Of a stretch of DNA of 64,000 bases, positions 1 to 64,000 are shown piece after piece. The DNA lies in contig CAYYZO010000002.1 of the NCBI GenBank assembly GCA_964476185.1, positions 25,116 through 89,115 of the forward strand, given 5' to 3'. The position numbers were made by a program, and so were the translations under genes. This DNA comes from an uncultured Myxococcales bacterium. GTDB taxonomy: Bacteria > Desulfobacterota > Binatia > UBA1149 > CAITLU01. The notes under the pieces are model-generated. The model was given only the letters and a program-made list of their open reading frames with translations, did no database searches and was not told where the DNA came from. Positions within the stretch are counted from its first letter, which is position 1. Each line of letters opens with the position of its first letter.

Positions 1-30
1 CACCGCGGATCTTTTTCCGTCGTCGCGCCC

Positions 31-795
31 GTGGAACGATCACGGGTCATGACGACTCCCCGCACGAGCCGGCGCATCCCCCTCGAAGGCGCCTACAACT
101 TCCGCGACCTCGGCGGCCTGCCGGCCGGCGACCGGCGCGTCCGCGAGCGCCGCGTGTTCCGTTCGGACCGGCTGACGAGGCTGTCCGCGGCCGACGTCGA
201 GTTGCTCGAGGGCTTCGGGATCGGGCGCGTCTTCGACCTTCGCAGCGATCTCGAGCTCGCCCAGGACGGCCCGGGCGACTTCTCCTCGGCCTCCGGCCGT
301 CATGTCCACCGCCCGCTCGTGAGGGTGTCGCTCAGCCTGACGGACTCGCGCATCGACTGGGAGAAGGTCGACCTGCAGAACCGCTACCTCGAGATGCTCG
401 ACGAGGGGGCGCAGGTGATCCGGGAGGTGCTCGAGCACATCGCCGGCGACGACGGGACGGCGACGGTCTTCCACTGCACGGGAGGCAAGGACCGGACCGG
501 CGTGCTCGCGGCCGTGCTGCTGCGAACGCTCGGCGTCGACGACGAAGTGATCGTCGAGGACTACGCGATCTCCGAGAAACACCTCGAGCCGTTCGTCGAG
601 GCTTCGCGCACGTTCATGGAGAGCGAGGGCTACGATCCGCAGATCGTCCTCTACCTTTGCGGCAGCCCGGCCGATCGCATGGCCAGGATGCTCGCGGACA
701 TGGACGCTCGCTGGGGATCGGTCGAGGGCTACCTCGCCTGGACGGGCATGGCCGAGCGCACCTTCGAGCGACTGCGCGAACGGCTGCTCGCCTGA
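31..795 (+). CDS. Protein tyrosine/serine phosphatase (Tyr_Phosphatase_3-like)
   Basis: 254-aa ORF with the CX5R catalytic P-loop HCTGGKDRTG and a bacterial PTP-like fold signature (NFRDLGG, DLRSD). Basis: motif recognition. Confidence 0.75.
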   Translation: MERSRVMTTPRTSRRIPLEGAYNFRDLGGLPAGDRRVRERRVFRSDRLTRLSAADVELLEGFGIGRVFDLRSDLELAQDGPGDFSSASGRHVHRPLVRVSLSLTDSRIDWEKVDLQNRYLEMLDEGAQVIREVLEHIAGDDGTATVFHCTGGKDRTGVLAAVLLRTLGVDDEVIVEDYAISEKHLEPFVEASRTFMESEGYDPQIVLYLCGSPADRMARMLADMDARWGSVEGYLAWTGMAERTFERLRERLLA

Positions 796-828
796 CGCCG
801 GCCGCCGCCCCGTCCCCGCCAGAGCCTG

Positions 829-1713
829 CTAAGGGACGTTGCCGCTTTCGGCGACCCGGCCCGCTTCCGCTTCGAGCTGCTTCGCGCGTTCGACCGCGGC
901 CTGCTCCTCGCGTGCGCGGTCGTCCTGCGATTGCGCCTCGGCCTGGATCTCCTTCGCGCGCTCGGCCGAGATCTCGGCGGCGTGTTCGGCCGCCTGCTCG
1001 GTCGCCGCGACCTCGATCTTCTTCAGCCGCTCGGCCGCGCGCGAGGCGCTCTCGGTCGTCGGGTACTTCTCCATCGCGTATCGGTAGCGGCCCGCGGCCG
1101 CGTCCATGCGCTTGCGGTCGCGATAGTAGTCCCCGATCGCGATCTCGTGCGCGGCCAGGTTCTCGCGCGCCTGCTGCTGGCGGAACGTCGCCATGTCGGC
1201 GTAGAGCGTGTTCGGGAACTCGCTCGCGACCTTCTTGAACTGCAGCAGCGCCTGGTCCGAGGCGGTCGGGTCGCGGTCGGCCGCCTTGGCCTGCTCGAGC
1301 CAGCACATCGCGCTGGTGTAGCTCACGAACGGCAGGAGCGGGCTGACCGGGTAGAGACGCTCGAAGTCGTTGAACGCGGCGATGGCCTGGCCGTACTCCT
1401 TCTTCAGGTAGTACGCGTAGGCGATGTTGAGGCTCGCGATCTCGGCTTTTTCCGAGAACGGATACTCCTCGAGCAGCTTCTTGTAGTTCTCGATCGCGGT
1501 CGAGTAGGCCTCGTCCTCGAGCGCGAGCGAGGCTTCGCGGAACAGGTCGGTCTCCGGCTGCATCTCCGGTGCGCCGCACGCCGACGCGAAACTGGCGGCG
1601 AACGCGAGGGCCAGCGCAGCGGGGACGCGTCGTCGGCGGGGGACGGCGAACGGGCGGCGATCGGACGGGCCGTGCACGCGACGGCCGGAGCGGGGCGCGG
1701 AAGTGCTCATCGC
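829..1713 (-). CDS. bamD: Outer membrane protein assembly factor BamD (TPR lipoprotein) with charged coiled-coil C-terminal tail
   Basis: Lipoprotein signal with lipobox (LAFAASFASAC). TPR blocks collinear with E. coli BamD (EYPFSEKAEIASLNIAYAYY..., DRDP...FPNT...YYRDRKR...KYP). The start was moved to the internal ATG at 1711-1713; the upstream part of the ORF is an Arg-rich GC artefact. Confidence 0.8.
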   Translation of the reverse strand, partial: AMSTSAPRSGRRVHGPSDRRPFAVPRRRRVPAALALAFAASFASACGAPEMQPETDLFREASLALEDEAYSTAIENYKKLLEEYPFSEKAEIASLNIAYAYYLKKEYGQAIAAFNDFERLYPVSPLLPFVSYTSAMCWLEQAKAADRDPTASDQALLQFKKVASEFPNTLYADMATFRQQQARENLAAHEIAIGDYYRDRKRMDAAAGRYRYAMEKYPTTESASRAAERLKKIEVAATEQAAEHAAEISAERAKEIQAEAQSQDDRAREEQAAVERAKQLEAEAGRVAESGNVP

Positions 1714-1859
1714 GGCGCAGGGTAGCGGCGGCCGTTCGGTGGGTAAACCTCGCCCCTGCGCGCTCCCGCGTCCCGGGCGCGCCGCCTCCGGTCGGCGCGG
1801 AGCGGTCCGCGATCGGGGCCGATTGCCTGTGCGGGACCCGGCGGGCAAGGTCGACGCGC

Positions 1860-2825
1860 TTGATCGACGTCCCGCTTCAGTTCGTGGTCGGCAAGGGCGG
1901 TGTCGGGAAATCGACGTTGACGGCCGCGCTCGCGCTCGAGGCGGCGGGGCGGGGACTGCGCACCCTCGTGATCGAGTTCGGGGGCCACGGAGGCGTCGCC
2001 CGCCTGTTCGGCATCGACGATCCCGCGCCCGGCGTGCCGAGCGTCGTGGCCCCGCGGGTGACCGCGCTCTCGCTCGAAGGCGACGAGGCGCTCGCCGAAT
2101 ACCTTCGCCTGGTCGTGCCGATCAAGCGCGTGCTGTCGGCCGTGTTCTCGAGCCGGCTCTATCGCGTGTTCGTCGCCGGCGCGCCGGGCCTCAAGGAACT
2201 CATGACCGTCGGCAAGGTCTGGTACGAGGCCGACCGCCGGCTCGGCGACGGCGAGCCGGTCTGGCAGCGCATCTTCGTCGACGCCGGGGCGTCGGGGCAC
2301 AGCCTGCAGTACCTGCAGATGCCGGCCGCGGCCGCGGCGACGTTCAAGACCGGCCTCGTGCACCGCGAAGCCGTGCGCGTGCAGTCGATGCTCGTCGATC
2401 CGGAGCGAACCTGCGTGCACGTCGTCGCGATCCCGGAAGAGCTCCCGGTCACCGAAGCCGGCCAGATCGTCGGCAAGCTGCGCGGCCCGGTGGGCCTCCC
2501 GCTCGGCACGCTGTTCGTGAACCGCTGCCGCGCGCTCGCGCCGCGCGGGGCGCCGCAGGCCGTCGCGTCGCTCGGCCGGCTCGACCTTCCGGAGCCGGAG
2601 CGCTCGCTGGTCGAGGTCGCCCGGGACGCCGCCGAAGCGGCGCTCGAGTGGGAGCAGGTGCAGGAAGCGGCGATCGCGCGCCTCGAGCAGGAAACCGGCC
2701 TTCGGGCCGAGCGCCTTCCGCTGCTCGTGCGCGAGGAGTTCGCGCTGCGCGAGGCCGGGGAACTCGCCGGCCTGCTCGCCCTTCGCCGCCGGCGCGGCGA
2801 GGCCGGCGGGGAGGCGCGTCCGTGA
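1860..2825 (+). CDS. ArsA/Get3-family P-loop ATPase (anion-transporting ATPase-like), copy 1
   Basis: Deviant Walker A GKGGVGKST near the N-terminus. Real start inferred at TTG 1860 or GTG 1869; the ORF-track start at 1569 is an upstream extension. Confidence 0.6.
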   Translation: MIDVPLQFVVGKGGVGKSTLTAALALEAAGRGLRTLVIEFGGHGGVARLFGIDDPAPGVPSVVAPRVTALSLEGDEALAEYLRLVVPIKRVLSAVFSSRLYRVFVAGAPGLKELMTVGKVWYEADRRLGDGEPVWQRIFVDAGASGHSLQYLQMPAAAAATFKTGLVHREAVRVQSMLVDPERTCVHVVAIPEELPVTEAGQIVGKLRGPVGLPLGTLFVNRCRALAPRGAPQAVASLGRLDLPEPERSLVEVARDAAEAALEWEQVQEAAIARLEQETGLRAERLPLLVREEFALREAGELAGLLALRRRRGEAGGEARP

Positions 2826-3994
2826 GCGTCGGGGAACTGCTGCGCCGCAGCCGCATCCTCGTCTGCGTCGGGAGCGGCGGGGTCGGCAAGACGACGATCG
2901 CCGCCGCGCTCGCGCTCGAGGCGGCGCTCGAGGGGCGTCGCGCGATGGTGCTGACGATCGACCCGGCCAGGCGCCTCGCCGACGCGCTCGGCGTCGCGGA
3001 GTTGAAGCAGGGCGGGGAGGTGATCTCCGCCGGGCGTTTCGCGGAGGCGGGCCTCGAGCCGCGCGCCGAGCTCGCGGCGGGCATGCTCGACCAGACGAGC
3101 GCGTGGGACGAATTCATCGCGCGTCATTCGCCGACGCCGGACGTGCGCGACACGATCCTCGCCAATCCGTTCTACCAGAACCTCTCGCGCTCGTTCGCGG
3201 GGTCGACCGAATACATGGCCATCGAGGAGCTGTCGCGCATCGAGGAGAGCGGGAGCTACGACGTGATCGTGCTCGACACGCCGCCTTCGCGTCACGCGCT
3301 CGACTTCCTCGAGGCGCCGCGGCGCCTCGAGGAGTTCTTCGACCGCAGCGTGCTCGGCTGGCTGGCGGTGCCGGCTTCGGCCGGCTGGTCCGCGTGGAAG
3401 ACCGCCAGCCGCAGCGCCCGTTTCGTGTTCGAGCGGATCGAGGACGCGACGGGACTGCAGGCGCTCACCGAGATCTCCTCGTTCTTCGCGGCGATCGAGA
3501 GCCTCGTCGACGGCGTGACCGAGCGCAGCCGCCGGGTGCGCGCCCTGCTGCAGGCGCCGACCACGTCGTTCGTGCTCGTCACCGGACCCGACGAGCAGGT
3601 GCTCGAGGACGCCGAGGGACTCGTCGCGCGGATGGCCGACCTCGGGGTGACGCTGCGCGGGGTCGTGATGAACCGCCTGCAGGACGCGCGCGGAGTCGAG
3701 GATCCCGGCGGCATCGTGCGCGACCACGCGCTGCGCGAGGACGGGGAGAACGACGGCCCGCTAGCGCGGCTTCGCGACGCGCTGGTCGCGTCCGGGATCG
3801 ACCTCGAGGTCGCGACCTGGATGGTCGGGACCGCCCGCGAGCGCCTCGTGCAGGCCGCGTCGCAGGGGGTGCGGCGCGAGGTCTTCGAGTCCGCCTTGCC
3901 GGCGGGCGTCGAAGTCAGCGCGGTCTACGAGCAGCGTCGCGACGTGCACGACCTTCGCGGGCTCGCGGAGATCGCGGCCGCGCTGGTCGCGTGA
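2822..3994 (+). CDS. ArsA/Get3-family P-loop ATPase, copy 2
   Basis: GSGGVGKTT Walker A. GTG start at 2822 overlaps the TGA of copy 1 (GTGA coupling). ArsA-like core motifs present (DTPPSRHALDFL). Confidence 0.65.
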   Translation: MSVGELLRRSRILVCVGSGGVGKTTIAAALALEAALEGRRAMVLTIDPARRLADALGVAELKQGGEVISAGRFAEAGLEPRAELAAGMLDQTSAWDEFIARHSPTPDVRDTILANPFYQNLSRSFAGSTEYMAIEELSRIEESGSYDVIVLDTPPSRHALDFLEAPRRLEEFFDRSVLGWLAVPASAGWSAWKTASRSARFVFERIEDATGLQALTEISSFFAAIESLVDGVTERSRRVRALLQAPTTSFVLVTGPDEQVLEDAEGLVARMADLGVTLRGVVMNRLQDARGVEDPGGIVRDHALREDGENDGPLARLRDALVASGIDLEVATWMVGTARERLVQAASQGVRREVFESALPAGVEVSAVYEQRRDVHDLRGLAEIAAALVA

Positions 3995-4097
3995 GGGGCC
4001 TCCGCAGGGCGTGGCGCCGACCGCCCCCGGGGACGGCGCGCCCCGGGATGGTCGTAATCGCGGCGCTCGTGGCTATGGGGGTGTCGGGCGTCTGAGC

Positions 4098-5396
4098 ATG
4101 GATCTGTCCCCCGAACTGCAGGTGGTCCGCGACTTCTTCATCGCGCTGATGATCGGTGCGCTCGTGGGCGTCGAGCGCGAGAAGCGCAGGGCGGAGAGGC
4201 GCAAGGCCGAGAATCTCGACGTCTCGTTCGGCGGCCTGCGCACGTTCATCCTGTTCGCCGAAGCGGGTGCGGTTTCCGCGTGGCTGTCGCTGCAGCTCGG
4301 CTCGCCCCTGCTCTTCGTCGTGACGGTGGTGGCCGTGGCTGCCGTCGTCGCGATCGCCTACGTGCTCGAGAGCCGCGTGCGCCCGGATTCGCTCGGGCTG
4401 ACGACGGAACTGGCCGCGATCGCCGTCTGCCTGCTCGGCGGCGCGGTGATGTACGGGCACGCGGAGGTCGCGGTCGCGCTCGGGATCGTCACGGCTTCGC
4501 TGCTCGCCTTCAAGCAGCCGCTGCACGGCCTCGTCGACAAGCTGGGGATGAGCGACATCTATGCCGTCCTGAAGCTGCTGATCGCGACGTTCATCGTGCT
4601 TCCGGTGCTGCCGCACGGGCCGGTCGACCCCTGGGGAGCGATCCACCCCCAGGAGCTGTGGCTGCTGGTGATCGTGATCTCGGGGCTCTCGCTGGCCGGA
4701 TACGTCGCGGTGCGCTGGTTCGGGCGAGCGCGCGGGACGGTGCTGACCGGAGTCGCCGGCGGCCTGGCATCCTCCACCGCCGTCAGCGTCGCCTTCGCCC
4801 GCGAGAGCTCGAGCGACGGGCAGCAGGCGTCGGTCGACGCGCTCGCGGCGGGCATCCTCGCCTCATGGGCGGTCATGTTCGCGCGCATCGTCGCCGTCGT
4901 GGCGATCGCCAACGCCGATCTCGTGGGCTCGCTGGCCCCGTCGTGCCTGGCGATGGCCGCGATCTCGGCGATCGCCTCGGCGTGGTTCTTCGTCCTGCAC
5001 GGGCGCAGGCGCCGGCGGGAGAGCGAGGGGTCCGACGTGCCGATGGAGAACCCGTTCAGCCTCTGGGCGGCGATGAAGTTCAGCGCGGTCTTCGCCGTCG
5101 TGCTTCTCGTCGTCGAACTCGTCGATCGCGAGTTCGAGAAGGAGGGGCTCTACGTCGTGGCGGCGCTGGCCGGCCTGACCGACGTGGACGCGATCACGCT
5201 GTCGATGGCGCGGGGCGCGCCGGCCGACGCCGGGACGGGGCTCGTGGTCGGGACGATCCTCGTCGCGGCGATCTCGAACACGGTCGCGAAGTACGCGACC
5301 GTCGCGGCGCTCGGCAGCGCGCAACTGCGCCGCCGCCTGATCGCTCCGGCGCTGGCGCTCGTCGCGGCCGGCGTCGTCGCGGTCGTGCTCGCGTAG
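4098..5396 (+). CDS. MgtC/SapB-family integral membrane protein with DUF4010-like C-terminal half
   Basis: Polytopic hydrophobic profile, with an N-terminal MgtC-like segment (FFIALMIGALVGVEREKR). Start set at ATG 4098 (MDLSPELQ). Confidence 0.55.
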   Translation: MDLSPELQVVRDFFIALMIGALVGVEREKRRAERRKAENLDVSFGGLRTFILFAEAGAVSAWLSLQLGSPLLFVVTVVAVAAVVAIAYVLESRVRPDSLGLTTELAAIAVCLLGGAVMYGHAEVAVALGIVTASLLAFKQPLHGLVDKLGMSDIYAVLKLLIATFIVLPVLPHGPVDPWGAIHPQELWLLVIVISGLSLAGYVAVRWFGRARGTVLTGVAGGLASSTAVSVAFARESSSDGQQASVDALAAGILASWAVMFARIVAVVAIANADLVGSLAPSCLAMAAISAIASAWFFVLHGRRRRRESEGSDVPMENPFSLWAAMKFSAVFAVVLLVVELVDREFEKEGLYVVAALAGLTDVDAITLSMARGAPADAGTGLVVGTILVAAISNTVAKYATVAALGSAQLRRRLIAPALALVAAGVVAVVLA

Positions 5397-5482
5397 CATC
5401 CACGGTCGGCGGTCGGGCGCTGCGTCACCGGTCCCCGCGCGAACGCGCACGGCTGGCAGCGACGCTTCCGCGGCCCGTCGGG

Positions 5483-6697
5483 TCAGTTCCCGGTGGCGTC
5501 GTCGCGTGCGCCGGCTTCCGGCGCCTCGAGCGATTTCTCGACGGCGCGTCGCAGGGCGTCGACCATGTCGGCGTCCTTGCCTTCGGCCTCGAGCATCTTC
5601 GCGCGCAGGCTCTCGATGATCGCGCCCTCGCGTCCGCTCGCTCCATCGAGCTCCGTGAGCACGGCTTGGGCTTCGACGTTCCGGCCCAGCCGCACGAGCA
5701 GGGCCGCGTGATGCAGCGCGAGGTCGTGGGCGGTCGGGTGGAGGCGGCGCAGTCGGCGGTACATCCGCAGCAGGCGGCTCGGACTGGCCTCGAGGGAGTC
5801 GTCGAGCGCGCGCAGCGTCTCCGCGGCCGGGCGCCGCTTGGCCGCTCGCCACAGCACGCGGACCGCCGCGCGCCTACGGCCCTTGTCCGCGAGCATCGCG
5901 GCGCGGCCCGTGGCGGCGGCGGGCCACGACGGGTCCATCGCGAGCACCGCGCGCAGCGCGACCTCGCGTTCGGCCGAGTCCCCGCTGTCGGCCGCCAGCA
6001 TGCGGACCTCGATCAGGCGCTGCTTCTCCCCGGCGTCGAGCGGCTGCAGGTCGACGAGCCTTTGCTGCGCGACCTCGGCGCGCGGCCACCAGCCGAGGGC
6101 GACGAGGCTGTCGCGCAGGAGGCGATGCAGTTCCACGCTGGTCGGCAGCTTCTCGACGGCGCGCTCCAGCATCGCCACCGCGCCGGCGTCGTCGCCGAGG
6201 GCGCGATGGCAGCGTCCGAGCGCGTGCAGGAGGCGCGGGTCGTCGCCGAACTCGCGACGCGAGTCCTCGAGGTGGGTGCGTGCATCCGCCGGCCGCCCCT
6301 CGGCCAGGAACGCCTCGCCGTAGTCGATTGCGTCGTCGAGCACCGCGCCGGCCCCGGTGGCGGTCTTGGCGAGCAGCGCCCTGGCCTGCGCGTAGCGCCC
6401 GGCGAGCATGCACGAGCGCGCCTCGGAGCGCCGCGCCGCCGCGCGCTCGGACGCCCGCAGCGCCCGCAGCAGCTTCCACTGTCGCAGCGCCCAGTGGCTC
6501 TCGCGCGCGAGCAGCACGAGGAACACGAGCAACGCCCCCGCCACCGTCGCGCCGACGATGAGCCAGGCCAGCGGCAGCGTGAGCTCCTGCGTGGGTCCCC
6601 ATCGCAGCGTGGTCGGCTGGGAGTTGAAGTAGACGAGCGAGGCGACGCTGCCGATGAGCGCGATGGCCGCGACGAACATGAGGCTGCGCCGGAGCAT
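5483..6697 (-). CDS. HemY_N-like inner-membrane TPR protein (two N-terminal TM helices plus TPR repeats)
   Basis: Two TM helices (MFVAAIALIGSVASLVYF, LAWLIVGATVAGALLVFLVLLA) followed by TPR-like repeats. No C-terminal rubredoxin Cys cluster, so it is not canonical LapB. Start at ATG 6697. Confidence 0.5.
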   Translation of the reverse strand: MLRRSLMFVAAIALIGSVASLVYFNSQPTTLRWGPTQELTLPLAWLIVGATVAGALLVFLVLLARESHWALRQWKLLRALRASERAAARRSEARSCMLAGRYAQARALLAKTATGAGAVLDDAIDYGEAFLAEGRPADARTHLEDSRREFGDDPRLLHALGRCHRALGDDAGAVAMLERAVEKLPTSVELHRLLRDSLVALGWWPRAEVAQQRLVDLQPLDAGEKQRLIEVRMLAADSGDSAEREVALRAVLAMDPSWPAAATGRAAMLADKGRRRAAVRVLWRAAKRRPAAETLRALDDSLEASPSRLLRMYRRLRRLHPTAHDLALHHAALLVRLGRNVEAQAVLTELDGASGREGAIIESLRAKMLEAEGKDADMVDALRRAVEKSLEAPEAGARDDATGN

Positions 6698-6702
6698 GAC
6701 GA

Positions 6703-7116
6703 TCAGGCCCCGGCGCTGCGGCGGCGTCCGCCGGCTTTCTTCGGTTCGGCGGCGGGCGGGCCTTCGCCGTGTCTCCATTGCGGCGCGAGGTTCCAGAGGC
6801 GCTCGAGGTCGTAGATCTTGCGTACTCCCTCCTGGAACACGTGGACCACGACCGGGCCGTAGTCGAGCACGGCCCACTGGGAGTTCTCGAGGCCCTCGAC
6901 CGCGATCGGCTTGCGCGCGAGGCGCTCCTGCACGCCTTCGACGATGCGGTCGCAGATCGACTCGACCTGGATGTGGGATCGGCCGCTCGCGATCACGAAG
7001 TAGTCCGCCACCGAGCTGACCTCGCGCAGGTCCAGCACGACGATCTCGAGCGCCTTGCCGTCGTCGGCGAGATCGGCGGCTGCCGTGGCCAGTTCGCGGG
7101 ACGTGTCGTTCTTCAT
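6703..7116 (-). CDS. rsfS: Ribosomal silencing factor RsfS (Iojap)
   Basis: 137 aa. Conserved RsfS core (IVVLDLREVSSVADYFVIASGRSHIQV...AVLDYGPVVVHVF). Position next to nadD is conserved. Confidence 0.85.
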   Translation of the reverse strand: MKNDTSRELATAAADLADDGKALEIVVLDLREVSSVADYFVIASGRSHIQVESICDRIVEGVQERLARKPIAVEGLENSQWAVLDYGPVVVHVFQEGVRKIYDLERLWNLAPQWRHGEGPPAAEPKKAGGRRRSAGA

Positions 7117-7135
7117 GCGTGGTTCCGCGTGCGGC

Positions 7136-7913
7136 TCAGCGCTTGCCGGGGCCGCCTTCTGCGTCGCCGGCCGCAGCCGGCGACTCCTGGTTCGCGGCCG
7201 AAGCCGGCGAGGGGTCGGCGTAGAGGCGATGCTCGTGGATGAGGCGTGCGACGGAAGGGCCGGTGAGGTGGCTCACGGGAAGGCCGTCGGCCACGCGCCG
7301 GCGTATGTCGGTAGCGGAGATGTCGAGTCCGCGAATGCGGAATCCCCTGACGGTGTGCCCGCTGCTGTGAACCCAGGCGCCGATGCCCGGATCATAACGG
7401 GCATCCCCGCGAGCGGCAACGGGCGGCGCGGGCGCGTCGTGCGGAAACGGCCGGCCCGGTCGGGTCGTGACGACGAGGTTGGCGAGTTCGAGGAGCTCGG
7501 CCGGGCGGCTCCACGTATCGACGTCTTCGTACGCGTCGATGCCGAGGATCAGGAACAGCTCCGCGGACGGATGAGCCGCCGCGAGCTCGCGCAGCGTGTC
7601 GACCGTCCACGACGGACCGCTCCGCCGAAGCTCGACGTCGCAGGGCTCGAGACGGGCCGCGGGCGTCGCGCCGTCCGCGCCGGGCAGCGAGAGCCGCGCG
7701 CGACCTCGTTCGACGTCGTCCAGCGCGAGCGTGAGCATGCGCCATCGAAGGTCCGCCGGAGCGGCGGCGACACCGTGCTTGTGGGGAGGACGGGCCGAGA
7801 GCACGAGCAGCACGCGGTCGAGGTCGAACTTGGCGGCCACCTCGAGCGCGCTCGCCAGGTGCCCGAGGTGAACCGGATCGAAGGTCCCGCCGAGGACGCC
7901 GATGCGCCGCGCT

Positions 7914-7924
<11 letters not shown>
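7136..7924 (-). CDS. nadD: Nicotinate-nucleotide adenylyltransferase NadD (with C-terminal extension)
   Basis: N-terminal GGTFDPVHLGH nucleotidyltransferase motif. Conserved order nadD-rsfS downstream of proA. Confidence 0.85.
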
Positions 7925-9199
<1,275 letters not shown>

Positions 9200-9203
<4 letters not shown>

Positions 9204-10420
9204 GCTTCCTCCACTTCGAGGGCCGCGCCGTCGCGGGCGGCTCCGGCGTCGTCGGCCGGGGTTCCCGGCGGGCCGACCTCCGCCAGCAGGGCGAGGTCGT
9301 CGCGGTGGACCACCTCGTCGCCCTCGTGGTAGCCGAGGATGGTCTCGATGCGCGAACTCGCCTGGCCGCGGATCTCGCGGCAGTCGTCGGCGTCGTACGC
9401 GGAAAGGCCGCGCGCGAGCTCGCGCCCCTGGCCGTCGACGCAGCTGACGCAGTCGCCGCGCGCGAACGCGCCGCGCACTTCCGCGATTCCGGCCGGAAGC
9501 AGGCTCGAACCCTTCTTCGTCAGCGCGTCGACCGCGCCGGCGTCGAGCACGAGCGTCCCGCGCACCGGCAGGCCGTAGGCGATCCAGTGCTTGCGGCTGC
9601 GCATCGGCGTCTGGCGCGGCAGGAACAGCGTGCCGACCTGGTCGTCGCGGTCGACGATGCGCGCGAGCACGCCCGGCGTCATCCCGCTCGCGACGATGGT
9701 CGGGATCCCGCGGTGCGCGGCGCTGCGGGCGGCGACGAGCTTGCTCGCCATGCCGCCGGTGCCAACGGCCGAGACGGCGCTGCCGGCGACTCCCGCCGCG
9801 AGGTAGGCGTCCACGTCGTCGACGATCTCGACGAGCGAAGCGGCGCCGCCGCGCGGATCGCCGTCGTAGAGGCCGTCGACGTCGGTGAGCATCACGAGAA
9901 GGTCGGCCCCGACCAGCCCGGCGACGAGCGCGGAAAGGCGGTCGTTGTCGCCGAACTTGAGCTCCTCGACGGCGACCGAGTCGTTCTCGTTCACGATCGG
10001 CACGATGTCGTGGCGCAGCAGGTGCTCGAACGTCCGTTGCGCGTTCAGGTAGCGGGTGCGGTGGCGAAGGTCGTCCGCGGTCAGGAGCACCTGACCGACG
10101 TGACGGCCGAAGTCCGAGAACGAGCGCTCGTACAGCGCCATCAGGCGCGGCTGCCCGATCGCGGCCGCGGCCTGCTGCTCCGGGATCTTCTTCGGGATGC
10201 GGCCGAGGCCGAGTCGGGCGAGGCCGGCGGCGCGCGCGCCCGAGGTGACGACCACGACCTGCCAGCCCTGCGCCGCGAGCGCGCAGAGTTCCGCGCTGAC
10301 GCGGCCGATCTGCTCGAGGCTCACGCCCGAGGACGCCGTCACCAGCACGGAGCTTCCGAGCTTGACGACGATGCGCCGGGCGCGCGACAGGATCGCGCGC
10401 TTGCTGTCGCGGTGGTTCAT
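9200..10420 (-). CDS. proB: Glutamate 5-kinase ProB with PUA domain
   Basis: Amino-acid-kinase fold (VVKLGSSVL...VVVTSGA...IVNENDSVAVEEL) plus a C-terminal PUA domain. Start at ATG 10420 (MNHRDSK) overlaps the obg stop; the longer ORF in the track is an upstream artefact. Confidence 0.9.
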
Positions 10421-11508
10421 TTGCGGTTCCCGGCCGGATCGTGCGGCAGGTCGTCGAAGGAATCGAGGAACTCCCCGGCGGCCTCGGCGAGTTCGGCCTG
10501 GCGGCGGCGGTACTCCTCCACCGCCCGGCCGATGCGCGTGACGAGTTCCCGGCAACCCTGGCCCGTCGCCGACGAGATCGCGAAGACCTCGTGGCCGCGC
10601 TTCTCGAGCTCGGCGCGGATCTCCGCGACGTTGTCGGCCGCGCTCGGCAGGTCGACCTTGGTCAGCGCGACGATCTGCGGACGCTCGAGAAGCTCTTCCG
10701 AGTACGCCGCAAGCTCGCGGCCGACCGTCTCGAAGTCGGCGATCGCGTCCGCGGCGCTGCGCTCCGAAGCGTCGACGAGGTGCACGAGCACCGCGGTGCG
10801 CTCGACGTGGCGCAGGAAGCGGTCGCCGAGCCCGTGGCCCTCGTGCGCGCCCTCGATGAGGCCCGGGATGTCGGCGAGCACGAGGCTCTTGTCGTCGGCC
10901 CACGCGACCACGCCGAGCACCGGCGCGAGCGTCGTGAACGGGTAGTCGGCGATCTTCGGCCGTGCGGCGCTGACGCGCGCGAGCAGGCTCGACTTGCCCG
11001 CGTTCGGCAGGCCGACGAGGCCCGCGTCGGCGAGCAGGCGCAGCTCGAGCCGCACTTCGAACTGTTCTCCGGGCGTCCCGGGGTCGGCGCGCCGCGGCGC
11101 CTGGTGGGTCGGCGTCGCGAAGCGCGCATTGCCTCGCCCGCCGCGCCCGCCGCGCGCGAGCAGCACGACCTCGCCGTGCTCGGTCAGGTCCGCGAGCACG
11201 TCGCCGGTTTCCTCGTCGACGACGACGGTGCCGACCGGCAGCCGCAGGACGGCGTCGTCCCCGGCCTTGCCGTGCTGGCACTTGCCGCGGCCGTTCTCGC
11301 CGCGCACCGCACGGATCGTGTGGCGCGATCGAAAGTCGAGGAGGGTGGAGACGTTCTCGTCGGCGATCGCGAGGACCGAGCCGCCGTTTCCGCCGTCGCC
11401 GCCGGAGGGGCCTCCGTGCGGGCGGTACTTCTCGCGCAGGAAGGCGGCGCAGCCGTCGCCCCCGTCGCCGGCGACGATGCGCAGTCGCGCTTCGTCGACG
11501 AAATTCAC
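10417..11508 (-). CDS. obg: GTPase Obg/CgtA
   Basis: Obg fold N-terminal glycine-rich region and G1-G4 GTPase motifs (GLPNAGKSS, DIPG, TKVD). Confidence 0.92.
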   Translation of the reverse strand: MNFVDEARLRIVAGDGGDGCAAFLREKYRPHGGPSGGDGGNGGSVLAIADENVSTLLDFRSRHTIRAVRGENGRGKCQHGKAGDDAVLRLPVGTVVVDEETGDVLADLTEHGEVVLLARGGRGGRGNARFATPTHQAPRRADPGTPGEQFEVRLELRLLADAGLVGLPNAGKSSLLARVSAARPKIADYPFTTLAPVLGVVAWADDKSLVLADIPGLIEGAHEGHGLGDRFLRHVERTAVLVHLVDASERSAADAIADFETVGRELAAYSEELLERPQIVALTKVDLPSAADNVAEIRAELEKRGHEVFAISSATGQGCRELVTRIGRAVEEYRRRQAELAEAAGEFLDSFDDLPHDPAGNRK

Positions 11509-11518
11509 GGGATGCGCT

Positions 11519-11773
11519 TCAGGCCGAGTAGACGCAGGCTCGGGTCTTGCCCTTGCCGAAGCTCTCGTACTTGACGGTGCCGTTGATGAGCGCGAACAGC
11601 GTGTAGTCGCGGCCCATGCCGACGCCGTCGCCCGGATGCACCTTCGTGCCCAGCTGGCGCACGATGATGTTGCCGGCGAGCACGCTCTGGCCGCCGAACT
11701 TCTTCACGCCACGACGCTGACCGCGGCTGTCGCGACCGTTCTTGCTGCTTCCCTGACCTTTCTTGTGCGCCAT
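11519..11773 (-). CDS. rpmA: 50S ribosomal protein L27
   Basis: 84 aa, [16 protein letters not shown]... Confidence 0.95.
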
Positions 11774-11814
11774 GGCGAAGTTCTCCAGAACCCGGGCGAA
11801 GAGCCCGGAGGTTC

Positions 11815-12126
11815 TCAGTCGATCGAGGTGATCTGGACCGTGGTCTCGTACTGCCGGTGGCCCATGCGGCGCCGGTAGTTCTTGCGGCGCTTCTTCTTGA
11901 AGACGAGGATGCGCGGGCCGCGGTCCTGCTGGACGATCACGCCGCGCACCGCGGCTCCGTCGACCAGCGGGGCGCCGATCTCGATGCGCTCGCCGTCCCC
12001 CCTCAGGAGGACCTCGGCGAACTCGACCTGCTGGCCGGGCTCGCCCGTGAGCTTCTCGATCGTCAGGCGCGCGCCTGGGCTGACTCGATACTGTTTTCCG
12101 CCGGTTCGGATCACCGCATACGACAT
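11815..12126 (-). CDS. rplU: 50S ribosomal protein L21
   Basis: 103 aa, [15 protein letters not shown].... Start at ATG 12126; the 436-aa track ORF is an upstream extension. Confidence 0.95.
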
Positions 12127-12395
12127 GGTCTTTTCCCTCTGAAGCCCGCGGTTTCTATCGGAGCGGGCGTCCGTGTCAACCGCGCGGCCGCGAAGCAGCC
12201 CGTCGGGCGGCGCTTCCCGCGCTCTCCCGCGGGCAGACCGCGGACGGGACGGCCGACCAGCGGGCGGTGACCGATCGCGGCGGGGATCGCCGAGCATCCC
12301 GGGCGTCTCCGCTCGACGTCGTCGACCTGCCGAGGGAATGGAGCCGCCGGCCGCGGCTTGCCGCCCGGTCGGGTGCGTGACATCGCTCGGGCGCG

Positions 12396-13091
12396 ATGAA
12401 TCCTCGAGCCGTCGTCTACGTGCTCGCGAAGGCGCCGCGTCCCGGGCTCGTGAAGACGAGGCTCTGCCCGCCGCTCGACCCCGCCGAGGCCTGCCGGCTC
12501 GCCGAGGCGTTCCTCGCCGACACCGTCGATCGGCTTGCGTCCCACCCCGGACTGGAAGTGCGTCTGGCCCTCGACCCGCCGCCCGGGGAGGGCCGCGAGG
12601 ACGCGTCGCCGGCCGCCGGGCGCGAGGTGGAGCTTCGCGTCGAGGGGCAGGGGCGAGGGGACCTCGGCGAGCGAATGGGCAGGCTGCTCGCGCGCGGGCT
12701 CGCGGCCGGGCTGCCGACGATCCTCGTGGGGGCGGACTGCCCGGACCTGCCGTTGGCGATCGTCGACGCCGCCTGCGACGCGCTCTCGCGCGCCGACGTC
12801 GTGCTCGTCCCCGCGCGCGACGGAGGCTACGTCCTCGTCGGCGCGCGAAGGGAGGTGCCGGAACTGTTCCGACTCGACGTCGAGTGGGGCAGCAGCGGGG
12901 TGTTCGCGGCCACGTGCGCCGCGCTCTCGCGCGCCGGGTGCGCGTTCGCGGCGATCGAGGCCTGGGAGGACGTTGACGATGCCGCCGCACTCGGCAGACT
13001 CGCGAAACGCCTCCGACAAAACGGTGGCGGCGCCGCGCCGCGCACGGCGCGGCTGCTGGACGAGTGGAGAGGGCAAGGAGTCCGGTTCTGA
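12396..13091 (+). CDS. DUF2064-family (TIGR04282-like) nucleotidyl/glycosyltransferase-fold protein
   Basis: 231 aa. Resembles the DUF2064 / CofC-like GT-A fold family (VYVLAKAPRPGLVKTRL...ILVGADCPDL...VLVPARDGGYVLVG). Confidence 0.55.
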   Translation: MNPRAVVYVLAKAPRPGLVKTRLCPPLDPAEACRLAEAFLADTVDRLASHPGLEVRLALDPPPGEGREDASPAAGREVELRVEGQGRGDLGERMGRLLARGLAAGLPTILVGADCPDLPLAIVDAACDALSRADVVLVPARDGGYVLVGARREVPELFRLDVEWGSSGVFAATCAALSRAGCAFAAIEAWEDVDDAAALGRLAKRLRQNGGGAAPRTARLLDEWRGQGVRF

Positions 13092-14176
13092 GCAAGCACG
13101 TCGTACAGCGTTGGGACCTGGACAAGACCTACCTCGTCACCGACACGGATTCGCTGCGCGGGCTCCTGCGCATTCCGTTCGAGCGCGCGTCCGACAAGCG
13201 CGCGCTGCCGGGCGTGGCCGTGCTCGTCAAGGAACTGCGTCGATCGGCAGCCGAGCGCGGCAGCACGACCTCCGTGAACTTCGTGACGGCGTCTCCGCCG
13301 CAGATCGGACGCGCGATTCGACAGAAGCTGCTGCTCGACGGCATCGAGGTCGACGAGATCCGGTTCAAGGACCAGATGCACCACCTCGTGCGCGGCCAGC
13401 TCGAGGCGCTGCGCGAGCACGTCGGGTTCAAGCTGTCGGAGTTGCTGCAGAGCGCGCGCGGCGGCCGTCGGGACGGGGACGAGCTGCTGTTCGGCGACGA
13501 CTGGGAGTCGGATGCGCTGATCTACTCGCTGTACGCGGACGTGATCGAGGGCCGGCTCGCCTGGTCGCGCCTCGAAGGCCTTCTGGTGCGCGCGGGCGTG
13601 CAGGGCGTGCGGTATCTCGCCCCGATCCGCGAAGCGGCCGAGCGCGACGGGCCGCGCCGGCACGTGCAGGCGATCTGCATCCTGCGCGCGCGGCCTCGCG
13701 AGGGCCGGGAGTTCGAGCCGTTCGGCCCGCGCCTGTTCTGGTTCGACAACTACTTCGAATGCGCGCTGATCCTCCACGCGCTCGGCCAGGTCGACGCCCG
13801 CGGAGTCGTGGAAGTCGCGTCGGCCAGCGATATCGATCCCGAGACGGTCGCCGGGTCGTTCGACGCGGTGTCGTCGCGCTGGTCGCGGCTCAGGCGCGAA
13901 CATCTCACGGTCGCGCGTCGAGCGCTGCAGGTCGCCGGCCTGATGTCCGTCGTGCCGCCGGGGACGCTGTGGCGGCGCGTGCGCACGCGCTGGCGCGTCC
14001 GGCACGGCCGCGCTCCGGTGCCGCCTTCGAAGGTGCCGCTGGCGATGCCGGACTACGACCGGCTCGTGCAGGTCTGGTCGTATCGCGCGAGGCGGGAACG
14101 CGAGGCCGCCCGCGACCTCGCCCGCGATACCGTGGGCGAAACTCGGGAGGACGGAGTGACCGATGGACAATCGTGA
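13064..14176 (+). CDS. App1-like (DUF2183) HAD/LNS2-type phosphatase family protein
   Basis: DxDxT-like LVTDTDSL motif and an App1-like FGDDWESDALIY motif. Weak assignment. Overlaps the upstream gene by 28 nt. Confidence 0.4.
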   Translation: MERARSPVLSKHVVQRWDLDKTYLVTDTDSLRGLLRIPFERASDKRALPGVAVLVKELRRSAAERGSTTSVNFVTASPPQIGRAIRQKLLLDGIEVDEIRFKDQMHHLVRGQLEALREHVGFKLSELLQSARGGRRDGDELLFGDDWESDALIYSLYADVIEGRLAWSRLEGLLVRAGVQGVRYLAPIREAAERDGPRRHVQAICILRARPREGREFEPFGPRLFWFDNYFECALILHALGQVDARGVVEVASASDIDPETVAGSFDAVSSRWSRLRREHLTVARRALQVAGLMSVVPPGTLWRRVRTRWRVRHGRAPVPPSKVPLAMPDYDRLVQVWSYRARREREAARDLARDTVGETREDGVTDGQS

Positions 14177-14522
14177 ACCCGCACCGGGCGCGGTGCTCGT
14201 GCTGACCACGACGGCCGACGACGCTTCGGCCGCCGCGCTGTCGCGAACGCTCGTGGAGGAACGCCTCGCGGCGTGCGTGACCCGCACGGCGGTGCGATCG
14301 GTTTACCGCTGGGAACCCGGCGGCGAAGGAGCCGGCGGTGCGACGCCGGTCTGCGAGGACGCCGAGGTGCTTCTCGTGGTGAAGACTTCGGCGGCGCGCG
14401 CCGAGGACGTGGAGCGACGCATCCTCGAACTGCACGCCTACGAATGCCCGGAGCTGGTCCGGGTCGCGCCGGAGCGCGTCGAGCCGCGCTACCTCGCCTG
14501 GCTGCTGTCGTCCTGCGCTTGA
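14163..14522 (+). CDS. cutA: Divalent-cation tolerance protein CutA
   Basis: 119 aa. CutA1 fold signature (VLVLTTTADDASAAALSRTLVEERLAACV...WEPGGEGAGGATPVCEDAEVLLVVKT). Confidence 0.75.
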   Translation: MDNREPAPGAVLVLTTTADDASAAALSRTLVEERLAACVTRTAVRSVYRWEPGGEGAGGATPVCEDAEVLLVVKTSAARAEDVERRILELHAYECPELVRVAPERVEPRYLAWLLSSCA

Positions 14523-14544
14523 GGGCGTGCCGGCGGCGCCGGAT

Positions 14545-15309
14545 TCAGCGGACGATGTTCGAAGGGGCTGTCTGGCCCGTGGACGCCCGGGACAGGTCCT
14601 CGCGCTCGAGCGACGGCGTCAGGCCGGCGTTCTTCAACTTCTCGGCGGTCTTCTTCGCGGTTTCCTCGCACGTGAACGGGCCGAAGCGCACGCGGTACTC
14701 GCCGCCGCCGTCGTCTTCCGGGGACTTCACGTAGTAGAGTCCGGCCGCGCGCTGGCTGGCGCTCAGGCCGTCGAGGAACTGCTCCGCGTCGAACTTGCTC
14801 GGGAAGCTGGCCACCTCCAGCGCGAACGTCTCCGACGGCCATTCCCCGGCCTGTTCGACGTCGACGAGCCGGAGCTGCACGTTCGCGACGCCCTTGGCGA
14901 GGATGTCGAGGCGGGCCGCCGCGGCGTACGAGAGGTCGAGGATGCGGGCATGGACGAACGGTCCGCGGTCGTTGATCCGGACCCGGATCGTCTTGCCGCT
15001 GTCGGTGTCGGTGACTTCCACCTCGCTGCCGAACGGTAGCGAGGGGTGGGCGGCCGTCAGCGCGTTCTTGTCGAAGACCTCGCCGTTGGAGGTCCGTCGG
15101 CCGTGGAAGCCCGGGCCGTACCAGGAGCAGAGTCCCTGCTGCACGACCTTGCCGGTTCCGTCCGGATCGCGACCGACCCGCTCCGTGTGGGAGACGGACT
15201 GGTCCTCGACGCCGACCTGGGCGGCAAGCTGCGGGTTGAGGGGGTAAGTGGACGCGGCGCAACCGGCGGTCAGCACCAGCGTGGGAATCAGAATATGATG
15301 GATACGCAT
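14545..15309 (-). CDS. rlpA: Septal ring lytic transglycosylase RlpA (DPBB domain plus C-terminal SPOR domain) lipoprotein
   Basis: Lipobox LVLTAGC. DPBB core (GLCSWYGPGFHGRRTSNGEVFD...INDRGPF). C-terminal SPOR-like domain (YRVRFGPF). Confidence 0.85.
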   Translation of the reverse strand: MRIHHILIPTLVLTAGCAASTYPLNPQLAAQVGVEDQSVSHTERVGRDPDGTGKVVQQGLCSWYGPGFHGRRTSNGEVFDKNALTAAHPSLPFGSEVEVTDTDSGKTIRVRINDRGPFVHARILDLSYAAAARLDILAKGVANVQLRLVDVEQAGEWPSETFALEVASFPSKFDAEQFLDGLSASQRAAGLYYVKSPEDDGGGEYRVRFGPFTCEETAKKTAEKLKNAGLTPSLEREDLSRASTGQTAPSNIVR

Positions 15310-15787
15310 GTTTTGTTTTTGTCCGTATCGGGCAAACCCGGTCCCGGCTGCCCCGAGCGTTGCGGCCGTGGGTGCGTACCCGCGGCGGTTCCCGGTGACG
15401 GCTCTGGCCGTCTTCCGGTTGCCTGCCAGGGCCGGTTCGGCCCTGGGCTCGGTCCTGACTGGACTTCCTCCCGTCGCGCTTCAGCGCGACTCGGTCCCTG
15501 TTCTCGGTTCCGGTCGGCCAGCCGCTTCCCGTCATGCTCGAGCGTGCCGGGGGGAGTTCGGCTGGCTGTCGCGACACCGCGCGTCCAGTCAACGTGGGGA
15601 CAGGAAACAGCATACCGACCGGTCGTGCAACCCGAACGGTGCGTTTACAGGCCGCGGGTCGTGTGGTAGTCGTGCAAAAAAGAGGCGAAGGTCCGGCTCG
15701 GGAACGAGTCGGGCCGCGGCGGCCAGCGAAATCGGATGAATCCTCCAAGCCGCCGATATGATTGAGAAAAACAAAGGAGAGGCAGGA

Positions 15788-16333
15788 GTGCGCGTTCTCG
15801 GCGTCGATCCCGGGACCATCCGCTGCGGGTGGGGCGTCGTCGAGATCGAGGGTTCCCGGCTTGCCCGGGTGGCCTCCGGCGTGATCGAGGCCGGCCGTGG
15901 TGAGATCGCGACCCGGCTCCTGGTCGTGCACCGCGGACTCCTCGACGTGATCTCGTCCCACGCTCCGGAGGTCTTCAGCCTCGAGCGCAACTTTCTCGCC
16001 CGCAACATCCAGAGCGCGTTCCGCCTCGGGGAAGCGCGCGGTGTCGCAATGGCGGCCGCGGCGTCCGCGGGCCTGCCCGTGAGCGAATACACTCCCATGA
16101 TGATCAAGAAGGCCGTGGTCGGGTACGGAAAGGCCGAGAAGGCGCAGGTCCAGACCGCCGTCCAGAGGTTGCTCTCGCTCGAAGCGCTGCCCGCTGTGGA
16201 TGAAGCCGACGCGTTGGCTGCCGCGCTGTGTCATGGCCTCGCCGGCGTGTTCGAAGCGCGACTGGCGGACGCCGTGTCGCTGCGCGGCCTGACCCGTGTG
16301 CGCGGCCGGAGCTGGCGTTCGGTGCGCGGGTGA
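15788..16333 (+). CDS. ruvC: Holliday junction resolvase RuvC
   Basis: VRVLGVDPG...GYGKAEK RuvC motifs. Start placed at GTG 15788, 5 nt after the strong RBS AAGGAGAGG; the ATG at 15758 is within or upstream of the RBS. Confidence 0.9.
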   Translation: MRVLGVDPGTIRCGWGVVEIEGSRLARVASGVIEAGRGEIATRLLVVHRGLLDVISSHAPEVFSLERNFLARNIQSAFRLGEARGVAMAAAASAGLPVSEYTPMMIKKAVVGYGKAEKAQVQTAVQRLLSLEALPAVDEADALAAALCHGLAGVFEARLADAVSLRGLTRVRGRSWRSVRG

Positions 16334-16343
16334 TCGTGCGCGC

Positions 16344-16928
16344 ATGATCGGTCGCCTTCGCGGAACCCTCGAAGTCCGCCAGCCCGGGGAGGTGCTCGTC
16401 GATGTCGGCGGCGTCGGCTACCTGGCGTTCATCTCGCTCCAGACGTTCTCGACGCTGCCGCCGGCCGGTGGGCAGGTCGTGCTCGAAGCCGTGACGGTGC
16501 TGCGCGAGAACGCGCTCGAGCTGTTCGCGTTCGCGACCGCGGCGGAGAAAGACGCGTTTCAACTCCTGAGGTCGGTGTCCGGGATCGGCCCCCGCATGGC
16601 GGTCGCGATCCTGTCGGGCATCCGGGTCGACGAACTCGCGACGGCGGTCGCCACCGGCAATGCCTCGCGCCTGACCGCGATCCCGGGCATCGGGCGCAAG
16701 ACCGCCGAGCGGATGTTGATCGACCTTCGCGGCAAGCTCGACGTCCCCGCGGCGGCGACGCCCGGCGGCAGGGTCGAGGAGGATGCGGTGTCGGCGCTGG
16801 TCGGATTGGGGTACAAGCGCGGCGAAGCCGAGAAGGCCGTTCGCGCCGCTACGAAGGACGGCGAGGCGAGCCTGGAGGACGTGCTCCGGCGCGCGCTCGG
16901 CAGCCTCGTGAGGGAGGCGGCGCGCTGA
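16344..16928 (+). CDS. ruvA: Holliday junction branch migration protein RuvA
   Basis: MIGRLRGTL...GVGY...[15 protein letters not shown]. Confidence 0.9.
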
Positions 16929-16941
16929 GCGCGCCCGGACG

Positions 16942-18006
16942 ATGCCCGGCCAGGATTCCAAGGATTCGATCCGCGACCCGCGGGCACCGCTCGCCGACGC
17001 GACCGACCCGGCCGCCGCCGGCGACGAGCGCAGCGGCGAGGTCAGCCTTCGTCCCGAGACGCTCGACGACTACGTCGGCCAGCCGGCGGTCCGGCGCAAC
17101 CTCGACATCGCGATCCGGGCCGCGCGCGGCCGAAGCGAATGCCTCGACCACCTGCTGCTGGTCGGCCCTCCCGGCCTCGGCAAGACCTCGCTCGCGCACA
17201 TCGTCGCGCGTTCGATGGGAGGCCGGCTGCACCCGACGAGCGGTCCCGTCATCGAGAAAGCCGGCGACCTCGCCGCGATCCTGACCTCGCTCGAGCGCGG
17301 CGACGTGCTCTTCATCGACGAGATCCACCGGCTCGGCAAGGCGATCGAGGAGATCCTCTACCCGGCGATGGAGGACTACCGGATCGACATCGTGATCGGC
17401 GAGGGGCCGTCCGCGCGCTCGATCTCGCTCGCGCTGCAGCGCTTCACGCTGGTCGGCGCGACGACGCGCTCGGGAATGCTGAGCTCGCCGCTGCGGTCGC
17501 GGTTCGGGAACACGTACACGCTGGAGTTCTACGACGACGAAGAACTCGCCGAGATCGTGCGGCGTTCGGCGGCCCGGCTCGGCGTCGTGATCGAGGGTTC
17601 GGCTGCGCTGCTCGTCGCGGCGCGCGCGCGCGGGACGCCGCGCGTGGCCAACCGCCTGCTTCGCCGGCTTCGCGACTACGCCGAAGTGAAGGCCTCGGGC
17701 CGCGTCACGCGGGAGGTGGCGGCCGCCGGCCTCGACCTGCTCGGCGTGGACGCGGCCGGCTTCGACGCGATGGACCGCCGGTTGCTGCTCGCGCTCGTCG
17801 ATACGTTCGGCGGCGGCCCCGTCGGCATCGACACGCTGGCCGCCGCGCTCGGCGAGGACGCCGACACCCTCGAGGAAGTGCACGAGCCGTACCTGATCCG
17901 CTGCGGCTTCGTCCAGAAGACGCCGCGCGGGCGCGTCGCGACGCTGCGCGCCTGGAGCCACCTCGGACGCCAACCGTCGCGCGAGCAGCGTTCGCTGTTC
18001 ACCTGA
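16942..18006 (+). CDS. ruvB: Holliday junction DNA helicase RuvB
   Basis: AAA+ Walker A ([19 protein letters not shown]), Walker B ([10 protein letters not shown]) and the sensor region. Confidence 0.95.
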
Positions 18007-18011
18007 GGGCC

Positions 18012-20300
18012 ATGACGACCGGTTCCGGCGACACGTCCAGGAACGGCGCCAGCGGCGATCCCGCGGCCGGAGGCGGCGGGCCCGATTCCAACGAGGACGC
18101 GCGGCGCGCGGCGACCGCCGACCTGCTCGCGAGGCGCGCTGCCGAGTCGTCGCGTCGCCGGCGCGAGAGCTTCATCGTGCTCGCGGCGGGCATCGCCGCG
18201 GCGGTGTTCGGGCTCTGGGGCACGGGTGGGCGCAGCGGCGGCGCCGGCAACGTCTTCTCGTTCCTGCTGATCAACCTCAACATCGTCCTGCTGCTGCTGG
18301 TCGCGTTCCTCGTCGTGCGCAACCTGCTGCGGCTGGTGCTCGAGCGACGGCGAGGGATCCTCGGCAGCCACCTGCGCTCTCGGCTCGTGCTCGCGTTCGT
18401 GACGATCGCGCTGTTCCCGGCGACGGTGATGGTGATCGTCTCCTATGCGTTCGTCAGCAACGGCATCGACGACTGGCTCGGGCGCGAGGTCGAAGAATCG
18501 CTCGACGCCGCCTACAGCCTCGCCCGCATCTACTACCGCTCGACGGCCGACCGCACTCACGCGCACGCGACGGCCCTCGCGGCCGACATCGCCAGGGACG
18601 ACCTGCTCGCGTCGTCGCGGCGGGACGAGCTCGAGCGCCGGATCGCCGAGGAGCAGCGCATCCACGACCTCGCGACGATCGAGGTCCTGGGTCCCGACGG
18701 GACGCCGATCGTCGCGATGTTCCGCGGCCTGCCCACCGTCGCCGCCCGCAGCCCGTCCGACGCGGAGATGATCGACGCCGTGCGCCGCGGCGACTCGCCG
18801 ACGCGCGTCGACACCGAGGGCGCGACCGACGTGATCCGCGGGGCGGCGCCGGTCGCCGGCGCCGACGGCTCGCTGGCGGCCGTCGTGATCGTCGACACGA
18901 CGGTGGCCGAGAGCCCGCGCGCGTGGAGCGCGCAGATCCTGAACTCCTTCCGCGAGTTCCGGCGGCTCGCGCTGAGCAAGCAGCCGTTCCGCAACCTGTA
19001 CCTCGTCACGCTGCTGTTGGCCTCGCTGGTCGTCGTGTTCTCGGCGACCTGGCTCGGGCTCTACCTCGCGCGCGGGGTCACCGAACCGATCGGGCGGCTC
19101 GCCGAGGCCACGCGGGACGTCGCCGCCGGCCGGCTCGACGTCGCGCTGCCGGAAGAGGGCGGCGACGAGGTCGCGACGCTCGTGCGCGGGTTCAACGCGA
19201 TGATCGCCCAGCTCGCGCGCGGCCGCGAGGCGCTCGACGAGCGCCGCGTCTACATCGAGAACGTGCTCGCGAACATCGGCGCGGGCGTCGTCTCGATCGG
19301 CAGCGACGGGCGGATCGGCACGATCAACCCGGCGGCGCTGGCGATGCTGGGCCTCCGCGAGGAAGACGTGATCGGGCGCGTCGCCGACGTCGTGTTCGAG
19401 GAGGCGCGGCTCGTCGAGGTCGCCGGCCTGCTGCGCGACGTTCGCGCGGGCCGGCGCGAGGCGGGCAGCGGCGTCAACCTGCGCCGGGACCAGGACGAGC
19501 GAACGATCGTCGCGACGGCGACGAGCCTTCGTCGCGGCGCCGCCGTCACCGGCCAGGTGCTGTTCTTCGAGGACGTCTCGCAGATGCAGCAGGTGCAGCG
19601 GATGGAAGCCTGGCGCGAGGTCGCGCGCCGCATCGCCCACGAGATCAAGAACCCGCTGACCCCGATCCAGCTCTCCGCCCAGCGCCTCGAGCGCCGGCTC
19701 GGAGGCCGCCTCGCGGACCCGGAGTCGGCCGTGCTGCGCGAGTCGGTCGCGACGATCGTGTCGGAGGTCGACGGGCTGAAGAAGCTCGTCAACGAGTTCT
19801 CACAGTTCGCCCGGATGGGCAGCGGCGACAAGGCGCCCGAGGACTTGAGCCTGGTCGTCGACGAAGCGCTGCAACTGTATCGGCAGTCGCATCCGGACAT
19901 CGCGATCGAGTTGCACGCGTCCCCGGGCCTACCACCGGTGCGGATGGACCGCGACGCGGTCCGCCGCGCGCTGACGAACTTGATCGAGAACGCCGTCGCC
20001 GCGGTCTGGGCGATGCCCGACGAGCCGCGCCGGATCGACGTGATCACGCGCCACGACCCGGTGTTGTCGCGCGTCGTGCTCGAGGTCGCCGACACGGGGG
20101 CCGGCATCCCGCGGGAGGTGCGGGCGCGCATCTTCGAGCCGTATTTCTCGACCAAAGCCGACGGGACCGGACTCGGGCTGGCGATCGTCGCCTCGATGGC
20201 GGCCGACCATCACGCCTACCTGCGCGTCCGGCAGAACGAGCCGCGCGGCACGCGCTTCGTGATTGAGTTTCCGGCGACGCACGCGCAGCATCGCGCCTAG
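18012..20300 (+). CDS. ntrY: NtrY-type sensor histidine kinase (4 TM, HAMP, PAS, HisKA, HATPase)
   Basis: N-terminal TM helices, a HAMP domain, an H-box (IAHEIKNPLTPIQLSAQRLERR), N/G boxes (LTNLIENAV..., DTGAGIP, GTGLGLAIV). Starts 6 nt after the ruvB stop. Confidence 0.85.
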   Translation: MTTGSGDTSRNGASGDPAAGGGGPDSNEDARRAATADLLARRAAESSRRRRESFIVLAAGIAAAVFGLWGTGGRSGGAGNVFSFLLINLNIVLLLLVAFLVVRNLLRLVLERRRGILGSHLRSRLVLAFVTIALFPATVMVIVSYAFVSNGIDDWLGREVEESLDAAYSLARIYYRSTADRTHAHATALAADIARDDLLASSRRDELERRIAEEQRIHDLATIEVLGPDGTPIVAMFRGLPTVAARSPSDAEMIDAVRRGDSPTRVDTEGATDVIRGAAPVAGADGSLAAVVIVDTTVAESPRAWSAQILNSFREFRRLALSKQPFRNLYLVTLLLASLVVVFSATWLGLYLARGVTEPIGRLAEATRDVAAGRLDVALPEEGGDEVATLVRGFNAMIAQLARGREALDERRVYIENVLANIGAGVVSIGSDGRIGTINPAALAMLGLREEDVIGRVADVVFEEARLVEVAGLLRDVRAGRREAGSGVNLRRDQDERTIVATATSLRRGAAVTGQVLFFEDVSQMQQVQRMEAWREVARRIAHEIKNPLTPIQLSAQRLERRLGGRLADPESAVLRESVATIVSEVDGLKKLVNEFSQFARMGSGDKAPEDLSLVVDEALQLYRQSHPDIAIELHASPGLPPVRMDRDAVRRALTNLIENAVAAVWAMPDEPRRIDVITRHDPVLSRVVLEVADTGAGIPREVRARIFEPYFSTKADGTGLGLAIVASMAADHHAYLRVRQNEPRGTRFVIEFPATHAQHRA

Positions 20301-20338
20301 CCCCGGGACCGAGGGTCCCAGGGGCTCCGAGAGCACGC

Positions 20339-21628
20339 ATGGAAAGCGGAAGCATCCTGATCGTGGACGACGACGCGGCGGTGCGCGACAGCATCGGCGC
20401 GGTGCTGGCCGACGAGGGCTTCCGCGTCAGCTACGCGAACGACGGCGGGGAGGCGCTCGCGAGCGCCGGCCGCGAACGTCCCGACCTCGTGCTGCTCGAC
20501 GTCTGGCTGCCCGGGATGGACGGCATCCAGGTCCTGCAGCAGCTTCGCGAAGGGCACGAGGGACTGCCCGTCATCGTCATCTCCGGGCACGGCAACATCG
20601 AGACGGCGGTGCGGGCGACGAGGCTGGGCGCGGTCGGCTTCATCGAGAAGCCGTTCACGATCGACGGCCTGCTCGAGGCGGTGTCGGGCGCGTTGCAGCG
20701 CGCCCGACCGGCCAGGGAGGGAGCGGCAGCGGAGGAGGCGAGGCCTGCGGTCCCGGACGACGGCCCGGCCGCCGCGTCGATCGTCGCCGGCCGGCCCGTG
20801 CGCCAGCGGACCGTCGCGCGTTCCGTCGTCGGCGCGGGCCTCGGCCTGCACAGCGGCGCGCGGACGGGCATCATCCTGCAGCCGACTCCTCCGGGAAGCG
20901 GCATCGTCTTCAGCAGCGTTTCCGTCGGCGGCGCCGTCGAAGCCGACGTGGACAACGTCGATTCCACCGGCTACGCGACGACGCTGTTCAAGAAGGGGCT
21001 CGCGGTTCGCACGGTCGAGCACCTGATGGCGACGCTGCATGCGTACGGCATCACGAACCTGCTCGTGAAGATCGAAGGCGAAGTGCCGATCCTCGACGGC
21101 TCGGCGGTCGAGCTCTGCGAGCTGCTCGAGCAGGCCGGCATCGACGAGCAGGACGCGACGCTGCCGTCGCTGGTGGTCACCGAGGAGATCCGCCTCGAGC
21201 CCGGGCCGGACCAGTTCCTGGTCCTGCGGCCCTACGACGGACTGCGAATCCGCTACGAGCTCTCGTATCCGGAACCGGTCGGCGACCAGACCTACGTTTT
21301 CACGATGCGCGACGCGCGCGACTTCCGTCGCGAGATCGCGCCGGCGCGCACGTTCGGGTTCGTCGAGGAGATCCGCGCGCTCGAGAGCGCCGGGCTGGGG
21401 CAGGGCGGCCAGCTCGGCAACTTCATCCTGATCGGCGAGAAGGGGATCGTGAACACCGAGCTGCGGTTTCCCGAAGAACTCGCGCGTCACAAGATCCTCG
21501 ACATCCTCGGCGACTTCTACCTGCTCGGCGCGCCGATCCGCGGCGAGATCCACGCCCGCAAGACCGGGCACTCGCACAACGTTGCGATGGTGCGCCGGCT
21601 CCGCGAGATGCTGCGCGGCGCGCGCTGA
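20339..21628 (+). CDS. lpxC: Fusion protein: NtrX/NtrC-type response-regulator receiver domain plus full-length UDP-3-O-acyl-GlcNAc deacetylase LpxC
   Basis: Residues 1-120 form a REC domain with DD, the phospho-acceptor D in LVLLDVWLPGMDG, T/S in VIVISGHG and K in IEKP (NtrC-like). A roughly 35-aa A/P/R-rich linker follows. Residues about 154-429 align collinearly with LpxC from its residue 3 (RQRTVARSVVGAGLGLHSG...TVEHLMATLHAYGI...ARTFGF...HKILDILGDFYLLGAPIRG...KTGHSHN). There are no stops between the domains. Confidence 0.85.
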   Translation: MESGSILIVDDDAAVRDSIGAVLADEGFRVSYANDGGEALASAGRERPDLVLLDVWLPGMDGIQVLQQLREGHEGLPVIVISGHGNIETAVRATRLGAVGFIEKPFTIDGLLEAVSGALQRARPAREGAAAEEARPAVPDDGPAAASIVAGRPVRQRTVARSVVGAGLGLHSGARTGIILQPTPPGSGIVFSSVSVGGAVEADVDNVDSTGYATTLFKKGLAVRTVEHLMATLHAYGITNLLVKIEGEVPILDGSAVELCELLEQAGIDEQDATLPSLVVTEEIRLEPGPDQFLVLRPYDGLRIRYELSYPEPVGDQTYVFTMRDARDFRREIAPARTFGFVEEIRALESAGLGQGGQLGNFILIGEKGIVNTELRFPEELARHKILDILGDFYLLGAPIRGEIHARKTGHSHNVAMVRRLREMLRGAR

Positions 21629-21759
21629 GCGCCCGCCCGCCGGCCGCGCCCTCGATCGGGTACCCGCTTCCTGGCGCCGGGGCAGGCGCGAACGGGCGCG
21701 GGTGACTCGATTCCGTAACCGGTTCCAGCCTTCGACTGCTTTCTGCCGGGCCAGGCGGA

Positions 21760-21810
21760 GAGAGGCCTTGACTTCTGTACGATAATTTTGAAAATGATAT
21801 TCAAGATCGC
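21760..21810 (+). promoter_or_regulatory. AT-rich promoter-like island (TTGACT ... GATAATTTTGAAAATGATATTCAAG) upstream of orphan ORF 21811
   Basis: About 60% AT over about 50 nt in a 72% GC background. Contains TTGACT, GATAAT and TTGAAA hexamers, but none has canonical 17-bp spacing. Confidence 0.35.
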
Positions 21811-22383
21811 ATGGGCACACCGATGGCAGACCCGAACCAACACCCCTCCGGCGAATCCGGGTCGGCGGCGCGCTGCCCCTCAAGGGAGCGACGGCTCGAC
21901 GACTGCTCCCGCTGCGTCGTTCGCACGCTGCTCGGACTCGGGCTCGGCGGGCAGGAGGCCGGTCGCCTGCTGGCCGGTCTCGGCCAGATCGCGACGACCG
22001 CGGGGCTGCGGGACTCGGCCCTGCTCGACCGTCTCGTCGAAGCCGTGCGGCTCGACCGCCGCGCCGAGGAGCGCGTGCGCGGCCTGCTCGAGGATCGCCT
22101 CGAGCCGCAGGCGGCCCGCTATCGCGGGTGCTCCCTCGCCGAACTCGCGCGGCTGTGGTCGCAGGACCGCCATCGCCTGACCGGCGAGGACCTGCTCGCG
22201 CTGTTCTGGGTGGTCGTCTCCCGGAGCGAGCCGGCCTGCCGCAGCTTCGAGCAGCGCCTCGTCGAGGAGATTCCGGTCCTGGCGCTGCAGTCGCTCGCGG
22301 ACACCCGCGCGGGCGCCGTTCGCAGGGCCGAGCCCGTCCGGACGTGCGGCGCCGGCGCCGCAGCCAAGGAGGACCCGTCTTGA
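21811..22383 (+). CDS. Hypothetical protein (Cys-x9-C-x2-C N-terminal motif), orphan
   Basis: 190-aa ORF directly downstream of an AT-rich promoter-like island. No recognisable domain. The start may instead be the ATG at 21823. Confidence 0.35.
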   Translation: MGTPMADPNQHPSGESGSAARCPSRERRLDDCSRCVVRTLLGLGLGGQEAGRLLAGLGQIATTAGLRDSALLDRLVEAVRLDRRAEERVRGLLEDRLEPQAARYRGCSLAELARLWSQDRHRLTGEDLLALFWVVVSRSEPACRSFEQRLVEEIPVLALQSLADTRAGAVRRAEPVRTCGAGAAAKEDPS

Positions 22384-22595
22384 ACCAGCCCGATTCCTTT
22401 CGACGCGAAGAATGTCTCGTCCAGCTGCTCGCCGAACACGGCCCGGTCCGTGTCGCGCGCTGCGGCTGCGGGACCGTGCACCTGAGCCTCGGGGCGCTCA
22501 CGGTCCGCTTGCCCGAACTCGCGTACCAGCAGGTCGTGCGCGCGCTGCTCGACGCGCGCCAGCGCATGGCCTGGGAAAACGCGCCGGTGCAATGA
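22380..22595 (+). CDS. Hypothetical small protein (71 aa, CGCG motif), possibly co-transcribed with the upstream ORF
   Basis: TTG start overlapping the upstream TGA (TTGA coupling). Codon usage looks genome-typical but there is no homology anchor. Confidence 0.25.
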   Translation: MNQPDSFRREECLVQLLAEHGPVRVARCGCGTVHLSLGALTVRLPELAYQQVVRALLDARQRMAWENAPVQ

Positions 22596-22692
22596 GGGAA
22601 CGCGGGCGCGCCGTCGTCGGGATGCGGGACCGCGCGGGCGTGCGCGCGAGGCGTGCCCCGGGCCCCGCCGTCGCGCGCCGCGCCCGGCGCCG

Positions 22693-23496
22693 TCAGTCCG
22701 CCGCGACGACTCGCGGCGAGGCGAGCGTGCCGGTCACGCGATAGTTGCGCCATCCCGCGGCGTCAGCCGCTGCGCGCGGCATCAGCCCGACCAGCGCGCG
22801 CGAGCGCGGCGTGTCCTCGAGCTGGCGCGTGCGGAACCCGACGCGGATGGCGCCCCGCGACGGCAACTGGACGTCGAGCAATTCCCACACGACGCCGCTC
22901 GTCTCGGCCCGGCCTTCGCGGACGTCGAGCCGGCCGTCCTCCAGCGTCGCGTGCAGCACGAGGTCTTCGAACTCCCACTCGCCGAGCGGAAGATCGGCGC
23001 CGCCCTGGCCGGCGCCAACGAGGATCCCGCCGAACGTGCCGCCGCCCGAGGTGACGTCGAGGCGCGCGCCGCTCGGCCCGGCTTCCGTCGGGCGCGCGAC
23101 GTCGATGCCGTCGAGGACGAGCGCGCCGTCGAGGCTGCTGGCGAGTTCGAGTCGCCCGACGCGCAGGCAGCGCGAGGGGTCGATGCCGTGGAACTCGAGC
23201 GCCAGCGTCCCGCCGCGAAAGCTGCCCTCGAGTCGCCCGCCGCAGGCTTCGGCCTCGAACCAGCGCGTGATCCCGACGTAGAGCGAGTCGACGTCGAGTC
23301 CGTTCTGTCCGGCCGCGACCGAGACGCCGGTCGCGCGGACACCCGCGGGAAGCGCCAGCCGGACGCTGCGCACGGACAGCTCCGCGCCGGTCGCCGCGAG
23401 CGGCTCGCGCGCGGCGTCGAGCACCCATCGCTCGAGCGGGGCGGTCAGCAGCAACGCGACGACGAAAGCGGCGACGAACAGCAGCGCGCGCAGCAC
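22693..23496 (-). CDS. gspN: Type II secretion system protein N (GspN-like), last gene of the gsp operon
   Basis: N-terminal membrane anchor (LLFVAAFVVALLLTA). Position immediately after gspM in a canonical C-to-N order. Weak sequence-level support. Confidence 0.5.
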   Translation of the reverse strand: MLRALLFVAAFVVALLLTAPLERWVLDAAREPLAATGAELSVRSVRLALPAGVRATGVSVAAGQNGLDVDSLYVGITRWFEAEACGGRLEGSFRGGTLALEFHGIDPSRCLRVGRLELASSLDGALVLDGIDVARPTEAGPSGARLDVTSGGGTFGGILVGAGQGGADLPLGEWEFEDLVLHATLEDGRLDVREGRAETSGVVWELLDVQLPSRGAIRVGFRTRQLEDTPRSRALVGLMPRAAADAAGWRNYRVTGTLASPRVVAAD

Positions 23497-23503
23497 GGCG
23501 TAC

Positions 23504-24058
23504 TCAGGAAGGCAGCGCGGCGGCGGCGAGGAGGGTGACGTCGAAGCGGGAAGGGTCGTCGTAGCGCTTCTTCACGAAGAACTGGCGGAGGTAGACGGGG
23601 CTCTTCTCGCCTTCGATCGCGCGCAGCAGCGCGACGACTTCGCCGAGCGTCGCGCCCGACAACTTCAGCTCGACGTTGTTTTCCTGTCGTCCCCCGTCGA
23701 GCGCACGCCGCGATGGCGTCATCGACGCGATGGACTCCGGGCGCAGGCTGGCGCCGGCCGCCTTCTCCACGAACGCGAGCAGCGAGAAGTCCGCCGCAAC
23801 GGAGACGGGCTTCCCGTCCTTCGGCGCCTCGGCCTCGCTTCGGCGGATCTCGCGCGCGAGCGCCTCGATCTGGCCGATCTCGGCGCGCAGCGACTCGATC
23901 TCGCGGCGCATGCCGTCGCGTCCGTCGAGGAAGGGCGAGACCACCAGCGTCCAGCCGAGGGCGACGACGACGAGGCCGGCGAAGACGGCGACGAGACGCT
24001 GCTCGCGAGGGCTGAGCCGCGCGACCAGCAACTGCGCCTGGTGGATCGCGACGTTCAT
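23504..24058 (-). CDS. gspM: Type II secretion system protein M
   Basis: 184 aa with a single N-terminal TM helix (LVAVFAGLVVVALGWTLVVSPF) and a periplasmic domain. Start at ATG 24058 overlaps the gspL stop. Confidence 0.7.
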   Translation of the reverse strand: MNVAIHQAQLLVARLSPREQRLVAVFAGLVVVALGWTLVVSPFLDGRDGMRREIESLRAEIGQIEALAREIRRSEAEAPKDGKPVSVAADFSLLAFVEKAAGASLRPESIASMTPSRRALDGGRQENNVELKLSGATLGEVVALLRAIEGEKSPVYLRQFFVKKRYDDPSRFDVTLLAAAALPS

Positions 24059-25440
24059 GCGCCTGCTCCCGGCGTCGCGGTCTCGAGCTCGAGCAGGAAC
24101 TCGACGCCGCCGCCCGTGACGGCCGCGTGCACGTCCTTCACGTCGACGCGCGAGAAGGAACCGCCGCGACGGAGCTCCTCCTGCATCTTCGTGACCGTCT
24201 CGAACGTCTCGGCGTGCCCGGTCACCTTCGCCGCGGGCGGCACGTGCTCGACCTGGTCCACGACGACCTCGAGGTTCTTCGGGATCTCGCGCGACAGCGC
24301 GGCGAGCAGTTCCAGCGGCGAGCCGGCGCCGCCGGTCGCGCTGCCCGCGCGGCCGCTGAGCTCGCGCAGCCGCATCTCCATCTTCAGCTTGCGCCCGGCG
24401 CCGCCGCTGCCCGACGGCATCGCGGAAGCGTAGGCCTGCTCGGCGCGAGCGGCCAGCAGGCTGCGTTCGCGGAACAGTTGCACGTAGTCGATCCCGACCG
24501 CGACGATCGCCAGGGTCGCGGCCAGCGCGGCCCAGCGCACGAGCGGCGCGGCCTCGCCCTGCAGGTCCCGCAGCGACGAGAGGCCGAACAGCGATCCGGA
24601 GCCGGCTTCGAAGTCGAGCGTCGGAGCGAGCGAATCGCCGCTCGCGACGAGCACGAGCCCGGCGAGCGCGGTCGTCTCGCGCCAGTCGCGCGCGCCGAAG
24701 CCGTCGACCGGCGCCGCGGCCGGCAGGGGCTCGAACCGCATTCCCGGCACGCGGCGCGCGAGCTCGCCGAGCAGCCGGCCGGCGCCGGGTCCCCCGACGA
24801 CGGCGCGGTCCTGCTCGCCCGCCACCGTCGCGAGCGACCAGGCGACGTTGCGCAGCATCAGCGCGTCGTCGCACGGCGCGACCACCCGCAGGGCCGACAC
24901 GCAGCCGGATTCGATGCGTGCGATGACGGCGCCGCCGTCGCCGAAATCGACGGCGACGAAGTCCTGGTCCTCGCCGACGGACCGGCGGTACGCGGTCAGG
25001 ATCGCGGTCGGTTCCCAGATCAGGCGGTGGGGCGCCGGGACGGCGCCCAGCTCGAGCAACCGTGCGCGCGCCGCCTCGAGGCGCCCGGTTTCGGCGATCG
25101 CCGCGAGCACGCTCGCCCCGGGGCCGGCGCCGTTCGGCGCCGCGTAGTCCCAGGCGACGCTGCCGTCGTCGAGGGCGTAGGGGACGTGCTCCTCGAGCGC
25201 GGGGCCGACCGCCTGCGCGACGCGTCGCCGGTCCCGGAACGGCAGCTCGAGCACGCGGAACGCCGCGGCGGACGGTTCGAGGGTCGCCACCACGCGGTCG
25301 AAGGGGCCGCCCGGAAGCGCGGAGCCCGCGCCCGGAAAATCGAAGACGTGCGCGACGCGCAGCGAGCCGATGCTCGACTCGATGACGGCGCCTGTCGTGC
25401 GACCGGCGTGCGCGCTGAGGGCGAGGGTCTTGCTGCTCAT
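24055..25440 (-). CDS. gspL: Type II secretion system protein L
   Basis: Cytoplasmic actin-like N-domain, a central TM helix (VRWAALAATLAIVAVGIDYV) and a periplasmic C-domain. Start at ATG 25440. Confidence 0.7.
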   Translation of the reverse strand: MSSKTLALSAHAGRTTGAVIESSIGSLRVAHVFDFPGAGSALPGGPFDRVVATLEPSAAAFRVLELPFRDRRRVAQAVGPALEEHVPYALDDGSVAWDYAAPNGAGPGASVLAAIAETGRLEAARARLLELGAVPAPHRLIWEPTAILTAYRRSVGEDQDFVAVDFGDGGAVIARIESGCVSALRVVAPCDDALMLRNVAWSLATVAGEQDRAVVGGPGAGRLLGELARRVPGMRFEPLPAAAPVDGFGARDWRETTALAGLVLVASGDSLAPTLDFEAGSGSLFGLSSLRDLQGEAAPLVRWAALAATLAIVAVGIDYVQLFRERSLLAARAEQAYASAMPSGSGGAGRKLKMEMRLRELSGRAGSATGGAGSPLELLAALSREIPKNLEVVVDQVEHVPPAAKVTGHAETFETVTKMQEELRRGGSFSRVDVKDVHAAVTGGGVEFLLELETATPGAGA

Positions 25441-26594
25441 GGTGCGGCTGGTCCTGGCGCGCGAACGAGGGATGGGTCGTCGAGGCGCGCCGCGATGCCC
25501 GAGTCGAGTCCGACGATGTTCGGTCCGCGGCGCTGGAGCAAATACACGATCCGCGAAACCCCGCTCTGGCGCTCGACGAGCGCCTCGACCGAGCGCATCG
25601 CGCCGCCGACGTCGCCGGTCGCCCGGACGCGGAACCAGCGGCTCGAGTAGCCGAACAGCCGCTCGAGCTCGTCGGACGAGAACGAGTCCATGCCGCCGAT
25701 GGCCAGCAGCGAGTCGGTTTTCGAGAACGGCTGCCCGCTGCGCGCCTCGACGAGGCGGCGGACGAGGAACTCGTCGTCGAGGCGGGGGTCGATCGACGCC
25801 AGCACCTCGGCCGGCGCGGTGTTGACGTTCACCTTGAGCCCGCCCTCGGGAAGCACGGTGACGAAGCGGCGCAGCCGGGTCAGTACCTCGGGCGTGAAGC
25901 CGCGCACGAGGGCGAGTTCCGCGTAGCTTCGCAGCGGGCCGTTGCGCGGCCGGTACGGCGACGGCCCCTGCGAGTACCAGGCCGCCTCCGCGGCGAGCGC
26001 CCCCGGTCCCGGGTCGTCGTTGCGGTCGATCCAGTCGGCGAGCGGGGAGGCGAGGGCGGTGTCGAGCCCGAGGCGGGCGAGCAGGGACTGGAAGCGCCGC
26101 CCGGCCGGCGAGAGCGCGCCGGTCGCGAGCTCGTTCAGGTTGAGCTTGCCCTGTTCGTCCTCGATGCGCACCGCGAGCAGGCCCGCGCCGGTGTCGATCG
26201 GCGGCATCTCGCGCGCCCACAGGTCGAGCAGCGAATCGGTGGAGCCCATCGAGAAGTCGAGCTTCAGGACCTCGGTCGCGACGGTGACGCCGCCGTCGGC
26301 CACGAGCGCGGCGCGCCGGCCGGCCAGCCACATCGCCGCGCGGCGGTGGCTGACCTGCGTCGACACCGTGAACTCCAGCACCGTCACCGCCAGCAGCACC
26401 ATCGTCAGCAGCGCGAGCAGCAGCGCGACGCCGCGCTCGCCCTCGCGCCGACCGGCAGCGGTTCGCGTGCCCGCGAGCGCCGGGAGCCGGCCGTTCGTCG
26501 CGGGCGCCCCGCGACCGGCGTTCGCTTCGCGGCGTCGCAGGAACGCGTCGAGGCGCCGGCCGAGCGCCGGGAGCCGTTCGCGCCCGCACGACAT
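25437..26594 (-). CDS. gspK: Type II secretion system minor pseudopilin GspK
   Basis: Hydrophobic N-terminal helix (VALLLALLTMVLLAVTVLEF). GspK-like body with a helix-hairpin-helix-like segment (VNVNTAPAEVLASI). Start inferred at ATG 26594. Confidence 0.7.
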   Translation of the reverse strand: MSCGRERLPALGRRLDAFLRRREANAGRGAPATNGRLPALAGTRTAAGRREGERGVALLLALLTMVLLAVTVLEFTVSTQVSHRRAAMWLAGRRAALVADGGVTVATEVLKLDFSMGSTDSLLDLWAREMPPIDTGAGLLAVRIEDEQGKLNLNELATGALSPAGRRFQSLLARLGLDTALASPLADWIDRNDDPGPGALAAEAAWYSQGPSPYRPRNGPLRSYAELALVRGFTPEVLTRLRRFVTVLPEGGLKVNVNTAPAEVLASIDPRLDDEFLVRRLVEARSGQPFSKTDSLLAIGGMDSFSSDELERLFGYSSRWFRVRATGDVGGAMRSVEALVERQSGVSRIVYLLQRRGPNIVGLDSGIAARLDDPSLVRAPGPAAP

Positions 26595-26608
26595 TCCGGT
26601 GCGCGAGG

Positions 26609-27325
26609 TCACGGGGTGCGGCCCCCCGGGCGCCGCCGCTCGTCCATCGTCTCGACGACCGGCAGCACCACGGTCGACACGAGTTCGACGACGCCGGTCT
26701 CGCCGCCGTCGACGCGCACGGTGCTGCGCACCGCGAGCGGCGCGCGTCCCGTGCGGCCGCCCTTGGCCGTCGAATCCCAGGCGGCGACCCAGACGTCGGG
26801 CTCGTAGAACTCGAGCGCGACGCTGGTGCGCTCGCTCAGGACCTCCACCGGCTGGTCGCGCCAGTCGACCGGCTCGGACCGCGGTGGCCGTCGTTCCTGG
26901 CGAACGAGGCGTCCCGAGGCATCGTAGCGCCACACGACGTGGGCCTGGTCGCCGCGATCGGCGGCGAGGGCGGAGGGGATCTCGCCGCCGACGAAGGCGT
27001 CGGCGGGCGTCACGCCGCGCGCCACCAGCGTCGTCATCTCGAGCAGCACGCGCTCGCTCGCGGGTCCGGACGATCCTGCCGCCGGCGCGAGCAGGCGCGG
27101 CGGCCCCGTGAAGCATGTCTCGAAGCTGCCGAGCAGGTCCTGTTCGAGGCGGTCGAGCACGAGGCGCGCCTCCGCGTCGAGGCGCACGCGTTCGGTCGCG
27201 GCGTCGCGGCTCGTCAGCGCGCCGGTCACGACCGGGTAGAGCCCGCCGCCGACGATCGCGAAGATCGCGAGCGCGACGAGCAGCTCGAGCAGCGTCATGC
27301 CGCGCTCGCTCCTGCGCGCGCTCAC
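26609..27325 (-). CDS. gspJ: Type II secretion system minor pseudopilin GspJ
   Basis: Prepilin-type N-terminus GMTLLELLVALAIFAIV. Confidence 0.75.
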   Translation of the reverse strand: MSARRSERGMTLLELLVALAIFAIVGGGLYPVVTGALTSRDAATERVRLDAEARLVLDRLEQDLLGSFETCFTGPPRLLAPAAGSSGPASERVLLEMTTLVARGVTPADAFVGGEIPSALAADRGDQAHVVWRYDASGRLVRQERRPPRSEPVDWRDQPVEVLSERTSVALEFYEPDVWVAAWDSTAKGGRTGRAPLAVRSTVRVDGGETGVVELVSTVVLPVVETMDERRRPGGRTP

Positions 27326-27765
27326 GGCAGCCCCGTCGGCGCGAGCCTTGCGCCCGACACGCGAACCGCCGCCCAGAGTTCGGCAACGGGCCGTTCGTCG
27401 CCGCCCCGAAGCACGGCGACGCGCACCTGCCGCAGCGACGGAAGCGCCGTCGGCAGCACTTCGCGCTTCCAGGTGAACGCGTCGCTGCCGGGGCCGCCGT
27501 AGACGCGCTCGCGGCCGTCGGCGTCGCGGGCGCGCACGACGAAGCGGCCTCGCAGCGTGCCTTCCTCCAGAGTCGGGTCGATGCGCGCGAGCGAAAGGAC
27601 GTTGCCGGCCAGCGTGCCGGCGACGGTCAGCTCGGCGGCCTCGGAGGCGAGCGCGAGGTTGCGCGCGTGCAGGCCGACCAGCGTCGTGACCGCGACGCCG
27701 AGGATCGCGGTCGCGACCAGCACCTCGAGCAGCGTGAAGCCCCGCTGCCGCCCGCTCCTCGTCAT
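27322..27765 (-). CDS. gspI: Type II secretion system minor pseudopilin GspI
   Basis: Prepilin N-terminus RGFTLLEVLVATAILGVAV. Start at ATG 27765 overlaps gspH. Confidence 0.75.
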   Translation of the reverse strand: MTRSGRQRGFTLLEVLVATAILGVAVTTLVGLHARNLALASEAAELTVAGTLAGNVLSLARIDPTLEEGTLRGRFVVRARDADGRERVYGGPGSDAFTWKREVLPTALPSLRQVRVAVLRGGDERPVAELWAAVRVSGARLAPTGLP

Positions 27766-28319
27766 CGCGGCCCCCCGGTCGGCCGCCGCACGGCGTCGCC
27801 GCGAACCGCGTCCAGTTCCACGAGCGACGTCTCGCCGTCCTCGTTCGCGAGCCGCACGCCGACGTTCTCGGTCGCGCCCTCGGGCAGGAAGAACACGTCG
27901 CGCGTACCCGACGCCCGCTCGCCTTCGCGGTCGATCACCGCCTCGAGGACGACGTCGTCGGGAAGCGAGATCGCGCGCGCCAGCGGGTCCGATGGATCGA
28001 CGCGGAAGTCGATGCGCTCGTCCTGGTTCGGGCCGCGGTCGGCGAACGGCGCCAGCGCCGCGACGCTCCATTGCTCGCGGTCGAGGTCGAGCGTGAGGCG
28101 ATAGACGCGGCCCCGCAGCGAAGCTTCGTCGGCGAGCCAGGTCATCGTCGCGGCCAGCCGCTCGGCGCTCGCCTCGAGGTCGGTGCGGCCGAGGCTCGGC
28201 AGGCGGGGGACGGCGAACGCGAGCAGGATCGACACGATCAGCAGGGTGAGCGCGAGCTCGAGCAGCGTGAAGCCGCCCTCGCGCCCGTCGCCAGGCCCGT
28301 TTCGCCGCCCGCCGGGCAC
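27762..28319 (-). CDS. gspH: Type II secretion system minor pseudopilin GspH
   Basis: Prepilin N-terminus GGFTLLELALTLLIVSILLAFAVP. Confidence 0.75.
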   Translation of the reverse strand: MPGGRRNGPGDGREGGFTLLELALTLLIVSILLAFAVPRLPSLGRTDLEASAERLAATMTWLADEASLRGRVYRLTLDLDREQWSVAALAPFADRGPNQDERIDFRVDPSDPLARAISLPDDVVLEAVIDREGERASGTRDVFFLPEGATENVGVRLANEDGETSLVELDAVRGDAVRRPTGGPR

Positions 28320-28326
28320 GCCGTGC

Positions 28327-28755
28327 TCAGAAGTCGCGCGAGTCGATGTCGGCGTCGTAGCCGTCGCCGCCTTCCTTGCCGTCGGCGCCGAGGCTGCGCA
28401 GCACGTACTCGCGTCCGTCGGAAGCGAACAGGTAGGGGCCGTCCCAGGGGTCGACCGGAACGCGCTCCATGTAACCGCCCTGGCGCCAGTTGCGCGGCGC
28501 CTCCCCGCGGGTCGGCGCCTCGACGAGGGCCTCGAGCCCCTGCTCGGAGGTCGGGAAGCTGCCGGAGTCCAGCTTGTAGAGGGAGAGGGCCTGCTCGATC
28601 GCGGCGATGTCGGCGCGCGCCTTGACGATCTTCGCGTCGTCGGTGCGGCCGATCAGGCGCGGCGCGGCCAGCGAGATCAGCAGGCCGAGGATCATGACCA
28701 CGACGAGGATTTCGATGAGGGTGAAGCCGGCCTGGCGCGTTCTTCGCATGGTCAT
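28327..28755 (-). CDS. gspG: Type II secretion system major pseudopilin GspG
   Basis: QAGFTLIEILVVVMILGLL prepilin leader and GspG body (KARADIAAIEQALSLYKLDSGSFP...GADGKEGG). Confidence 0.9.
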   Translation of the reverse strand: MTMRRTRQAGFTLIEILVVVMILGLLISLAAPRLIGRTDDAKIVKARADIAAIEQALSLYKLDSGSFPTSEQGLEALVEAPTRGEAPRNWRQGGYMERVPVDPWDGPYLFASDGREYVLRSLGADGKEGGDGYDADIDSRDF

Positions 28756-28763
28756 CCTATAGG

Positions 28764-29972
28764 CTACTTCACGAGCCGGTTCATCTCGAAGACCGGCAGC
28801 ATGATCGCGAGCACCACGAACAGCACGACGCCGGCCATCGCGACCGTCATGACCGGCTCGAGCAGGCTCGCCATGCGGTCCACGCGCAGGCGGACCTGCT
28901 CCTCGATGGCGGCGGAGGCGTGCTCCAGCATGCCCTCGAGGTCACCGCTGCGTTCGCCGACGGCGATCATGTCGACGACCACCGGGTCGAGGAGCGGGCT
29001 GGCCTGCAGGCACGAGGCGAGCGACGCCCCCTCGCCGACGGCCCGCTCGGCGTCGGCGAGCGTCTGCGAGAGCAGCTCGCTGCCGCACGAGGCCCGCGCG
29101 ATGCGAAGGCTCTCGATCAGGGGAAGGCCTCCGGCCGTCATCGTCGCAAGCGTCTGCGCGAAGCGCGCGACCGCGACGTCGCGCACGACGCTGCCGACCC
29201 CGGGGACGCGCTGGAGCAGCGCTTCGAGACGCCGCCGCGAGGCCGGGTTCGCGCTCGCCCGGCGCAGCAGCAGGACCGCGGCGAGCGCGATCGGCGCGAG
29301 CAGCCAGCCCCAGCCCGCCAGCAGTTCGCCGGCGCCCATCAGCACGCGCGTCGGCAGCGGCAGGTCCTGCTTGGCCTCGGCGAACACGCGGGTGACCTGC
29401 GGAACGACGTACGCGAGCAGGAACAGCACGATCGCGCCGCCGACGACGGACATGATCGCGGGGTAGATCATCGCGCTCATCGCGCGCGAGCGCAGCCGGG
29501 CCTGCGCCTCGGCGTGCCCGGCGATGCGCTCGAGCACGGTGTCGAGCGCGCCGGCGGCCTCGCCGGCCTCGACCATGCCGACGTACATCGACGGGAACAC
29601 CGCCGGATGGTCGGCCATCGCGGCCGCCAGCGAGGCGCCCTCGCGCAGGCGCGAGCGCACGGCTTCGAAGGCCTCGGCGAGCGCGGCGCCGCCGCGCCGG
29701 CGCCGAAGCGCATCGACGGCTTCGTCGAGCGGCACGCCCGCGCGCAGCAGCGTCGCGAGCTGGCGCAGCGCCTGGGCGAGCTCGGCGGTGCTGACGCCGC
29801 GCCTCAGGCCCCGGCGCGGCGCCGAAGCCTCGGCCGTGATCTCGGTGACTTCGTTCGCGAAGACGTCGCGCTCGCGAAGGCGCGCCCGCGCGCTGCGCGG
29901 GCTGTCGGCGTCGACGAATCCCGAGACGCTGCGTCCCGCGCCGGAGACGCCGCTGTAGCGGAACGACGGCAC
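28764..29972 (-). CDS. gspF: Type II secretion system inner-membrane platform protein GspF
   Basis: 402 aa, with two T2SSF repeats and three TM segments. Confidence 0.9.
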   Translation of the reverse strand: MPSFRYSGVSGAGRSVSGFVDADSPRSARARLRERDVFANEVTEITAEASAPRRGLRRGVSTAELAQALRQLATLLRAGVPLDEAVDALRRRRGGAALAEAFEAVRSRLREGASLAAAMADHPAVFPSMYVGMVEAGEAAGALDTVLERIAGHAEAQARLRSRAMSAMIYPAIMSVVGGAIVLFLLAYVVPQVTRVFAEAKQDLPLPTRVLMGAGELLAGWGWLLAPIALAAVLLLRRASANPASRRRLEALLQRVPGVGSVVRDVAVARFAQTLATMTAGGLPLIESLRIARASCGSELLSQTLADAERAVGEGASLASCLQASPLLDPVVVDMIAVGERSGDLEGMLEHASAAIEEQVRLRVDRMASLLEPVMTVAMAGVVLFVVLAIMLPVFEMNRLVK

Positions 29973-29978
29973 GAACGG

Positions 29979-31682
29979 CTACTCGGCGTCCTCGGCCGTC
30001 ACGCGCAGCACTTCGGCGGCCGACGTGACGCCGGCCCGCACCTTGGCGGCGCCGTCCTCGCGCATCGTCCTCATGCCGCGGCGGGTCGCGCGCGCCTGCA
30101 GCGTCGCCGCGTCGGTGCGTTCCATGATGCCGGTGCGCAGCTCGTCGTCGGTGACGAGCATCTCCGAGACCGCGAGCCGGCCGCGATAGCCGCTGCCGCG
30201 GCACGAATCGCAGCCCGCCCCGGGCGAGCGCGCGCCGCCCGGCTCGCGGGCGAGCCCGAGCTCGATCATCGTCGGGTCGCGCGGGTCGGCCGGGATCGAG
30301 CAGGAGGGGCACAGCCGCCGCACGAGGCGCTGGGCGACGATGCCGATCACGGACGAGGAGACGAGGAACGGCTCGATGCCCATGTCCACGAGGCGGGTGA
30401 TCGCGCTGAACGAGTCGTTGGTGTGCAGCGTGCTGAACACGAGGTGGCCGGTGAGCGCCGCCTGGATCGCGATCCGCGCGGTCTCCACGTCGCGGATCTC
30501 GCCGACCATGATCACGTCCGGGTCCTGTCGCAGCACCGAGCGCAGCCCGCTCGCGAAGGACAGGTCGATCTTCGGGTTCACCTGGATCTGGCCGATGCCG
30601 CGCAGCTGGTACTCGATCGGGTCCTCGATCGTGATGATGTTCTTGTCGGGCGAGTTGATCTCCGACAGCGCGGCGTACAGCGTCGTCGTCTTGCCGCTCC
30701 CGGTCGGGCCGGTCACGAGCACGATGCCGTGGCTCTGGTGGATCAGGCGGCGCAGCGCCGCGAGGTTGTCGCCCGCGATTCCGCTCTCCTCGAGGCCGAG
30801 CAGCGTCGCGCTGCGGTCGAGGAGTCGCATCACGACGCGCTCGCCGAACGCCGTCGGCACGGTGGACACGCGGATGTCGAGCTCGCGGCCCGCCACGCGG
30901 GTGCGGATGCCGCCGTCCTGCGGCAGGCGCTTCTCGGCGATGTTCATGCGCGCCATGACCTTGATGCGCGAGACGACCGCGGCGTGCAGGCGGCGCGGCG
31001 GCGTCAGCACCTCGTTCATGATCCCGTCGATGCGGAAGCGGATCGACGACGCGCGCTCGAACGGCTCGATGTGGATGTCCGACGCGCCGTCCTTCGCGGC
31101 CTGGTAGATCAGCGAGTTCACGAGCCGGATGATCGGCGCCGCGTCCTCCGACTCGAGCAGGTCCTGGGCCTCGCTGAGCTCGGCGGCGCGCTCGGCCAGC
31201 GAGCCGGCCCCGCCGAGCTCGCTGACGACGTCGGCGGCGGCGTTCGCGGCGAGGTCGAACGCGCGGTTGACGGCGTCGAGCAGCGCCGGCTCGGGCACGA
31301 CGACCGGGTCGATCTCGACCCCGTAGACGACGCGCAGGTCATCGAGCGGTCCGACCCGGAACGGCTCGGAGGTCGCGACCAGGAGCCGCCCTTCCTCGAG
31401 CGCCACCGGCAGCACGCGTCCGCGGCGGCACTGCTGCATCGACACGCGCGCGAGCACTTCCGGGGCGATCGCGGCGGCGTCGACGCCTTCGGCGTGCGGC
31501 AGGCCGAGGGCGTCGGCCTGGATCTCGGCGAGCCGCGCCGGGCTGACGCCGGCGGCCTGCTCGAGCGCGCGGGCGAACTCCCCGTTCTCCGTCGCCTTGC
31601 CGCGGGCGCGCGCGACGAGGCCGGCGTCGATGCCCGCCGCGGCGAGCGCGCGATCGAGGGAGAGGGAAGCCGCGTCCAGCAT
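29979..31682 (-). CDS. gspE: Type II secretion system ATPase GspE
   Basis: Walker A VTGPTGSGKTTTLYA, Asp and His boxes, and the C-terminal tetra-Cys zinc motif (CPSC...CDSC). Confidence 0.95.
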   Translation of the reverse strand: MLDAASLSLDRALAAAGIDAGLVARARGKATENGEFARALEQAAGVSPARLAEIQADALGLPHAEGVDAAAIAPEVLARVSMQQCRRGRVLPVALEEGRLLVATSEPFRVGPLDDLRVVYGVEIDPVVVPEPALLDAVNRAFDLAANAAADVVSELGGAGSLAERAAELSEAQDLLESEDAAPIIRLVNSLIYQAAKDGASDIHIEPFERASSIRFRIDGIMNEVLTPPRRLHAAVVSRIKVMARMNIAEKRLPQDGGIRTRVAGRELDIRVSTVPTAFGERVVMRLLDRSATLLGLEESGIAGDNLAALRRLIHQSHGIVLVTGPTGSGKTTTLYAALSEINSPDKNIITIEDPIEYQLRGIGQIQVNPKIDLSFASGLRSVLRQDPDVIMVGEIRDVETARIAIQAALTGHLVFSTLHTNDSFSAITRLVDMGIEPFLVSSSVIGIVAQRLVRRLCPSCSIPADPRDPTMIELGLAREPGGARSPGAGCDSCRGSGYRGRLAVSEMLVTDDELRTGIMERTDAATLQARATRRGMRTMREDGAAKVRAGVTSAAEVLRVTAEDAE

Positions 31683-31688
31683 CTCGGG

Positions 31689-34151
31689 TCAGAAGGGAGC
31701 GCGCTCGCGCGTGTCCTTGTTCCACGGGTAAAGGCGGTTGTTCTTCTCGTCGGTGTGGTGCCGGTAGGTGCTCTCGTCGCGCGAGGCGGCCGACGACGGC
31801 GGCGGCTCGGGCGCGCGCGCGGGCCTGGCCGGTTCGACGGCCTTGGCTCCGGCGACCGCGGCCTGCGGAGCGGGGGCGGACGCGGCGTCCGGCTCGGCCT
31901 CGACGACCGGATCGCCCGGGAGCGGGGCGCGCGTGTCGCGCATGCCGGCGCGGAACGTGTCGCGACGGTCGCTGCTGACGACGTCGAGGTCGCGCGGCGA
32001 GCGGATCACGTGCGGGGTCAGGAACACGATCAGGTTGACCTTGTCGTTGTCGCGCCGGTTGTAGCGGAACAGGCGCCCGATCAGCGGGATGTCGCCGAGG
32101 ACCGGGACCTTCGACTCGCCGTCCTCGTCGCGGTTGCTGATCAGGCCGCCGATCACGACGGTGCGCCCGTCGCCGACGCTGACCGTGGTCTGGGCCGAGC
32201 GGATCGTCGTCACTGGCCCGACCTGCAGCAACTGCGCTTCGGTGAGGCCCTGGCGCACGAGCGCCGAGACCTCCTGCTGCACCTCGAGCACGACGATGTC
32301 GCCCTCGGCGACCTGCGGGCGCACGCGCAGCTTGACGCCGACGTCGCGCCGTTCGACCTGCGTGAAGATGTTCTCGATGTTCGCGATGTCGCTCGCGCGG
32401 CCGGTCACGAACGGGATGTTCTGGCCGACGATGATCTCGGCCTCCTGGTTGTCGAGCGTGAGCAGCGTGGGCGCCGACAGCACCTCGACGTCGCTCGTCG
32501 AGTCGAGCGCCTGCAGCAGGGCGTAGTTGGCGGGGATCTCGGTGCCGTCGGGCAGCTCGACCTGCTTGTCGCTGGCGGCGGCCGCGACGAGGCCGCCGAG
32601 CGCGAGCGGGTTGACGAACGCGGAGCTGAGCTCGGCGATGTTCGAGCGCAGCAGCATGTCGCCGGCGCCGACGTCGATCGCCGCCTGGTAGTCGAAGCCG
32701 AGCGCCTTCGCGCGATTCGTCGAGGCCTCGATGATGATCGCCTCGATGAAGACCTGCGGCCTCGGGATGTCGAGCTTCTCGAGCAGGCTGAGGATCGTCT
32801 TCCAGTCCTGGAGCGGGCCGTCGACGACGACCGCGTTGGTCGCCGGGTCGGCCGTGATCGACATGCTGTCGGTGGAGGCCGACGGCGGCGTCGACGGGCC
32901 CTGCAGGGCGCCGGTGTTGGCCGGCTGCATCAGGCCGGAGGGGTCGGGGGACTTGCCGCTGCGGTCGCGCCGGCTGCGCGACTTCGACCCCATGATCATC
33001 GCCGAGACGACCTCGACGAGGGACTCGGCGTCGGCGTTCTTCGCGTAGTAGACGTGCACGCGCTCGTCCCCGGGCCGGATCGGCTTGTCGAGGCCGCGGG
33101 CGAGTTCCTTGATGCGGGCCATCTCGGCTCCCGGAGCCATCACGATCAGCGAGTTCGTCCGCTCGTCCGGGGAGATCTTGAAGCCGAGCTCGAGGGCGGG
33201 GGTGGTCGAGCGATCCTTCTCGTCGTCCTTGCCGCGCTTGCGCCCGCCGCCGCCGCCCTTCGGGCCGGACAGGATCTCCTCGATCTGTTCCGCGGTGCGG
33301 ACGGCCTCGGCGTGCTGCAGCGGGATCACCGAGATGCTCTGTTCATGGCCGGGGATGTCCATCACGCGGATCATCTCGGCGATGCGCGCGAGGTTGCTCG
33401 ACGTCTCGCTGACGATGACGGTGTTCGTGCCCTCGTAGGGGACGATGGAGCCGTCCTTGGACACCTGCGGCGCGAGCACCCGCGCGATGTCGCTCGCGGT
33501 CACGTACTGCAGCGGGATCAGCCGCGTGGCGAAGCCGGTGCCCGCGCTGCCGTCGGCGAGCACCTCCGCGCCGGCCGTGCGGGCGTCCTTGGTCGGCACG
33601 ATGCGCATGACGGCGCCTTCGTCGATCGTCGTCAGCCCCTGCGTGGCGAGCACCGACTGGAACATCGCGAACGCCTGCTCGACGTTCACGGGCGTCGGCG
33701 AGACCACCGAGACGGTCCCCTCGATCTTGTCGCCGAAGACGATGTTGCGGCCGGAGATCTTGCTGATGAACTTGATGAACGCGGTGAGCTCGACGTTCTC
33801 GAAGTTCATGACGATCTGGGACTTGTCCTCCGGGACCGGGATCTCGCTCTCGCCGGTGTCCTTCGCGGCGCGCGGCGCGCGCACCTGGCCCCTGGGCTCC
33901 TTGGCCTGGCGCGCCTCGTCGCGCGCGGCCTTCTGTTCGGCGCGCTCCTGCTTCGCCTCGGTGCGGGCCTGCTTGGCTTCCGCCTTGGCCTGCTTGTCGG
34001 CGGCCCTGGCCTGCTTGTCGGGCTTCGCGGTCGCGGCGGCGCCGGAGTCCTTGGCGGCGGCGGCCTGCTGGGCGTGCGCCGCGGGGGCGGTCGCCGTGGC
34101 GGCGAAGAGGACGGCAGCAGCGAGGATTCGAAGCTTCATCGCTGCTCTCAT
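31689..34151 (-). CDS. gspD: Type II secretion system secretin GspD (with K/A/E-rich N-terminal insert and P/A-rich C-terminal tail)
   Basis: Signal peptide MKLRILAAAVLFAATATAPAAHA, N0-N3 domains and the secretin domain (VPVLGDIPLIGRLFR). Start ATG 34151 overlaps the gspC TGA (ATGA coupling). The 1964-aa track ORF is an upstream artefact. Confidence 0.9.
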   Translation of the reverse strand: MRAAMKLRILAAAVLFAATATAPAAHAQQAAAAKDSGAAATAKPDKQARAADKQAKAEAKQARTEAKQERAEQKAARDEARQAKEPRGQVRAPRAAKDTGESEIPVPEDKSQIVMNFENVELTAFIKFISKISGRNIVFGDKIEGTVSVVSPTPVNVEQAFAMFQSVLATQGLTTIDEGAVMRIVPTKDARTAGAEVLADGSAGTGFATRLIPLQYVTASDIARVLAPQVSKDGSIVPYEGTNTVIVSETSSNLARIAEMIRVMDIPGHEQSISVIPLQHAEAVRTAEQIEEILSGPKGGGGGRKRGKDDEKDRSTTPALELGFKISPDERTNSLIVMAPGAEMARIKELARGLDKPIRPGDERVHVYYAKNADAESLVEVVSAMIMGSKSRSRRDRSGKSPDPSGLMQPANTGALQGPSTPPSASTDSMSITADPATNAVVVDGPLQDWKTILSLLEKLDIPRPQVFIEAIIIEASTNRAKALGFDYQAAIDVGAGDMLLRSNIAELSSAFVNPLALGGLVAAAASDKQVELPDGTEIPANYALLQALDSTSDVEVLSAPTLLTLDNQEAEIIVGQNIPFVTGRASDIANIENIFTQVERRDVGVKLRVRPQVAEGDIVVLEVQQEVSALVRQGLTEAQLLQVGPVTTIRSAQTTVSVGDGRTVVIGGLISNRDEDGESKVPVLGDIPLIGRLFRYNRRDNDKVNLIVFLTPHVIRSPRDLDVVSSDRRDTFRAGMRDTRAPLPGDPVVEAEPDAASAPAPQAAVAGAKAVEPARPARAPEPPPSSAASRDESTYRHHTDEKNNRLYPWNKDTRERAPF

Positions 34152-35047
34152 CGAATCGTGTAGGTGTACGAGTGCAGCTTGCCGCTGCGGACGAAGTTCA
34201 CGCGGATCTGGCCCATCGACTGGATCTCCTCGAGCAGGCCGACCGCTTTGGACGGATCGGTCAGCGCGGTGTCGTTGATTCTTTGCACGACGTCTCCATT
34301 GACCAGCCCGATCTTCTCGAAGATCGAGCCGGGCCGGATCGCGAACAGCTTGAAGCCGGCGCTCTTGCCGCCCTCGAGCACCGGGACCGCGCGAGCCTGC
34401 GTGATGACCTCGTTCAGGTTCGCCACCGCCTGCTCGACCTCGCGGCGGTCGACGACGTACTGGCTCTCGCCCGTCTTGCGCACTCCCGAGGCGGCGCCGG
34501 CCGGGCGCGCGCCCTTGTCGCCGCCGCGCGCTGCCGGCTTCGCCGCGGCGCCGGCCGGGCCTTCCTCTATCTCGTAGCGGATCTTGCGGCCGCGCAGCAG
34601 CACGTCCGCGCCGGCCGGATCCACCGCCACCAGCTTCGGGCCGTCGAAGACCTTCTCCCCGACCGCGAACACATTCTGCTCCCCGCTGGCCGTGTTCTCG
34701 AACACCGCGAACGAAGTTCCCTTCGACGCGGCGATCCCGCGCAGCTTCAGGTCGGCGCTTTCGGCGGCGGGAGCCTCCTCGGCGTCGGCCTCGAGGTCGG
34801 TCGCGCCGAACAGGTTGCGGCGCAGGATGATCGCGTCGTCGGTTTCGCGCCGGCGGGCGACCTTGACTTCGGCGTCGGCCGGGGGCGCGGCGACCTCGAC
34901 TTCCGGGTTCAGGTCCAGGCCCGCCAGCCGCACCACGACGGCAGCCGCGGCCCACGCCGTGAGCACGATCAGGCCGTAATGAAGGACCCGGACGGCCTGT
35001 CGTAGACCAGCGCGGCGCAACACCGCGCGGAGCGTAGAGAAGAGCAT
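34148..35047 (-). CDS. gspC: Type II secretion system protein C (GspC) with C-terminal PDZ domain
   Basis: N-terminal TM helix (LHYGLIVLTAWAAAAVVVRLAG), an HR-like region and a C-terminal PDZ (KIGLVNGDVVQRINDTAL). Position upstream of gspD. Start inferred at ATG 35047. Confidence 0.6.
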   Translation of the reverse strand: MLFSTLRAVLRRAGLRQAVRVLHYGLIVLTAWAAAAVVVRLAGLDLNPEVEVAAPPADAEVKVARRRETDDAIILRRNLFGATDLEADAEEAPAAESADLKLRGIAASKGTSFAVFENTASGEQNVFAVGEKVFDGPKLVAVDPAGADVLLRGRKIRYEIEEGPAGAAAKPAARGGDKGARPAGAASGVRKTGESQYVVDRREVEQAVANLNEVITQARAVPVLEGGKSAGFKLFAIRPGSIFEKIGLVNGDVVQRINDTALTDPSKAVGLLEEIQSMGQIRVNFVRSGKLHSYTYTIR

Positions 35048-35195
35048 CCAGAAGTTCAAGTTTTGCGCGCACTTGCGCAGCCAACACGATTGACTGCCGA
35101 AAAAGTGCGCGATAGCTTCCGCGCGCTTCGGCCCCCCTCGCCGCAACGCGAGGGGCGGACCACCCCGTCGCAAGAGCCCGCGAGCCCACGAGCCG

Positions 35196-36731
35196 ATGTC
35201 GGACAACACCACACCTGTCGCCACGGAAAGCGACGCCCAGATCGCTGCGCGCGAGAACGACCAGATCCGCGCGCGGCGCGCGAAGCTCGCCGACCTGCGG
35301 CAGACCGGCGTCGCTTTTCCCAACGATTTCAAGCCCGATGCGACCTGCGGGCGCCTCGGCGAGGAGTTCGGGCCCCTGTCCGGCGAGGAGGTCGAGGAAC
35401 GCTCGCTCGAGTACCGCCTCGGCGGCCGGATCGTCGCCGTGCGCGACTTCGGCAAGACGACGTTCCTCAAGCTCCAGGACGGATCCGGGTCGATCCAGCT
35501 CTTCGCCAACCGGCAGGCGCTCGGCGAGGACGGCTACGCCGTCGCCCGGAGGCTCGACACCGGCGACATCGTCGGCGTCTCGGGTCGGCTGTTCCGGACC
35601 CGCACGGGCGAGCTGACCATGCGCCTCGACGGCCTGCGCCTGCTCGTCAAGGCGCTGCGGCCGCTGCCCGACAAGTGGCACGGCCTCGTCGACAAGGAGG
35701 CGCGCTATCGCCAGCGCTACGTCGACCTGATCGTGAACGAGGACGTTCGCCGCACGTTCCGCCGCCGCGCGGCCGTGATCGGCGGCCTGCGCCGCTTCCT
35801 CGAAGGGGAAGGGTACCTCGAGGTCGAGACCCCGCTGCTGCAGCCGATCGCCGGCGGCGCGACGGCGCGCCCGTTCGTCACGCACCACAACGCGTTGTCG
35901 ATGGACCTCTACATGCGCGTCGCCCCGGAGCTGTACCTGAAGCGGCTCGTCGTCGGCGGCTTCGAGCGCGTCTTCGAGATCGGGCGCATGTTCCGCAACG
36001 AGGGCATCTCGCTGCAGCACAACCCCGAGTTCACGATGTGCGAGTTCTACCAGGCCTGGGCCACGGTCGAGGACCTGATCGACCTCACCGAGCGGTTGCT
36101 GTCGACGCTCGCGCGCGAGGTGACCGGAAGCGAGCAGGTGCCGTATGGCGACGTCGTGCTCGATTTCTCCGCGCCGCTCCGGCGCCTGTCGATGGTGGAC
36201 GCCGTCGCTTCGAAGCTCGGCGTGTCGCGTGACGAGGCGCTCGACCTTCGCGTGCTCTCCAGGGCTGCCGACGACCTCGCCCTCGACCCGAAGAAGCGCC
36301 AGCCCGGGCTCGGCCTGCTCGCCGACGTGTTCGAGGCGACCTGCGAGGACGACCTCGTGCAACCGACGTTCGTCACGGAGTTCCCGCTGGAGATCTCCCC
36401 GCTCGCGCGCCGCAACGACGCGGACCCGCGCTTCGTCGACCGCTTCGAGCTGTACGTGGCCAGGCGCGAGATCGCCAACGGCTTCTCGGAGCTCAACGAC
36501 CCCGAGGACCAGCACGAGCGCTTCCTCGAGCAGGCGCGCCGCCGCGAGGCCGGCGACGACGAGGCCTGCGAGGTCGACGAGGACTACGTGCGCGCGCTCG
36601 AGGTCGGCCTGCCGCCGACGGCCGGCGAGGGCATCGGCATCGACCGCCTCGTCATGCTGCTGACCGACTCCGCCTCGATTCGCGACGTGCTCCTGTTCCC
36701 CCACCTGCGGCACGAGGGCCGCGTCCGGTAG
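35196..36731 (+). CDS. lysS: Lysine--tRNA ligase (class II)
   Basis: 511 aa with an OB-fold anticodon-binding domain and class II motifs 1-3 (FRNEGIS..., GEGIGIDRLVMLL). Confidence 0.95.
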   Translation: MSDNTTPVATESDAQIAARENDQIRARRAKLADLRQTGVAFPNDFKPDATCGRLGEEFGPLSGEEVEERSLEYRLGGRIVAVRDFGKTTFLKLQDGSGSIQLFANRQALGEDGYAVARRLDTGDIVGVSGRLFRTRTGELTMRLDGLRLLVKALRPLPDKWHGLVDKEARYRQRYVDLIVNEDVRRTFRRRAAVIGGLRRFLEGEGYLEVETPLLQPIAGGATARPFVTHHNALSMDLYMRVAPELYLKRLVVGGFERVFEIGRMFRNEGISLQHNPEFTMCEFYQAWATVEDLIDLTERLLSTLAREVTGSEQVPYGDVVLDFSAPLRRLSMVDAVASKLGVSRDEALDLRVLSRAADDLALDPKKRQPGLGLLADVFEATCEDDLVQPTFVTEFPLEISPLARRNDADPRFVDRFELYVARREIANGFSELNDPEDQHERFLEQARRREAGDDEACEVDEDYVRALEVGLPPTAGEGIGIDRLVMLLTDSASIRDVLLFPHLRHEGRVR

Positions 36732-36785
36732 TCCTGCGGCGCCACGAGGCGCTGCGCGGCACACGGGCAAACGACGGGGCGGGCG

Positions 36786-38030
36786 ATGTCGTGGGAGCTC
36801 TTCGTCGGGCTGCGCTACCTGCGCTCGCGGCGCAGCGAGGCGTTCGTGTCGGTCATCACGCTGATCTCGACGCTCGGCGTGCTGCTCGGCGTGATGGTGC
36901 TCACGATCGCGCTCGCGATCATGACGGGCTTCGAGGAAGACCTTCGCGCCCGCATCCTCGGCCTGCACCCGCACCTCCGCGTGACGAACCGGCTGGGCAC
37001 CGGCGTGATCGACCAGCCCGACGACATCGTGGCCGCTCTGCGAGGCGATCCGCGCGTCGAGGACGCCGCGGCGGTCGTGCAGTCGCAGATGCTCGTCTCG
37101 GCCGACGACACGCTGCTCGGCGTCTACGCGCGCGGCATCGACGAGAAGTCCGGCAGCTCGACGGCCGGCATCGAGCGCTACGTGGTCGAAGGCTCGCTCG
37201 ACGACGTCGGCAAGCGCATCCGCTCCGACGGCGTCGAGTTGCCGACGATCATGGTCGGCCGCGAGCTGGCTGACAAGCTGGTCGTGATGCGCGGCGACGT
37301 CGTGCGGCTGATGTCGCCGCGGTTCTCCGCGAGCCCGATGGGCGCGATGCCGCGCAGCCGGCGTTTCGTCGTCGCGGCGATCTTCGACTCGGGCATGGTC
37401 GAGTACGACAGCGCGCTCGTCTTCCTCGGCATCGACGACGCGCGCGCGCTGTTCGGCGTGGGCCGCATCGCCACCGGCATCGAGGCGCGGCTCGTGGAGC
37501 CGTACTCGGCCCCCGAGGTGGCCGCCGACCTGAACGAGCGCCTCGGCATGCCCTACTGGGTCGAGCCGTGGACGGAGGCCCACCGCAACGTCTTCGCGGC
37601 GCTCAAGCTCGAGAAGACCGCCTACTTCCTGATCCTGCTGCTGATCATCCTGGTCGCGGCCTTCACCATCGTCTCGACGCTGTACATGGTCGTGATGGAG
37701 AAGCGGCGCGACATCGCGGTGCTGAAGACGATGGGTGCCGACGACGCGAGCATCGCGCGGATCTTCGTGATGAAGGGCCTCCTGATCGGCGGAGTGGGGA
37801 CGGTCTCCGGCGCGCTGGCGGGCTGGCTCGGGTGCCTGGCTCTGGCGCGCTACGAGTTCATCCAGCTGCCCCCGGGGGTCTTCTACGTGAACACCCTGCC
37901 GGTCCGGCTGGAGGCGGAGAACTTCGCCATGGTCATGGCCGCCTCGATGGCGATCTGCCTCGGGGCGTGCCTGTTCCCGGCCTGGAAGGCCTCCCGGGTC
38001 GTGCCGGTCGACGTGCTGCGCTATGAGTGA
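36786..38030 (+). CDS. lolC: Lipoprotein-releasing system permease LolC/LolE (FtsX/MacB-type)
   Basis: N-terminal TM helix, a large periplasmic domain and a C-terminal FtsX 3-TM bundle. Next to lolD. Confidence 0.85.
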   Translation: MSWELFVGLRYLRSRRSEAFVSVITLISTLGVLLGVMVLTIALAIMTGFEEDLRARILGLHPHLRVTNRLGTGVIDQPDDIVAALRGDPRVEDAAAVVQSQMLVSADDTLLGVYARGIDEKSGSSTAGIERYVVEGSLDDVGKRIRSDGVELPTIMVGRELADKLVVMRGDVVRLMSPRFSASPMGAMPRSRRFVVAAIFDSGMVEYDSALVFLGIDDARALFGVGRIATGIEARLVEPYSAPEVAADLNERLGMPYWVEPWTEAHRNVFAALKLEKTAYFLILLLIILVAAFTIVSTLYMVVMEKRRDIAVLKTMGADDASIARIFVMKGLLIGGVGTVSGALAGWLGCLALARYEFIQLPPGVFYVNTLPVRLEAENFAMVMAASMAICLGACLFPAWKASRVVPVDVLRYE

Positions 38031-38733
38031 CGCCGCGCGTTCGTCCAGCGACGCCGCCGCCGTGCGGGCCGAGGGGCTCGTGCGGCGCTACGACGACCGC
38101 GAGGCCGTGATCGAAGTGCTGCGCGGGGTCGACCTGACGGTCGCGCGGGGCGAGTCGGTCGCGGTGGTCGGGGAGTCGGGCACCGGCAAGAGCACGCTGC
38201 TGCACCTGCTCGGCGGGCTTGACCGGCCCGACGGGGGGACGGTGCGGATCCGCGGGATCGACCTCTACGGACTGCCGGATCGCGAACGGACGGCGCTGCG
38301 CGGGAAGGACATCGGCTTCGTGTTCCAGTTCCACCACTTGCTCGGCGATTTCGACGCGATCGAGAACGTGATGATGCCGCTGCTCGTGTCCGGCCTGGCG
38401 CGCTCGGCCGCGCGGCGGCGCGCCGCCGAGGTGCTGGACCGGGTCGGCCTGTCCCACCGGCTCGGGCACCGGCCCGGCGAGCTCTCGGGCGGCGAGCAGC
38501 AGCGGGTCGCGGTGGCCAGGGCGCTGGTCGGCCGCCCCTCGGTCGTGCTGGCCGACGAGCCGACCGGCAACCTCGACCCGACCACGGCCGAGGACGTGCA
38601 CCGGCTGCTGCGCGACGTGCAGCGGGAAGAGGGGGCCGCCCTGGTCGTGGCTACGCACAATTTCGGTCTGGCCGGTTTGCTCGACCGGAGGCTACGGATG
38701 GAAGGTGGCGTGTTGAAGGAGGATCGGACGTGA
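38023..38733 (+). CDS. lolD: Lipoprotein-releasing system ATP-binding protein LolD
   Basis: ABC ATPase motifs (GESGTGKST, LSGGEQQRVAVARAL, VLADEPTGNLD). Confidence 0.9.
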   Translation: MSDAARSSSDAAAVRAEGLVRRYDDREAVIEVLRGVDLTVARGESVAVVGESGTGKSTLLHLLGGLDRPDGGTVRIRGIDLYGLPDRERTALRGKDIGFVFQFHHLLGDFDAIENVMMPLLVSGLARSAARRRAAEVLDRVGLSHRLGHRPGELSGGEQQRVAVARALVGRPSVVLADEPTGNLDPTTAEDVHRLLRDVQREEGAALVVATHNFGLAGLLDRRLRMEGGVLKEDRT

Positions 38734-41153
38734 AGCTGACCAGGGTTGGAACGGCCGCGCTAGCGGCCTGCTGCGTCTGCGGCGCGCTCCTCGCGCCGCT
38801 CGTCCCGTCCGGCTTCCCGGTCGCCTCGGCGCTGGCCGCCGAGCGCCCTGCGGCGGCCGAGTCCGAGCACGGCCGGGTCGTGCGCTCGATCCGCGTCGAA
38901 GGATTCCGCCGCGTCGAGGAATCGGCGATCCGCATCCACATCTCGCAGCCGACCGGCATCGCGCTCGACGACGCCGTCGTCGACAAGGACGTGAAGGCCA
39001 TCTTCAAGATGGGGTTCTTCGACAACGTCTGGGTCACGACCGAGCCGGCGACCGGCGGCATCGCGCTCGTCTACCACGTCGACGAGCGACCCTACGTCGC
39101 GAAGGTCGAGTTCGAGGGCAACGAGAACGTCGACAAGGCGGACCTCGAGGCGGTGATCGGCATCCGCCCGCGCACCGTGTTCGACCCGCAGAAGGCCTGG
39201 GAAGGCATCCGCGAGGCGAAGAAGGTCTACGCCGGCGAGGGCTATCCCGACGCGAAGATCGAGTACCAGGTCGTCCCCGACCAGGACGGCAACGCGACGA
39301 TCCGGTACGTGATCGACGAGGGCAAGGAAGTCCTCGTCGACGAGATCCACTTCCAGGGCGTCGAGGCGTTCAGCGAGGGCAGGCTTCGTCGCGTGATGTC
39401 CACGCGCCGCAAGTGGATCCTCTCCTGGTTCACGGGCGCGGGCATCCTGAAGGATGAGGAGCTCAAGACCGACGTCGAGCGCCTGACCGCTTTCTACTAC
39501 GACAACGGCTACATCCACGTGCGCGTCGACGACATCGACGTCCGGCGCGAGGGCGACGACCTGATCCTCACCGTCCGCATCGAGGAAGGAGCGCAGTTCC
39601 GCGTCGGCAACGTGTCCTTCGAGGGCGAGGTGCTGGCGGACCAGGAAGTGCTGCGCGAGGCCTCGGGGCTGAAGAGCGGCGAGATCTTCAAGCCGAGCCG
39701 CCTGCGCGAGTCGATCTTCTCCGTCACCGAGGCGTACGGCGACCTCGGCCGCGCCTTTGCCCAGGCCGATCCGCTGACCAACGTGAACCCCGAGATCAAG
39801 ACGGTCGACATCGCGTTCAAGATGACCGCCGGACCGCTCGTCTCGGTCGACCGCATCGAGATCCGCGGCAACACGAAGACGCGCGACGAGGTGATCCGGC
39901 GCGAGCTCCGGATCCAGGAGGGCGAGCAGTTCAGCGGCAAGGGGCTCCGGCAGGGCACGAGCCGCGTTCGCCGCCTCGGCATCTTCGACGAGGTGAACGT
40001 CGACAGCTCGAAGACCGACGAGGAAGACAAGGTGAACCTCGTCGTCGACGTGAAGGAGGGCCGCACCGGCACGTTCTCGGCGGGCGCGGGATTCAGCTCC
40101 GAGGACCAGTTGCTGGCGAACGCGCGCATCACCGAGCGCAACCTGTTCGGCCGCGGCCAGACGGCGACCTTCAACGTCGACTTCGGCCAGCGGCGGCAGA
40201 ACTTCCGCCTCGCGTTCACCGAGCCGTGGGCGTTCGACATCCCGCTTCTGCTCGGCGTCGACGCGTTCAGCTGGAGCTTCCGCTTCAGCGACTTCGAGCG
40301 CGGGGGCACCGGCGTGTCGCTGCGCGCGAGCTATCCGCTGTGGGAGCTGGGCCTGCGCAACGCGCTCGGCGCTTCCCTCGACGACATCCGCCTCGGCCTC
40401 GAGTACCGCATCGAGCACACCGTCATCGACGGCGTGTCGCGCACGGCGCCGGCGAGCATCAAGAACGAGGAAGGCACCTACCTGACGAGCAGCCTTCGCC
40501 CGTCGCTGTCGCGCAACACGATCGACCAGCCGTTCGACCCGACCGAGGGCTCGATCAACACGATGTCGGCCGAGTTCGCCGGCCTCGGCGGCGACAACGA
40601 CTTCACGAAGTTCGACGTCTCCTCGCGCTGGTACTTCCCGTTCTACCGCGCCGAGAGCGGCTGGAAGCTGGTCTACTCGATCGCCGGCACGTTCGGCTAC
40701 GGTTTCGGCAACGGCGGCACTTCCGGAGTCGAGCTCCCGCTGTCCGAGCGCTACTTCCCGGGCGGCATCAACACCGTGCGCGGCTTCCAGGTCCGCACGC
40801 TCGGCCCGCGCGAGGACTGGCGCGACTACAAGTACGGCGAGATCCGCAGCAGCGAGGTCGGCGGCAGCAGCCAGCTGATCATCAACAACGAGATCATCTT
40901 CCCGATCATCCCCGACGCCGGCGTCAAGGGAGTGCTGTTCTTCGACGCCGGCAACGCGTGGCTGCGCGACGACGGCGACCCGGCCACGAACGACAAGGGC
41001 ATCGATCTCTCGGACCTGCGCCTGGCGACGGGCGTCGGACTTCGCTGGCTGTCGCCGTTCGGCCCGCTGCGCATCGAGATCGGATTCCCGCTCAACTCCA
41101 AGCCCCAGGACGAGGAGAGCATCGTGCTGTTCTCCTTCGGCACCCCGTACTGA
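38730..41153 (+). CDS. bamA: Outer membrane protein assembly factor BamA (5 POTRA domains plus Omp85 barrel)
   Basis: 807 aa. GTG start overlaps the lolD TGA and follows RBS GAAGGAGGA. Signal peptide, POTRA repeats, C-terminal beta-barrel ending in aromatic residues. Confidence 0.9.
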   Translation: MKLTRVGTAALAACCVCGALLAPLVPSGFPVASALAAERPAAAESEHGRVVRSIRVEGFRRVEESAIRIHISQPTGIALDDAVVDKDVKAIFKMGFFDNVWVTTEPATGGIALVYHVDERPYVAKVEFEGNENVDKADLEAVIGIRPRTVFDPQKAWEGIREAKKVYAGEGYPDAKIEYQVVPDQDGNATIRYVIDEGKEVLVDEIHFQGVEAFSEGRLRRVMSTRRKWILSWFTGAGILKDEELKTDVERLTAFYYDNGYIHVRVDDIDVRREGDDLILTVRIEEGAQFRVGNVSFEGEVLADQEVLREASGLKSGEIFKPSRLRESIFSVTEAYGDLGRAFAQADPLTNVNPEIKTVDIAFKMTAGPLVSVDRIEIRGNTKTRDEVIRRELRIQEGEQFSGKGLRQGTSRVRRLGIFDEVNVDSSKTDEEDKVNLVVDVKEGRTGTFSAGAGFSSEDQLLANARITERNLFGRGQTATFNVDFGQRRQNFRLAFTEPWAFDIPLLLGVDAFSWSFRFSDFERGGTGVSLRASYPLWELGLRNALGASLDDIRLGLEYRIEHTVIDGVSRTAPASIKNEEGTYLTSSLRPSLSRNTIDQPFDPTEGSINTMSAEFAGLGGDNDFTKFDVSSRWYFPFYRAESGWKLVYSIAGTFGYGFGNGGTSGVELPLSERYFPGGINTVRGFQVRTLGPREDWRDYKYGEIRSSEVGGSSQLIINNEIIFPIIPDAGVKGVLFFDAGNAWLRDDGDPATNDKGIDLSDLRLATGVGLRWLSPFGPLRIEIGFPLNSKPQDEESIVLFSFGTPY

Positions 41154-41175
41154 ACCCCGCATGCGAACAGGAGAC

Positions 41176-41697
41176 ATGATGAAGAAGTGGATCGTCCCGA
41201 CCGCCCTCGCGCTGGCCCTCGTGGCCGGCCTGGGCGCCGCCCCTGCCTCGGCCGCCGACCTCAAGATCGGCTACATCGTCACGCCCCGGCTGCTCGCCGA
41301 GAGCAAGCTCGGCAAGGAGTCGAGCGCCAAGCTCAAGGCCAAGGCCGAGGCCGCCGAGAAAGGCCTCGAGAAGAAGATGGCCGAGATCAAGAAGCTGCAG
41401 GAAGACATCGCCAAGCGCATGGCCGTCCTCAACGAGGGCGAGAAGGCCAAGCTCAGCGAGGAGTACGAGCGGCAGCTCCGCGACGCGAAGCGGATGAAGG
41501 AAGACGCGCAGCGCGAGTTCGACAAGTCCCGCGCAGAGATCGAGAACAACATGATGTCGAAGTTCCGCACCGTCATCGAGAAGTTCGCGAAGGACAACGG
41601 CTACGACGTCGTGCTCGACGCCGGCACGCTCCTTTACATCTCCCAGAAGGCCGACATCACCAACGAGGTGATCCAGGCCGCCGACAAGAGCCTCTGA
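41176..41697 (+). CDS. skp: Periplasmic chaperone Skp/OmpH
   Basis: Signal peptide MMKKWIVPTALALALVAGLGAAPASA plus a coiled-coil K/E-rich body. Located after bamA. Start at ATG 41176 or 41179, after AGGAGA. Confidence 0.8.
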   Translation: MMKKWIVPTALALALVAGLGAAPASAADLKIGYIVTPRLLAESKLGKESSAKLKAKAEAAEKGLEKKMAEIKKLQEDIAKRMAVLNEGEKAKLSEEYERQLRDAKRMKEDAQREFDKSRAEIENNMMSKFRTVIEKFAKDNGYDVVLDAGTLLYISQKADITNEVIQAADKSL

Positions 41698-41725
41698 GGC
41701 CTCCCGCCGGGATGGTCCCGATCGC

Positions 41726-42505
41726 GTGAGCGCTCGCATCCATCCGACCGCCGTCGTCGATCCCGCCGCGCGGCTCGACGACGGCGTCGTGGTCGGCCCC
41801 TACGCGATCGTCGGTGCCGGCGTGGTCGTCGGGGCCGACACGGAGATCGGGCCGCACGTGGTCGTCGATGGACTGACGACGATCGGCGCCCGCTGCCGCT
41901 TCGTCGGCCAGTCGTCGATCGGCACGCCCCCGCAGGACCTCAAGTACCAGGGCGGCCCGACCCGCCTCGAGATCGGCGACGACAACATCGTGCGCGAGTT
42001 CGTCACGATGAACCGTGCGACCGAGCACGGCGGCGGCGTGACCAGGATCGGGAGCCACGGGATGTTCATGGCGTACGCGCACGTGGCGCACGACTGCCGG
42101 GTCGGCGACCACGTCGTGATGGCGAACGGCGCGACGCTGGCTGGGCACGTCATGATCGAGGACCACGCGATCGTCGGCGGACTCGTCGCGATCCACCAGT
42201 TCGTTCGCATCGGCGAGTCGGCGATCCTCGGCGGCGGCGCGATGGTCACGCTCGACGTCGTGCCGTTCGCGATGGCGGCCGGCGACCGCGCCGTGCTGCA
42301 CGGCCTCAACCTGGTCGGCCTCAAGCGGCGCGGGTTCTCCGCGGAGACGATCGCCGCGCTGCGCTCGGCGTACCGCACGATCTTCCGTTCCGGCCTGCGC
42401 CTGCGCGACGCCCTCGAGGCGCTGCGCGCCGAGGCCGCCGACGATCCGCGCGTCGCCCACCTCGTGCGCTTCATCGAGCAGTCCGGGCGCGGGATCTGCC
42501 GGTGA
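41726..42505 (+). CDS. lpxA: UDP-N-acetylglucosamine O-acyltransferase LpxA
   Basis: Left-handed beta-helix hexapeptide repeats, collinear with E. coli LpxA (IHPTAVV...DLKY.GGPTR.EIGD.N.IRE.VT..R.T..GGG.T..G....M...H.AHDC). Confidence 0.9.
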   Translation: MSARIHPTAVVDPAARLDDGVVVGPYAIVGAGVVVGADTEIGPHVVVDGLTTIGARCRFVGQSSIGTPPQDLKYQGGPTRLEIGDDNIVREFVTMNRATEHGGGVTRIGSHGMFMAYAHVAHDCRVGDHVVMANGATLAGHVMIEDHAIVGGLVAIHQFVRIGESAILGGGAMVTLDVVPFAMAAGDRAVLHGLNLVGLKRRGFSAETIAALRSAYRTIFRSGLRLRDALEALRAEAADDPRVAHLVRFIEQSGRGICR

Positions 42506-43392
42506 GCGGACCCGGCGGCGCGCCCGCCGGGGGCAGCGCTCCCGGCGCCCGCGAGACGATCGGGCTCGTGGCCGGCAACGGCCGCTTCCCGCTGCTGTTC
42601 GCGCGCGAGGCGCGCGCGCGCGGCCACCGCGTCGCGGCGGTCGCCCACCGCGGCGAGACCGACGAGGCCATCGAGGGCGAGGTCGACGAGCTGACGTGGG
42701 TTCGCGTCGGCCAGCTCGGGCACCTGATCCGCGCGCTGAAGGCCTCGGGCGCCCGCCGTGCCGTGATGGCCGGCGGCATCGACAAGGTGCGGTCGCTGTC
42801 CCAGGTCCGGCCCGACGTGCGCGGGATGCTGTTCCTCGGCCGCGCCTACGCGTCCTCGGGCCACGGCGACGACGCGCTGCTGCGCGCGCTCGCCGCCGAG
42901 CTGGAAGGCGAGGGGATCGAGGTCGTCCCGTCGACGATCTTCCTCGAGTCGCTGCTCGCGACGCCGGGGCGCATCGCGGGGCCGAAGCCGTCGTCGCAGG
43001 CGCTCGCCGACATCCGCACGGGCTTCCGCGTGCTCGCCGCGCTCGGCGAGGAAGACGTGGGCCAGAGCGTGGTCGTCGAACGCGGCGTGGTCCTCGCCGT
43101 CGAGGCGGTCGAGGGCACCGACGAGGCCGTGCGTCGCGGCGGACGTCTCGGCCGCGGCAGCGCGGTGCTGGTCAAGGCGGCCAAGCACGGCCAGGACATG
43201 CGCTTCGACGTGCCGGCCGTCGGGCCGGCGACGGTCCGCACGATGGTCGAGGCCGGCGCCGTCGTGCTCGCGCTCCAGGCCGGCGCGACGCTGCTGATCG
43301 ATCGCGACGAGCTCGTCGAGGCTGCTGCCGGCGCCGGGATCGCGGTCGTCGGCTGCACGGCCGGCGGCGCCGTCGCGGGGCTGTCGGCATGA
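42502..43392 (+). CDS. lpxI: UDP-2,3-diacylglucosamine pyrophosphatase LpxI (DUF1009)
   Basis: DUF1009 / LpxI-like N and C domains (IGLVAGNGRFP..., VVERGVVLAVEAVEGTDEAVRRGG). GTG start overlaps the lpxA TGA. Position between lpxA and lpxB. Confidence 0.75.
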   Translation: MSGPGGAPAGGSAPGARETIGLVAGNGRFPLLFAREARARGHRVAAVAHRGETDEAIEGEVDELTWVRVGQLGHLIRALKASGARRAVMAGGIDKVRSLSQVRPDVRGMLFLGRAYASSGHGDDALLRALAAELEGEGIEVVPSTIFLESLLATPGRIAGPKPSSQALADIRTGFRVLAALGEEDVGQSVVVERGVVLAVEAVEGTDEAVRRGGRLGRGSAVLVKAAKHGQDMRFDVPAVGPATVRTMVEAGAVVLALQAGATLLIDRDELVEAAAGAGIAVVGCTAGGAVAGLSA

Positions 43393-44432
43393 ACGGCCGG
43401 AGCGACGCCGTGCGCGCGGGCGTCGCCGGCGCCGGCCATCTCGGCGCACTGCACGCCGCGAAGTACGCCGCCGCGCTCGGCGCGCTCCTCGTCGGCGTCT
43501 ACGATCCCGACGCGGCGCGCGCGCGCGACGTCGCCGCGCGCACGGGCTGCCGCGCGTTCGATTCGCTCGACGCGCTTCTCGCGGAAGTCGACTGCGCGAG
43601 CGTCGCGGCGGTGACCGCGGCTCACCACGAGGTGGCCGGCGAGGCGATCGCGCGCGGCGTGCACGTGCTCGTCGAGAAGCCGCTGGCGGCGACGCTCGCG
43701 GAGGCGCGCTCCCTGGTGGAGGCGGCCGAGGCCGCCGGCGTGCTTCTCCAGGTCGGGCACCTCGAGCGCTTCAACCCCGCGTTCGCGGACCTGCCGCGCG
43801 TCGTCGGCCATCCCCGCTTCATCGAGTGCCACCGCCTCGCCCCGTTCGCCGGCCGCGGCGCCGACACCGACGTGATCTTCGACGTGATGATCCACGACCT
43901 CGACCTGATCGCGTTCGTCGTCGGCCGGCCGCTGGTGTCGGCCGAGGCGATCGGCGTGCCGGTGCTGAGCGACCACGCCGACATCGCGAACGCGCGCCTG
44001 CGTTTCGAGGGCGGCTGCATCGCGAACGTGACCGCGAGCCGCGTCTCGCTCAAGCGCGAGCGGCGCCTGCGGATCTTCCAGGAGGACGCGTACGTCGCCG
44101 TCGACTTCGACGCGCACAGCCTGCGCATCGTGCGCCGCCGGGCCGGCGCCGGCCCGATCGACCCGTCGTCGCCGATGGACGCGAGCGAACTCGAGGAGCG
44201 CGGCGTCGCCGAGGTCGCCGAGGCGCTGCGCGACGAGATCGCCGCGTTCGCCGCCGGCGGGCGCGGCCGCCGCGGCGGCGCGGCGGCCGAGGGCGGCGAG
44301 GCCGGAGCCGTAGCGGTGAGCGGACGCGAGGCGCTCGTCGCGCTGGAGATCGCCGAACGCGTTCGCGACTCGGCCGCGCGGGAAACGGGGGGCCGCGGTC
44401 CCGGCGAGACGCCGGCCGGCGAGGCGCCGTGA
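43389..44432 (+). CDS. Gfo/Idh/MocA-family NAD(P)-dependent oxidoreductase embedded in the lpx operon (GnnA-like)
   Basis: N-terminal Rossmann segment (VRAGVAGAGHLGALHA) and a GFO_IDH_MocA C-domain. ATGA coupling to lpxI and GTGA coupling to lpxB. Confidence 0.75.
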   Translation: MNGRSDAVRAGVAGAGHLGALHAAKYAAALGALLVGVYDPDAARARDVAARTGCRAFDSLDALLAEVDCASVAAVTAAHHEVAGEAIARGVHVLVEKPLAATLAEARSLVEAAEAAGVLLQVGHLERFNPAFADLPRVVGHPRFIECHRLAPFAGRGADTDVIFDVMIHDLDLIAFVVGRPLVSAEAIGVPVLSDHADIANARLRFEGGCIANVTASRVSLKRERRLRIFQEDAYVAVDFDAHSLRIVRRRAGAGPIDPSSPMDASELEERGVAEVAEALRDEIAAFAAGGRGRRGGAAAEGGEAGAVAVSGREALVALEIAERVRDSAARETGGRGPGETPAGEAP

Positions 44433-45571
44433 GCGGGAAGCGCATCCTGCTCGTCGCGGGCGAGGCCTCCGGCGACGCGCTCGGCGCCCGGCTCGCCGCG
44501 TCCCTTCGACGCGCCGACCCCTCCCTGGACCTCTACGGCGTCGCCGGCCCGGCGATGCGCGAAGCCGGCGTGCGCACGCTCGCGGGCACCGAGGAACTCA
44601 GCGTGATGGGCTTCGCCGAACTCGGTCGCGAGCTCGGCCGGGTGCTCGGCGTGCTGCGGATGCTCCGGCGCGAGCTTCGCGAGCGCTCGCCGGACCTGTT
44701 CGTGCCGATCGACTTCCCCGACTTCAACCTGCCGCTCTGTCGCAGCGCCAGCGGCGCGGGCGTGCCGGTGTTCTACTACGTGAGCCCCCAGATCTGGGCC
44801 TGGCGCCGCGGGCGCATCGACACGATCGCGCGCACCGTGCGACGCATGGTCGTGCTGTTCCCGTTCGAGGCCGAGCTCTACCGCGAGCGCGGCATCGACG
44901 CGCACTTCGTCGGCCACCCGCTCGCGGAGGACTGCCGCCCGACGCGCCCGCGCGAGCAGGTCCGCGCCGAGCTCGGCGTCGCGGGCGGACGCAGGCTCGT
45001 CGCGCTGTTGCCGGGCAGCCGCCGCCGTGAGGTCGAGACGATGCTGCCGGTCATGGCCGACGCGGCGGGCCGGCTCGGCCCGGACGTGGCCGCCGTGGTT
45101 GCCGAAGCTCCTGCGCTCGCTCCCGGGCTGGTGTCTTCCGTGCTCGCGGCGGTCCGGGCGCCGGCCGCGTCCGCGGCGGTCGCCACCCGGCGCGGGGACA
45201 CCTACAATCTGCTCGCCGCCGCGGACGCGGCCTTCGTGACATCGGGCACCGCCACGCTGGAGGCGGCGCTCGTCGGTTGTCCGGCGGTGGTGGCGTACAG
45301 GATGTCGGCTTTCAGCTATGCGCTCGCGCGCCGCCTCGTGAAGGTGCCGTACATCGCGATGCCGAACCTGCTGCTCGGCCGCCGCGTCGTTCCGGAACTC
45401 GTGCAGCACGACGCCGAGCCGGCCAGGCTGGCGGTCGAGGCGCGCCGCCTGCTCGACGACGCGGCCGAGCGCGAGCGGATGCTGGCCGACTTCGCCGAGA
45501 TCCGGGCGATGCTCGTCCGCCCGGGCGCGGCCGACCGCGCCGCCGCCCTCGCTTTGGAGCTGGTGCCCTGA
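44429..45571 (+). CDS. lpxB: Lipid-A-disaccharide synthase LpxB
   Basis: GT-B LpxB signature (ILLVAGEASGD...PIDFPDFNL...YYVSPQIWAWR). Confidence 0.9.
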   Translation: MSGKRILLVAGEASGDALGARLAASLRRADPSLDLYGVAGPAMREAGVRTLAGTEELSVMGFAELGRELGRVLGVLRMLRRELRERSPDLFVPIDFPDFNLPLCRSASGAGVPVFYYVSPQIWAWRRGRIDTIARTVRRMVVLFPFEAELYRERGIDAHFVGHPLAEDCRPTRPREQVRAELGVAGGRRLVALLPGSRRREVETMLPVMADAAGRLGPDVAAVVAEAPALAPGLVSSVLAAVRAPAASAAVATRRGDTYNLLAAADAAFVTSGTATLEAALVGCPAVVAYRMSAFSYALARRLVKVPYIAMPNLLLGRRVVPELVQHDAEPARLAVEARRLLDDAAERERMLADFAEIRAMLVRPGAADRAAALALELVP

Positions 45572-47313
45572 ACGCGCGCGAGGCCACGCGCCGGCTGCTC
45601 GCGTTCCTGCGGCCCTACCTGTGGCCGCAGTTCGCCGGCGCGCTCGCCTGCATGCTGACCTACAGCGCGATGTCCGGGGCGGTGCCCTGGCTCGTGCGCA
45701 GCCTGATCGACGACGTGTTCGCGGCGCGCGACGAACGCATGCTCGACGTGCTCCCTGGCCTCATCGTCGTCGTGTTCCTCGTTCGAGCGGGCGTGAACTT
45801 CGGCCAGGCCTACCTCGGCGAGTGGGTCGGCGAGAGCGTCGTCTTCGACCTGCGCGCGCGCCTGCAGCAGAAGGTGCAGCGCCTTCCGGTGTCGTTCTTC
45901 GACCGCACGGCCTCCCAGCAGGTCGTCTCCCGCATGACGAGCGACGTGCTGCTGGTGCGCCAGGCGCTGACCGAGGGGGCCGCGTCGGTGCTGCGCGACC
46001 TGACGACGATGGCCGTGCTGGTCGTCGTCGCGTTCTGGCTCGACGCGACGCTGGCGGTGATCGCGTTCTTCGTTCTGCCGCTGATCGTGCTGCCGGTGGC
46101 GGCGCTGTCGCGCAGGATGCGCTCGCTGTCGCGGCGCGGCCTCGACACGCTCGGCGGCCTGTCGGCGCTGCTGCTCGAGACCGTGCTCGGCGCGCGCGTC
46201 GTCAAGGCGTTCGGCATGCAGGACTACGAGCGCGAGCGCTTCGAGGGCGAGAACCGCCGGTTGCGCCGCCTGCACCTGAAGAGCGCGCGGATCGGGGCCG
46301 TCGGCGCGCCGATGACCGAGGTGCTCGCGGCCGTCGGCATCGCCGGCACGCTCTGGTACGGCGGGACGTCGGTGTTCGCGGGAGGTCGCACGGCGGGCGG
46401 CTTCCTCGCGTTCATGACGACGCTGGTGCTGATCTACGAACCGGCCAAGAAGCTCGCGCGCACGAACACCGTCGTGCAGGCCGGGCTCGGCGCGGCCGAG
46501 CGCATCTTCGCGCTGCTCGACCATCCCGAGGAGGACGAGGGCGCCGCCGAACCCGGCGCGCCGCGCCTCGCGCTCGAGGACGCGATCCGCTTCGAGGGCG
46601 TTCGCTTCGCGTACGACTCCCAGGAGGTCCTGCACGGGATCGATCTCGAGGTCCGCGCCGGCGAGGTCGTCGCGCTGGTCGGCCCGAGCGGCGGCGGCAA
46701 GACGACGATCGCGGACCTGATCCCGCGTTTCTACGACGCCACCGGCGGGCGCATCACGCTCGACGGCCGCGACCTGCGCGAGTTGCCGCTCGCGAGCCTG
46801 CGGGCGAGCATCGCGGTCGTCACGCAGCACACGTTCCTGTTCAACGACAGCGTGCGGGCGAACATCGCGTACGGCCGCGCGGACTGCGACGAGGCCGCGC
46901 TTCGCGGCGCGGCCGAGGCGGCCCACGCCGCCGAGTTCATCGAGAAGCTTCCCCACGGCTACGACACCGTCGTCGGCGAGATGGGCGTGCAGCTGTCGGG
47001 CGGGCAGCGCCAGAGGATCGCGATCGCGCGCGCGCTGCTCAAGGACGCGCCGATCCTGATCCTCGACGAGGCGACGAGTTCGCTGGACTCCGAGTCGGAG
47101 CGCGCGGTGCAGGCGGCCGTCGCACGGCTGATGGCCGGCCGCACCACGCTCGTGATCGCGCACCGCCTGTCGACGATCCGGCGCGCCGACCGCATCGTCG
47201 TCGTCGAGGACGGCCGCATCGTCGAGTCCGGGACGCACGACGAGTTGATGGAAGGCGGCGCGCTGTACCGCCGCCTGCACGAGCTGCAGATCGTCGAGGA
47301 AGCGGCGGCGTGA
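45568..47313 (+). CDS. msbA: Lipid A export ABC transporter MsbA (permease-ATPase)
   Basis: Six TM helices plus an ABC ATPase (GPSGGGKTT, LSGGQRQRIAIARAL, ILILDEATSSLD). Collinear with E. coli MsbA from residue about 10. No in-frame ATG/GTG/TTG near the expected N-terminus, so the start was provisionally placed at CTG 45568 right after the lpxB stop. Confidence 0.8.
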   Translation: MNAREATRRLLAFLRPYLWPQFAGALACMLTYSAMSGAVPWLVRSLIDDVFAARDERMLDVLPGLIVVVFLVRAGVNFGQAYLGEWVGESVVFDLRARLQQKVQRLPVSFFDRTASQQVVSRMTSDVLLVRQALTEGAASVLRDLTTMAVLVVVAFWLDATLAVIAFFVLPLIVLPVAALSRRMRSLSRRGLDTLGGLSALLLETVLGARVVKAFGMQDYERERFEGENRRLRRLHLKSARIGAVGAPMTEVLAAVGIAGTLWYGGTSVFAGGRTAGGFLAFMTTLVLIYEPAKKLARTNTVVQAGLGAAERIFALLDHPEEDEGAAEPGAPRLALEDAIRFEGVRFAYDSQEVLHGIDLEVRAGEVVALVGPSGGGKTTIADLIPRFYDATGGRITLDGRDLRELPLASLRASIAVVTQHTFLFNDSVRANIAYGRADCDEAALRGAAEAAHAAEFIEKLPHGYDTVVGEMGVQLSGGQRQRIAIARALLKDAPILILDEATSSLDSESERAVQAAVARLMAGRTTLVIAHRLSTIRRADRIVVVEDGRIVESGTHDELMEGGALYRRLHELQIVEEAAA

Positions 47314-48119
47314 GCGCGGACGCGAAGCACGAACCCGGCGAGGACGCGCGCGCGGCCGGGCCGCCCGTCGCGCCTCCGCGGCGCGAGCACGCCGCCGGCG
47401 ACGCTGCTGCGCGCCCGCAGCGCGGGCTCCGGCGGTTCGCGCCGGTCGCGCGCCTCGAGATCGCGGCGGCGGCGCTGGCCGTCCGCACGGTGCTCGTGCT
47501 GCTCGGCGCGACCGTGCGCTGGAGCCGGCACGGGAGCGAGGAACTCGAGCGCGCGTGGCAGACCGGCGAGCCCGTGCTGATGGCCTTCTGGCACGGCCGC
47601 TCGATCCTGCTGCCGTTCGTTTATCGCGGCCGCGGCGCCTGCATCATGAACAGCACGCACCGCGACGGCGAGATCGTCTCGCGCGTGCTCGCGCGTTTCG
47701 GGATCTCGGCGACGCGCGGCAGCTCGACGCGCGGCGGGGTCCCCGGTTTCCGCGGCCTGCTGCGCGCGAACCGGCGCGGTCTCGACCTCGCGCTGATCCC
47801 GGACGGTCCGCGCGGGCCGGCCGGCGTCGCGAAGGCCGGCGCCGCCGAGCTCGCGATCGCGACCGGGGCCCCGCTGTTCCCGATGGCGGTGAGTTGCTCG
47901 CGAGGCTGGAGGCTCGGGACCTGGGACCGGATGATGATCCCGCGCCCGTTCTCGCGCGTGGTGCTCGTCGTCGGCGAGCCGCTGCGCGCGACGACCGGCG
48001 CCGCCTCGTCGCGCGCCGGGGAGCGCGAGGCGCTTCGCGCCGAACTCGAGCGCCGCCTGCGGCGACTGACCGCCGAGGCCGACCGGCTCGCCGGTCGCGA
48101 GCCGGTCGAGGAAACCTGA
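47310..48119 (+). CDS. DUF374-family protein (lysophospholipid-acyltransferase-like; Kdo-transferase-associated)
   Basis: GTG start overlaps the msbA TGA. DUF374 core (LMAFWHGRSILLPF...MNSTHRDGEI...ALIPDGPRGP). Immediately upstream of waaA, as is typical for this family. Confidence 0.65.
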   Translation: MSADAKHEPGEDARAAGPPVAPPRREHAAGDAAARPQRGLRRFAPVARLEIAAAALAVRTVLVLLGATVRWSRHGSEELERAWQTGEPVLMAFWHGRSILLPFVYRGRGACIMNSTHRDGEIVSRVLARFGISATRGSSTRGGVPGFRGLLRANRRGLDLALIPDGPRGPAGVAKAGAAELAIATGAPLFPMAVSCSRGWRLGTWDRMMIPRPFSRVVLVVGEPLRATTGAASSRAGEREALRAELERRLRRLTAEADRLAGREPVEET

Positions 48120-49498
48120 TGCCGGCCGCGGACGGGGGAAGGGCGGCCGCCTCGGGGACGCCGGAGAGCAGCGCCGCCGCCGCGGCGCTGCTCGGCGCCG
48201 TGTACGCGGCGGCCGGAGCGGCGGCCGGAGCCTGGACGAGGCTGCGCGCGGCGAGGGCTCGCGGCACGACCGGCGCCGTCCTGTTCGAAGAGCGCCTCGG
48301 AAACTGGAGCGGCCACCGCGAGGCGGACGCGGCCTGGGTCTGGATCCACGGGGCGTCGGTCGGCGAAGCCGAGATCGCGGTCGCGCTGGCGCGCGCCGTG
48401 GCCGACCGGGTCGCCCCCGGCCTGCGTCTGGTCGTGTCCGCGACCACCGAAGCGGGAAGGGCTCGCGCCTCCCGCGAGGACTGGCTGGAAGCCCGTTATT
48501 TTCCGATCGATTACGCGACATTCTTGAAAAGGGTCCTGAAGCCGCGGCCACCGCTCCTGTTCGTCGCCGTCGAGACCGAGATCTGGCCGGCCGCCCTGGC
48601 CGAACTCGCGCGGCTCGGGGTGCCGACCGCGGTCGTCAACGCGCGGCTCTCCGAGCGTTCGCTGCCGTGGTATCGGCGTTTCGGCGCGCTGGTCGGGCCG
48701 CGCGTCGCCGCGCTCGACCGCGTGCTGGCGCGCGACGAGGAGGCGGCGCAGCGCTGGCGATCGATCGGCGCGGCCGCCGCAGCGGTGGAGGTCACCGGCA
48801 ACATCAAGTTCGACCTCGCCCTTCCTGGGCAAGCTGTCGGGACGGCGCCGCTTTTCGAGGCCAACCCGAGGCCGCTCGTGCTCGCGGCGTCGACCCACGA
48901 CGGCGAGGAGGAAGGGGTCCTCGACGCGTTCGTGGAACTGCGCCGCCGCCATCCCGACGCGCGGCTGCTGCTGGCGCCGCGGCACCCGCGCCGCGCCTCG
49001 GCACTGCTCGGCCTGGCGCGCTCGCGCTGGCTCGCGGCGGTCGGCTGGAGCGACATCGTCGGCATCGCCGGCGCGTCGCGGATTCCCGACGCCCCGATCG
49101 CGTGGCCGTCGCGGGTCGACGTGGTGGTGCTCGACCGGCTCGGCCTGCTGCGCGCCGCCTACGCGGCGAGCCGGGCCTGCTTCGTCGGCGGCAGCTGGGT
49201 CGAGGGCCCCGGCGGCCACAACCTGCTCGAGTCGGTGGTCGCCGCGTGTCCCGCCAGCGCCGGGCCCCGTCTCGGGAACGTCGGCGACCAGGTCGCCGTG
49301 CTCGACGAGCGCGGCGCGCTGCGCATCGTCGAGAACGCCACCGATCTGTCGAAGTTCTGGATGGAAGCGATCGATTCGCCGACTGTTTTGCGCGAGCGCT
49401 GCGACGCGGCCGGGCGCCTGCTCGAGCTCCGGCGCGGTGCGCTCGCCCGCAGCGCGGACGCGCTGGTCGTGCTGCTCCCGGCGGAGTGGCGCTCGTGA
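48119..49498 (+). CDS. waaA: 3-deoxy-D-manno-octulosonic acid (Kdo) transferase WaaA/KdtA
   Basis: GT30 N-domain (VWIHGASVGE) and a GT-B C-domain. The ATG overlaps the preceding TGA by 1 nt. Confidence 0.9.
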   Translation: MPAADGGRAAASGTPESSAAAAALLGAVYAAAGAAAGAWTRLRAARARGTTGAVLFEERLGNWSGHREADAAWVWIHGASVGEAEIAVALARAVADRVAPGLRLVVSATTEAGRARASREDWLEARYFPIDYATFLKRVLKPRPPLLFVAVETEIWPAALAELARLGVPTAVVNARLSERSLPWYRRFGALVGPRVAALDRVLARDEEAAQRWRSIGAAAAAVEVTGNIKFDLALPGQAVGTAPLFEANPRPLVLAASTHDGEEEGVLDAFVELRRRHPDARLLLAPRHPRRASALLGLARSRWLAAVGWSDIVGIAGASRIPDAPIAWPSRVDVVVLDRLGLLRAAYAASRACFVGGSWVEGPGGHNLLESVVAACPASAGPRLGNVGDQVAVLDERGALRIVENATDLSKFWMEAIDSPTVLRERCDAAGRLLELRRGALARSADALVVLLPAEWRS

Positions 49499-50622
49499 AC
49501 CGCAGGTCGGGCGAAGCGGCCGACGGACTCGAGTCGCTGTGGTACGGCGTGGCGGCCTGGTCGCGCGTCGCCCGGGCCGCGCTCGCTCCGCTTGCGGCTG
49601 CGTTCGGCGCGGCGTCGGCGCTGCGCGGCGCGCTCTACGATCGCGGGGTCGCCGCCGTGCGCCGGGCGCCGCGCCCGGTCGTCAGCGTCGGCAGCCTTCG
49701 GGTAGGCGGGGCCGGGAAGACCCCGTTCGTGCTCTGGCTCGTGGCGCGGCTGCAGCAGGAGGGCTACCGCCCGTGCATCGTCCTTCGCGGCTACGGAGGC
49801 GAGGCCGGCGCGTCGCCGATCCTGCTCGACGCCGAGTCGGCGACCGATCCGCGGGCAGTGGAAAGGGCCGGGGACGAGGCCGTGCTGCTCGCGCTCCGCA
49901 GCGGGGTTCCGGTCGTGGCCGGCGCCGACCGGCAGGCGGCGTGCGTGTTCGCGATCGCGCGGCTCGCCGGCACCGCGCGCGACCCGGACCTGTTCGTGCT
50001 CGACGACGGCTTCCAGCATCGCGCGCTGGCCCGCGACGTCGACATCGTGCTGGTGGCCGGCTCCGAGGCCTCCGAGCGGCTGCTGCCCGCCGGTCCGCTG
50101 CGCGAGGCGGCCGGCGCGCTCGCCCGCGCGGACGCCGTCGTGCTGGTCGCGGGAGAACCCGATCCGGCGTTCCTCGGCGCGAGGCCGCACGGCGCGCTCG
50201 CAGTGTGCGCGCGGACCCGCGCCCGGGCGCTCGTGCGCTCGGTCGGCGAAGCGGACGGGCAGCGGGAGGACGCCGGGCGGGACGTTCGCACGCTCGCGGG
50301 CCGCCGCGTCGTCGCGGTCGCGGCGATCGCGCGGCCGGGGCGGTTCCTGCGGGAACTCGAACGCCTCGGCGCGGTCGTCGTCGCCCGCGTGCTGCGCCGC
50401 GACCATCACCGCTACGACGCGGCGGACGTCGCGGAGATCGAGGCGGCCGCTGCCGCCGCGGACTTCGTCGTCACGACCGAGAAGGACCTCGTCAAGCTGC
50501 AGGCGATGCGACTCGGCGCGGCTCCCCTCGCGCTGCGCATCGAGCTGGAGGTCGACGACGGCGACGCGATCGTCGACCTCGTGCGCGCGCGTGCGCTGTC
50601 TCCCGCACGGTTTGACCGCTGA
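49495..50622 (+). CDS. lpxK: Tetraacyldisaccharide 4'-kinase LpxK
   Basis: P-loop VVSVGSLRVGGAGKTP and the LpxK fold. GTG start overlaps the waaA TGA. Confidence 0.9.
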   Translation: MNRRSGEAADGLESLWYGVAAWSRVARAALAPLAAAFGAASALRGALYDRGVAAVRRAPRPVVSVGSLRVGGAGKTPFVLWLVARLQQEGYRPCIVLRGYGGEAGASPILLDAESATDPRAVERAGDEAVLLALRSGVPVVAGADRQAACVFAIARLAGTARDPDLFVLDDGFQHRALARDVDIVLVAGSEASERLLPAGPLREAAGALARADAVVLVAGEPDPAFLGARPHGALAVCARTRARALVRSVGEADGQREDAGRDVRTLAGRRVVAVAAIARPGRFLRELERLGAVVVARVLRRDHHRYDAADVAEIEAAAAAADFVVTTEKDLVKLQAMRLGAAPLALRIELEVDDGDAIVDLVRARALSPARFDR

Positions 50623-50784
50623 CGGCTTCGCACGCATGATCCGGCGCCTCGCACCGAACGGCGCCGGGATCCCCGCATTCCCGCCGGACCGACGTGCGGT
50701 TGCCGGACCGAATCTCCCGAGGTTGTTGATGTCGTCTCGCCTGAAGTTTCGCGCCCCCGCGGCGCTGCCGACGAGGCCGGCGCC

Positions 50785-51726
50785 GTGAGGGCCCTGGTCA
50801 CCGGCGTCGCCGGTTTCATCGGTTCGACGCTGGCCGAGCGTCTCGTCGCCGACGGTCACGAAGTGGTCGGCATCGACTGCTTCCTCGACTACTACCCCCG
50901 CGCCGTCAAGGAGGGGAATCTCGCGGCCCTCGCCGCGGGGCCGCGCTTCCGCTTCGTCGAGGCCAGCCTCGTCGACGCCGACCTCGGCGGCCTGCTGGAG
51001 GGCGTGGACTGGGTGTTCCACCAGGCCGCCCAGGCCGGGGTGCGCTCGAGCTGGGGCGCGGACTTCCGGATCTACAGCGACAACAACGTCTACGCGACGC
51101 AGCGCCTGCTCGAGGCCTGTCGTTCGACCTCGCTCTCGAAGTTCGTCTACGCGTCCTCGTCGTCGGTCTACGGCGACACGACCGACCTGCCGATGCGCGA
51201 GACGAGCATGCCGCGGCCGGTCTCGCCCTACGGGGTCAGCAAGCTCGCCGCCGAGCACCTCGTCTGGCTCTACTTCAAGAACTTCGGCCTGCCGACGGTC
51301 TCGCTGCGCTATTTCACGGTCTACGGACCCCGCCAGCGGCCGGACATGGCCTTCCACCGTTTCATCAACTCGGTGATCGACGACCGCCCGATCGTGCTCT
51401 ACGGTGACGGCGAGCAATCGCGCGACTTCACGTTCGTCGGCGACATCGTCGCCGCCAACGTCGCCGCGGCCGCGAGCGACGCCGTCGGCGCGGTCTACAA
51501 CCTCGGCGGCGGCAGCCGCACGACGGTCAACGAGGTGATCGCGACGATCGGACGTCTCGTCGGCCGCGAGCCGCGCGTCGACCGCCGCGACGTCCAGAAG
51601 GGCGACGTCAAGCACACCGCGGCCGACACGAGCGCGGCGCGGCGCGAGATCGCTTTCGCGCCGAAGGTGCCGCTCGTCGAGGGGCTCGAGCGCCAGGTGG
51701 CCTGGCAGCGCTCGCTGCGCGGCTGA
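50785..51726 (+). CDS. NAD-dependent epimerase/dehydratase (SDR family; UDP-sugar 4-epimerase-like)
   Basis: GxxGxxG (VTGVAGFIGS) and catalytic YxxxK (YGVSK). Confidence 0.85.
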   Translation: MRALVTGVAGFIGSTLAERLVADGHEVVGIDCFLDYYPRAVKEGNLAALAAGPRFRFVEASLVDADLGGLLEGVDWVFHQAAQAGVRSSWGADFRIYSDNNVYATQRLLEACRSTSLSKFVYASSSSVYGDTTDLPMRETSMPRPVSPYGVSKLAAEHLVWLYFKNFGLPTVSLRYFTVYGPRQRPDMAFHRFINSVIDDRPIVLYGDGEQSRDFTFVGDIVAANVAAAASDAVGAVYNLGGGSRTTVNEVIATIGRLVGREPRVDRRDVQKGDVKHTAADTSAARREIAFAPKVPLVEGLERQVAWQRSLRG

Positions 51727-51766
51727 GCGCGGCGAACCGGACGAACCGCCGCAACGGAGGAACGCG

Positions 51767-51976
51767 ATGCCCGTGCACAAGAAACTTCTCGAAGTGCTCG
51801 TCTGCCCCGCCTGCAAGGGGCCGCTCGCGCCGGTGCGTTCGCAGGCCGAGGCCGGCCAGGCGCCGTCGTCCGACGCGGCCCTCGTCGGACTCGACTGCCG
51901 CGCGTGCCGGCTGCGCTACCCGGTCGTCGACGACATCCCCGTGATGCTGGTCGACCAGGCCCAGCGCATCTCGTGA
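51767..51976 (+). CDS. Trm112-family small protein (DUF343/YcaR-like)
   Basis: 69 aa with a CPxC...C..C zinc-ribbon-like motif (LVCPACKGPL...CRACRLRYPVVDDIPVML). RBS AGGAACG upstream. Confidence 0.8.
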   Translation: MPVHKKLLEVLVCPACKGPLAPVRSQAEAGQAPSSDAALVGLDCRACRLRYPVVDDIPVMLVDQAQRIS

Positions 51977-52047
51977 TCCAGCGAACCGCGCCGTCGTCGC
52001 CGCCCGCCCCGGCGGCAGCGACGGCCTGACCCGCGCCGGGCCGCAAC

Positions 52048-52773
52048 GTGGCGAGCGCTCTCCCCGAAGGTTACGTCGACTGCGATCGCGGGCGCTGGCG
52101 CGTCGTCGCCGCGCGCCTCGAGCTGGCCGAGATGTCGGCCCTGCTCGAGTCCGTGCGCGACGGCGCCGAGCCCGGCGAGGCGGTCGGCTCGGGCCGCGGC
52201 GGGGCGCGCCGGGTCGTGCTGCGCGGCGGGAAGATCGTATTCGTGCGGCCGTACCGCCGCGGCGGGCTCGTGCGCTGGTTCGTCCGCGACCGCTTCCTGC
52301 TGCGGCCGCCGCGTCCGTTGCGCGAGCTCGAGGCCACGGAGGCCGCGCGCGCGGCCGGCTGCAACGTGCCGATCGTGCACGCGGTCGCGGTCGAGGAGAG
52401 CGGCCCGTTCTACCGGGGCTGGATCGTCACCTCGGCCATCGAGGGCGCGCGCGCGTTCGTCGACGTGCTCGCCGCTGCCGCGGGGCCGGAGCGAGCCGAG
52501 CTGCTCCGGCAGGCGGCGCGCGCGATCGCGGGCCTCGCCGCGGCGGGTGTCAGCCACCCGGACCTGAACGGGCACAACCTGCTCGTCGACGCGGGCGGCC
52601 GCATCGCGATCATCGACTTCGATCGCGCGACCGTGGCCGAGCCCGGATCGTCGCGGCTGGCCGAGCGCGGCTTCGATCGGCTCTGGCGATCGCTGCAGAA
52701 GCTTCGACGGGAGCGCGGGTTCGCGCTCGAGGACGACGAGCGGCGCTGGCTCGAAGTCGGGCGGGCGGGATAG
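52048..52773 (+). CDS. kdkA: 3-deoxy-D-manno-octulosonic acid kinase KdkA-like (lipopolysaccharide kinase family)
   Basis: Lipopolysaccharide kinase fold with catalytic loop HPDLNGHNLLVD and a metal-binding IIDFDRA motif. Confidence 0.65.
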   Translation: MASALPEGYVDCDRGRWRVVAARLELAEMSALLESVRDGAEPGEAVGSGRGGARRVVLRGGKIVFVRPYRRGGLVRWFVRDRFLLRPPRPLRELEATEAARAAGCNVPIVHAVAVEESGPFYRGWIVTSAIEGARAFVDVLAAAAGPERAELLRQAARAIAGLAAAGVSHPDLNGHNLLVDAGGRIAIIDFDRATVAEPGSSRLAERGFDRLWRSLQKLRRERGFALEDDERRWLEVGRAG

Positions 52774-52893
52774 GATGCGCGCTCGCTCGCGCGACGGGTG
52801 TCGCGGACGGCCGGTCCGCGGCGACGCGCGCGGGCCGCGCAGCGCGCGGGACGACGACGGCAGCGACCGGGACAGGGCGAAGAACGGCGTTCG

Positions 52894-53766
52894 ATGAGAA
52901 GCATGACGGGATACGGCGCGGCGACGGGGCACGCGGGCAACTGCCGGCTCAGCGTCGAGGTGCGCTCGGTGAACCAGCGTTTCCTCGATCTGAAGCTGAA
53001 CCTGCCGCGCGAGTACGGCCCCCACGAACCCGACCTGCGGCGCGTGATCTCGGCCGCGATCGAGCGGGGGCGGGTCGAGGTCCACGTCTCGCGCACGCTT
53101 CCTCCGCGCAGCGCCGGCATCGCGCTGCAGAAGGACGTCGCGGCGGCCTACATCCGCGGCTGGAAGCAGCTGCAGAAGGAATTCGGGCTCGAGGGGCCGC
53201 TCGACCTCTCGCTGCTGGCCTCGCGCGGCGACATCTTCGTAGCGGCCGAGCCCGCGGCCGACGTGGCGGTCGAGGTGGCCGAAGTCGGCAAGCTGCTCGC
53301 CAAGGCCCTGGCCGCGCACCGCAAGGAGCGCGAGCGCGAAGGCGCCCACCTGCGCCGCGACATGCAGGAGCGCGTCAAGCGCCTGCGGGCGACGTTGAAA
53401 TCGCTCGAGAAGGCCGCCGCGTCCGTCGCGCCGCGCCTCAAGGCCAAGCTCGAGAAACGGCTCGCCGACCTGCTCGGCGGCGCGACCATCGATCCCGCGC
53501 GGCTCGTGCAGGAAGCGGCGCTGCTCGCCGACCGCTCGGACGTGCACGAGGAACTCGTGCGCCTCGGCAGCCACCTGGCCGCGCTCGACGAGCTCCTCCG
53601 ATCCGGCGACTCGATCGCCAAGCGCGTCGACTTCGTGCTGCAGGAGGTCAACCGCGAGCTGAACACGATCGGGTCGAAGGCTTCCGACCTCGAGGTGACC
53701 AACCTCGTCGTCAGCGGCAAGGCCGACGTCGAACGTCTCCGGGAACAGATCCAGAATGTCGAGTGA
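52894..53766 (+). CDS. yicC: YicC-family stress-induced protein (endoribonuclease YicC)
   Basis: YicC N-domain (MRSMTGYG) and C-terminal DUF1732 (QEVNRELNTIGSKA). Confidence 0.85.
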   Translation: MRSMTGYGAATGHAGNCRLSVEVRSVNQRFLDLKLNLPREYGPHEPDLRRVISAAIERGRVEVHVSRTLPPRSAGIALQKDVAAAYIRGWKQLQKEFGLEGPLDLSLLASRGDIFVAAEPAADVAVEVAEVGKLLAKALAAHRKEREREGAHLRRDMQERVKRLRATLKSLEKAAASVAPRLKAKLEKRLADLLGGATIDPARLVQEAALLADRSDVHEELVRLGSHLAALDELLRSGDSIAKRVDFVLQEVNRELNTIGSKASDLEVTNLVVSGKADVERLREQIQNVE

Positions 53767-53838
53767 CCCGTGGCGAGTCCTGGACCGGCCGTGGCCGGGC
53801 ATCGAGCCGACTCCGCGGAAACGATTTCGAGCCCCCCG

Positions 53839-54489
53839 ATGACCGCCCCCGGCCACCTGTTCATCGTTTCCGGCCCCTCCGGCGCCGGAAAGACCACGCT
53901 CTCGGACGCGGCGCGACGCTCGTTCCCCGACCTGCAGATGTCCGTTTCGTGCACGACCCGCACGCCGCGCGGCGGCGAGACGGACGGCGTCGAGTACCAC
54001 TTCGTCAGCCGCGAGCGCTTCGACGAGATGGTCCGGCGCGGCGAACTGGCCGAGTGGGCCGAGGTGCACGGGCAGTGCTACGGCACGCCGCGCGCGCCGC
54101 TCGACGGCGCGCTGGCCGACGGACGGGACATCCTGCTCGACATCGACGTGCAGGGGGCGGCCCAGCTGAGGACCGCGTATCCCGGCGCGGTCGCCGTGTT
54201 TCTCCTGCCGCCCGATCGCGGCACACTGGAGGCGCGGCTGCGCGGTCGCGGCACCGACAGCGAAGCGACCGTCCAGCGCCGCCTCGACAACGCCTGCCGC
54301 GAGATCCAGCGGGCCGTCGAGTACGACCACGTGATCGTGAACCGCGACCGGGAAGAAGCGATCGCCGAGTTCGAGGGCATCCTGCGCGACACGCGCGCCC
54401 TCGGGCGTTCGGGCGCGCGCCGCCGGCTCGACGGCAAGAGTCCCGGGGAACTCGCTGCGTTCCTCGGCTCGTTCGCGGTCGCGACTTGA
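53839..54489 (+). CDS. gmk: Guanylate kinase
   Basis: P-loop SGPSGAGKTT and the GK signature. Start at ATG 53839 (MTAPGHLFIVSG). Confidence 0.9.
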   Translation: MTAPGHLFIVSGPSGAGKTTLSDAARRSFPDLQMSVSCTTRTPRGGETDGVEYHFVSRERFDEMVRRGELAEWAEVHGQCYGTPRAPLDGALADGRDILLDIDVQGAAQLRTAYPGAVAVFLLPPDRGTLEARLRGRGTDSEATVQRRLDNACREIQRAVEYDHVIVNRDREEAIAEFEGILRDTRALGRSGARRRLDGKSPGELAAFLGSFAVAT

Positions 54490-54523
54490 AGCGGCGAAAG
54501 GCGGCCGGATCCCGGGAACGAAC

Positions 54524-56662
54524 GTGAACGTCCAGGACCTCATCACCCGGATCAAGGAGTACGATCCCGGCGCCGACACCGCGCTGGTCGGCGAGGCCTA
54601 CCGGTTCGCGGCGAGCATGCACGAGGGGCAGCGCCGCGCGTCGGGGGAGGCCTACGTGACCCATCCGCTGGCGGTCGCGTCGATCATCGCCGAGATGCGC
54701 CTCGACGTGCCGACGGTCGTGACGGGCCTCCTGCACGACGCGGTCGAGGACACCTCCGCGACCCTCGAGGACATCCGCGGGGGGTTCGGCGCCGAGGTCG
54801 CTTCCCTCGTCGACGGCGTCACGAAGATCACCCGGCTCGAGTCGCAGCCGTACGAGACGACGCAGGCCGAGAACCTTCGCAAGATGCTCGTCGCGAGCGC
54901 CAGGGACGTGCGCGTGCTGCTCGTCAAGCTCGCCGACCGCACCCACAACATCCGCACGCTGCAGCACCTCGCCGAGGCCAAGCGCGCGCGCATCGCTTCC
55001 GAGACGCTCGACCTCTACGCGCCGCTCGCGAACCGGCTCGGCATCAACTGGATCAAGCAGGAGCTCGAGGACCAGTCCTTCCGCATCCTGCACCCCGACC
55101 GCTACGAGGAGATCCGCGAGCGCCTGTCGCTGCAGAAGCTCGAGCGGGAAGGCTACGTGAAGGAGGCGAGCGGGCTGATCGCCAAGCGGCTCGAGGCCGC
55201 CGGCATCGAGGCGGCGGTCACCGGCCGCACCAAGGGCGCCTACTCGATCTGGAAGAAGATGAGCGACCAGGGCCTGCGCATCGACGACGTCTACGACGTG
55301 GTCGGGTTCCGCGCCCTCGTCGGGAACGACCGCGAGTGCTACGAGGCGCTCGGCGTGATGCACATGTACTGGAGCCCGGTGCCGGGGCGGTTCCGCGACT
55401 ACGTCGCGCTGCCGAAGGCCAACGGCTACCAGTCGCTGCACACGACGCTGATCGGGGTCTACGGCGAGCGGCTGGAACTGCAGGTCCGCACGCACGACAT
55501 GCACAGCGTGGCGGAGTACGGCGTCGCGGCGCACTGGCGCTACAAGAGCGCCAACGACACGGAGCAGACCGAGTCGGAGCGCTACGCCTGGCTCAAGCAG
55601 ATCCTCGAGTGGCAGCAGCACTTCGACGACCCGCGCGAGTTCCTGTCGTCGATCAAGGACGACCTGTTCGGCGAGGACGTCTACGTCTTCACCCCGAAGG
55701 GCGAGAGCCTGACGTTCCGCAAGGGCGACACCGCGCTCGACTTCGCCTACCGCATCCACTCCGAGGTCGGCAACCACGCCGCCGGCGCGCGCGTGAACGG
55801 CAAGGTCGTCCCGCTTCGCTACGTGATGCAGCAGGGCGACACCGTCGAGGTCGTCACGACCGAGAACGGCATGCCGTCGCGCGACTGGCTGAAGTTCGTG
55901 CGCTCGCCGCGGGCCCGCGAGCGCATCGTCTCGTTCATCCGCGCCGAGGAGCGCAAGAAGGCCGTCGCGCTCGGGCGCGAGCTGCTCGAGCGCGACCTCG
56001 GCCTCTACGACCTCGACATCGCGACGCTGCAGTCGGACGACCGCTTCGAGCGCGTGTTGACGCAGTTCGCCCGCAAGGACGAGGAGGCGCTGCTCGAGGC
56101 CGTCGGCTACGGCCGCGTCACGGGCAAGCAGGTGCTGTCGTTCCTGCTGCCCGACGAGACGATCGAGCTCGAGCGGCCGCGCCGCAGCCTGCGCACGCTG
56201 TTCGGGCTGCTCGGGCGCACGCCTCGCCCGCTCGTCATGGCGCAGAACCTCGACCCGGCGATGGTGCGCTTCGCGAAGTGCTGCGAGCCGCTGGCCGGCG
56301 AGGACATCGTCGGCTTCCTGACGCGCGGCCGGGGAGTGACCGTGCATTCGAAGGCGTGCCCGCGCCTGGCCGACGCCGAGCGCGAGCGCCTGGTCTCGGT
56401 GAGCTGGCAGAAGGGCGCGTCCGCGCTGCGCCCGGTGCGCCTCGAGGTCGTCTCGCGCGACCGGCCGCGCCTGCTCGCCGACATGACGCAGGCGATCGCC
56501 GCGGCCAGCGTCAACATCGAGCGCGCGCACGTTCGCACGATCGGCACGAAGGCGATGAACACGTTCGAGGTCACGCTCTCGAGCGTCGAGGACCTCGGCC
56601 GCGTGATGCGCAACCTGCGCCGGCTGGCCGGCGTGAAGGAAGTCCGGCGCGTGATCGGCTAG
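54524..56662 (+). CDS. spoT: Bifunctional (p)ppGpp synthetase/hydrolase SpoT/RelA (HD, synthetase, TGS, ACT)
   Basis: HD motif (HPLAVASIIAEMRLD...LHDAVEDT), synthetase domain, TGS domain and a C-terminal ACT domain. GTG start. Confidence 0.95.
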   Translation: MNVQDLITRIKEYDPGADTALVGEAYRFAASMHEGQRRASGEAYVTHPLAVASIIAEMRLDVPTVVTGLLHDAVEDTSATLEDIRGGFGAEVASLVDGVTKITRLESQPYETTQAENLRKMLVASARDVRVLLVKLADRTHNIRTLQHLAEAKRARIASETLDLYAPLANRLGINWIKQELEDQSFRILHPDRYEEIRERLSLQKLEREGYVKEASGLIAKRLEAAGIEAAVTGRTKGAYSIWKKMSDQGLRIDDVYDVVGFRALVGNDRECYEALGVMHMYWSPVPGRFRDYVALPKANGYQSLHTTLIGVYGERLELQVRTHDMHSVAEYGVAAHWRYKSANDTEQTESERYAWLKQILEWQQHFDDPREFLSSIKDDLFGEDVYVFTPKGESLTFRKGDTALDFAYRIHSEVGNHAAGARVNGKVVPLRYVMQQGDTVEVVTTENGMPSRDWLKFVRSPRARERIVSFIRAEERKKAVALGRELLERDLGLYDLDIATLQSDDRFERVLTQFARKDEEALLEAVGYGRVTGKQVLSFLLPDETIELERPRRSLRTLFGLLGRTPRPLVMAQNLDPAMVRFAKCCEPLAGEDIVGFLTRGRGVTVHSKACPRLADAERERLVSVSWQKGASALRPVRLEVVSRDRPRLLADMTQAIAAASVNIERAHVRTIGTKAMNTFEVTLSSVEDLGRVMRNLRRLAGVKEVRRVIG

Positions 56663-56811
56663 GGCGGGTCTGCGCGGGAACGGGGAACCCGCGAGTCCCG
56701 ACGGCCGCTTGCCGTGCGGACGCGGATTTCAGGAGCACGGGGTCTCGCCGCTCCCGGAGTCGCCCGGGCAGCGTGGTGTTCTCGAACGAAGCGACGATGG
56801 AGCAGGGGATC

Positions 56812-57195
56812 ATGGCAAAGCAGGTCGTATCGACGGATCGGGCGCCGGGCGCCATCGGACCGTACTCCCAGGCGATCCTCGCAGGCGGGACGCTCTGGTG
56901 CAGCGGGCAGATCGGGCTCGATCCGGCCACCGGCCGGCTCGCGCCGGACGGCTTCGAGGCCGAAGCGCGGCAGGTGCTGCGCAACCTCGAGGCGGTGGTG
57001 GCGGCGGCGGGGATGACGATGGGCGACGTCGTCCGCCTGACGGTCTACCTCGTGGACCTCGGCGATTTCCCGAAGCTGAACGAGATCTTCGCCGAGACGC
57101 TCCCGCCGCCGTATCCGGCGCGCGCGACCGTGCAGGTGGCGGCGCTCCCGCGAAGCGCCCGGGTCGAGATCGACCTCGTCGCGACGAAGTCGTAG
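56812..57195 (+). CDS. ridA: RidA/YjgF-family reactive intermediate deaminase
   Basis: 127 aa. APGAIGPYSQA...RATVQVAALPRSARVEIDLVA. Confidence 0.9.
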   Translation: MAKQVVSTDRAPGAIGPYSQAILAGGTLWCSGQIGLDPATGRLAPDGFEAEARQVLRNLEAVVAAAGMTMGDVVRLTVYLVDLGDFPKLNEIFAETLPPPYPARATVQVAALPRSARVEIDLVATKS

Positions 57196-57223
57196 AGCTT
57201 GCCGCGAGGCCGGGCGCACGGCG

Positions 57224-57245
57224 TTGTGGCGGCGCGCGTTGCGCC
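57224..57245. terminator. GC hairpin (GTGGCG-N10-CGCCAC) between convergent ridA and the MerR-like gene
   Basis: Inverted repeat seen directly in the sequence. Lies within a short-repeat (CGTCGGCGTGCG x2) low-complexity convergent intergenic region. No U-tract. Confidence 0.35.
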
Positions 57246-57320
57246 ACTGCGTTGCCCGGCGTGCGATGCGTCGGCGTGCGCGTCGGCGTGCGTTGCGCCG
57301 CAGCGTCGCCCGGCGTGCGT

Positions 57321-58199
57321 TCAGCCAAGTGCGGCGACCAGGCCGCGCGCGAACGCCTGCATCTCCCGCATGCTTGACAGGAGTTCCACGCCGACCGGCG
57401 CGGACGACGGGGAGAGTCCCCGGCCTCCCGCCACGATCCGGCCGCGAAACGCGGCGCCCGCGTGTTCGCGGGCGGGGGCTTGCGCGAGCAGGCGCACCAG
57501 CTCGACGACTTCGTCTCCGCCGATGCTCGCCGTGTGCCAGACGAGGACCGGGTCGTACTCGCGCACGGCGAGGACTTTCGTCGCGAGCGGAGTTCGCGGG
57601 CCGAGGTTCACGTCGCGAAAGCCGATCTCGGCCAGCGAGGCGGCGCACATCAGGCTCGGCAGCAGGTAGGGATCCTCCGGCCCCGCGGAGCCGACGGCGA
57701 CGGGCGCGCCGTCGGCCGCCGGCGGCAGCGCGGCGCGCATCGTGCCGAGCGCGTGCAGGCAGGTGTCGGTCGCCCGATGCTCGACGAGGATGCCCTTCTC
57801 GTCGTGCTGCCAGATCTCGCCGATGGTCTCGAGGGCGGCGCGGATCGGGCCGTCGCAGAGCGACGCGATCGATTCGCCGCCGAGGAACGCGGACAGGAGC
57901 AGGCTGAGGGAGCGACGCTGGTCGTCCGCCAGGAAGGCTCCGTGCAGCGCGGCGGCCCGAACCGGTTCGGAAAGGGAGGCGTCGTCCGTTCGCACGTCGA
58001 CGAGCGAGAGCAGGTCGGGGCGCGCCGGGACGGTGCAGCGCGAGCGGGCGAAGCGGAGCACCTCGGTGCGGTCGATGCGGCGATGGCCGCCCGCCGTGAG
58101 CCGGGCGGCCAGCTCCCCGTTGTCGACCCATCGTTTGACCGACGATTCGCTGACCCCGAGGGCGTCGGCGACTTCGCGGGGACTCAGAAGCGATTGCAC
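57321..58199 (-). CDS. MerR-family transcriptional regulator with C-terminal B12-binding-like domain (LitR/CarH/CarA-like)
   Basis: N-terminal MerR helix-turn-helix ([26 protein letters not shown]). C-terminal Rossmann-like B12-binding-domain-like region, but the canonical DxHxxG His is replaced (EDPYLLPS). GTG start 6 nt after AAGGAA. Confidence 0.65.
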
Positions 58200-58210
58200 G
58201 ATTCCTTGAT

Positions 58211-58224
58211 GAACGATTTGGACG
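58211..58224. promoter_or_regulatory. Operator-like 14-mer GAACGATTTGGACG, copy 1 (in the 5' leader of the MerR-like gene)
   Basis: Direct repeat of the 14-mer at 58364-58377 with one mismatch. Internal GAACG-N4-G[GA]ACG sub-repeats. Confidence 0.4.
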
Positions 58225-58363
58225 AAACAATCAACCGGGTCATGCGGCCCGCTTGGGGGGCTCGGGCGGAGGATTAGCCGGAGTGTTCGGAGAAAAAATG
58301 TGGAAAAATGGGTCCGGGTCCGGTTGCCCGATCGCCTGGAAGCAGGTAGTGGAGAACACGACT

Positions 58364-58377
58364 GAACGATTTGAACG
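58364..58377. promoter_or_regulatory. Operator-like 14-mer GAACGATTTGAACG, copy 2 (about 20 nt upstream of the folE start)
   Basis: See copy 1. Located just upstream of the folE RBS GGAGG. Confidence 0.4.
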
Positions 58378-58399
58378 TTTAAAGACTGGAGGTACCCCC

Positions 58400-59068
58400 A
58401 TGACCATTGCCGCCGAACCGTGCCGCGTGAACGTCCAGACAGCGCCCCCGCTGTCCGAACCGAACCTTCGCGTGGCCTCGCCCTCCGAATCCCCGGTCGA
58501 CCTCGGGCGCATCGAGCGGGCCGTACGCGAGATCCTCGCGGCGGTCGGCGAGGACCCGGACCGGGAAGGACTCCTCGAGACCCCGGCGCGGGTCGCCCGG
58601 GCCTATGCCGAGTTGCTGTCGGGCCTGCGGGACGACGCAGGCCGGCATCTCTCCCGCGTCTTCGGGCACGAGTCGCCGGGCGACGACCTCGTCGTCGTGC
58701 GCGACATCGACTTCCAGAGCATGTGCGAGCACCATCTGCTGCCGTTCCGCGGCAAGGCGCACGTCGCGTACCTGCCGGCGGACGGCAAGGTGGTGGGCCT
58801 CAGCAAGATCGCGCGCACCGTCGACGTGTTCGCGCGCCGCCCGCAGCTGCAGGAGAGGCTGACGGCGAACGTCGCCGACGCCATCGCCGAGCACCTCGGC
58901 GCGCGCGGCGTCGCCGTCGTGGTCACGGCCGAGCACCTCTGCATGCAGCTGCGCGGCGCGCGCAAGCAGCAGGCGGACATGGTCACGAGCGCGTTCCGGG
59001 GCGCGCTCGCCGACGACGAGGCGCTGCATCGCCGCGCGATGCTGCTGTTGTCGGGGGCTTCGTTCTGA
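58400..59068 (+). CDS. folE: GTP cyclohydrolase I FolE
   Basis: Core FolE ([31 protein letters not shown]...RPQLQERLT). Confidence 0.9.
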
Positions 59069-59161
59069 TGGCGCGGCGACCAGCCGACGGGGCGGCCCGG
59101 CGCCCGTTCGCGTGCGGGAACCCGGCGGTCCGCGACCGTCGAGATTTCGGGAGGTGAAGAG

Positions 59162-59734
59162 ATGAGGACGATTCGATGTTCCGCTCCGTTCGCCGTCGTC
59201 GCGGCGCTCGTGGCGACGCTGGCCGGCGCCTCCGGCGCGCGCGCGGACCTGCTCGCCGCAGGCGCCGCGTTCCCCGCCTGGGAACTGCCGGACCAGGCTT
59301 CGACGACGGTTCGATCGCAGGATCTCGCCGGCAAGACGTACCTGCTCTGGTTCTATCCGAAGGCCCGAACGCCGGGCTGCACGCGCGAAGCCCAGGCGCT
59401 TCGCGACGAGCACGCGAAGCTCGTCGCCGCCGGAGTGACCGTCCTCGGCGTGTCGTTCGACGCTCCCGAGGCGAACGCCGAGTTCGTGCTGGAGGAATCG
59501 CTGCCGTTCCGGCTGCTCTCGGACCGGGAGCGCACGCTCGCGGTCGCCGTCGGCGCGGCGTCGTCGAAGTCCGCGTTCTTCGCGAAGCGGATCTCGTATC
59601 TCGTCGGTCCCGACGCAACGGTCCGAAAGGCCTACGCCGACGTGGACCCGGCCACGCACGCCGCCGAGGTGCTCGCCGACGTGGCGGGTCCGGCGGCCGC
59701 GCCCGCAGCGGTGGAGCACGACGATGCGCACTGA
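59162..59734 (+). CDS. bcp: Peroxiredoxin Bcp-type (thiol peroxidase) with signal peptide
   Basis: Peroxidatic Cys motif YPKARTPGCT and thioredoxin fold. N-terminal signal peptide, so probably periplasmic. RBS GGGAGG. Confidence 0.85.
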   Translation: MRTIRCSAPFAVVAALVATLAGASGARADLLAAGAAFPAWELPDQASTTVRSQDLAGKTYLLWFYPKARTPGCTREAQALRDEHAKLVAAGVTVLGVSFDAPEANAEFVLEESLPFRLLSDRERTLAVAVGAASSKSAFFAKRISYLVGPDATVRKAYADVDPATHAAEVLADVAGPAAAPAAVEHDDAH

Positions 59735-60275
59735 CGGCCTGGACCGCCTGATGTCGTGCGCGCTCGCGGCGGCGCTCGCCGGCCTGGTCGGTTGCTCCGC
59801 TTCGCGACCGCCGATGCCGGTCGTGAAGCACGTCGACCTCGAACGCTTCATGGGAGACTGGTACGTGATCGCGAACATCCCGACGTCGTTCGAGGAGGGG
59901 GCGCACAATGCCGTGGAGTCGTACCGCCTCGACGACGACGGCTCGATCGCGACGACGTTCACGTTCCGGGCGGGAGCCTTCGACGGCGAGGCGAAGCGCT
60001 TCGAGCCGCGCGGGTTCGTCCTCGACCGGGAGACCAACGCGCTTTGGGGCATGCAGTTCGTCTGGCCCGTCCGGGCCGACTACCGCATCGTCCACCTCGC
60101 GAGCGACTACTCGCGCACGATCGTCGCGCGTCGCAAGCGCGACTTCGTCTGGATCATGGCGCGCACGCCGCAGATCCCCGACGCGGACCTCGAGGAACTC
60201 GTGCGCCGCGCCGGGGAACTCGGATACGACACGTCGCGGATCCGGAAAGTGCCGCAACGGTGGCCGGCGCCATGA
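59724..60275 (+). CDS. blc: Bacterial lipocalin Blc (outer-membrane lipoprotein)
   Basis: Lipobox LVGCSAS and the lipocalin SCR1 motif (FMGDWYVIANIP). Confidence 0.85.
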   Translation: MRTDGLDRLMSCALAAALAGLVGCSASRPPMPVVKHVDLERFMGDWYVIANIPTSFEEGAHNAVESYRLDDDGSIATTFTFRAGAFDGEAKRFEPRGFVLDRETNALWGMQFVWPVRADYRIVHLASDYSRTIVARRKRDFVWIMARTPQIPDADLEELVRRAGELGYDTSRIRKVPQRWPAP

Positions 60276-61729
60276 GCCAGCGCGTCGCGGTGCTCGGCGC
60301 GAGCGGTTACGTCGGCGGCCGCCTGCTGCGGCCGCTGCTGGAGGCCGGCTACGGCGTCCGGGCGATCGGAAGGCGCCCCGAGTTCCTGGTCGAGCGGGTG
60401 CCGGAAGGAGTGGAGGTCCGGCGCGGCGACGCGCTCGACCTCGCCTCGCTCGTCGAAGCGCTCGAAGGCTGCGATGCGGCGTTCTACCTGGTCCACTCGA
60501 TGGGGTCGCACGGGAGCTTCGAGGACGAAGACCGCGCGGCCGCGTCGAACTTCGTGGCGGCCGCCGCCGCGGCCGGCCTGAAGCGCGTCGTCTACCTCGG
60601 CGGGCTCGGCGACGACGCCAGCGAACTGTCGAGCCACCTGCGCAGCCGGCACGAGACCGGCCGCATCCTGCGCAGCGGCCCCGTGCCGGTCATCGAACTG
60701 CGCGCGTCGATCGTGATCGGATCCGGCAGCCTTTCGTTCGAGATGGTGCGCACGCTGACCGAGCGGCTGCCGGTGATGATCACGCCGCGCTGGGTGCGCG
60801 TCCCGGCCCAGCCCATCGCAATCGAGGATCTCGTCGCGTACCTGCTGGCCTCGCTGCGCCTGCCGGACGATCGCAGCCGCGTGTTCGAGATCGGCGGCGC
60901 CGACGTCGTCTCGTACGGCGGCGTGATGAGCGAGTACGCGCGCCAGCGCGGGCTGCGACGCCTGATGCTACCGTTCCCGTTCCTGACGCCGTGGCTGTCG
61001 AGCCTGTGGCTCGGCTTCGTGACGCCGCTCTACGCGCGCATCGGCCGCAAGCTCGTCGAGAGCATCGTCCATCCCACCGTGGTCCGCGACGACTCGGCGC
61101 GGCGCGAGTTCCCGGAGATCCGGCCGATCGGTTGCCGCGAAGCGGTCTCCCGCGCGCTCTCGAACGAAGACGAGGAAGTCGCCGAGACGCGCTGGTCGGA
61201 CGCCCTGTCGGCGGCGGGCCGGGCGGCGGACTGGGGAGGCACCCGCTTCGGCAACCGGCTCGTCGATTCGCGGACCTCGTTCGTCGGCGTCCCGCCTTCG
61301 GCGGCGTTCGAACCGGTCCGCTGCATCGGCGGCGCCAACGGCTGGTACTACGCGGACCTGCTGTGGCGGATCCGCGGCGTGATCGACCTCTGGGTGGGAG
61401 GAGTGGGCCTGCGCCGCGGTCGTCGCCACGCCGAGAACCTGAGGGTCGGGGATGCGCTCGACTGGTGGCGGGTCGAGGCCTTCGAGCCGGATCGCCGGCT
61501 CCGGCTCGTCGCCGAGATGAAGCTGCCGGGGCGCGCCTGGCTCGAGTTCGACGTCGAGCCGGCCCACGGGGGCAGCATCCTGCGGCAGACGGCGATCTTC
61601 GATCCGGCGGGGCTCGCCGGGCTGCTCTACTGGTACGCGGTCTACCCGCTGCACGCGATGATCTTCCGCGGCATGCTGGCCTCGATCGCCGAACGGGCGA
61701 GGAACGCCCACCGCGGGATCGACGGCTAG
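60272..61729 (+). CDS. Fusion: NAD(P)H-binding SDR/NmrA-like domain plus DUF2867 domain protein
   Basis: N-terminal VAVLGASGYVGGRLL Rossmann segment. A C-terminal roughly 150 aa resembles DUF2867. ATG overlaps the blc TGA (ATGA). Confidence 0.7.
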   Translation: MSQRVAVLGASGYVGGRLLRPLLEAGYGVRAIGRRPEFLVERVPEGVEVRRGDALDLASLVEALEGCDAAFYLVHSMGSHGSFEDEDRAAASNFVAAAAAAGLKRVVYLGGLGDDASELSSHLRSRHETGRILRSGPVPVIELRASIVIGSGSLSFEMVRTLTERLPVMITPRWVRVPAQPIAIEDLVAYLLASLRLPDDRSRVFEIGGADVVSYGGVMSEYARQRGLRRLMLPFPFLTPWLSSLWLGFVTPLYARIGRKLVESIVHPTVVRDDSARREFPEIRPIGCREAVSRALSNEDEEVAETRWSDALSAAGRAADWGGTRFGNRLVDSRTSFVGVPPSAAFEPVRCIGGANGWYYADLLWRIRGVIDLWVGGVGLRRGRRHAENLRVGDALDWWRVEAFEPDRRLRLVAEMKLPGRAWLEFDVEPAHGGSILRQTAIFDPAGLAGLLYWYAVYPLHAMIFRGMLASIAERARNAHRGIDG

Positions 61730-61917
61730 CGGCGCTCCAGCCGGTCCGCCGACCGGACAACGGTCGCGCCGGACCGCGCTGCTCCAGGCGGCCAGGCGAG
61801 GGTGTACCCGCGCTGCGCTGCAGGCCGGCCTGGGAACGGCGATCGGGAACTCGGTCGATTCGAGGAGAGGGGGCGGGGACCGGGCGCGATGCCTGGCCCG
61901 GCCGGGAGGGGGGCGGC

Positions 61918-61937
61918 GAGCGCCGCCGGCGGCGCTC
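61918..61937. terminator. Perfect 20-bp GC palindrome GAGCGCCGCCGGCGGCGCTC overlapping the rpmB stop codon
   Basis: Self-complementary sequence seen directly. Sits between convergent genes (SDR-DUF2867 and rpmB). No U-tract, so it is a terminator or RNA-stability hairpin candidate only. Confidence 0.35.
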
Positions 61938-62127
61938 AGGCCGCCTTGACGACCTTGCCGCTGCGGATGCAGCGCGTGCAGACCTTCAGGGTCTTGCGGG
62001 TCGCGCCGACGAGGGCGTGGACCGTCTGCAGGTTCGGCTGCCAGGTCCTCTTGGTCTTGTTGTTCGCGTGCGAGACGTTGTTGCCGACGCCTCGGCGCTT
62101 GTCACAGATGTCGCAGGTACGGGCCAC
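61936..62127 (-). CDS. rpmB: 50S ribosomal protein L28
   Basis: 63 aa, [34 protein letters not shown]. Confidence 0.95.
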
Positions 62128-62325
62128 GGGACCTTCCTCCAGAAAGCGAAGTCGCGGTAGCTAACACGGGAGCAGCGGGCGGGCAAACTTCGCCGTGGCG
62201 GCCCGGGCGGACGGGCCGCGAACCTCGAACTCGCCCGGGCGCGAGCGCTTCAGTCCCAGTCGTGGCACGTACCCCGGCACACCGGGCGATTGGCGCCTCC
62301 CGGCGCGGTTTGTTATCGGCCGTGG

Positions 62326-63762
62326 ATGGTTTCCCCCAACGCATCCGGCGCCGGGTCTCGCGCCAGGGCGGCTGCGGTCGCCCCCGTCCGCCTCGACGTG
62401 AACGGCTTCTTCTCGCACATCCTCGGTTCGTACGGCCTCGACCCCGACGCGCTCTCCGCGATCGAGCCGCGCGTGCGCGGCGTGCTCGAGCGCATCCGGC
62501 GGCGCCGCGAAGCCGGCGAGCTGCCGTTCCACGACCTGCCGTACGACTCGGCGGGCGCGGCCGAGTGCTCGCGGCTCGGCGCCGAGCTGGCCGGCGAGTT
62601 CGACACGATGATCGTGCTCGGCATCGGCGGTTCCGCGCTCGGCACCAAGGCGGTGCTCGACGCGGTGCCGGCCTCGGTGCGCCCGCGCCGCATGGCGGTG
62701 CACGTGGCCGACAACGTCGACCCGGCGTCGTTCTCCGCGCTGCTGGACGGCGTGGACCTGCGGCGCACCTGCTTCAACGTGATCTCGAAATCCGGCGGCA
62801 CCTCCGAGACGCTCGCGCAGCTGCTCGTCGTGCGCGAGCGGCTCGAGGAGACGGTCGGGGAGGGCCGCTGGTCGCGCCACGTCGTCGTCACGACCGATCC
62901 CGACAAGGGCCCGCTGCGCCGCATGGCCGTCGAACTCGGGCTGCGCTCGCTGCCGGTGCCCGCCGGCGTCGGCGGGCGCTTCTCGGTTCTCTCGGCCGTC
63001 GGCCTGCTGCCGCTGGCCGCCGCCGGCATCGACATCGAACTGCTGCTCGCGGGCGCGCGCCACGCGGACACGCTTTGCGCGCTCGAGGACCCGCGCGCGA
63101 ACCCGGCCGCGCTGCACGCGGCGCTGCTGGTCCTCGCGATGCAGGAGAAGCGCTGCAACGTCCACGTGCTGATGCCGTACAGCGACGGGCTGCTGAGGCT
63201 GGCCGAATGGTACGGCCAGCTGTGGGCCGAGAGCCTCGGCAAGGCGCGGGCGACCGACGGCAGCCTCGTCGAGACGGGCCAGACGCCGGTTCGTGCGCTC
63301 GGCGCGACCGACCAGCACTCGCAGGTGCAGCTGTACGTCGAAGGCCCGCGCGACAAAGTCGTCACGTTCGTGCGCGTCGAGCACCACGCCGACGACATCG
63401 AGATCCCGCGGCGCGAAGGCGACGCCGAGGAATTCGCGTTCCTCGGCGGCCACACGATGGGGGAGCTGCTGAACATGGAGCAGCAGGCCACCGAGCTCGC
63501 GCTCGCCGAGGCCGGCCGCCCGACGAGCGTGCTGACGATCGAGCGCTCCGACGAAGCCGCGCTCGGGCAGATCTTCCACCTGTTCGAGGTGCAGACCCTG
63601 GTCGCCGGCGGCCTGCTCGGCATCGATCCGCTCGACCAGCCGGGCGTCGAGGCCGGCAAGCGCCTGACCTTCGCGATGGCCGGGCGCGCCGGGTACGAGG
63701 CCGACGCCGAGCGCGTCGCGGCGATGCTGGCGCGCAAGCGCGAGGACCTCGTCGTTGGCTGA
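62326..63762 (+). CDS. pgi: Glucose-6-phosphate isomerase (short PGI family)
   Basis: SIS-domain PGI signatures ([41 protein letters not shown]). Start uncertain (ATG 62326 chosen; the track ORF starts at 62290). Confidence 0.8.
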
Positions 63763-64000
63763 ACCTTCGTCGACCGGCTCGGCCGAGGACGCCCGTCGCG
63801 GGGAGGCCGCCGAACCGTCGGCCCCGGCGCGCCGGCCGCTGCCGATCGCGCTGCTCGACGAACGCACCGTCGCCGGCATCGCGGCCGGTGAGGTCGTCGA
63901 GCGTCCTGCGTCGGCGGTCAAGGAGCTCGTCGAGAACGCGCTCGACGCTGGCGCGACCAGCGTGCGCGTCGACTACGACGACGGCGGCGGACGCACCCGC
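63755..64000 (+). CDS. mutL: DNA mismatch repair protein MutL (N-terminal fragment, continues beyond the window)
   Basis: [27 protein letters not shown] ATPase motif I. TTG 63755 is the only canonical in-frame start and gives a roughly 27-aa N-terminal extension; it overlaps the pgi stop. Confidence 0.8.

Follow-up and report, generated by a model that had tools for sequence, protein, structure and literature searches.

In the window (the whole 64-kb stretch of DNA that was analyzed), we identified a gene that joins, within one reading frame, a phospho-receiver domain (REC) to a full-length LpxC deacetylase. This fusion is real and widespread; it is not peculiar to the locus of the window and marks a clade of LpxC proteins. 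LpxC, a major target for antibiotics, catalyzes the committed and rate-setting step of lipid A synthesis. We are slightly more inclined to accept than to reject a reading of the gene as a response regulator having LpxC as its output, in which a kinase would phosphorylate Asp54 of the receiver and thereby tune LpxC output.

Architecture of the REC-LpxC protein

The gene (20339..21628, forward strand; delimited by ORF reading and profiles) starts with an ATG and encodes 429 aa followed by a stop codon. As claimed in the preliminary description, it reads as one uninterrupted open frame, and neither a stop codon nor a frameshift, which we looked for between the REC and LpxC parts, is present. An identical protein (P0001) is carried on an NCBI contig of 106,558 bp. 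The two halves, which the same description had proposed to submit to a profile search, were both recovered in this way, the first as Response_reg (PF00072; aa 6-115, E 5.5e-32) and the second as LpxC (PF03331; aa 156-421, E 2.4e-81).

The receiver domain (20354..20683, forward strand) is of the NtrX/NtrC type. Its best NCBIfam match is the receiver of NtrX, with 136 bits over positions 3-130 only of the 452 positions of the NtrX equivalog NF051870 (REC + AAA+ + HTH), against a cut-off of 600; members of this family possess an AAA+ domain and a C-terminal Fis-type HTH, and neither is found in the window protein, in which Pfam detects no Sigma54_activat and no HTH_8. Since it has neither AAA+ nor HTH, the window protein, as judged from its sequence, would be unable to work as a transcription factor. 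Among solved structures, 4d6x and 5m7n, two entries for the NtrX receiver of Brucella, come nearest to the REC. The acidic pocket D10/D11, the phospho-acceptor D54 (codon 20498-20500, within the motif LLDVWLPGMDG), S82, F101, and K104 are all there, and the receiver is thus as intact as initially described. All six residues are invariant in 47 close homologs; in 43 fused proteins, across several phyla, D10, D11, D54, and K104 are again invariant, while S or T occupies position 82, and F or Y position 101. On alignment, a phosphorylatable Asp is kept at the position of D54 in 77 of 78 sequences, the exception being a cluster (P0424) with a Val. For the REC, AlphaFold2 (AF2) predicts a (beta-alpha)5 fold with pLDDT mostly of 82-98, the strands (5-9, 29-33, 50-54, 78-82, and 100-103) alternating with the helices (13-25, 36-46, 62-72, 87-95, and 108-122).

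The LpxC deacetylase domain (20795..21625, forward strand; aa 153-429) covers positions 1-266 of the 268 of the Pfam profile, with 273.6 bits against a cut-off of 27, and scores 234.5 bits with the NCBIfam model TIGR00325 (lpxC), over its curated cut-off of 187.25. It aligns to residues 4-277 of P. aeruginosa LpxC and ends straight after the last helix, without the C-terminal tail that the enzymes of enterobacteria and Pseudomonas possess. The zinc ligands H228, H384, and D388 and the catalytic residues E227 and H411 are present, as are T338, F339, K385, and D392, in line with the full-length LpxC with intact zinc and catalytic motifs that had been announced. We take E227/H228 to be the counterparts of E78/H79 in E. 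coli LpxC, H384/D388 those of H238/D242, and H411 that of H265, assuming for the E. coli enzyme that His79, His238, and Asp242 (HKxxD) are the zinc ligands and that Glu78 and His265 are catalytic. E227, H228, H384, K385, D388, and H411 are invariant both in the 47 close homologs and in the 43 fused proteins, H411 being present in 42 of the latter and facing an alignment gap in the remaining one. The AF2 model displays the two-domain LpxC fold and, when compared with solved LpxC structures by Foldseek, gives TMt values of 0.82-0.93 and an rmsd of 1.6-3.0 A over around 275 columns (E down to 7e-32).

Between the two domains lies a linker (20705..20794, forward strand; approximately aa 123-152) which is rich in Ala, Pro, Arg, Gly, and Glu and varies in both sequence and length. 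This region is unconserved in the alignment of close homologs (A1), the stretch aligned to aa 121-155 spans 27-47 residues in 78 homologs, and aa 127-142 have an AF2 pLDDT below 50. A frameshift or a chimeric join could, in principle, have merged a separate response-regulator gene with lpxC, the source of the window being probably a metagenome-assembled genome and REC and LpxC lying in different frames at two of the 45 loci of the clade described below (L015 and L027). On the other hand, the same in-frame architecture is shared by hundreds of independent assemblies (NCBI, JGI, ENA, and Logan), isolates and contigs of more than 1 Mb included. An assembly or sequencing artefact is ruled out by this recurrence, and we give it practically no credence.

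Spread of the fusion

REC and LpxC are carried together by more than 350 protein clusters, in several phyla, and the search for the same architecture in related genomes, a check suggested beforehand, was therefore abundantly positive. The best 120 clusters (60-100% identity) all contain PF00072 and PF03331, except one truncated 337-aa entry. There are 120 further clusters in Thermoanaerobaculia and 120 in Desulfobulbales, including those of the cultured Desulfopila sp. IMCC35006 and Desulfoprunum benzoelyticum. With these cultured carriers and a small, soluble-looking protein, the fusion is experimentally reachable.

We also considered a genome sample of 80 LpxC loci from GTDB species genomes, taken among 600 listed matching stretches, which is a taxonomic sample and no census, leaves out the closest relatives, those more than 60% identical, and does not tell one lpxC from two per genome. 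Among these listed matches, every LpxC at least 48% identical to that of the window has a REC directly upstream, and so do three divergent LpxCs at 40-43% identity. In the resulting clade of 45 loci, REC is upstream in all 45, in frame in 43 and frame-shifted in two, and the other 35 of the 80 listed loci are stand-alone LpxCs. Fused and stand-alone LpxCs from the sampled loci form two clean groups in a midpoint-rooted NJ tree. The fused clade gathers Binatia, Syntrophobacter-type and other Desulfobacterota, Desulfobulbales, Nitrospinota, Thermodesulfovibrionia, and Acidobacteriota. Among the matches listed, no stand-alone LpxC occurs in records labelled Binatia, Thermoanaerobaculia, Nitrospinota, or Syntrophobacter-type, and the remaining lineages of the sample present stand-alone LpxCs only.

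Some candidates for unfused members of this clade were rejected. At the two frame-shifted loci, L015 and L027, tblastn places a REC immediately upstream of LpxC in another frame. The apparently stand-alone P0162, which is 54% identical, comes from an indel-ridden long-read contig in which the RuvB and kinase genes are also fragmented.

The adjacent kinase and the envelope genes

Directly upstream of the fusion lies a gene for an NtrY-type sensor histidine kinase (18012..20300, forward strand), of 762 aa with the start codon picked by coding score. The protein contains five Pfam domains, all above their cut-offs (NtrY_N, HAMP, PAS, HisKA, and HATPase_c), and an H-box, AHEIKNPLTP, with His548; a hydropathy scan reveals four hydrophobic (TM) segments and a periplasmic stretch of around 180 aa. 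No NtrY-specific NCBIfam model appears among its best 25 matches. The TAG stop codon of the kinase ends at 20300 and the ATG of the fusion is at 20339, leaving a spacer of 38 nt, as read from the sequence (20301..20338, forward strand), so that the four-TM NtrY-type kinase reported 38 nt upstream was found exactly there. From this adjacency, the kinase is the presumed phosphodonor of the REC; tblastn detects no further REC, NtrY-like kinase, AAA+ module, or NtrX-like gene in the 64-kb window.

The kinase gene follows, after a 5-nt gap, the tightly packed genes ruvC-ruvA-ruvB (15788..18006 on the gene map, forward strand), with which the kinase and REC-LpxC genes probably share an operon. Relatives (61-85% identity) repeat the order ruvCAB-kinase-REC-LpxC, and most of them also have yebC upstream. 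When the region from 15.3 to 22.8 kb was scanned for promoters and terminators, nothing exceeded the shuffled expectation save one promoter-like site, located upstream of a small ORF at 21811. In relatives from Binatia, the Syntrophobacter type, and Thermodesulfovibrionia, as well as in a 710-aa long form, an NtrY-type kinase is also found directly 5' of REC-LpxC, the two genes overlapping by 4-8 nt (4 nt in two relatives) or being separated by 3-14 nt. This pairing is not universal among the fusions, because no NtrY-like kinase adjoins them at the sampled loci of Acidobacteriota, Nitrospinota, Desulfomonile, and Desulfobulbales.

Twenty kb downstream of REC-LpxC, a lipid A/Kdo cluster (41726..50622, forward strand; Pfam) comprises lpxA, lpxI, an oxidoreductase gene, lpxB, msbA, a DUF374 gene, waaA, and lpxK, and holds no lpxC. 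It gives a pathway context to the fused LpxC. More broadly, Pfam identifies lolC/E, lolD, bamA, skp, lpxA, lpxI, lpxB, msbA, waaA, lpxK, and a Kdo/WaaP-family kinase between 36.8 and 52.8 kb, and the window is indeed as dense in lpx, Kdo, bam, and lol genes as had been noted.

By tblastn, no second LpxC is found in the 64-kb window. The fused LpxC, judging by its sequence, is probably the working UDP-3-O-acyl-GlcNAc deacetylase of the cell. It could also be a non-housekeeping paralog acting on another substrate, or a module sensing UDP-acyl-GlcNAc, with a canonical lpxC located elsewhere. Such a role would fit the Desulfobulbales branch, which departs at otherwise conserved LpxC positions (H171L, T338S, and G340N), and a Thermoanaerobaculia locus (L021) with a partial LpxC-like match 1 kb downstream. 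We consider it very unlikely: the window protein scores above the lpxC equivalog cut-off and keeps every catalytic and zinc residue, the other lpx genes of the window come without a second lpxC, and stand-alone LpxCs are absent, among the matches listed, from the Binatia, Thermoanaerobaculia, Nitrospinota, and Syntrophobacter-type records.

Probable origin from an NtrX-like regulator and proposed control of LpxC

The clade also includes relatives with longer forms, i.e., REC-AAA+-HTH_8-LpxC, REC-degenerate AAA-HTH-LpxC, and REC-HTH_8-LpxC. The N-terminal 450 aa of the long forms match the NtrX profile end to end, and two relatives carrying AAA+/HTH domains (P0122 and P0125) score 340 and 247 bits, below the NtrX cut-off of 600. 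Because same-clade relatives carry REC-AAA+-HTH-LpxC or REC-HTH-LpxC, the window protein most likely derives, on sequence comparison, from an ancient fusion in which an entire NtrX-like regulator (REC-AAA+-HTH) preceded LpxC, and stands at its reduced end. Several lineages would have dropped AAA+ and the DNA-binding domain, REC and LpxC being always retained; in the genome sample, AAA+ and HTH disappeared on more than one occasion, whereas REC was never lost from the clade. The fusion had been presented as standing in place of the usual arrangement, in which NtrY signals to NtrX. This is correct insofar as AAA+ and HTH are missing here, but the REC-AAA+-HTH-LpxC relatives make the protein a derivative of NtrX rather than a substitute for it. 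In the long forms, where the HTH is kept, the main role of the REC may be transcriptional, the control of the enzyme being secondary or absent. The series leading from REC-AAA+-HTH-LpxC to REC-HTH-LpxC and to REC-LpxC would act as a "Rosetta stone" that connects NtrY/NtrX with LpxC, a connection that does not rest on the genetic evidence obtained in Rhodobacter and Caulobacter.

That evidence is transcriptional: NtrYX represses lpxC transcript levels in R. sphaeroides, where the link is indirect, and in Caulobacter, and it is also tied to the amount of LPS (PMC12444477; PMC7240162). In D. vulgaris, lpxC is the only target of the NtrC-family regulator DVU2934 (Rajeev et al. 2011, PMC3333781). 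The DVU2931/DVU2934 pair, from a relative within Desulfobacterota, resembles the present system in that it is a two-component system devoted to LpxC, and differs from it by binding DNA upstream of a separate lpxC, where we find a single polypeptide; it plausibly represents an unfused precursor state. With NtrY/NtrX of alphaproteobacteria and Neisseria, the fusion shares the NtrY kinase architecture, the NtrX-like receiver and, in relatives, a full NtrX-like module before LpxC. Besides lacking AAA+ and HTH, however, the window protein stays at 136 bits, and the long forms at 247-340 bits, against the NtrX cut-off of 600.

An NtrX-like regulator of lpxC transcription could simply have fused to its target and then shed its AAA+ and HTH, leaving a co-expression device or an evolutionary remnant in which the REC is a phosphate sink or inert and LpxC is constitutively active. 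The existence of HTH-bearing long forms, the documented links between NtrC/NtrX-type regulators and lpxC transcription (PMC12444477, PMC7240162, PMC3333781), and the many fusions devoid of an adjacent kinase all speak for such an origin. An inert remnant, however, would not hold D10, D11, D54, S/T82, and K104 across phyla and hundreds of clusters, nor would the REC be expected to outlast, throughout the sampled clade, AAA+ and HTH domains that were lost repeatedly. We therefore find it distinctly improbable.

In the response-regulator reading that we favor, the membrane-bound NtrY-type kinase would sense a periplasmic or redox signal, the phosphate would pass from the kinase to Asp54, and the resulting change in the receiver would be relayed to LpxC through a REC-LpxC packing surface or through receiver dimerization. 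Phosphorylation would thus alter LpxC, in either direction. In CheB, the receiver lies packed against the active site as long as it is unphosphorylated. By analogy, a CheB-like gating of the deacetylase by phosphorylation is plausible, because the phospho-residues are strictly conserved across phyla, because the kinase and fusion genes stay neighbors, with the 4-nt overlap seen in two relatives, and because the pTM of the AF2 model of the fusion (0.85, with a pLDDT of 88.4) exceeds what two domains on a free tether would give. Solved LpxC structures reach a TM of only 0.56-0.61 against the full-length model (normalized to full length); a pTM of 0.85, where around 0.6 would be expected from LpxC alone, suggests indirectly that a packing of REC with LpxC is confidently predicted, wherever it is located, and that it may be, in the model, as defined as that of CheB.

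The receiver could instead set the amount or the place of LpxC without touching catalysis, phosphorylation exposing or hiding a degradation signal, as in RssB- and CpdR-type receivers, or anchoring LpxC to the membrane kinase; such a mechanism would take the place of the proteolytic control exerted by FtsH/LapB in enterobacteria. LpxC is controlled mainly by its level in E. coli and by partners in other species (PMC12444477), the fused LpxC has no C-terminal tail beyond its last helix, and the linker is long, disordered, and variable. Yet AF2 predicts a fixed inter-domain arrangement and no free tag, and no conserved protease or adaptor gene was found beside the fusion in the neighborhoods of relatives that we examined. 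We hold this alternative to be unlikely.

A broader extension of the favored reading can be conceived, which we rate as somewhat less likely than not: phosphorylation of an NtrX-type receiver would directly switch, independently of proteolysis, the sole LpxC of several phyla, NtrY/NtrX would be at root an ancient system of LPS and envelope homeostasis, and the puzzling indirect effect of alphaproteobacterial NtrYX on lpxC would be an unfused remnant of this circuit. The phyla concerned would be Binatota, many Desulfobacterota, Nitrospinota, and part of Acidobacteriota and Nitrospirota. If the favored reading is true, the fused receiver provides outer-membrane biogenesis, in large and mostly uncultured groups, with a direct and reversible signaling input.

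LpxC is known to be controlled post-translationally by FtsH/LapB(YciM)/YejM proteolysis in Enterobacteria, by Lon in some alphaproteobacteria, and by MurA-LpxC activation in P. aeruginosa. To our knowledge, every characterized control of LpxC goes through such separate proteins or through transcription. These partners, and the C-terminal degron of the E. coli enzyme, contrast with the fusion, whose sequence presents no tail and a covalently attached, phosphorylatable module. Response regulators with an enzymatic output are already known as a class. Like the fusion, CheB (receiver and methylesterase), the GGDEF proteins PleD and WspR, the HD-GYP protein RpfG, and RssB associate an N-terminal receiver, a flexible linker, and a C-terminal enzyme, with a cognate kinase nearby; LpxC, a zinc amidase of lipid A synthesis, is unrelated to their outputs. 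We found no paper presenting LpxC as the output of a response regulator and no description of the REC-LpxC fusion in the literature searched, which included a 2025 review on lipid A regulation and extended to papers outside subscription-only access; to that extent the fusion is undescribed. Another natural fusion of LpxC is the bifunctional LpxC-FabZ (NF009667), whose LpxC half is matched by the LpxC of the window, at 202 bits against a cut-off of 465; its partner is a C-terminal enzyme of the pathway, whereas that of the window protein is an N-terminal signaling domain.

A receiver domain fused in frame to LpxC

We found that the open reading frame at 20339..21628 (+), in a window of 72% G+C, runs without interruption from its ATG start and encodes a 429-aa protein in which Pfam detects both a receiver domain (REC; aa 6-115, E 5.5e-32) and an LpxC domain (aa 156-421, profile positions 1-266 of 268, E 2.4e-81). 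The two are joined by a low-complexity linker (around aa 123-152, RARPAREGAAAEEARPAVPDDGPAAASIVAGRP) and neither a stop nor a frameshift separates them, so that the in-frame fusion announced in the preliminary description is borne out. The LpxC part is full-length, as had been proposed. Indeed, besides the Pfam profile, residues 4-277 of P. aeruginosa LpxC (solved structures) align with the C-terminal part, and the lpxC equivalog TIGR00325 (NCBIfam) scores 234.5 bits against a curated cut-off of 187.25. The receiver is of the expected NtrX type, its top NCBIfam match being the NtrX receiver and its nearest solved structures the Brucella NtrX receiver entries 4d6x and 5m7n. In a 47-sequence alignment, D10, D11, D54, S82, F101 and K104 of the receiver are invariant, as are E227, H228, T338, F339, H384, K385, D388, D392 and H411 of LpxC, in agreement with the intact phospho-acceptor and catalytic motifs first read from the sequence; the linker varies in both length and sequence. 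The window protein thus belongs to both the LpxC and the receiver family, showing every testable defining feature of each, and it lies outside the NtrX family since it carries neither AAA+ nor HTH domain.

AF2 models built from 47- and 78-sequence alignments reach a mean pLDDT of 82.8 and 88.4 and a pTM of 0.79 and 0.85, respectively. In the latter, pLDDT falls below 50 only at linker aa 127-142 and at a loop (aa 352-357), and the receiver adopts the canonical (beta-alpha)5 order. Foldseek comparison of the model with solved LpxC structures gives TM scores of 0.82-0.93 when normalised to the target and 0.56-0.61 when normalised to the 429-aa query. Because a pTM as high as 0.85 would hardly be expected without a confident prediction of where REC lies relative to LpxC, the model suggests a defined inter-domain packing. 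A fusion without any regulatory coupling appears quite improbable to us.

Distribution and origin of the fusion

The fusion is no artefact. Among 5.8 billion proteins, a word-indexed search found an NCBI protein identical to that of the window and at least 119 further clusters with 60-89% identity to it. Both Pfam domains are recorded for all the listed clusters except one truncated 337-aa entry; their only source name is 'UDP-3-O-acyl-N-acetylglucosamine deacetylase', and most derive from MAGs of Candidatus Binatia or 'Deltaproteobacteria'. Further protein searches yielded at least 120 clusters in Thermoanaerobaculia and at least 120 in Desulfobulbales, all with REC and LpxC domains. We also sampled one genome per GTDB species, using the LpxC-domain alignment as query, and analysed by tblastn the best 80 loci of at least 600 stretches. 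Wherever the LpxC is 48% or more identical to that of the window, a receiver lies directly upstream, as it does at three divergent loci at 40-43% (L045, L051 and L058); the remaining 35 of the 80 (37-44% identity) carry stand-alone LpxCs. REC and LpxC share a frame at 43 loci, and the frame is shifted at two (L015 and L027), most simply through assembly error. At these two MAG loci the parts are adjacent, and a real split or a pseudogene is the alternative.

In a midpoint-rooted neighbour-joining tree of the sampled loci, fused and stand-alone LpxCs form two clean groups. P0162, a cluster considered as a stand-alone member of the clade, was rejected as an artefact of an error-ridden long-read contig. 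Among the record titles of sampled carriers are Candidatus Binatia, Binataceae, Syntrophobacter, Syntrophobacteraceae, Thermodesulfobacteriota, Desulfomonile, Nitrospina, Nitrospinota, Thermodesulfovibrionia, Thermoanaerobaculia, Holophagae, Aminicenantes and Desulfocapsaceae. The carriers include an isolate, Desulfopila sp. IMCC35006, and Desulfoprunum benzoelyticum (Desulfobulbales) is a second cultured carrier. The 43 fused proteins from these loci all keep D10, D11, D54, K104 and the LpxC catalytic set, with S or T at position 82 and F or Y at position 101. In the 78-sequence alignment, Val replaces D54 in a single cluster, P0424 (Thermoanaerobaculia-type, 45 member sequences, VVFLVIWLPDR at this site), which may be a phosphorylation-independent variant.

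An exhaustive HMMER search over 1.84 billion representatives (50% identity) placed REC-LpxC proteins of about 430 aa among the nearest relatives of the window LpxC, together with proteins of 650-736 aa and 490-505 aa. Among these long forms, Pfam reads P0122 as REC-Sigma54_activat-AAA_lid-HTH_8-LpxC, and P0123 and P0133 as REC-HTH_8-LpxC, while the AAA+ domain is degraded in P0125, P0130 and P0138. Over its first 450 aa, P0122 matches positions 4-452 of the 452 in the NtrX profile with 340 bits, below the equivalog cut-off of 600, and by this profile match we call such modules NtrX-like rather than NtrX. Source names place the long forms in 'Deltaproteobacteria' MAGs, Entotheonellia and Nitrospinota. 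As they are interspersed among short forms in the tree of sampled loci, the simplest reading of this distance tree would be that an NtrX-like regulator fused to LpxC once, long ago, and that AAA+ and HTH were then lost repeatedly.

The upstream kinase and the proposed control of LpxC

The REC-LpxC ATG lies 38 nt after the TAG stop of the NtrY-type kinase gene (18012..20300, +), an arrangement already noted in the preliminary description. The kinase carries NtrY_N, HAMP, PAS, HisKA and HATPase_c domains (Pfam), an H-box AHEIKNPLTP and four hydrophobic segments, the last two of which are about 180 aa apart. In relatives at 61-85% identity, the junction between the two genes is a 4-nt overlap or a 3-14 nt gap. 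An NtrY-like kinase is also immediately upstream of the fusion in Binatia, in Syntrophobacter-type bacteria, in the 710-aa group (on 3.9-4.3 Mb contigs, with an 8-nt overlap), at L014 and at one Thermodesulfovibrionia locus; tblastn found none within 6 kb at the Acidobacteriota, Nitrospinota, Desulfomonile and Desulfobulbales loci. In the window, tblastn found no second LpxC, receiver, NtrY-like kinase or AAA+ module, so the adjacent kinase is the only visible partner of REC-LpxC there. That the fused LpxC is a non-housekeeping paralog or a sensor seems very improbable to us.

Functional links between NtrC/NtrX-type systems and LpxC are already known at the transcriptional level, from work on NtrYX and DVU2934. 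A 2025 review on the regulation of lipid A (PMC12444477) names NtrYX as an inhibitor of lpxC transcription in R. sphaeroides and C. crescentus. In a strain without ntrYX, lpxC transcripts rise 8.8-fold and LPS increases; as no binding site for NtrX was found at lpxC, this influence is indirect (Lemmer et al., PMC7240162). In D. vulgaris, lpxC is the single target of the regulator DVU2934 (Rajeev et al., PMC3333781). The covalent fusion itself appears undescribed in the open-access literature, where we found no description of it, and the words receiver, fusion and fused are absent from the 2025 review (PMC12444477).

We propose that D54 is probably phosphorylated by the adjacent kinase and that the phosphorylated receiver would alter LpxC output, through the packing surface or dimerisation; the whole chain is, in our judgement, slightly favoured. 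REC-LpxC would then work like CheB and other enzyme-output response regulators, although LpxC is not among the output domains described for them. Since NtrYX represses lpxC in alphaproteobacteria, there is a weak hint that phosphorylation might lower this output. Control by REC of LpxC stability or localisation, instead of catalysis, is rather unlikely. The fusion suggests that, in several large phyla, signalling acts directly on the committed step of LPS synthesis, and it ties NtrY/NtrX to LpxC by independent, comparative evidence. This hypothesis is approachable with cultured carriers or purified protein.

Surrounding genes and divergent relatives

ruvC, ruvA, ruvB and the kinase gene (15788-20300) follow one another with gaps of 5-13 nt, the gap between ruvB and the kinase gene being 5 nt. 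Relatives at 61-85% identity share the order ruvCAB, NtrY-type kinase, REC-LpxC and then a convergent type II secretion operon, most of them with yebC upstream too. As the ruvCAB-kinase order is kept down to 61% identity, this envelope-related two-component pair appears to be co-transcribed with the Holliday-junction resolution genes. The type II secretion operon of the window is complete (22693-34966, - strand; secretin, GspE, GspF, pseudopilins and GspK/L/M-like genes) and converges on the REC-LpxC gene, as in all Binatia-type relatives examined. About 1 kb separates them (21629-22692), which the closest relative, L090, does not have. Within this stretch lie a promoter-like, AT-rich patch (TTGACT-16 nt-GAAAAT, 21768-21795), in surroundings of 72% G+C, and a 190-aa open reading frame (21811-22383) with a low coding score and no Pfam match.

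The envelope-gene context described earlier is located at 36.8-52.8 kb (lolC/E, lolD, bamA, skp, lpxA, lpxI, lpxB, msbA, waaA, lpxK and a Kdo/WaaP-family kinase gene). In the bamA-skp-lpxA cluster (38730-50622), the usual lpxD and fabZ are missing between skp and lpxA and lie elsewhere in the genome, and lpxC is 20 kb upstream, as the REC fusion. LpxI (42568-43392) stands in for LpxH and precedes a GFO/IDH/MocA oxidoreductase gene, lpxB, msbA, a DUF374 gene, waaA and lpxK. At L008 (3916-10008), a locus of the 710-aa form, the fusion comes after a LapA-domain gene, mutS, a DUF4390 gene and the kinase gene, and within 10 kb it is followed by lolA, rseP-like and ftsH genes. In E. coli, LapA shares an operon with LapB, a regulator of LpxC.

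The Desulfobulbales-type loci L045, L051 and L058 carry deep-branching REC-LpxCs in which GLHSG is changed to GLLSG and ARTFGF to ARSFNTF. This branch is 81-100% conserved among the best 120 clusters (with Desulfopila, Desulforhopalus, Desulfoprunum and Desulfobulbaceae among their labels), and its substrate or activity may differ. Finally, the Thermoanaerobaculia locus L021 has a second, partial LpxC-like match (4392-4673), about 1 kb downstream of REC-LpxC. It is 45% identical to the LpxC query over aa 178-268 of the latter and may represent a fragment, a duplicated copy or a portion of a different gene related to LpxC.

Follow-up and report, generated by a model that had tools for sequence, protein, structure and literature searches.

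What signal does a CarH-like regulator read when it lacks the cobalt-ligating histidine common to all characterised CarH-type photoreceptors, and which promoters does it control? The question is posed by a 292-residue protein with a GTG start (57321–58199, minus strand), whose open reading frame fuses a BldC/excisionase-type winged helix-turn-helix (wHTH) to a sensor module of the CarH/CtMerR type. The gene lies in the 64-kb stretch of DNA that we analysed as a whole (the window), and it is transcribed divergently from folE around a 200-bp intergenic region (58200–58399). The original prediction had recognised this divergent arrangement but gave the region a length of 153 bp, which is instead the spacing of two repeats within it. 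On balance, we favour an explanation in which a repressor combining a BldC-type wHTH with a cobalamin sensor acts on operators made of 9-bp repeats.

The sensor spans about 230 residues and comprises a four-helix bundle and a Rossmann subdomain. In the AF2 model of the regulator (pLDDT 92.9), helices occupy residues 78–156 and alternating strands and helices residues 167–273, and the closest folds identified by Foldseek are TtCarH (5c8d/e/f), CtMerR (8jbs/8jbt; TM 0.75–0.77), and LitR (3whp). The CtMerR structure 8jbs is also matched over nearly the same span by the single sequence (phmmer, 8.5e-20, residues 3–261) and by the family profile (8.4e-40, residues 2–261). The Wx9EH motif, which caps the adenosyl group in CarH, sits in the four-helix bundle as W130...E140-H141 (57777–57812, minus strand, from the translation) and equals W156, E166, and H167 of CtMerR. 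The family amounts to 941 clusters at 50% identity, and among the 264 members from which conservation was counted, W130 is kept in 257, E140 in 263, and H141 in all. At 57–60% identity, the nearest genomes are uncultured Myxococcota-like MAGs.

The Rossmann-type, B12-binding-like subdomain (residues ~165–275; 57375–57707, minus strand) was delimited from the AF2 strands and helices and from the cobalamin domains that the profile matched, those of MetH, CarH, and MttC. It keeps GxxxP (G200-P-R-T-P204), S/T225, and G258-G259, and the classic D/ExHx2G/P-x41-SxT/V-x22-27-GG layout is retained (D176, P181, S/T at 223 and 225, G258-G259) with Tyr178 in place of the His. This tyrosine falls within D176-P-Y178-L-L-P181 (57657–57674, minus strand, translating to DPYLLP), which occupies the place of the classic D/ExHxxG/P cobalt-ligand motif, and it aligns with the His of methionine synthase (MetH DxHxxG; GDvHdiG) and with His204 of CtMerR (GDLHEIA), the lower axial ligand (PMC11796333). 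The original prediction had located this segment correctly, reading it as EDPYLL, and had called it a degenerate DxHxxG motif; the His is indeed replaced, but the motif has not decayed. As judged from the family alignment, the cobalt-ligand His is replaced family-wide by Tyr, and D-P-Y-x-x-P is a conserved hallmark: position 178 is Tyr in 245 of the 264 members, which rules out a one-off decay, and otherwise His (8), Ser (5), Phe (2), Gly (2), Thr (1), or Ala (1). Because Ser, Gly, Phe, Thr, or Ala is found there in 11 of 264, a Tyr–cobalt bond specifically cannot be essential.

Three of the four elements of the light-response signature (GxxW, EH, GxxH, GxxxP) are present in the regulator, as GEIW, EH, and GxxxP, while the GxxH element reads E-D-P-Y here and mostly G-D-P-Y across the family; SxS/T and GG are conserved as well. 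Pfam PF02310 gave no match to the regulator, and PF02607 reached only 16.9 bits. A base-on mode of ligand usage, one of the options originally raised, appears less likely than base-off/His-off binding, because SxS/T and GG, which secure the nucleotide tail when cobalamin binds base-off, are conserved.

The gene neighbourhood bears on what such a sensor may respond to. The folE gene (58400–59068, plus strand) encodes a 222-residue GTP cyclohydrolase I (Pfam PF01227 GTP_cyclohydroI, 1.1e-71; NCBIfam FolE, 1e-77) and is the first gene of a predicted regulated operon. It is followed on the same strand by genes for a bcp-like peroxiredoxin (AhpC-TSA; 59162–59734; Pfam 2.3e-28), a Blc-type bacterial lipocalin that overlaps bcp by 11 nt (59724–60275; Pfam Lipocalin_2, 2.2e-39), and an NmrA/SDR-like NAD(P)-binding protein with a C-terminal DUF2867 (60272–61729; DUF2867, 2.8e-35; NAD_binding_10, 1.4e-16) that shares an ATGA start/stop overlap with blc. 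The original placing of bcp and blc in the regulon needs qualifying: both are present downstream, but they accompany folE only in the closest relatives, with bcp adjoining folE only at the homologous loci L001, L002, and L004 and the gene order around blc recurring in L001. Within 3 kb of the regulator at 82 loci we found folE at 23, mostly divergent from it, SDR-DUF2867 at 15, fasciclin at 13, SDR-DUF1731 at 13, photolyase at 5, and CrtI-like genes at 5 (photolyase or CrtI at 10 of 82), and among the 77 loci with a scanned upstream ORF, 9 have an ECF sigma gene diverging from the regulator. The commonest predicted target of the family is therefore folE, which, as the original prediction had noted, has been reported as a light-induced LitR target in other bacteria: folE, photolyase, and an SDR are induced in this way in Pseudomonas (PMC9758184).

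From this neighbourhood, and by analogy, we infer light as the signal; that the light is sensed through cobalamin is a reading to which we give slightly less than an even chance. More tentative is the wider proposal that the family forms a large, overlooked clade of cobalamin photoreceptors that would hold their corrinoid without His, in a base-off/His-off state, with the Tyr under the corrin either bonded or merely capping. The strongest competitor, possible although rather unlikely in our estimation, is a sensor that is not a photoreceptor: it would be either a B12-independent oligomerisation domain like that of Myxococcus CarA, its effect lifted by an antirepressor or through oxidative damage, or a nutritional corrinoid sensor (for example, of OHCbl) tying folate and pterin synthesis to B12, with the operators and repression unchanged. 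Folate and B12 metabolism converge on methionine synthase, which would suit a nutritional role given the prevalence of folE among the targets, and the bcp and ECF sigma neighbours would also suit a general oxidative-stress response. The absence of the cobalt-ligand His agrees with such a sensor, as do the ability of CarA to function without B12 (PMC9304148) and the behaviour of a CBD in which the ligand position is Arg and the light-response signature is missing, which bound only OHCbl and was light-independent (PMC11796333). However, CarA is without the Trp of Wx9EH (PMC9304148), whereas the regulator family keeps W, E, and H almost invariantly, along with GxxxP, SxS/T, and GG, which is what an adenosyl-capping pocket still in use would predict. 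The photolyase and CrtI neighbours suggest light, and ORF clustering over 83 loci gave no recurrent partner photoreceptor or antirepressor gene.

Considerably less probable is that the B12-like module binds another tetrapyrrole, for instance protoporphyrin or the heme that the AppA SCHIC domain carries, and senses redox, oxygen, or photosensitiser load. AppA SCHIC is a homologue of B12 domains that binds heme instead of cobalamin, and in the regulator family two histidines, the invariant His141 (264/264) and His132 (197/264), could each ligate iron. Against this, AppA-like CBDs are mentioned in the description of the light-response signature among the decoys against which GxxW/EH was defined, not with the putative light-responsive CBDs (PMC11796333), and the regulator keeps GxxW/EH. 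Its best fold matches are, moreover, cobalamin proteins, and the base-off tail-binding motifs are conserved.

How a cobalamin sensor of this kind would act on DNA depends on the domain to which it is fused. The original description of a LitR/CarH-like MerR regulator suits the sensor, as the AF2 folds indicate, but not the N-terminal domain, which by its sequence matches is of the BldC/excisionase type (HTH_17) and not classical MerR. Residues 4–54 (58038–58190, minus strand) have Pfam HTH_17 as their best model (7.9e-13) and match NCBIfam excise (3e-10) and HTH_BldC (5.6e-10), whereas Pfam MerR (25.1 bits; cut-off 28.2) and MerR_1 (21.1 bits; cut-off 21.6) both remain under cut-off. Because its HTH_BldC score of 38.9 bits is under the subfamily cut-off of 77, the regulator is a relative of BldC and not an orthologue. 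The recognition helix reads SESSVKRW, not the RxWERRY of CarH, the wing reads GGHRR, and the MerR coiled coil is absent from both the Pfam matches and the AF2 model. The wHTH aligns to the BldC chains 6ama/6amk, and W24, H39, and R40 are kept in 262 of 264 family members, as are the Arg of KRW and the His of GGHRR, the equivalents of the residues through which BldC contacts DNA.

The intergenic region carries two 15-nt repeat copies, TGAACGATTTGGACG at 58210–58224 and TGAACGATTTGAACG at 58363–58377, which are identical at 14 of 15 positions, lie 153 bp apart from start to start, and extend the plus-strand 14-mers originally reported there. Both copies are on one strand and are therefore in opposite orientation relative to the two genes. 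They are the only strong sites in the 64-kb window: a search for the 14-mer with up to two mismatches returned four matches against 0.63 expected, these two alone being exact, and a 19-nt weight matrix built from homologous loci and scanned over the window scored the folE-proximal site at 38.3 bits and the regulator-proximal site at 31.1 bits, compared with 9.4 bits for the next match and 15.1 bits for the best shuffle. Neither search found additional operator copies above background in the window. The architecture is one of tandem 9-bp units, AAATCGTTC. The regulator-proximal operator (58210–58228, minus strand; GTTT-CGTCC-AAAT-CGTTC-A) contains two units and ends 10 nt before the start codon, and this site recurs at an identical distance in L001, L003, L004, and L005. 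The folE-proximal operator (58363–58381, minus strand; TAAA-CGTTC-AAAT-CGTTC-A), also of two units, lies 10 nt upstream of the folE Shine-Dalgarno sequence (GGAGG, 58388–58392) and forms an invariant block in an alignment of five intergenic regions.

Both operators are placed close to putative promoter elements, which we read by eye as phylogenetic footprints. A putative folE promoter (58324–58352, plus strand) consists of a −35 element TTGCCC (58324–58329), a 17-nt spacer, and a −10 element TAGTGG (58347–58352), with TTGC[ACG]G, 17 nt, and TAnnnN at the equivalent position in L001, L003, L004, and L005; the folE-proximal operator would cover about +4 to +19. A putative regulator promoter (58206–58234, minus strand) consists of TTGATT (−35, 58229–58234), a 17-nt spacer, and CATCAA (−10, 58206–58211). 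The TTG of its −35 element is invariant in the five-way alignment, and the −10 position reads CAATAT in L001, CATTAT in L003, and CAAAAT in L004. The regulator-proximal operator fills the spacer of this promoter, and the predicted transcription start lies approximately at the start codon. A Shine-Dalgarno sequence is absent before the regulator in four of five relatives, and the regulator mRNA probably has little or no leader, a reading that is weaker for the regulator of the window because its GTG start has AAGGA upstream. A scan for strict consensus promoters found none, and terminator-like matches were at chance level. Rfam gave no riboswitch match upstream of folE (THF-II/folE motif, preQ1, or others; E up to 10, 57000–59500), and no B12 riboswitch or other Rfam family reached the gathering score in the whole window.

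These positions also bear on whether the regulator might be an activator that, like a classical MerR protein, remodels promoters from the spacer when ligand-bound, an idea that we consider improbable. The regulator-proximal site does lie between the putative −35 and −10 elements, as a classical MerR site would, but the putative spacers are 17 nt long, compared with the over-long spacers of 19–20 nt that MerR activators correct, and the folE-proximal site, past the putative −10 element, covers the transcription start, where a bound protein would block. The BldC-type domain and the lack of a MerR coiled coil likewise speak against activation, and the CarH and CtMerR relatives are described or proposed as repressors (PMC11796333, PMC9304148).

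The link between the repeats and a repressor of this type is strengthened by the homologous loci. With up to two mismatches allowed, 64 sites were found in 24.3 kb upstream of the regulator versus 3 in 489 kb elsewhere at the 82 loci; within 300 bp upstream of regulator homologues their density is about 430-fold higher, contrary to the common k-mer without positional bias that would have spoken against the original prediction. They are present at 50 of the 82 loci, in Myxococcota, Planctomycetota, Gemmatimonadota, Acidobacteriota, and Binatia, and the motif goes with the regulator irrespective of the divergent gene. The strand of the regulator carries 60 of the 64 upstream sites, successive CGTYCA hexamers lie exactly 9 bp apart in 42 cases, and the number of tandem units varies from two to five among loci. 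Columns outside the search pattern revealed AAAT ahead of the first unit and a weaker third unit. Both sites are positionally conserved in relatives whose regulators are 57–81% identical, and the only invariant blocks of the intergenic alignment are the two sites, TTG, and the start codons.

Because they are conserved across phyla, the direct repeats are very likely operators, as originally proposed, although not of the kind envisaged: the sites have a 9-bp period, a BldC-like pattern (PMC5859096), and fixed polarity relative to the regulator, and they do not follow the 11-bp CarH repeat nnnnTnnACAn (PMC9304148). We consider it highly probable that the regulator binds these repeats and controls both itself and folE. 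It is very improbable that the repeats serve some other factor, or that they arose by chance or as a structural feature with no connection to the regulator. In a genome of 72% GC, A-tracts and AT-rich DNA might act as promoter elements, but the enrichment upstream of the family spans at least five phyla with fixed polarity and any divergent gene, and the repeat unit agrees with the 9-bp consensus of BldC, a domain that has been characterised structurally (PMC5859096). Looping by a tetramer between the two sites was considered and dropped, since the site spacings of 84–173 bp in relatives have no common helical phase.

What the computations establish is the fold, the mapping of residues, an operator motif in a 9-bp register, and the co-occurrence of motif and regulator across phyla; the mechanism that we propose is built around these results. 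The regulator would be a one-component transcription factor, combining a wHTH with a CarH/CtMerR-type cobalamin sensor, and is probably an autoregulated repressor of folE-bcp-blc-SDR that responds to cobalamin and light. Its wHTHs would sit head-to-tail on the tandem 9-bp direct repeats, with the wing reading the AT-rich part and the recognition-helix Arg reading the conserved C-G pair, as in BldC. We infer that binding represses and that the sensor takes a corrinoid as its ligand, with no His coordinating the cobalt. The regulator-proximal operator, which fills the spacer and −10 element of the regulator's own promoter, would confer autoregulation, and with the folE-proximal operator just downstream of the conserved folE promoter, a bound oligomer would block both promoters. 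If it behaves like CarH and CtMerR, the regulator would oligomerise when loaded with its cofactor and repress in darkness; it would be released once the bound corrinoid is photolysed or lost, which would switch on folE-bcp-blc-SDR, providing pterin or folate (for example, as photolyase cofactor) and envelope antioxidant functions.

B12-based photoreceptors are now recognised by their cobalt-ligating His, and both the published signature and PF02310 miss this family. If the family binds an alkyl-cobalamin without the His, cobalamin photoreception would extend to a wider chemistry and probably a wider spectral range, and new optogenetic parts would become available; if it does not, a B12 photoreceptor scaffold would have been re-used for another signal with its adenosyl-capping pocket kept. 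Should the His-less clade prove to consist of photoreceptors, the colour and photochemistry of the chromophore would be altered, and searches that require the His would overlook much B12 light sensing. Among BldC-type proteins that bind DNA head-to-tail, the clade would then also be the first in which a fused sensor gates assembly, and its regulon could be read as folE, photolyase, carotenoid, ECF sigma, and SDR genes. Either way, a concrete protein–operator pair, a BldC-type domain with 9-bp repeats, recurs in several phyla, and GTP cyclohydrolase I stands at the centre of the regulon predicted for its carriers, which are mostly uncultured Myxococcota, Planctomycetota, Gemmatimonadota, and Acidobacteriota.

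Our search of the openly accessible literature found no paper on this His-less family, on a BldC- or HTH_17-type domain combined with a cobalamin sensor, or on the operator. The closest solved relative is CtMerR of Chloracidobacterium thermophilum (PDB 8JBS/8JBT; PMC11796333), which is only ~25–30% identical but homologous over its full length, with an HTH_17-like N-terminus followed by the four-helix bundle and the Rossmann subdomain. The two proteins share GxxW, EH, and GxxxP and differ at the lower axial position, where CtMerR has His204 and the regulator Tyr178. AdoCbl-bound CtMerR is tetrameric in darkness and becomes monomeric once exposed to green light, and its paper reports no operator or regulon (PMC11796333). 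CarH and class I LitR proteins (Thermus thermophilus, Bacillus megaterium, Myxococcus xanthus) resemble the regulator in sensor fold, in Wx9EH, and in the B12 motif layout D-x-[ligand]-x2-P ... S-x-S/T ... GG; their operators are tandem direct repeats over promoter elements, as predicted here, and their regulons are photoprotective, as that of the regulator is predicted to be. In contrast, CarH has a MerR-type domain with an RxWERRY helix that uses 11-bp repeats (PMC9304148), where the regulator has a BldC-type domain and 9-bp AAATCGTTC units, and the CarH ligand His177 is replaced by Tyr.

The class II–V LitR proteins (Pseudomonas, Burkholderia, Vibrio, Micrococcales; PMC9758184) still mediate light induction without a functional B12 site; class II retains only the four-helix bundle and needs an adjacent short LOV partner, whereas the regulator has the Rossmann subdomain and no recurrent partner, and classes III–V carry unrelated C-termini, whereas the regulator keeps the whole CBD. 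All of these classes have MerR-type N-termini, unlike the BldC-type one described here. The DNA-binding half of the regulator is best compared with BldC of Streptomyces (6AMA/6AMK; PMC5859096), whose wHTH is homologous and whose DNA-contacting Arg and wing His are conserved in it. With Arg30 and the wing His46, BldC contacts 9-bp direct repeats, AATTxxxx(C), on which it assembles head-to-tail (PMC5859096). Like the AAATCGTTC or AATTCGTTC units of the regulator, its AATTxxxxC sites are 9 bp long, AT-rich at the start, and have C as their ninth base. However, BldC is a stand-alone protein of 68 residues that has no sensor and oligomerises through its wHTH on DNA, while the regulator has 292 residues, and its fused sensor module likely controls oligomerisation.

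The regulator gene (57321-58199, minus strand; an ORF of 292 aa with a GTG start) and folE (58400-59068, plus strand; an ORF with Pfam and NCBIfam matches) diverge from an intergenic region of 200 bp, rather than the 153 bp of the original prediction, and the two repeat copies described there were located correctly when checked against the sequence. In a repeat search each copy grows to 15 nt: the first, TGAACGATTTGGACG, spans 58210-58224 and the second, TGAACGATTTGAACG, spans 58363-58377, on the same strand and 153 bp apart; because both lie on one strand, they face the regulator and folE in opposite orientation. A search of the window allowing up to two mismatches returned four matches versus 0.63 expected, these two being the only exact ones. 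Under a 19-nt weight matrix built from the homologous loci, the site at 58210 scored 31.1 bits and that at 58363 scored 38.3 bits, with 9.4 for the next-best site in the window and 15.1 for the best of 30 shuffles.

In five homologous loci (L001-L005), whose regulators share 57–81% identity with the window protein, both sites recur in the same places, reading CGTYCA-AWT-CGTYCA on the regulator's strand. When the intergenic regions are aligned, the two sites are the sole invariant blocks besides a TTG and the start codons, and exactly 10 nt separate the regulator-proximal site from the start codon in 5/5. We scanned 82 non-redundant loci from species-representative genomes of Myxococcota, Planctomycetota/Phycisphaerae, Gemmatimonadota, Acidobacteriota, and Binatia (regulator identity 38–60%), and 50 contained at least one site (≤2 mismatches) inside the 300 bp upstream of the regulator. 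This amounts to 64 sites in 24.3 kb of upstream sequence versus 3 in the remaining 489 kb, a roughly 430-fold difference in density, with 60 of the 64 on the regulator's strand. Successive CGTYCA hexamers were exactly 9 bp apart in 42 cases, with two to five units per locus, in register. Beyond the search pattern, the columns reveal AAAT ahead of the first unit and, more weakly, a third one, so the repeat unit is AAATCGTTC. Judged by this conservation, the repeat is very likely a conserved operator, and because the motif accompanies the regulator irrespective of the identity of the divergent gene, the regulator itself is by far the most likely binder. The longest array, upstream of the regulator in L052 (2831-2872), has five units in perfect 9-bp register, and three-unit arrays occur in L038, L049, L055, L065, and L069. 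Between the regulator and a divergent photolyase gene, L024 and L025 (2860-2900) hold a variant operator, AAATCATCCAAACCATCCAACAATCATA, whose CATCCA cores keep the 9-bp register.

A strict consensus scan of the window found no promoter; the two promoters described here are putative, a phylogenetic reading made by eye from five aligned intergenic regions. The putative folE promoter (conserved TTGC[ACG]G, 17 nt, TAnnnN; 58324-58329 and 58347-58352 in the window) lies upstream of the folE-proximal operator, which in the window would span about +4 to +19 and in L003-L005 would cover the transcription start. On the minus strand, the putative regulator promoter (TTGnnn, 17 nt, CAnnAT-like; 58229-58234 and 58206-58211) has its 17-nt spacer filled by the regulator-proximal operator. 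The predicted regulator transcription start coincides with the start codon; a Shine-Dalgarno sequence is absent from the regulator genes of 4/5 relatives, and the window gene has AAGGA and its GTG start. Both operators would block the putative promoters, positions that fit a repressor also controlling its own gene. Two A-tracts (AAAAAA and AAAAA, ∼11 nt apart) at 58293-58308, just 5′ of the putative folE -35 in a genome of 72% GC, could be a UP element or a bend; L001, L003, and L005 likewise have intergenic T or A tracts.

The DNA-binding domain, initially called a MerR helix-turn-helix, is assigned to HTH_17 by Pfam (7.9e-13), with the MerR models under their cut-offs. NCBIfam matches are an excisionase domain and HTH_BldC, and a PDB search reaches the BldC-DNA complexes 6AMA and 6AMK. 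BldC forms head-to-tail multimers on tandem 9-bp direct repeats, AATTxxxx(C), in which a wing His lies in the AT-rich minor groove and the C-G pair is read by an Arg of the recognition helix (PMC5859096). This 9-bp consensus accommodates the unit AAATCGTTC, or AATTCGTTC in L003-L005, and 262/264 family members keep the counterparts of the contact residues, Arg in KRW and His in GGHRR. The recognition mode predicted for the regulator differs from that of CarH, in which an RxWERRY helix binds 11-bp repeats, nnnnTnnACAn (PMC9304148).

Over residues 60-290, Pfam returned only a sub-threshold B12-binding_2 hit and no match to PF02310. The closest solved relative is the Chloracidobacterium thermophilum regulator CtMerR (8JBS), matched at 8.5e-20 by the single sequence and at 8.4e-40 by the family profile; the profile also picks up methionine synthase, MttC, LitR, and CarH through their cobalamin domains. 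An AlphaFold2 model built from an alignment of 23 sequences (mean pLDDT 92.9) best matches Thermus thermophilus CarH (TtCarH), CtMerR (TM 0.75–0.77), and LitR. W130, E140, and H141 of the window protein correspond to CtMerR W156, E166, and H167, while Tyr178 occupies the position of CtMerR His204, which the crystal structure shows ligating cobalt from the lower axial side (PMC11796333), and of the His of MetH DxHxxG. This mapping is unambiguous, bearing out the predicted absence of the His ligand. The remaining classic B12 motif is complete (D176, P181 in the G/P slot, S/T at residues 223 and 225, and G258-G259), and a GxxxP element is present (G200...P204).

A profile search against 1.84 billion representatives (E up to 1e-30) places 941 clusters in the family. 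Of 264 members, 245 have Tyr at the ligand position and the others have His (8), Ser (5), Phe (2), Gly (2), Thr (1), or Ala (1); E140 and H141 are essentially invariant. Non-Tyr members (P0080, P0083, P0140, P0203, P0206, and others) are dispersed among Tyr members; P0080, with Phe, is 86% identical to Tyr proteins. Across the aligned members, the His-to-Tyr change is thus family-wide. We infer that the residue sits under the ligand and matters, yet that no particular bond made by it can be essential. Because the adenosyl-capping Wx9EH and nucleotide-tail motifs are conserved, a corrinoid is probably still bound, base-off and His-off. His132, two residues past the Trp and conserved in 197/264 members, could be an upper-face ligand, as is TtCarH His132, which immediately follows its Trp. 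A published light-response signature comprises GxxW, EH, GxxH, and GxxxP (PMC11796333) and would exclude the family on GxxH alone. A cobalamin-binding domain with Arg at the ligand position and lacking the signature bound OHCbl only and showed no light response (PMC11796333).

Downstream of folE, a 93-bp gap is followed by bcp, blc, and an SDR-DUF2867 gene with overlapping start and stop codons, an arrangement that suggests a single operon of all four genes. bcp and blc overlap by 11 nt (59724-59734), and an ATGA start/stop overlap joins blc to the SDR-DUF2867 gene (60272-60275); these overlaps suggest translational coupling of the three genes inside one operon. As read from sequence, Bcp carries a signal-like segment at its N terminus and Blc an LVGC resembling a lipobox, so the two may be envelope proteins. 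Within 3 kb of the regulator, the 82 loci contain folE (23), SDR-DUF2867 (15), fasciclin (13), SDR-DUF1731 (13), photolyase (5), and CrtI-like (5) genes, the SDR-DUF1731 protein recurring as SDR-DUF1731(-SRPBCC); bcp and blc were confined to the closest relatives. In the 77 loci among L001-L083 with a scanned upstream ORF, Pfam identifies the divergent gene as folE in 18, an ECF sigma factor (Sigma70_r2/r4_2) in 9, and Methyltransf_4 in 5. The original observation cited folE as a reported light-induced LitR target in other bacteria; in Pseudomonas the light-induced LitR targets include folE, along with photolyase and an SDR (PMC9758184). The neighbor genes and these targets support a photoprotective or photo-oxidative role, in which light may be the controlling signal. 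Upstream of the regulator, relA/spoT and ridA (54524-57195) are syntenic in L001 (4716-8690) and L002, where gmk and yicC-like genes lie further upstream. The regulator-folE module is an insertion into an otherwise housekeeping neighborhood. ridA (ends 57195) and the regulator (ends 57321) converge on a short spacer, in which a GC-rich unit is repeated three times in tandem with a 27-bp period (CGGCG[CT]GCGTTGCGCC...GCCCGGCGTGCG; 57230-57319).

Overall, the original observation is real and better founded than sequence alone could tell: this is a conserved regulator-operator system that joins a BldC-type DNA-binding domain to a CarH/CtMerR-type sensor in which the cobalt-ligating His is replaced by Tyr. 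Within the searchable literature, we found no description of this family, its Tyr substitution, or its operator. Three criteria that were examined, the DNA-binding domain, the His ligand, and the 11-bp repeats, place the regulator outside the CarH family, and the window protein departs from the CtMerR light signature in one element. By analogy, it most likely works like the CarH/CtMerR proteins.
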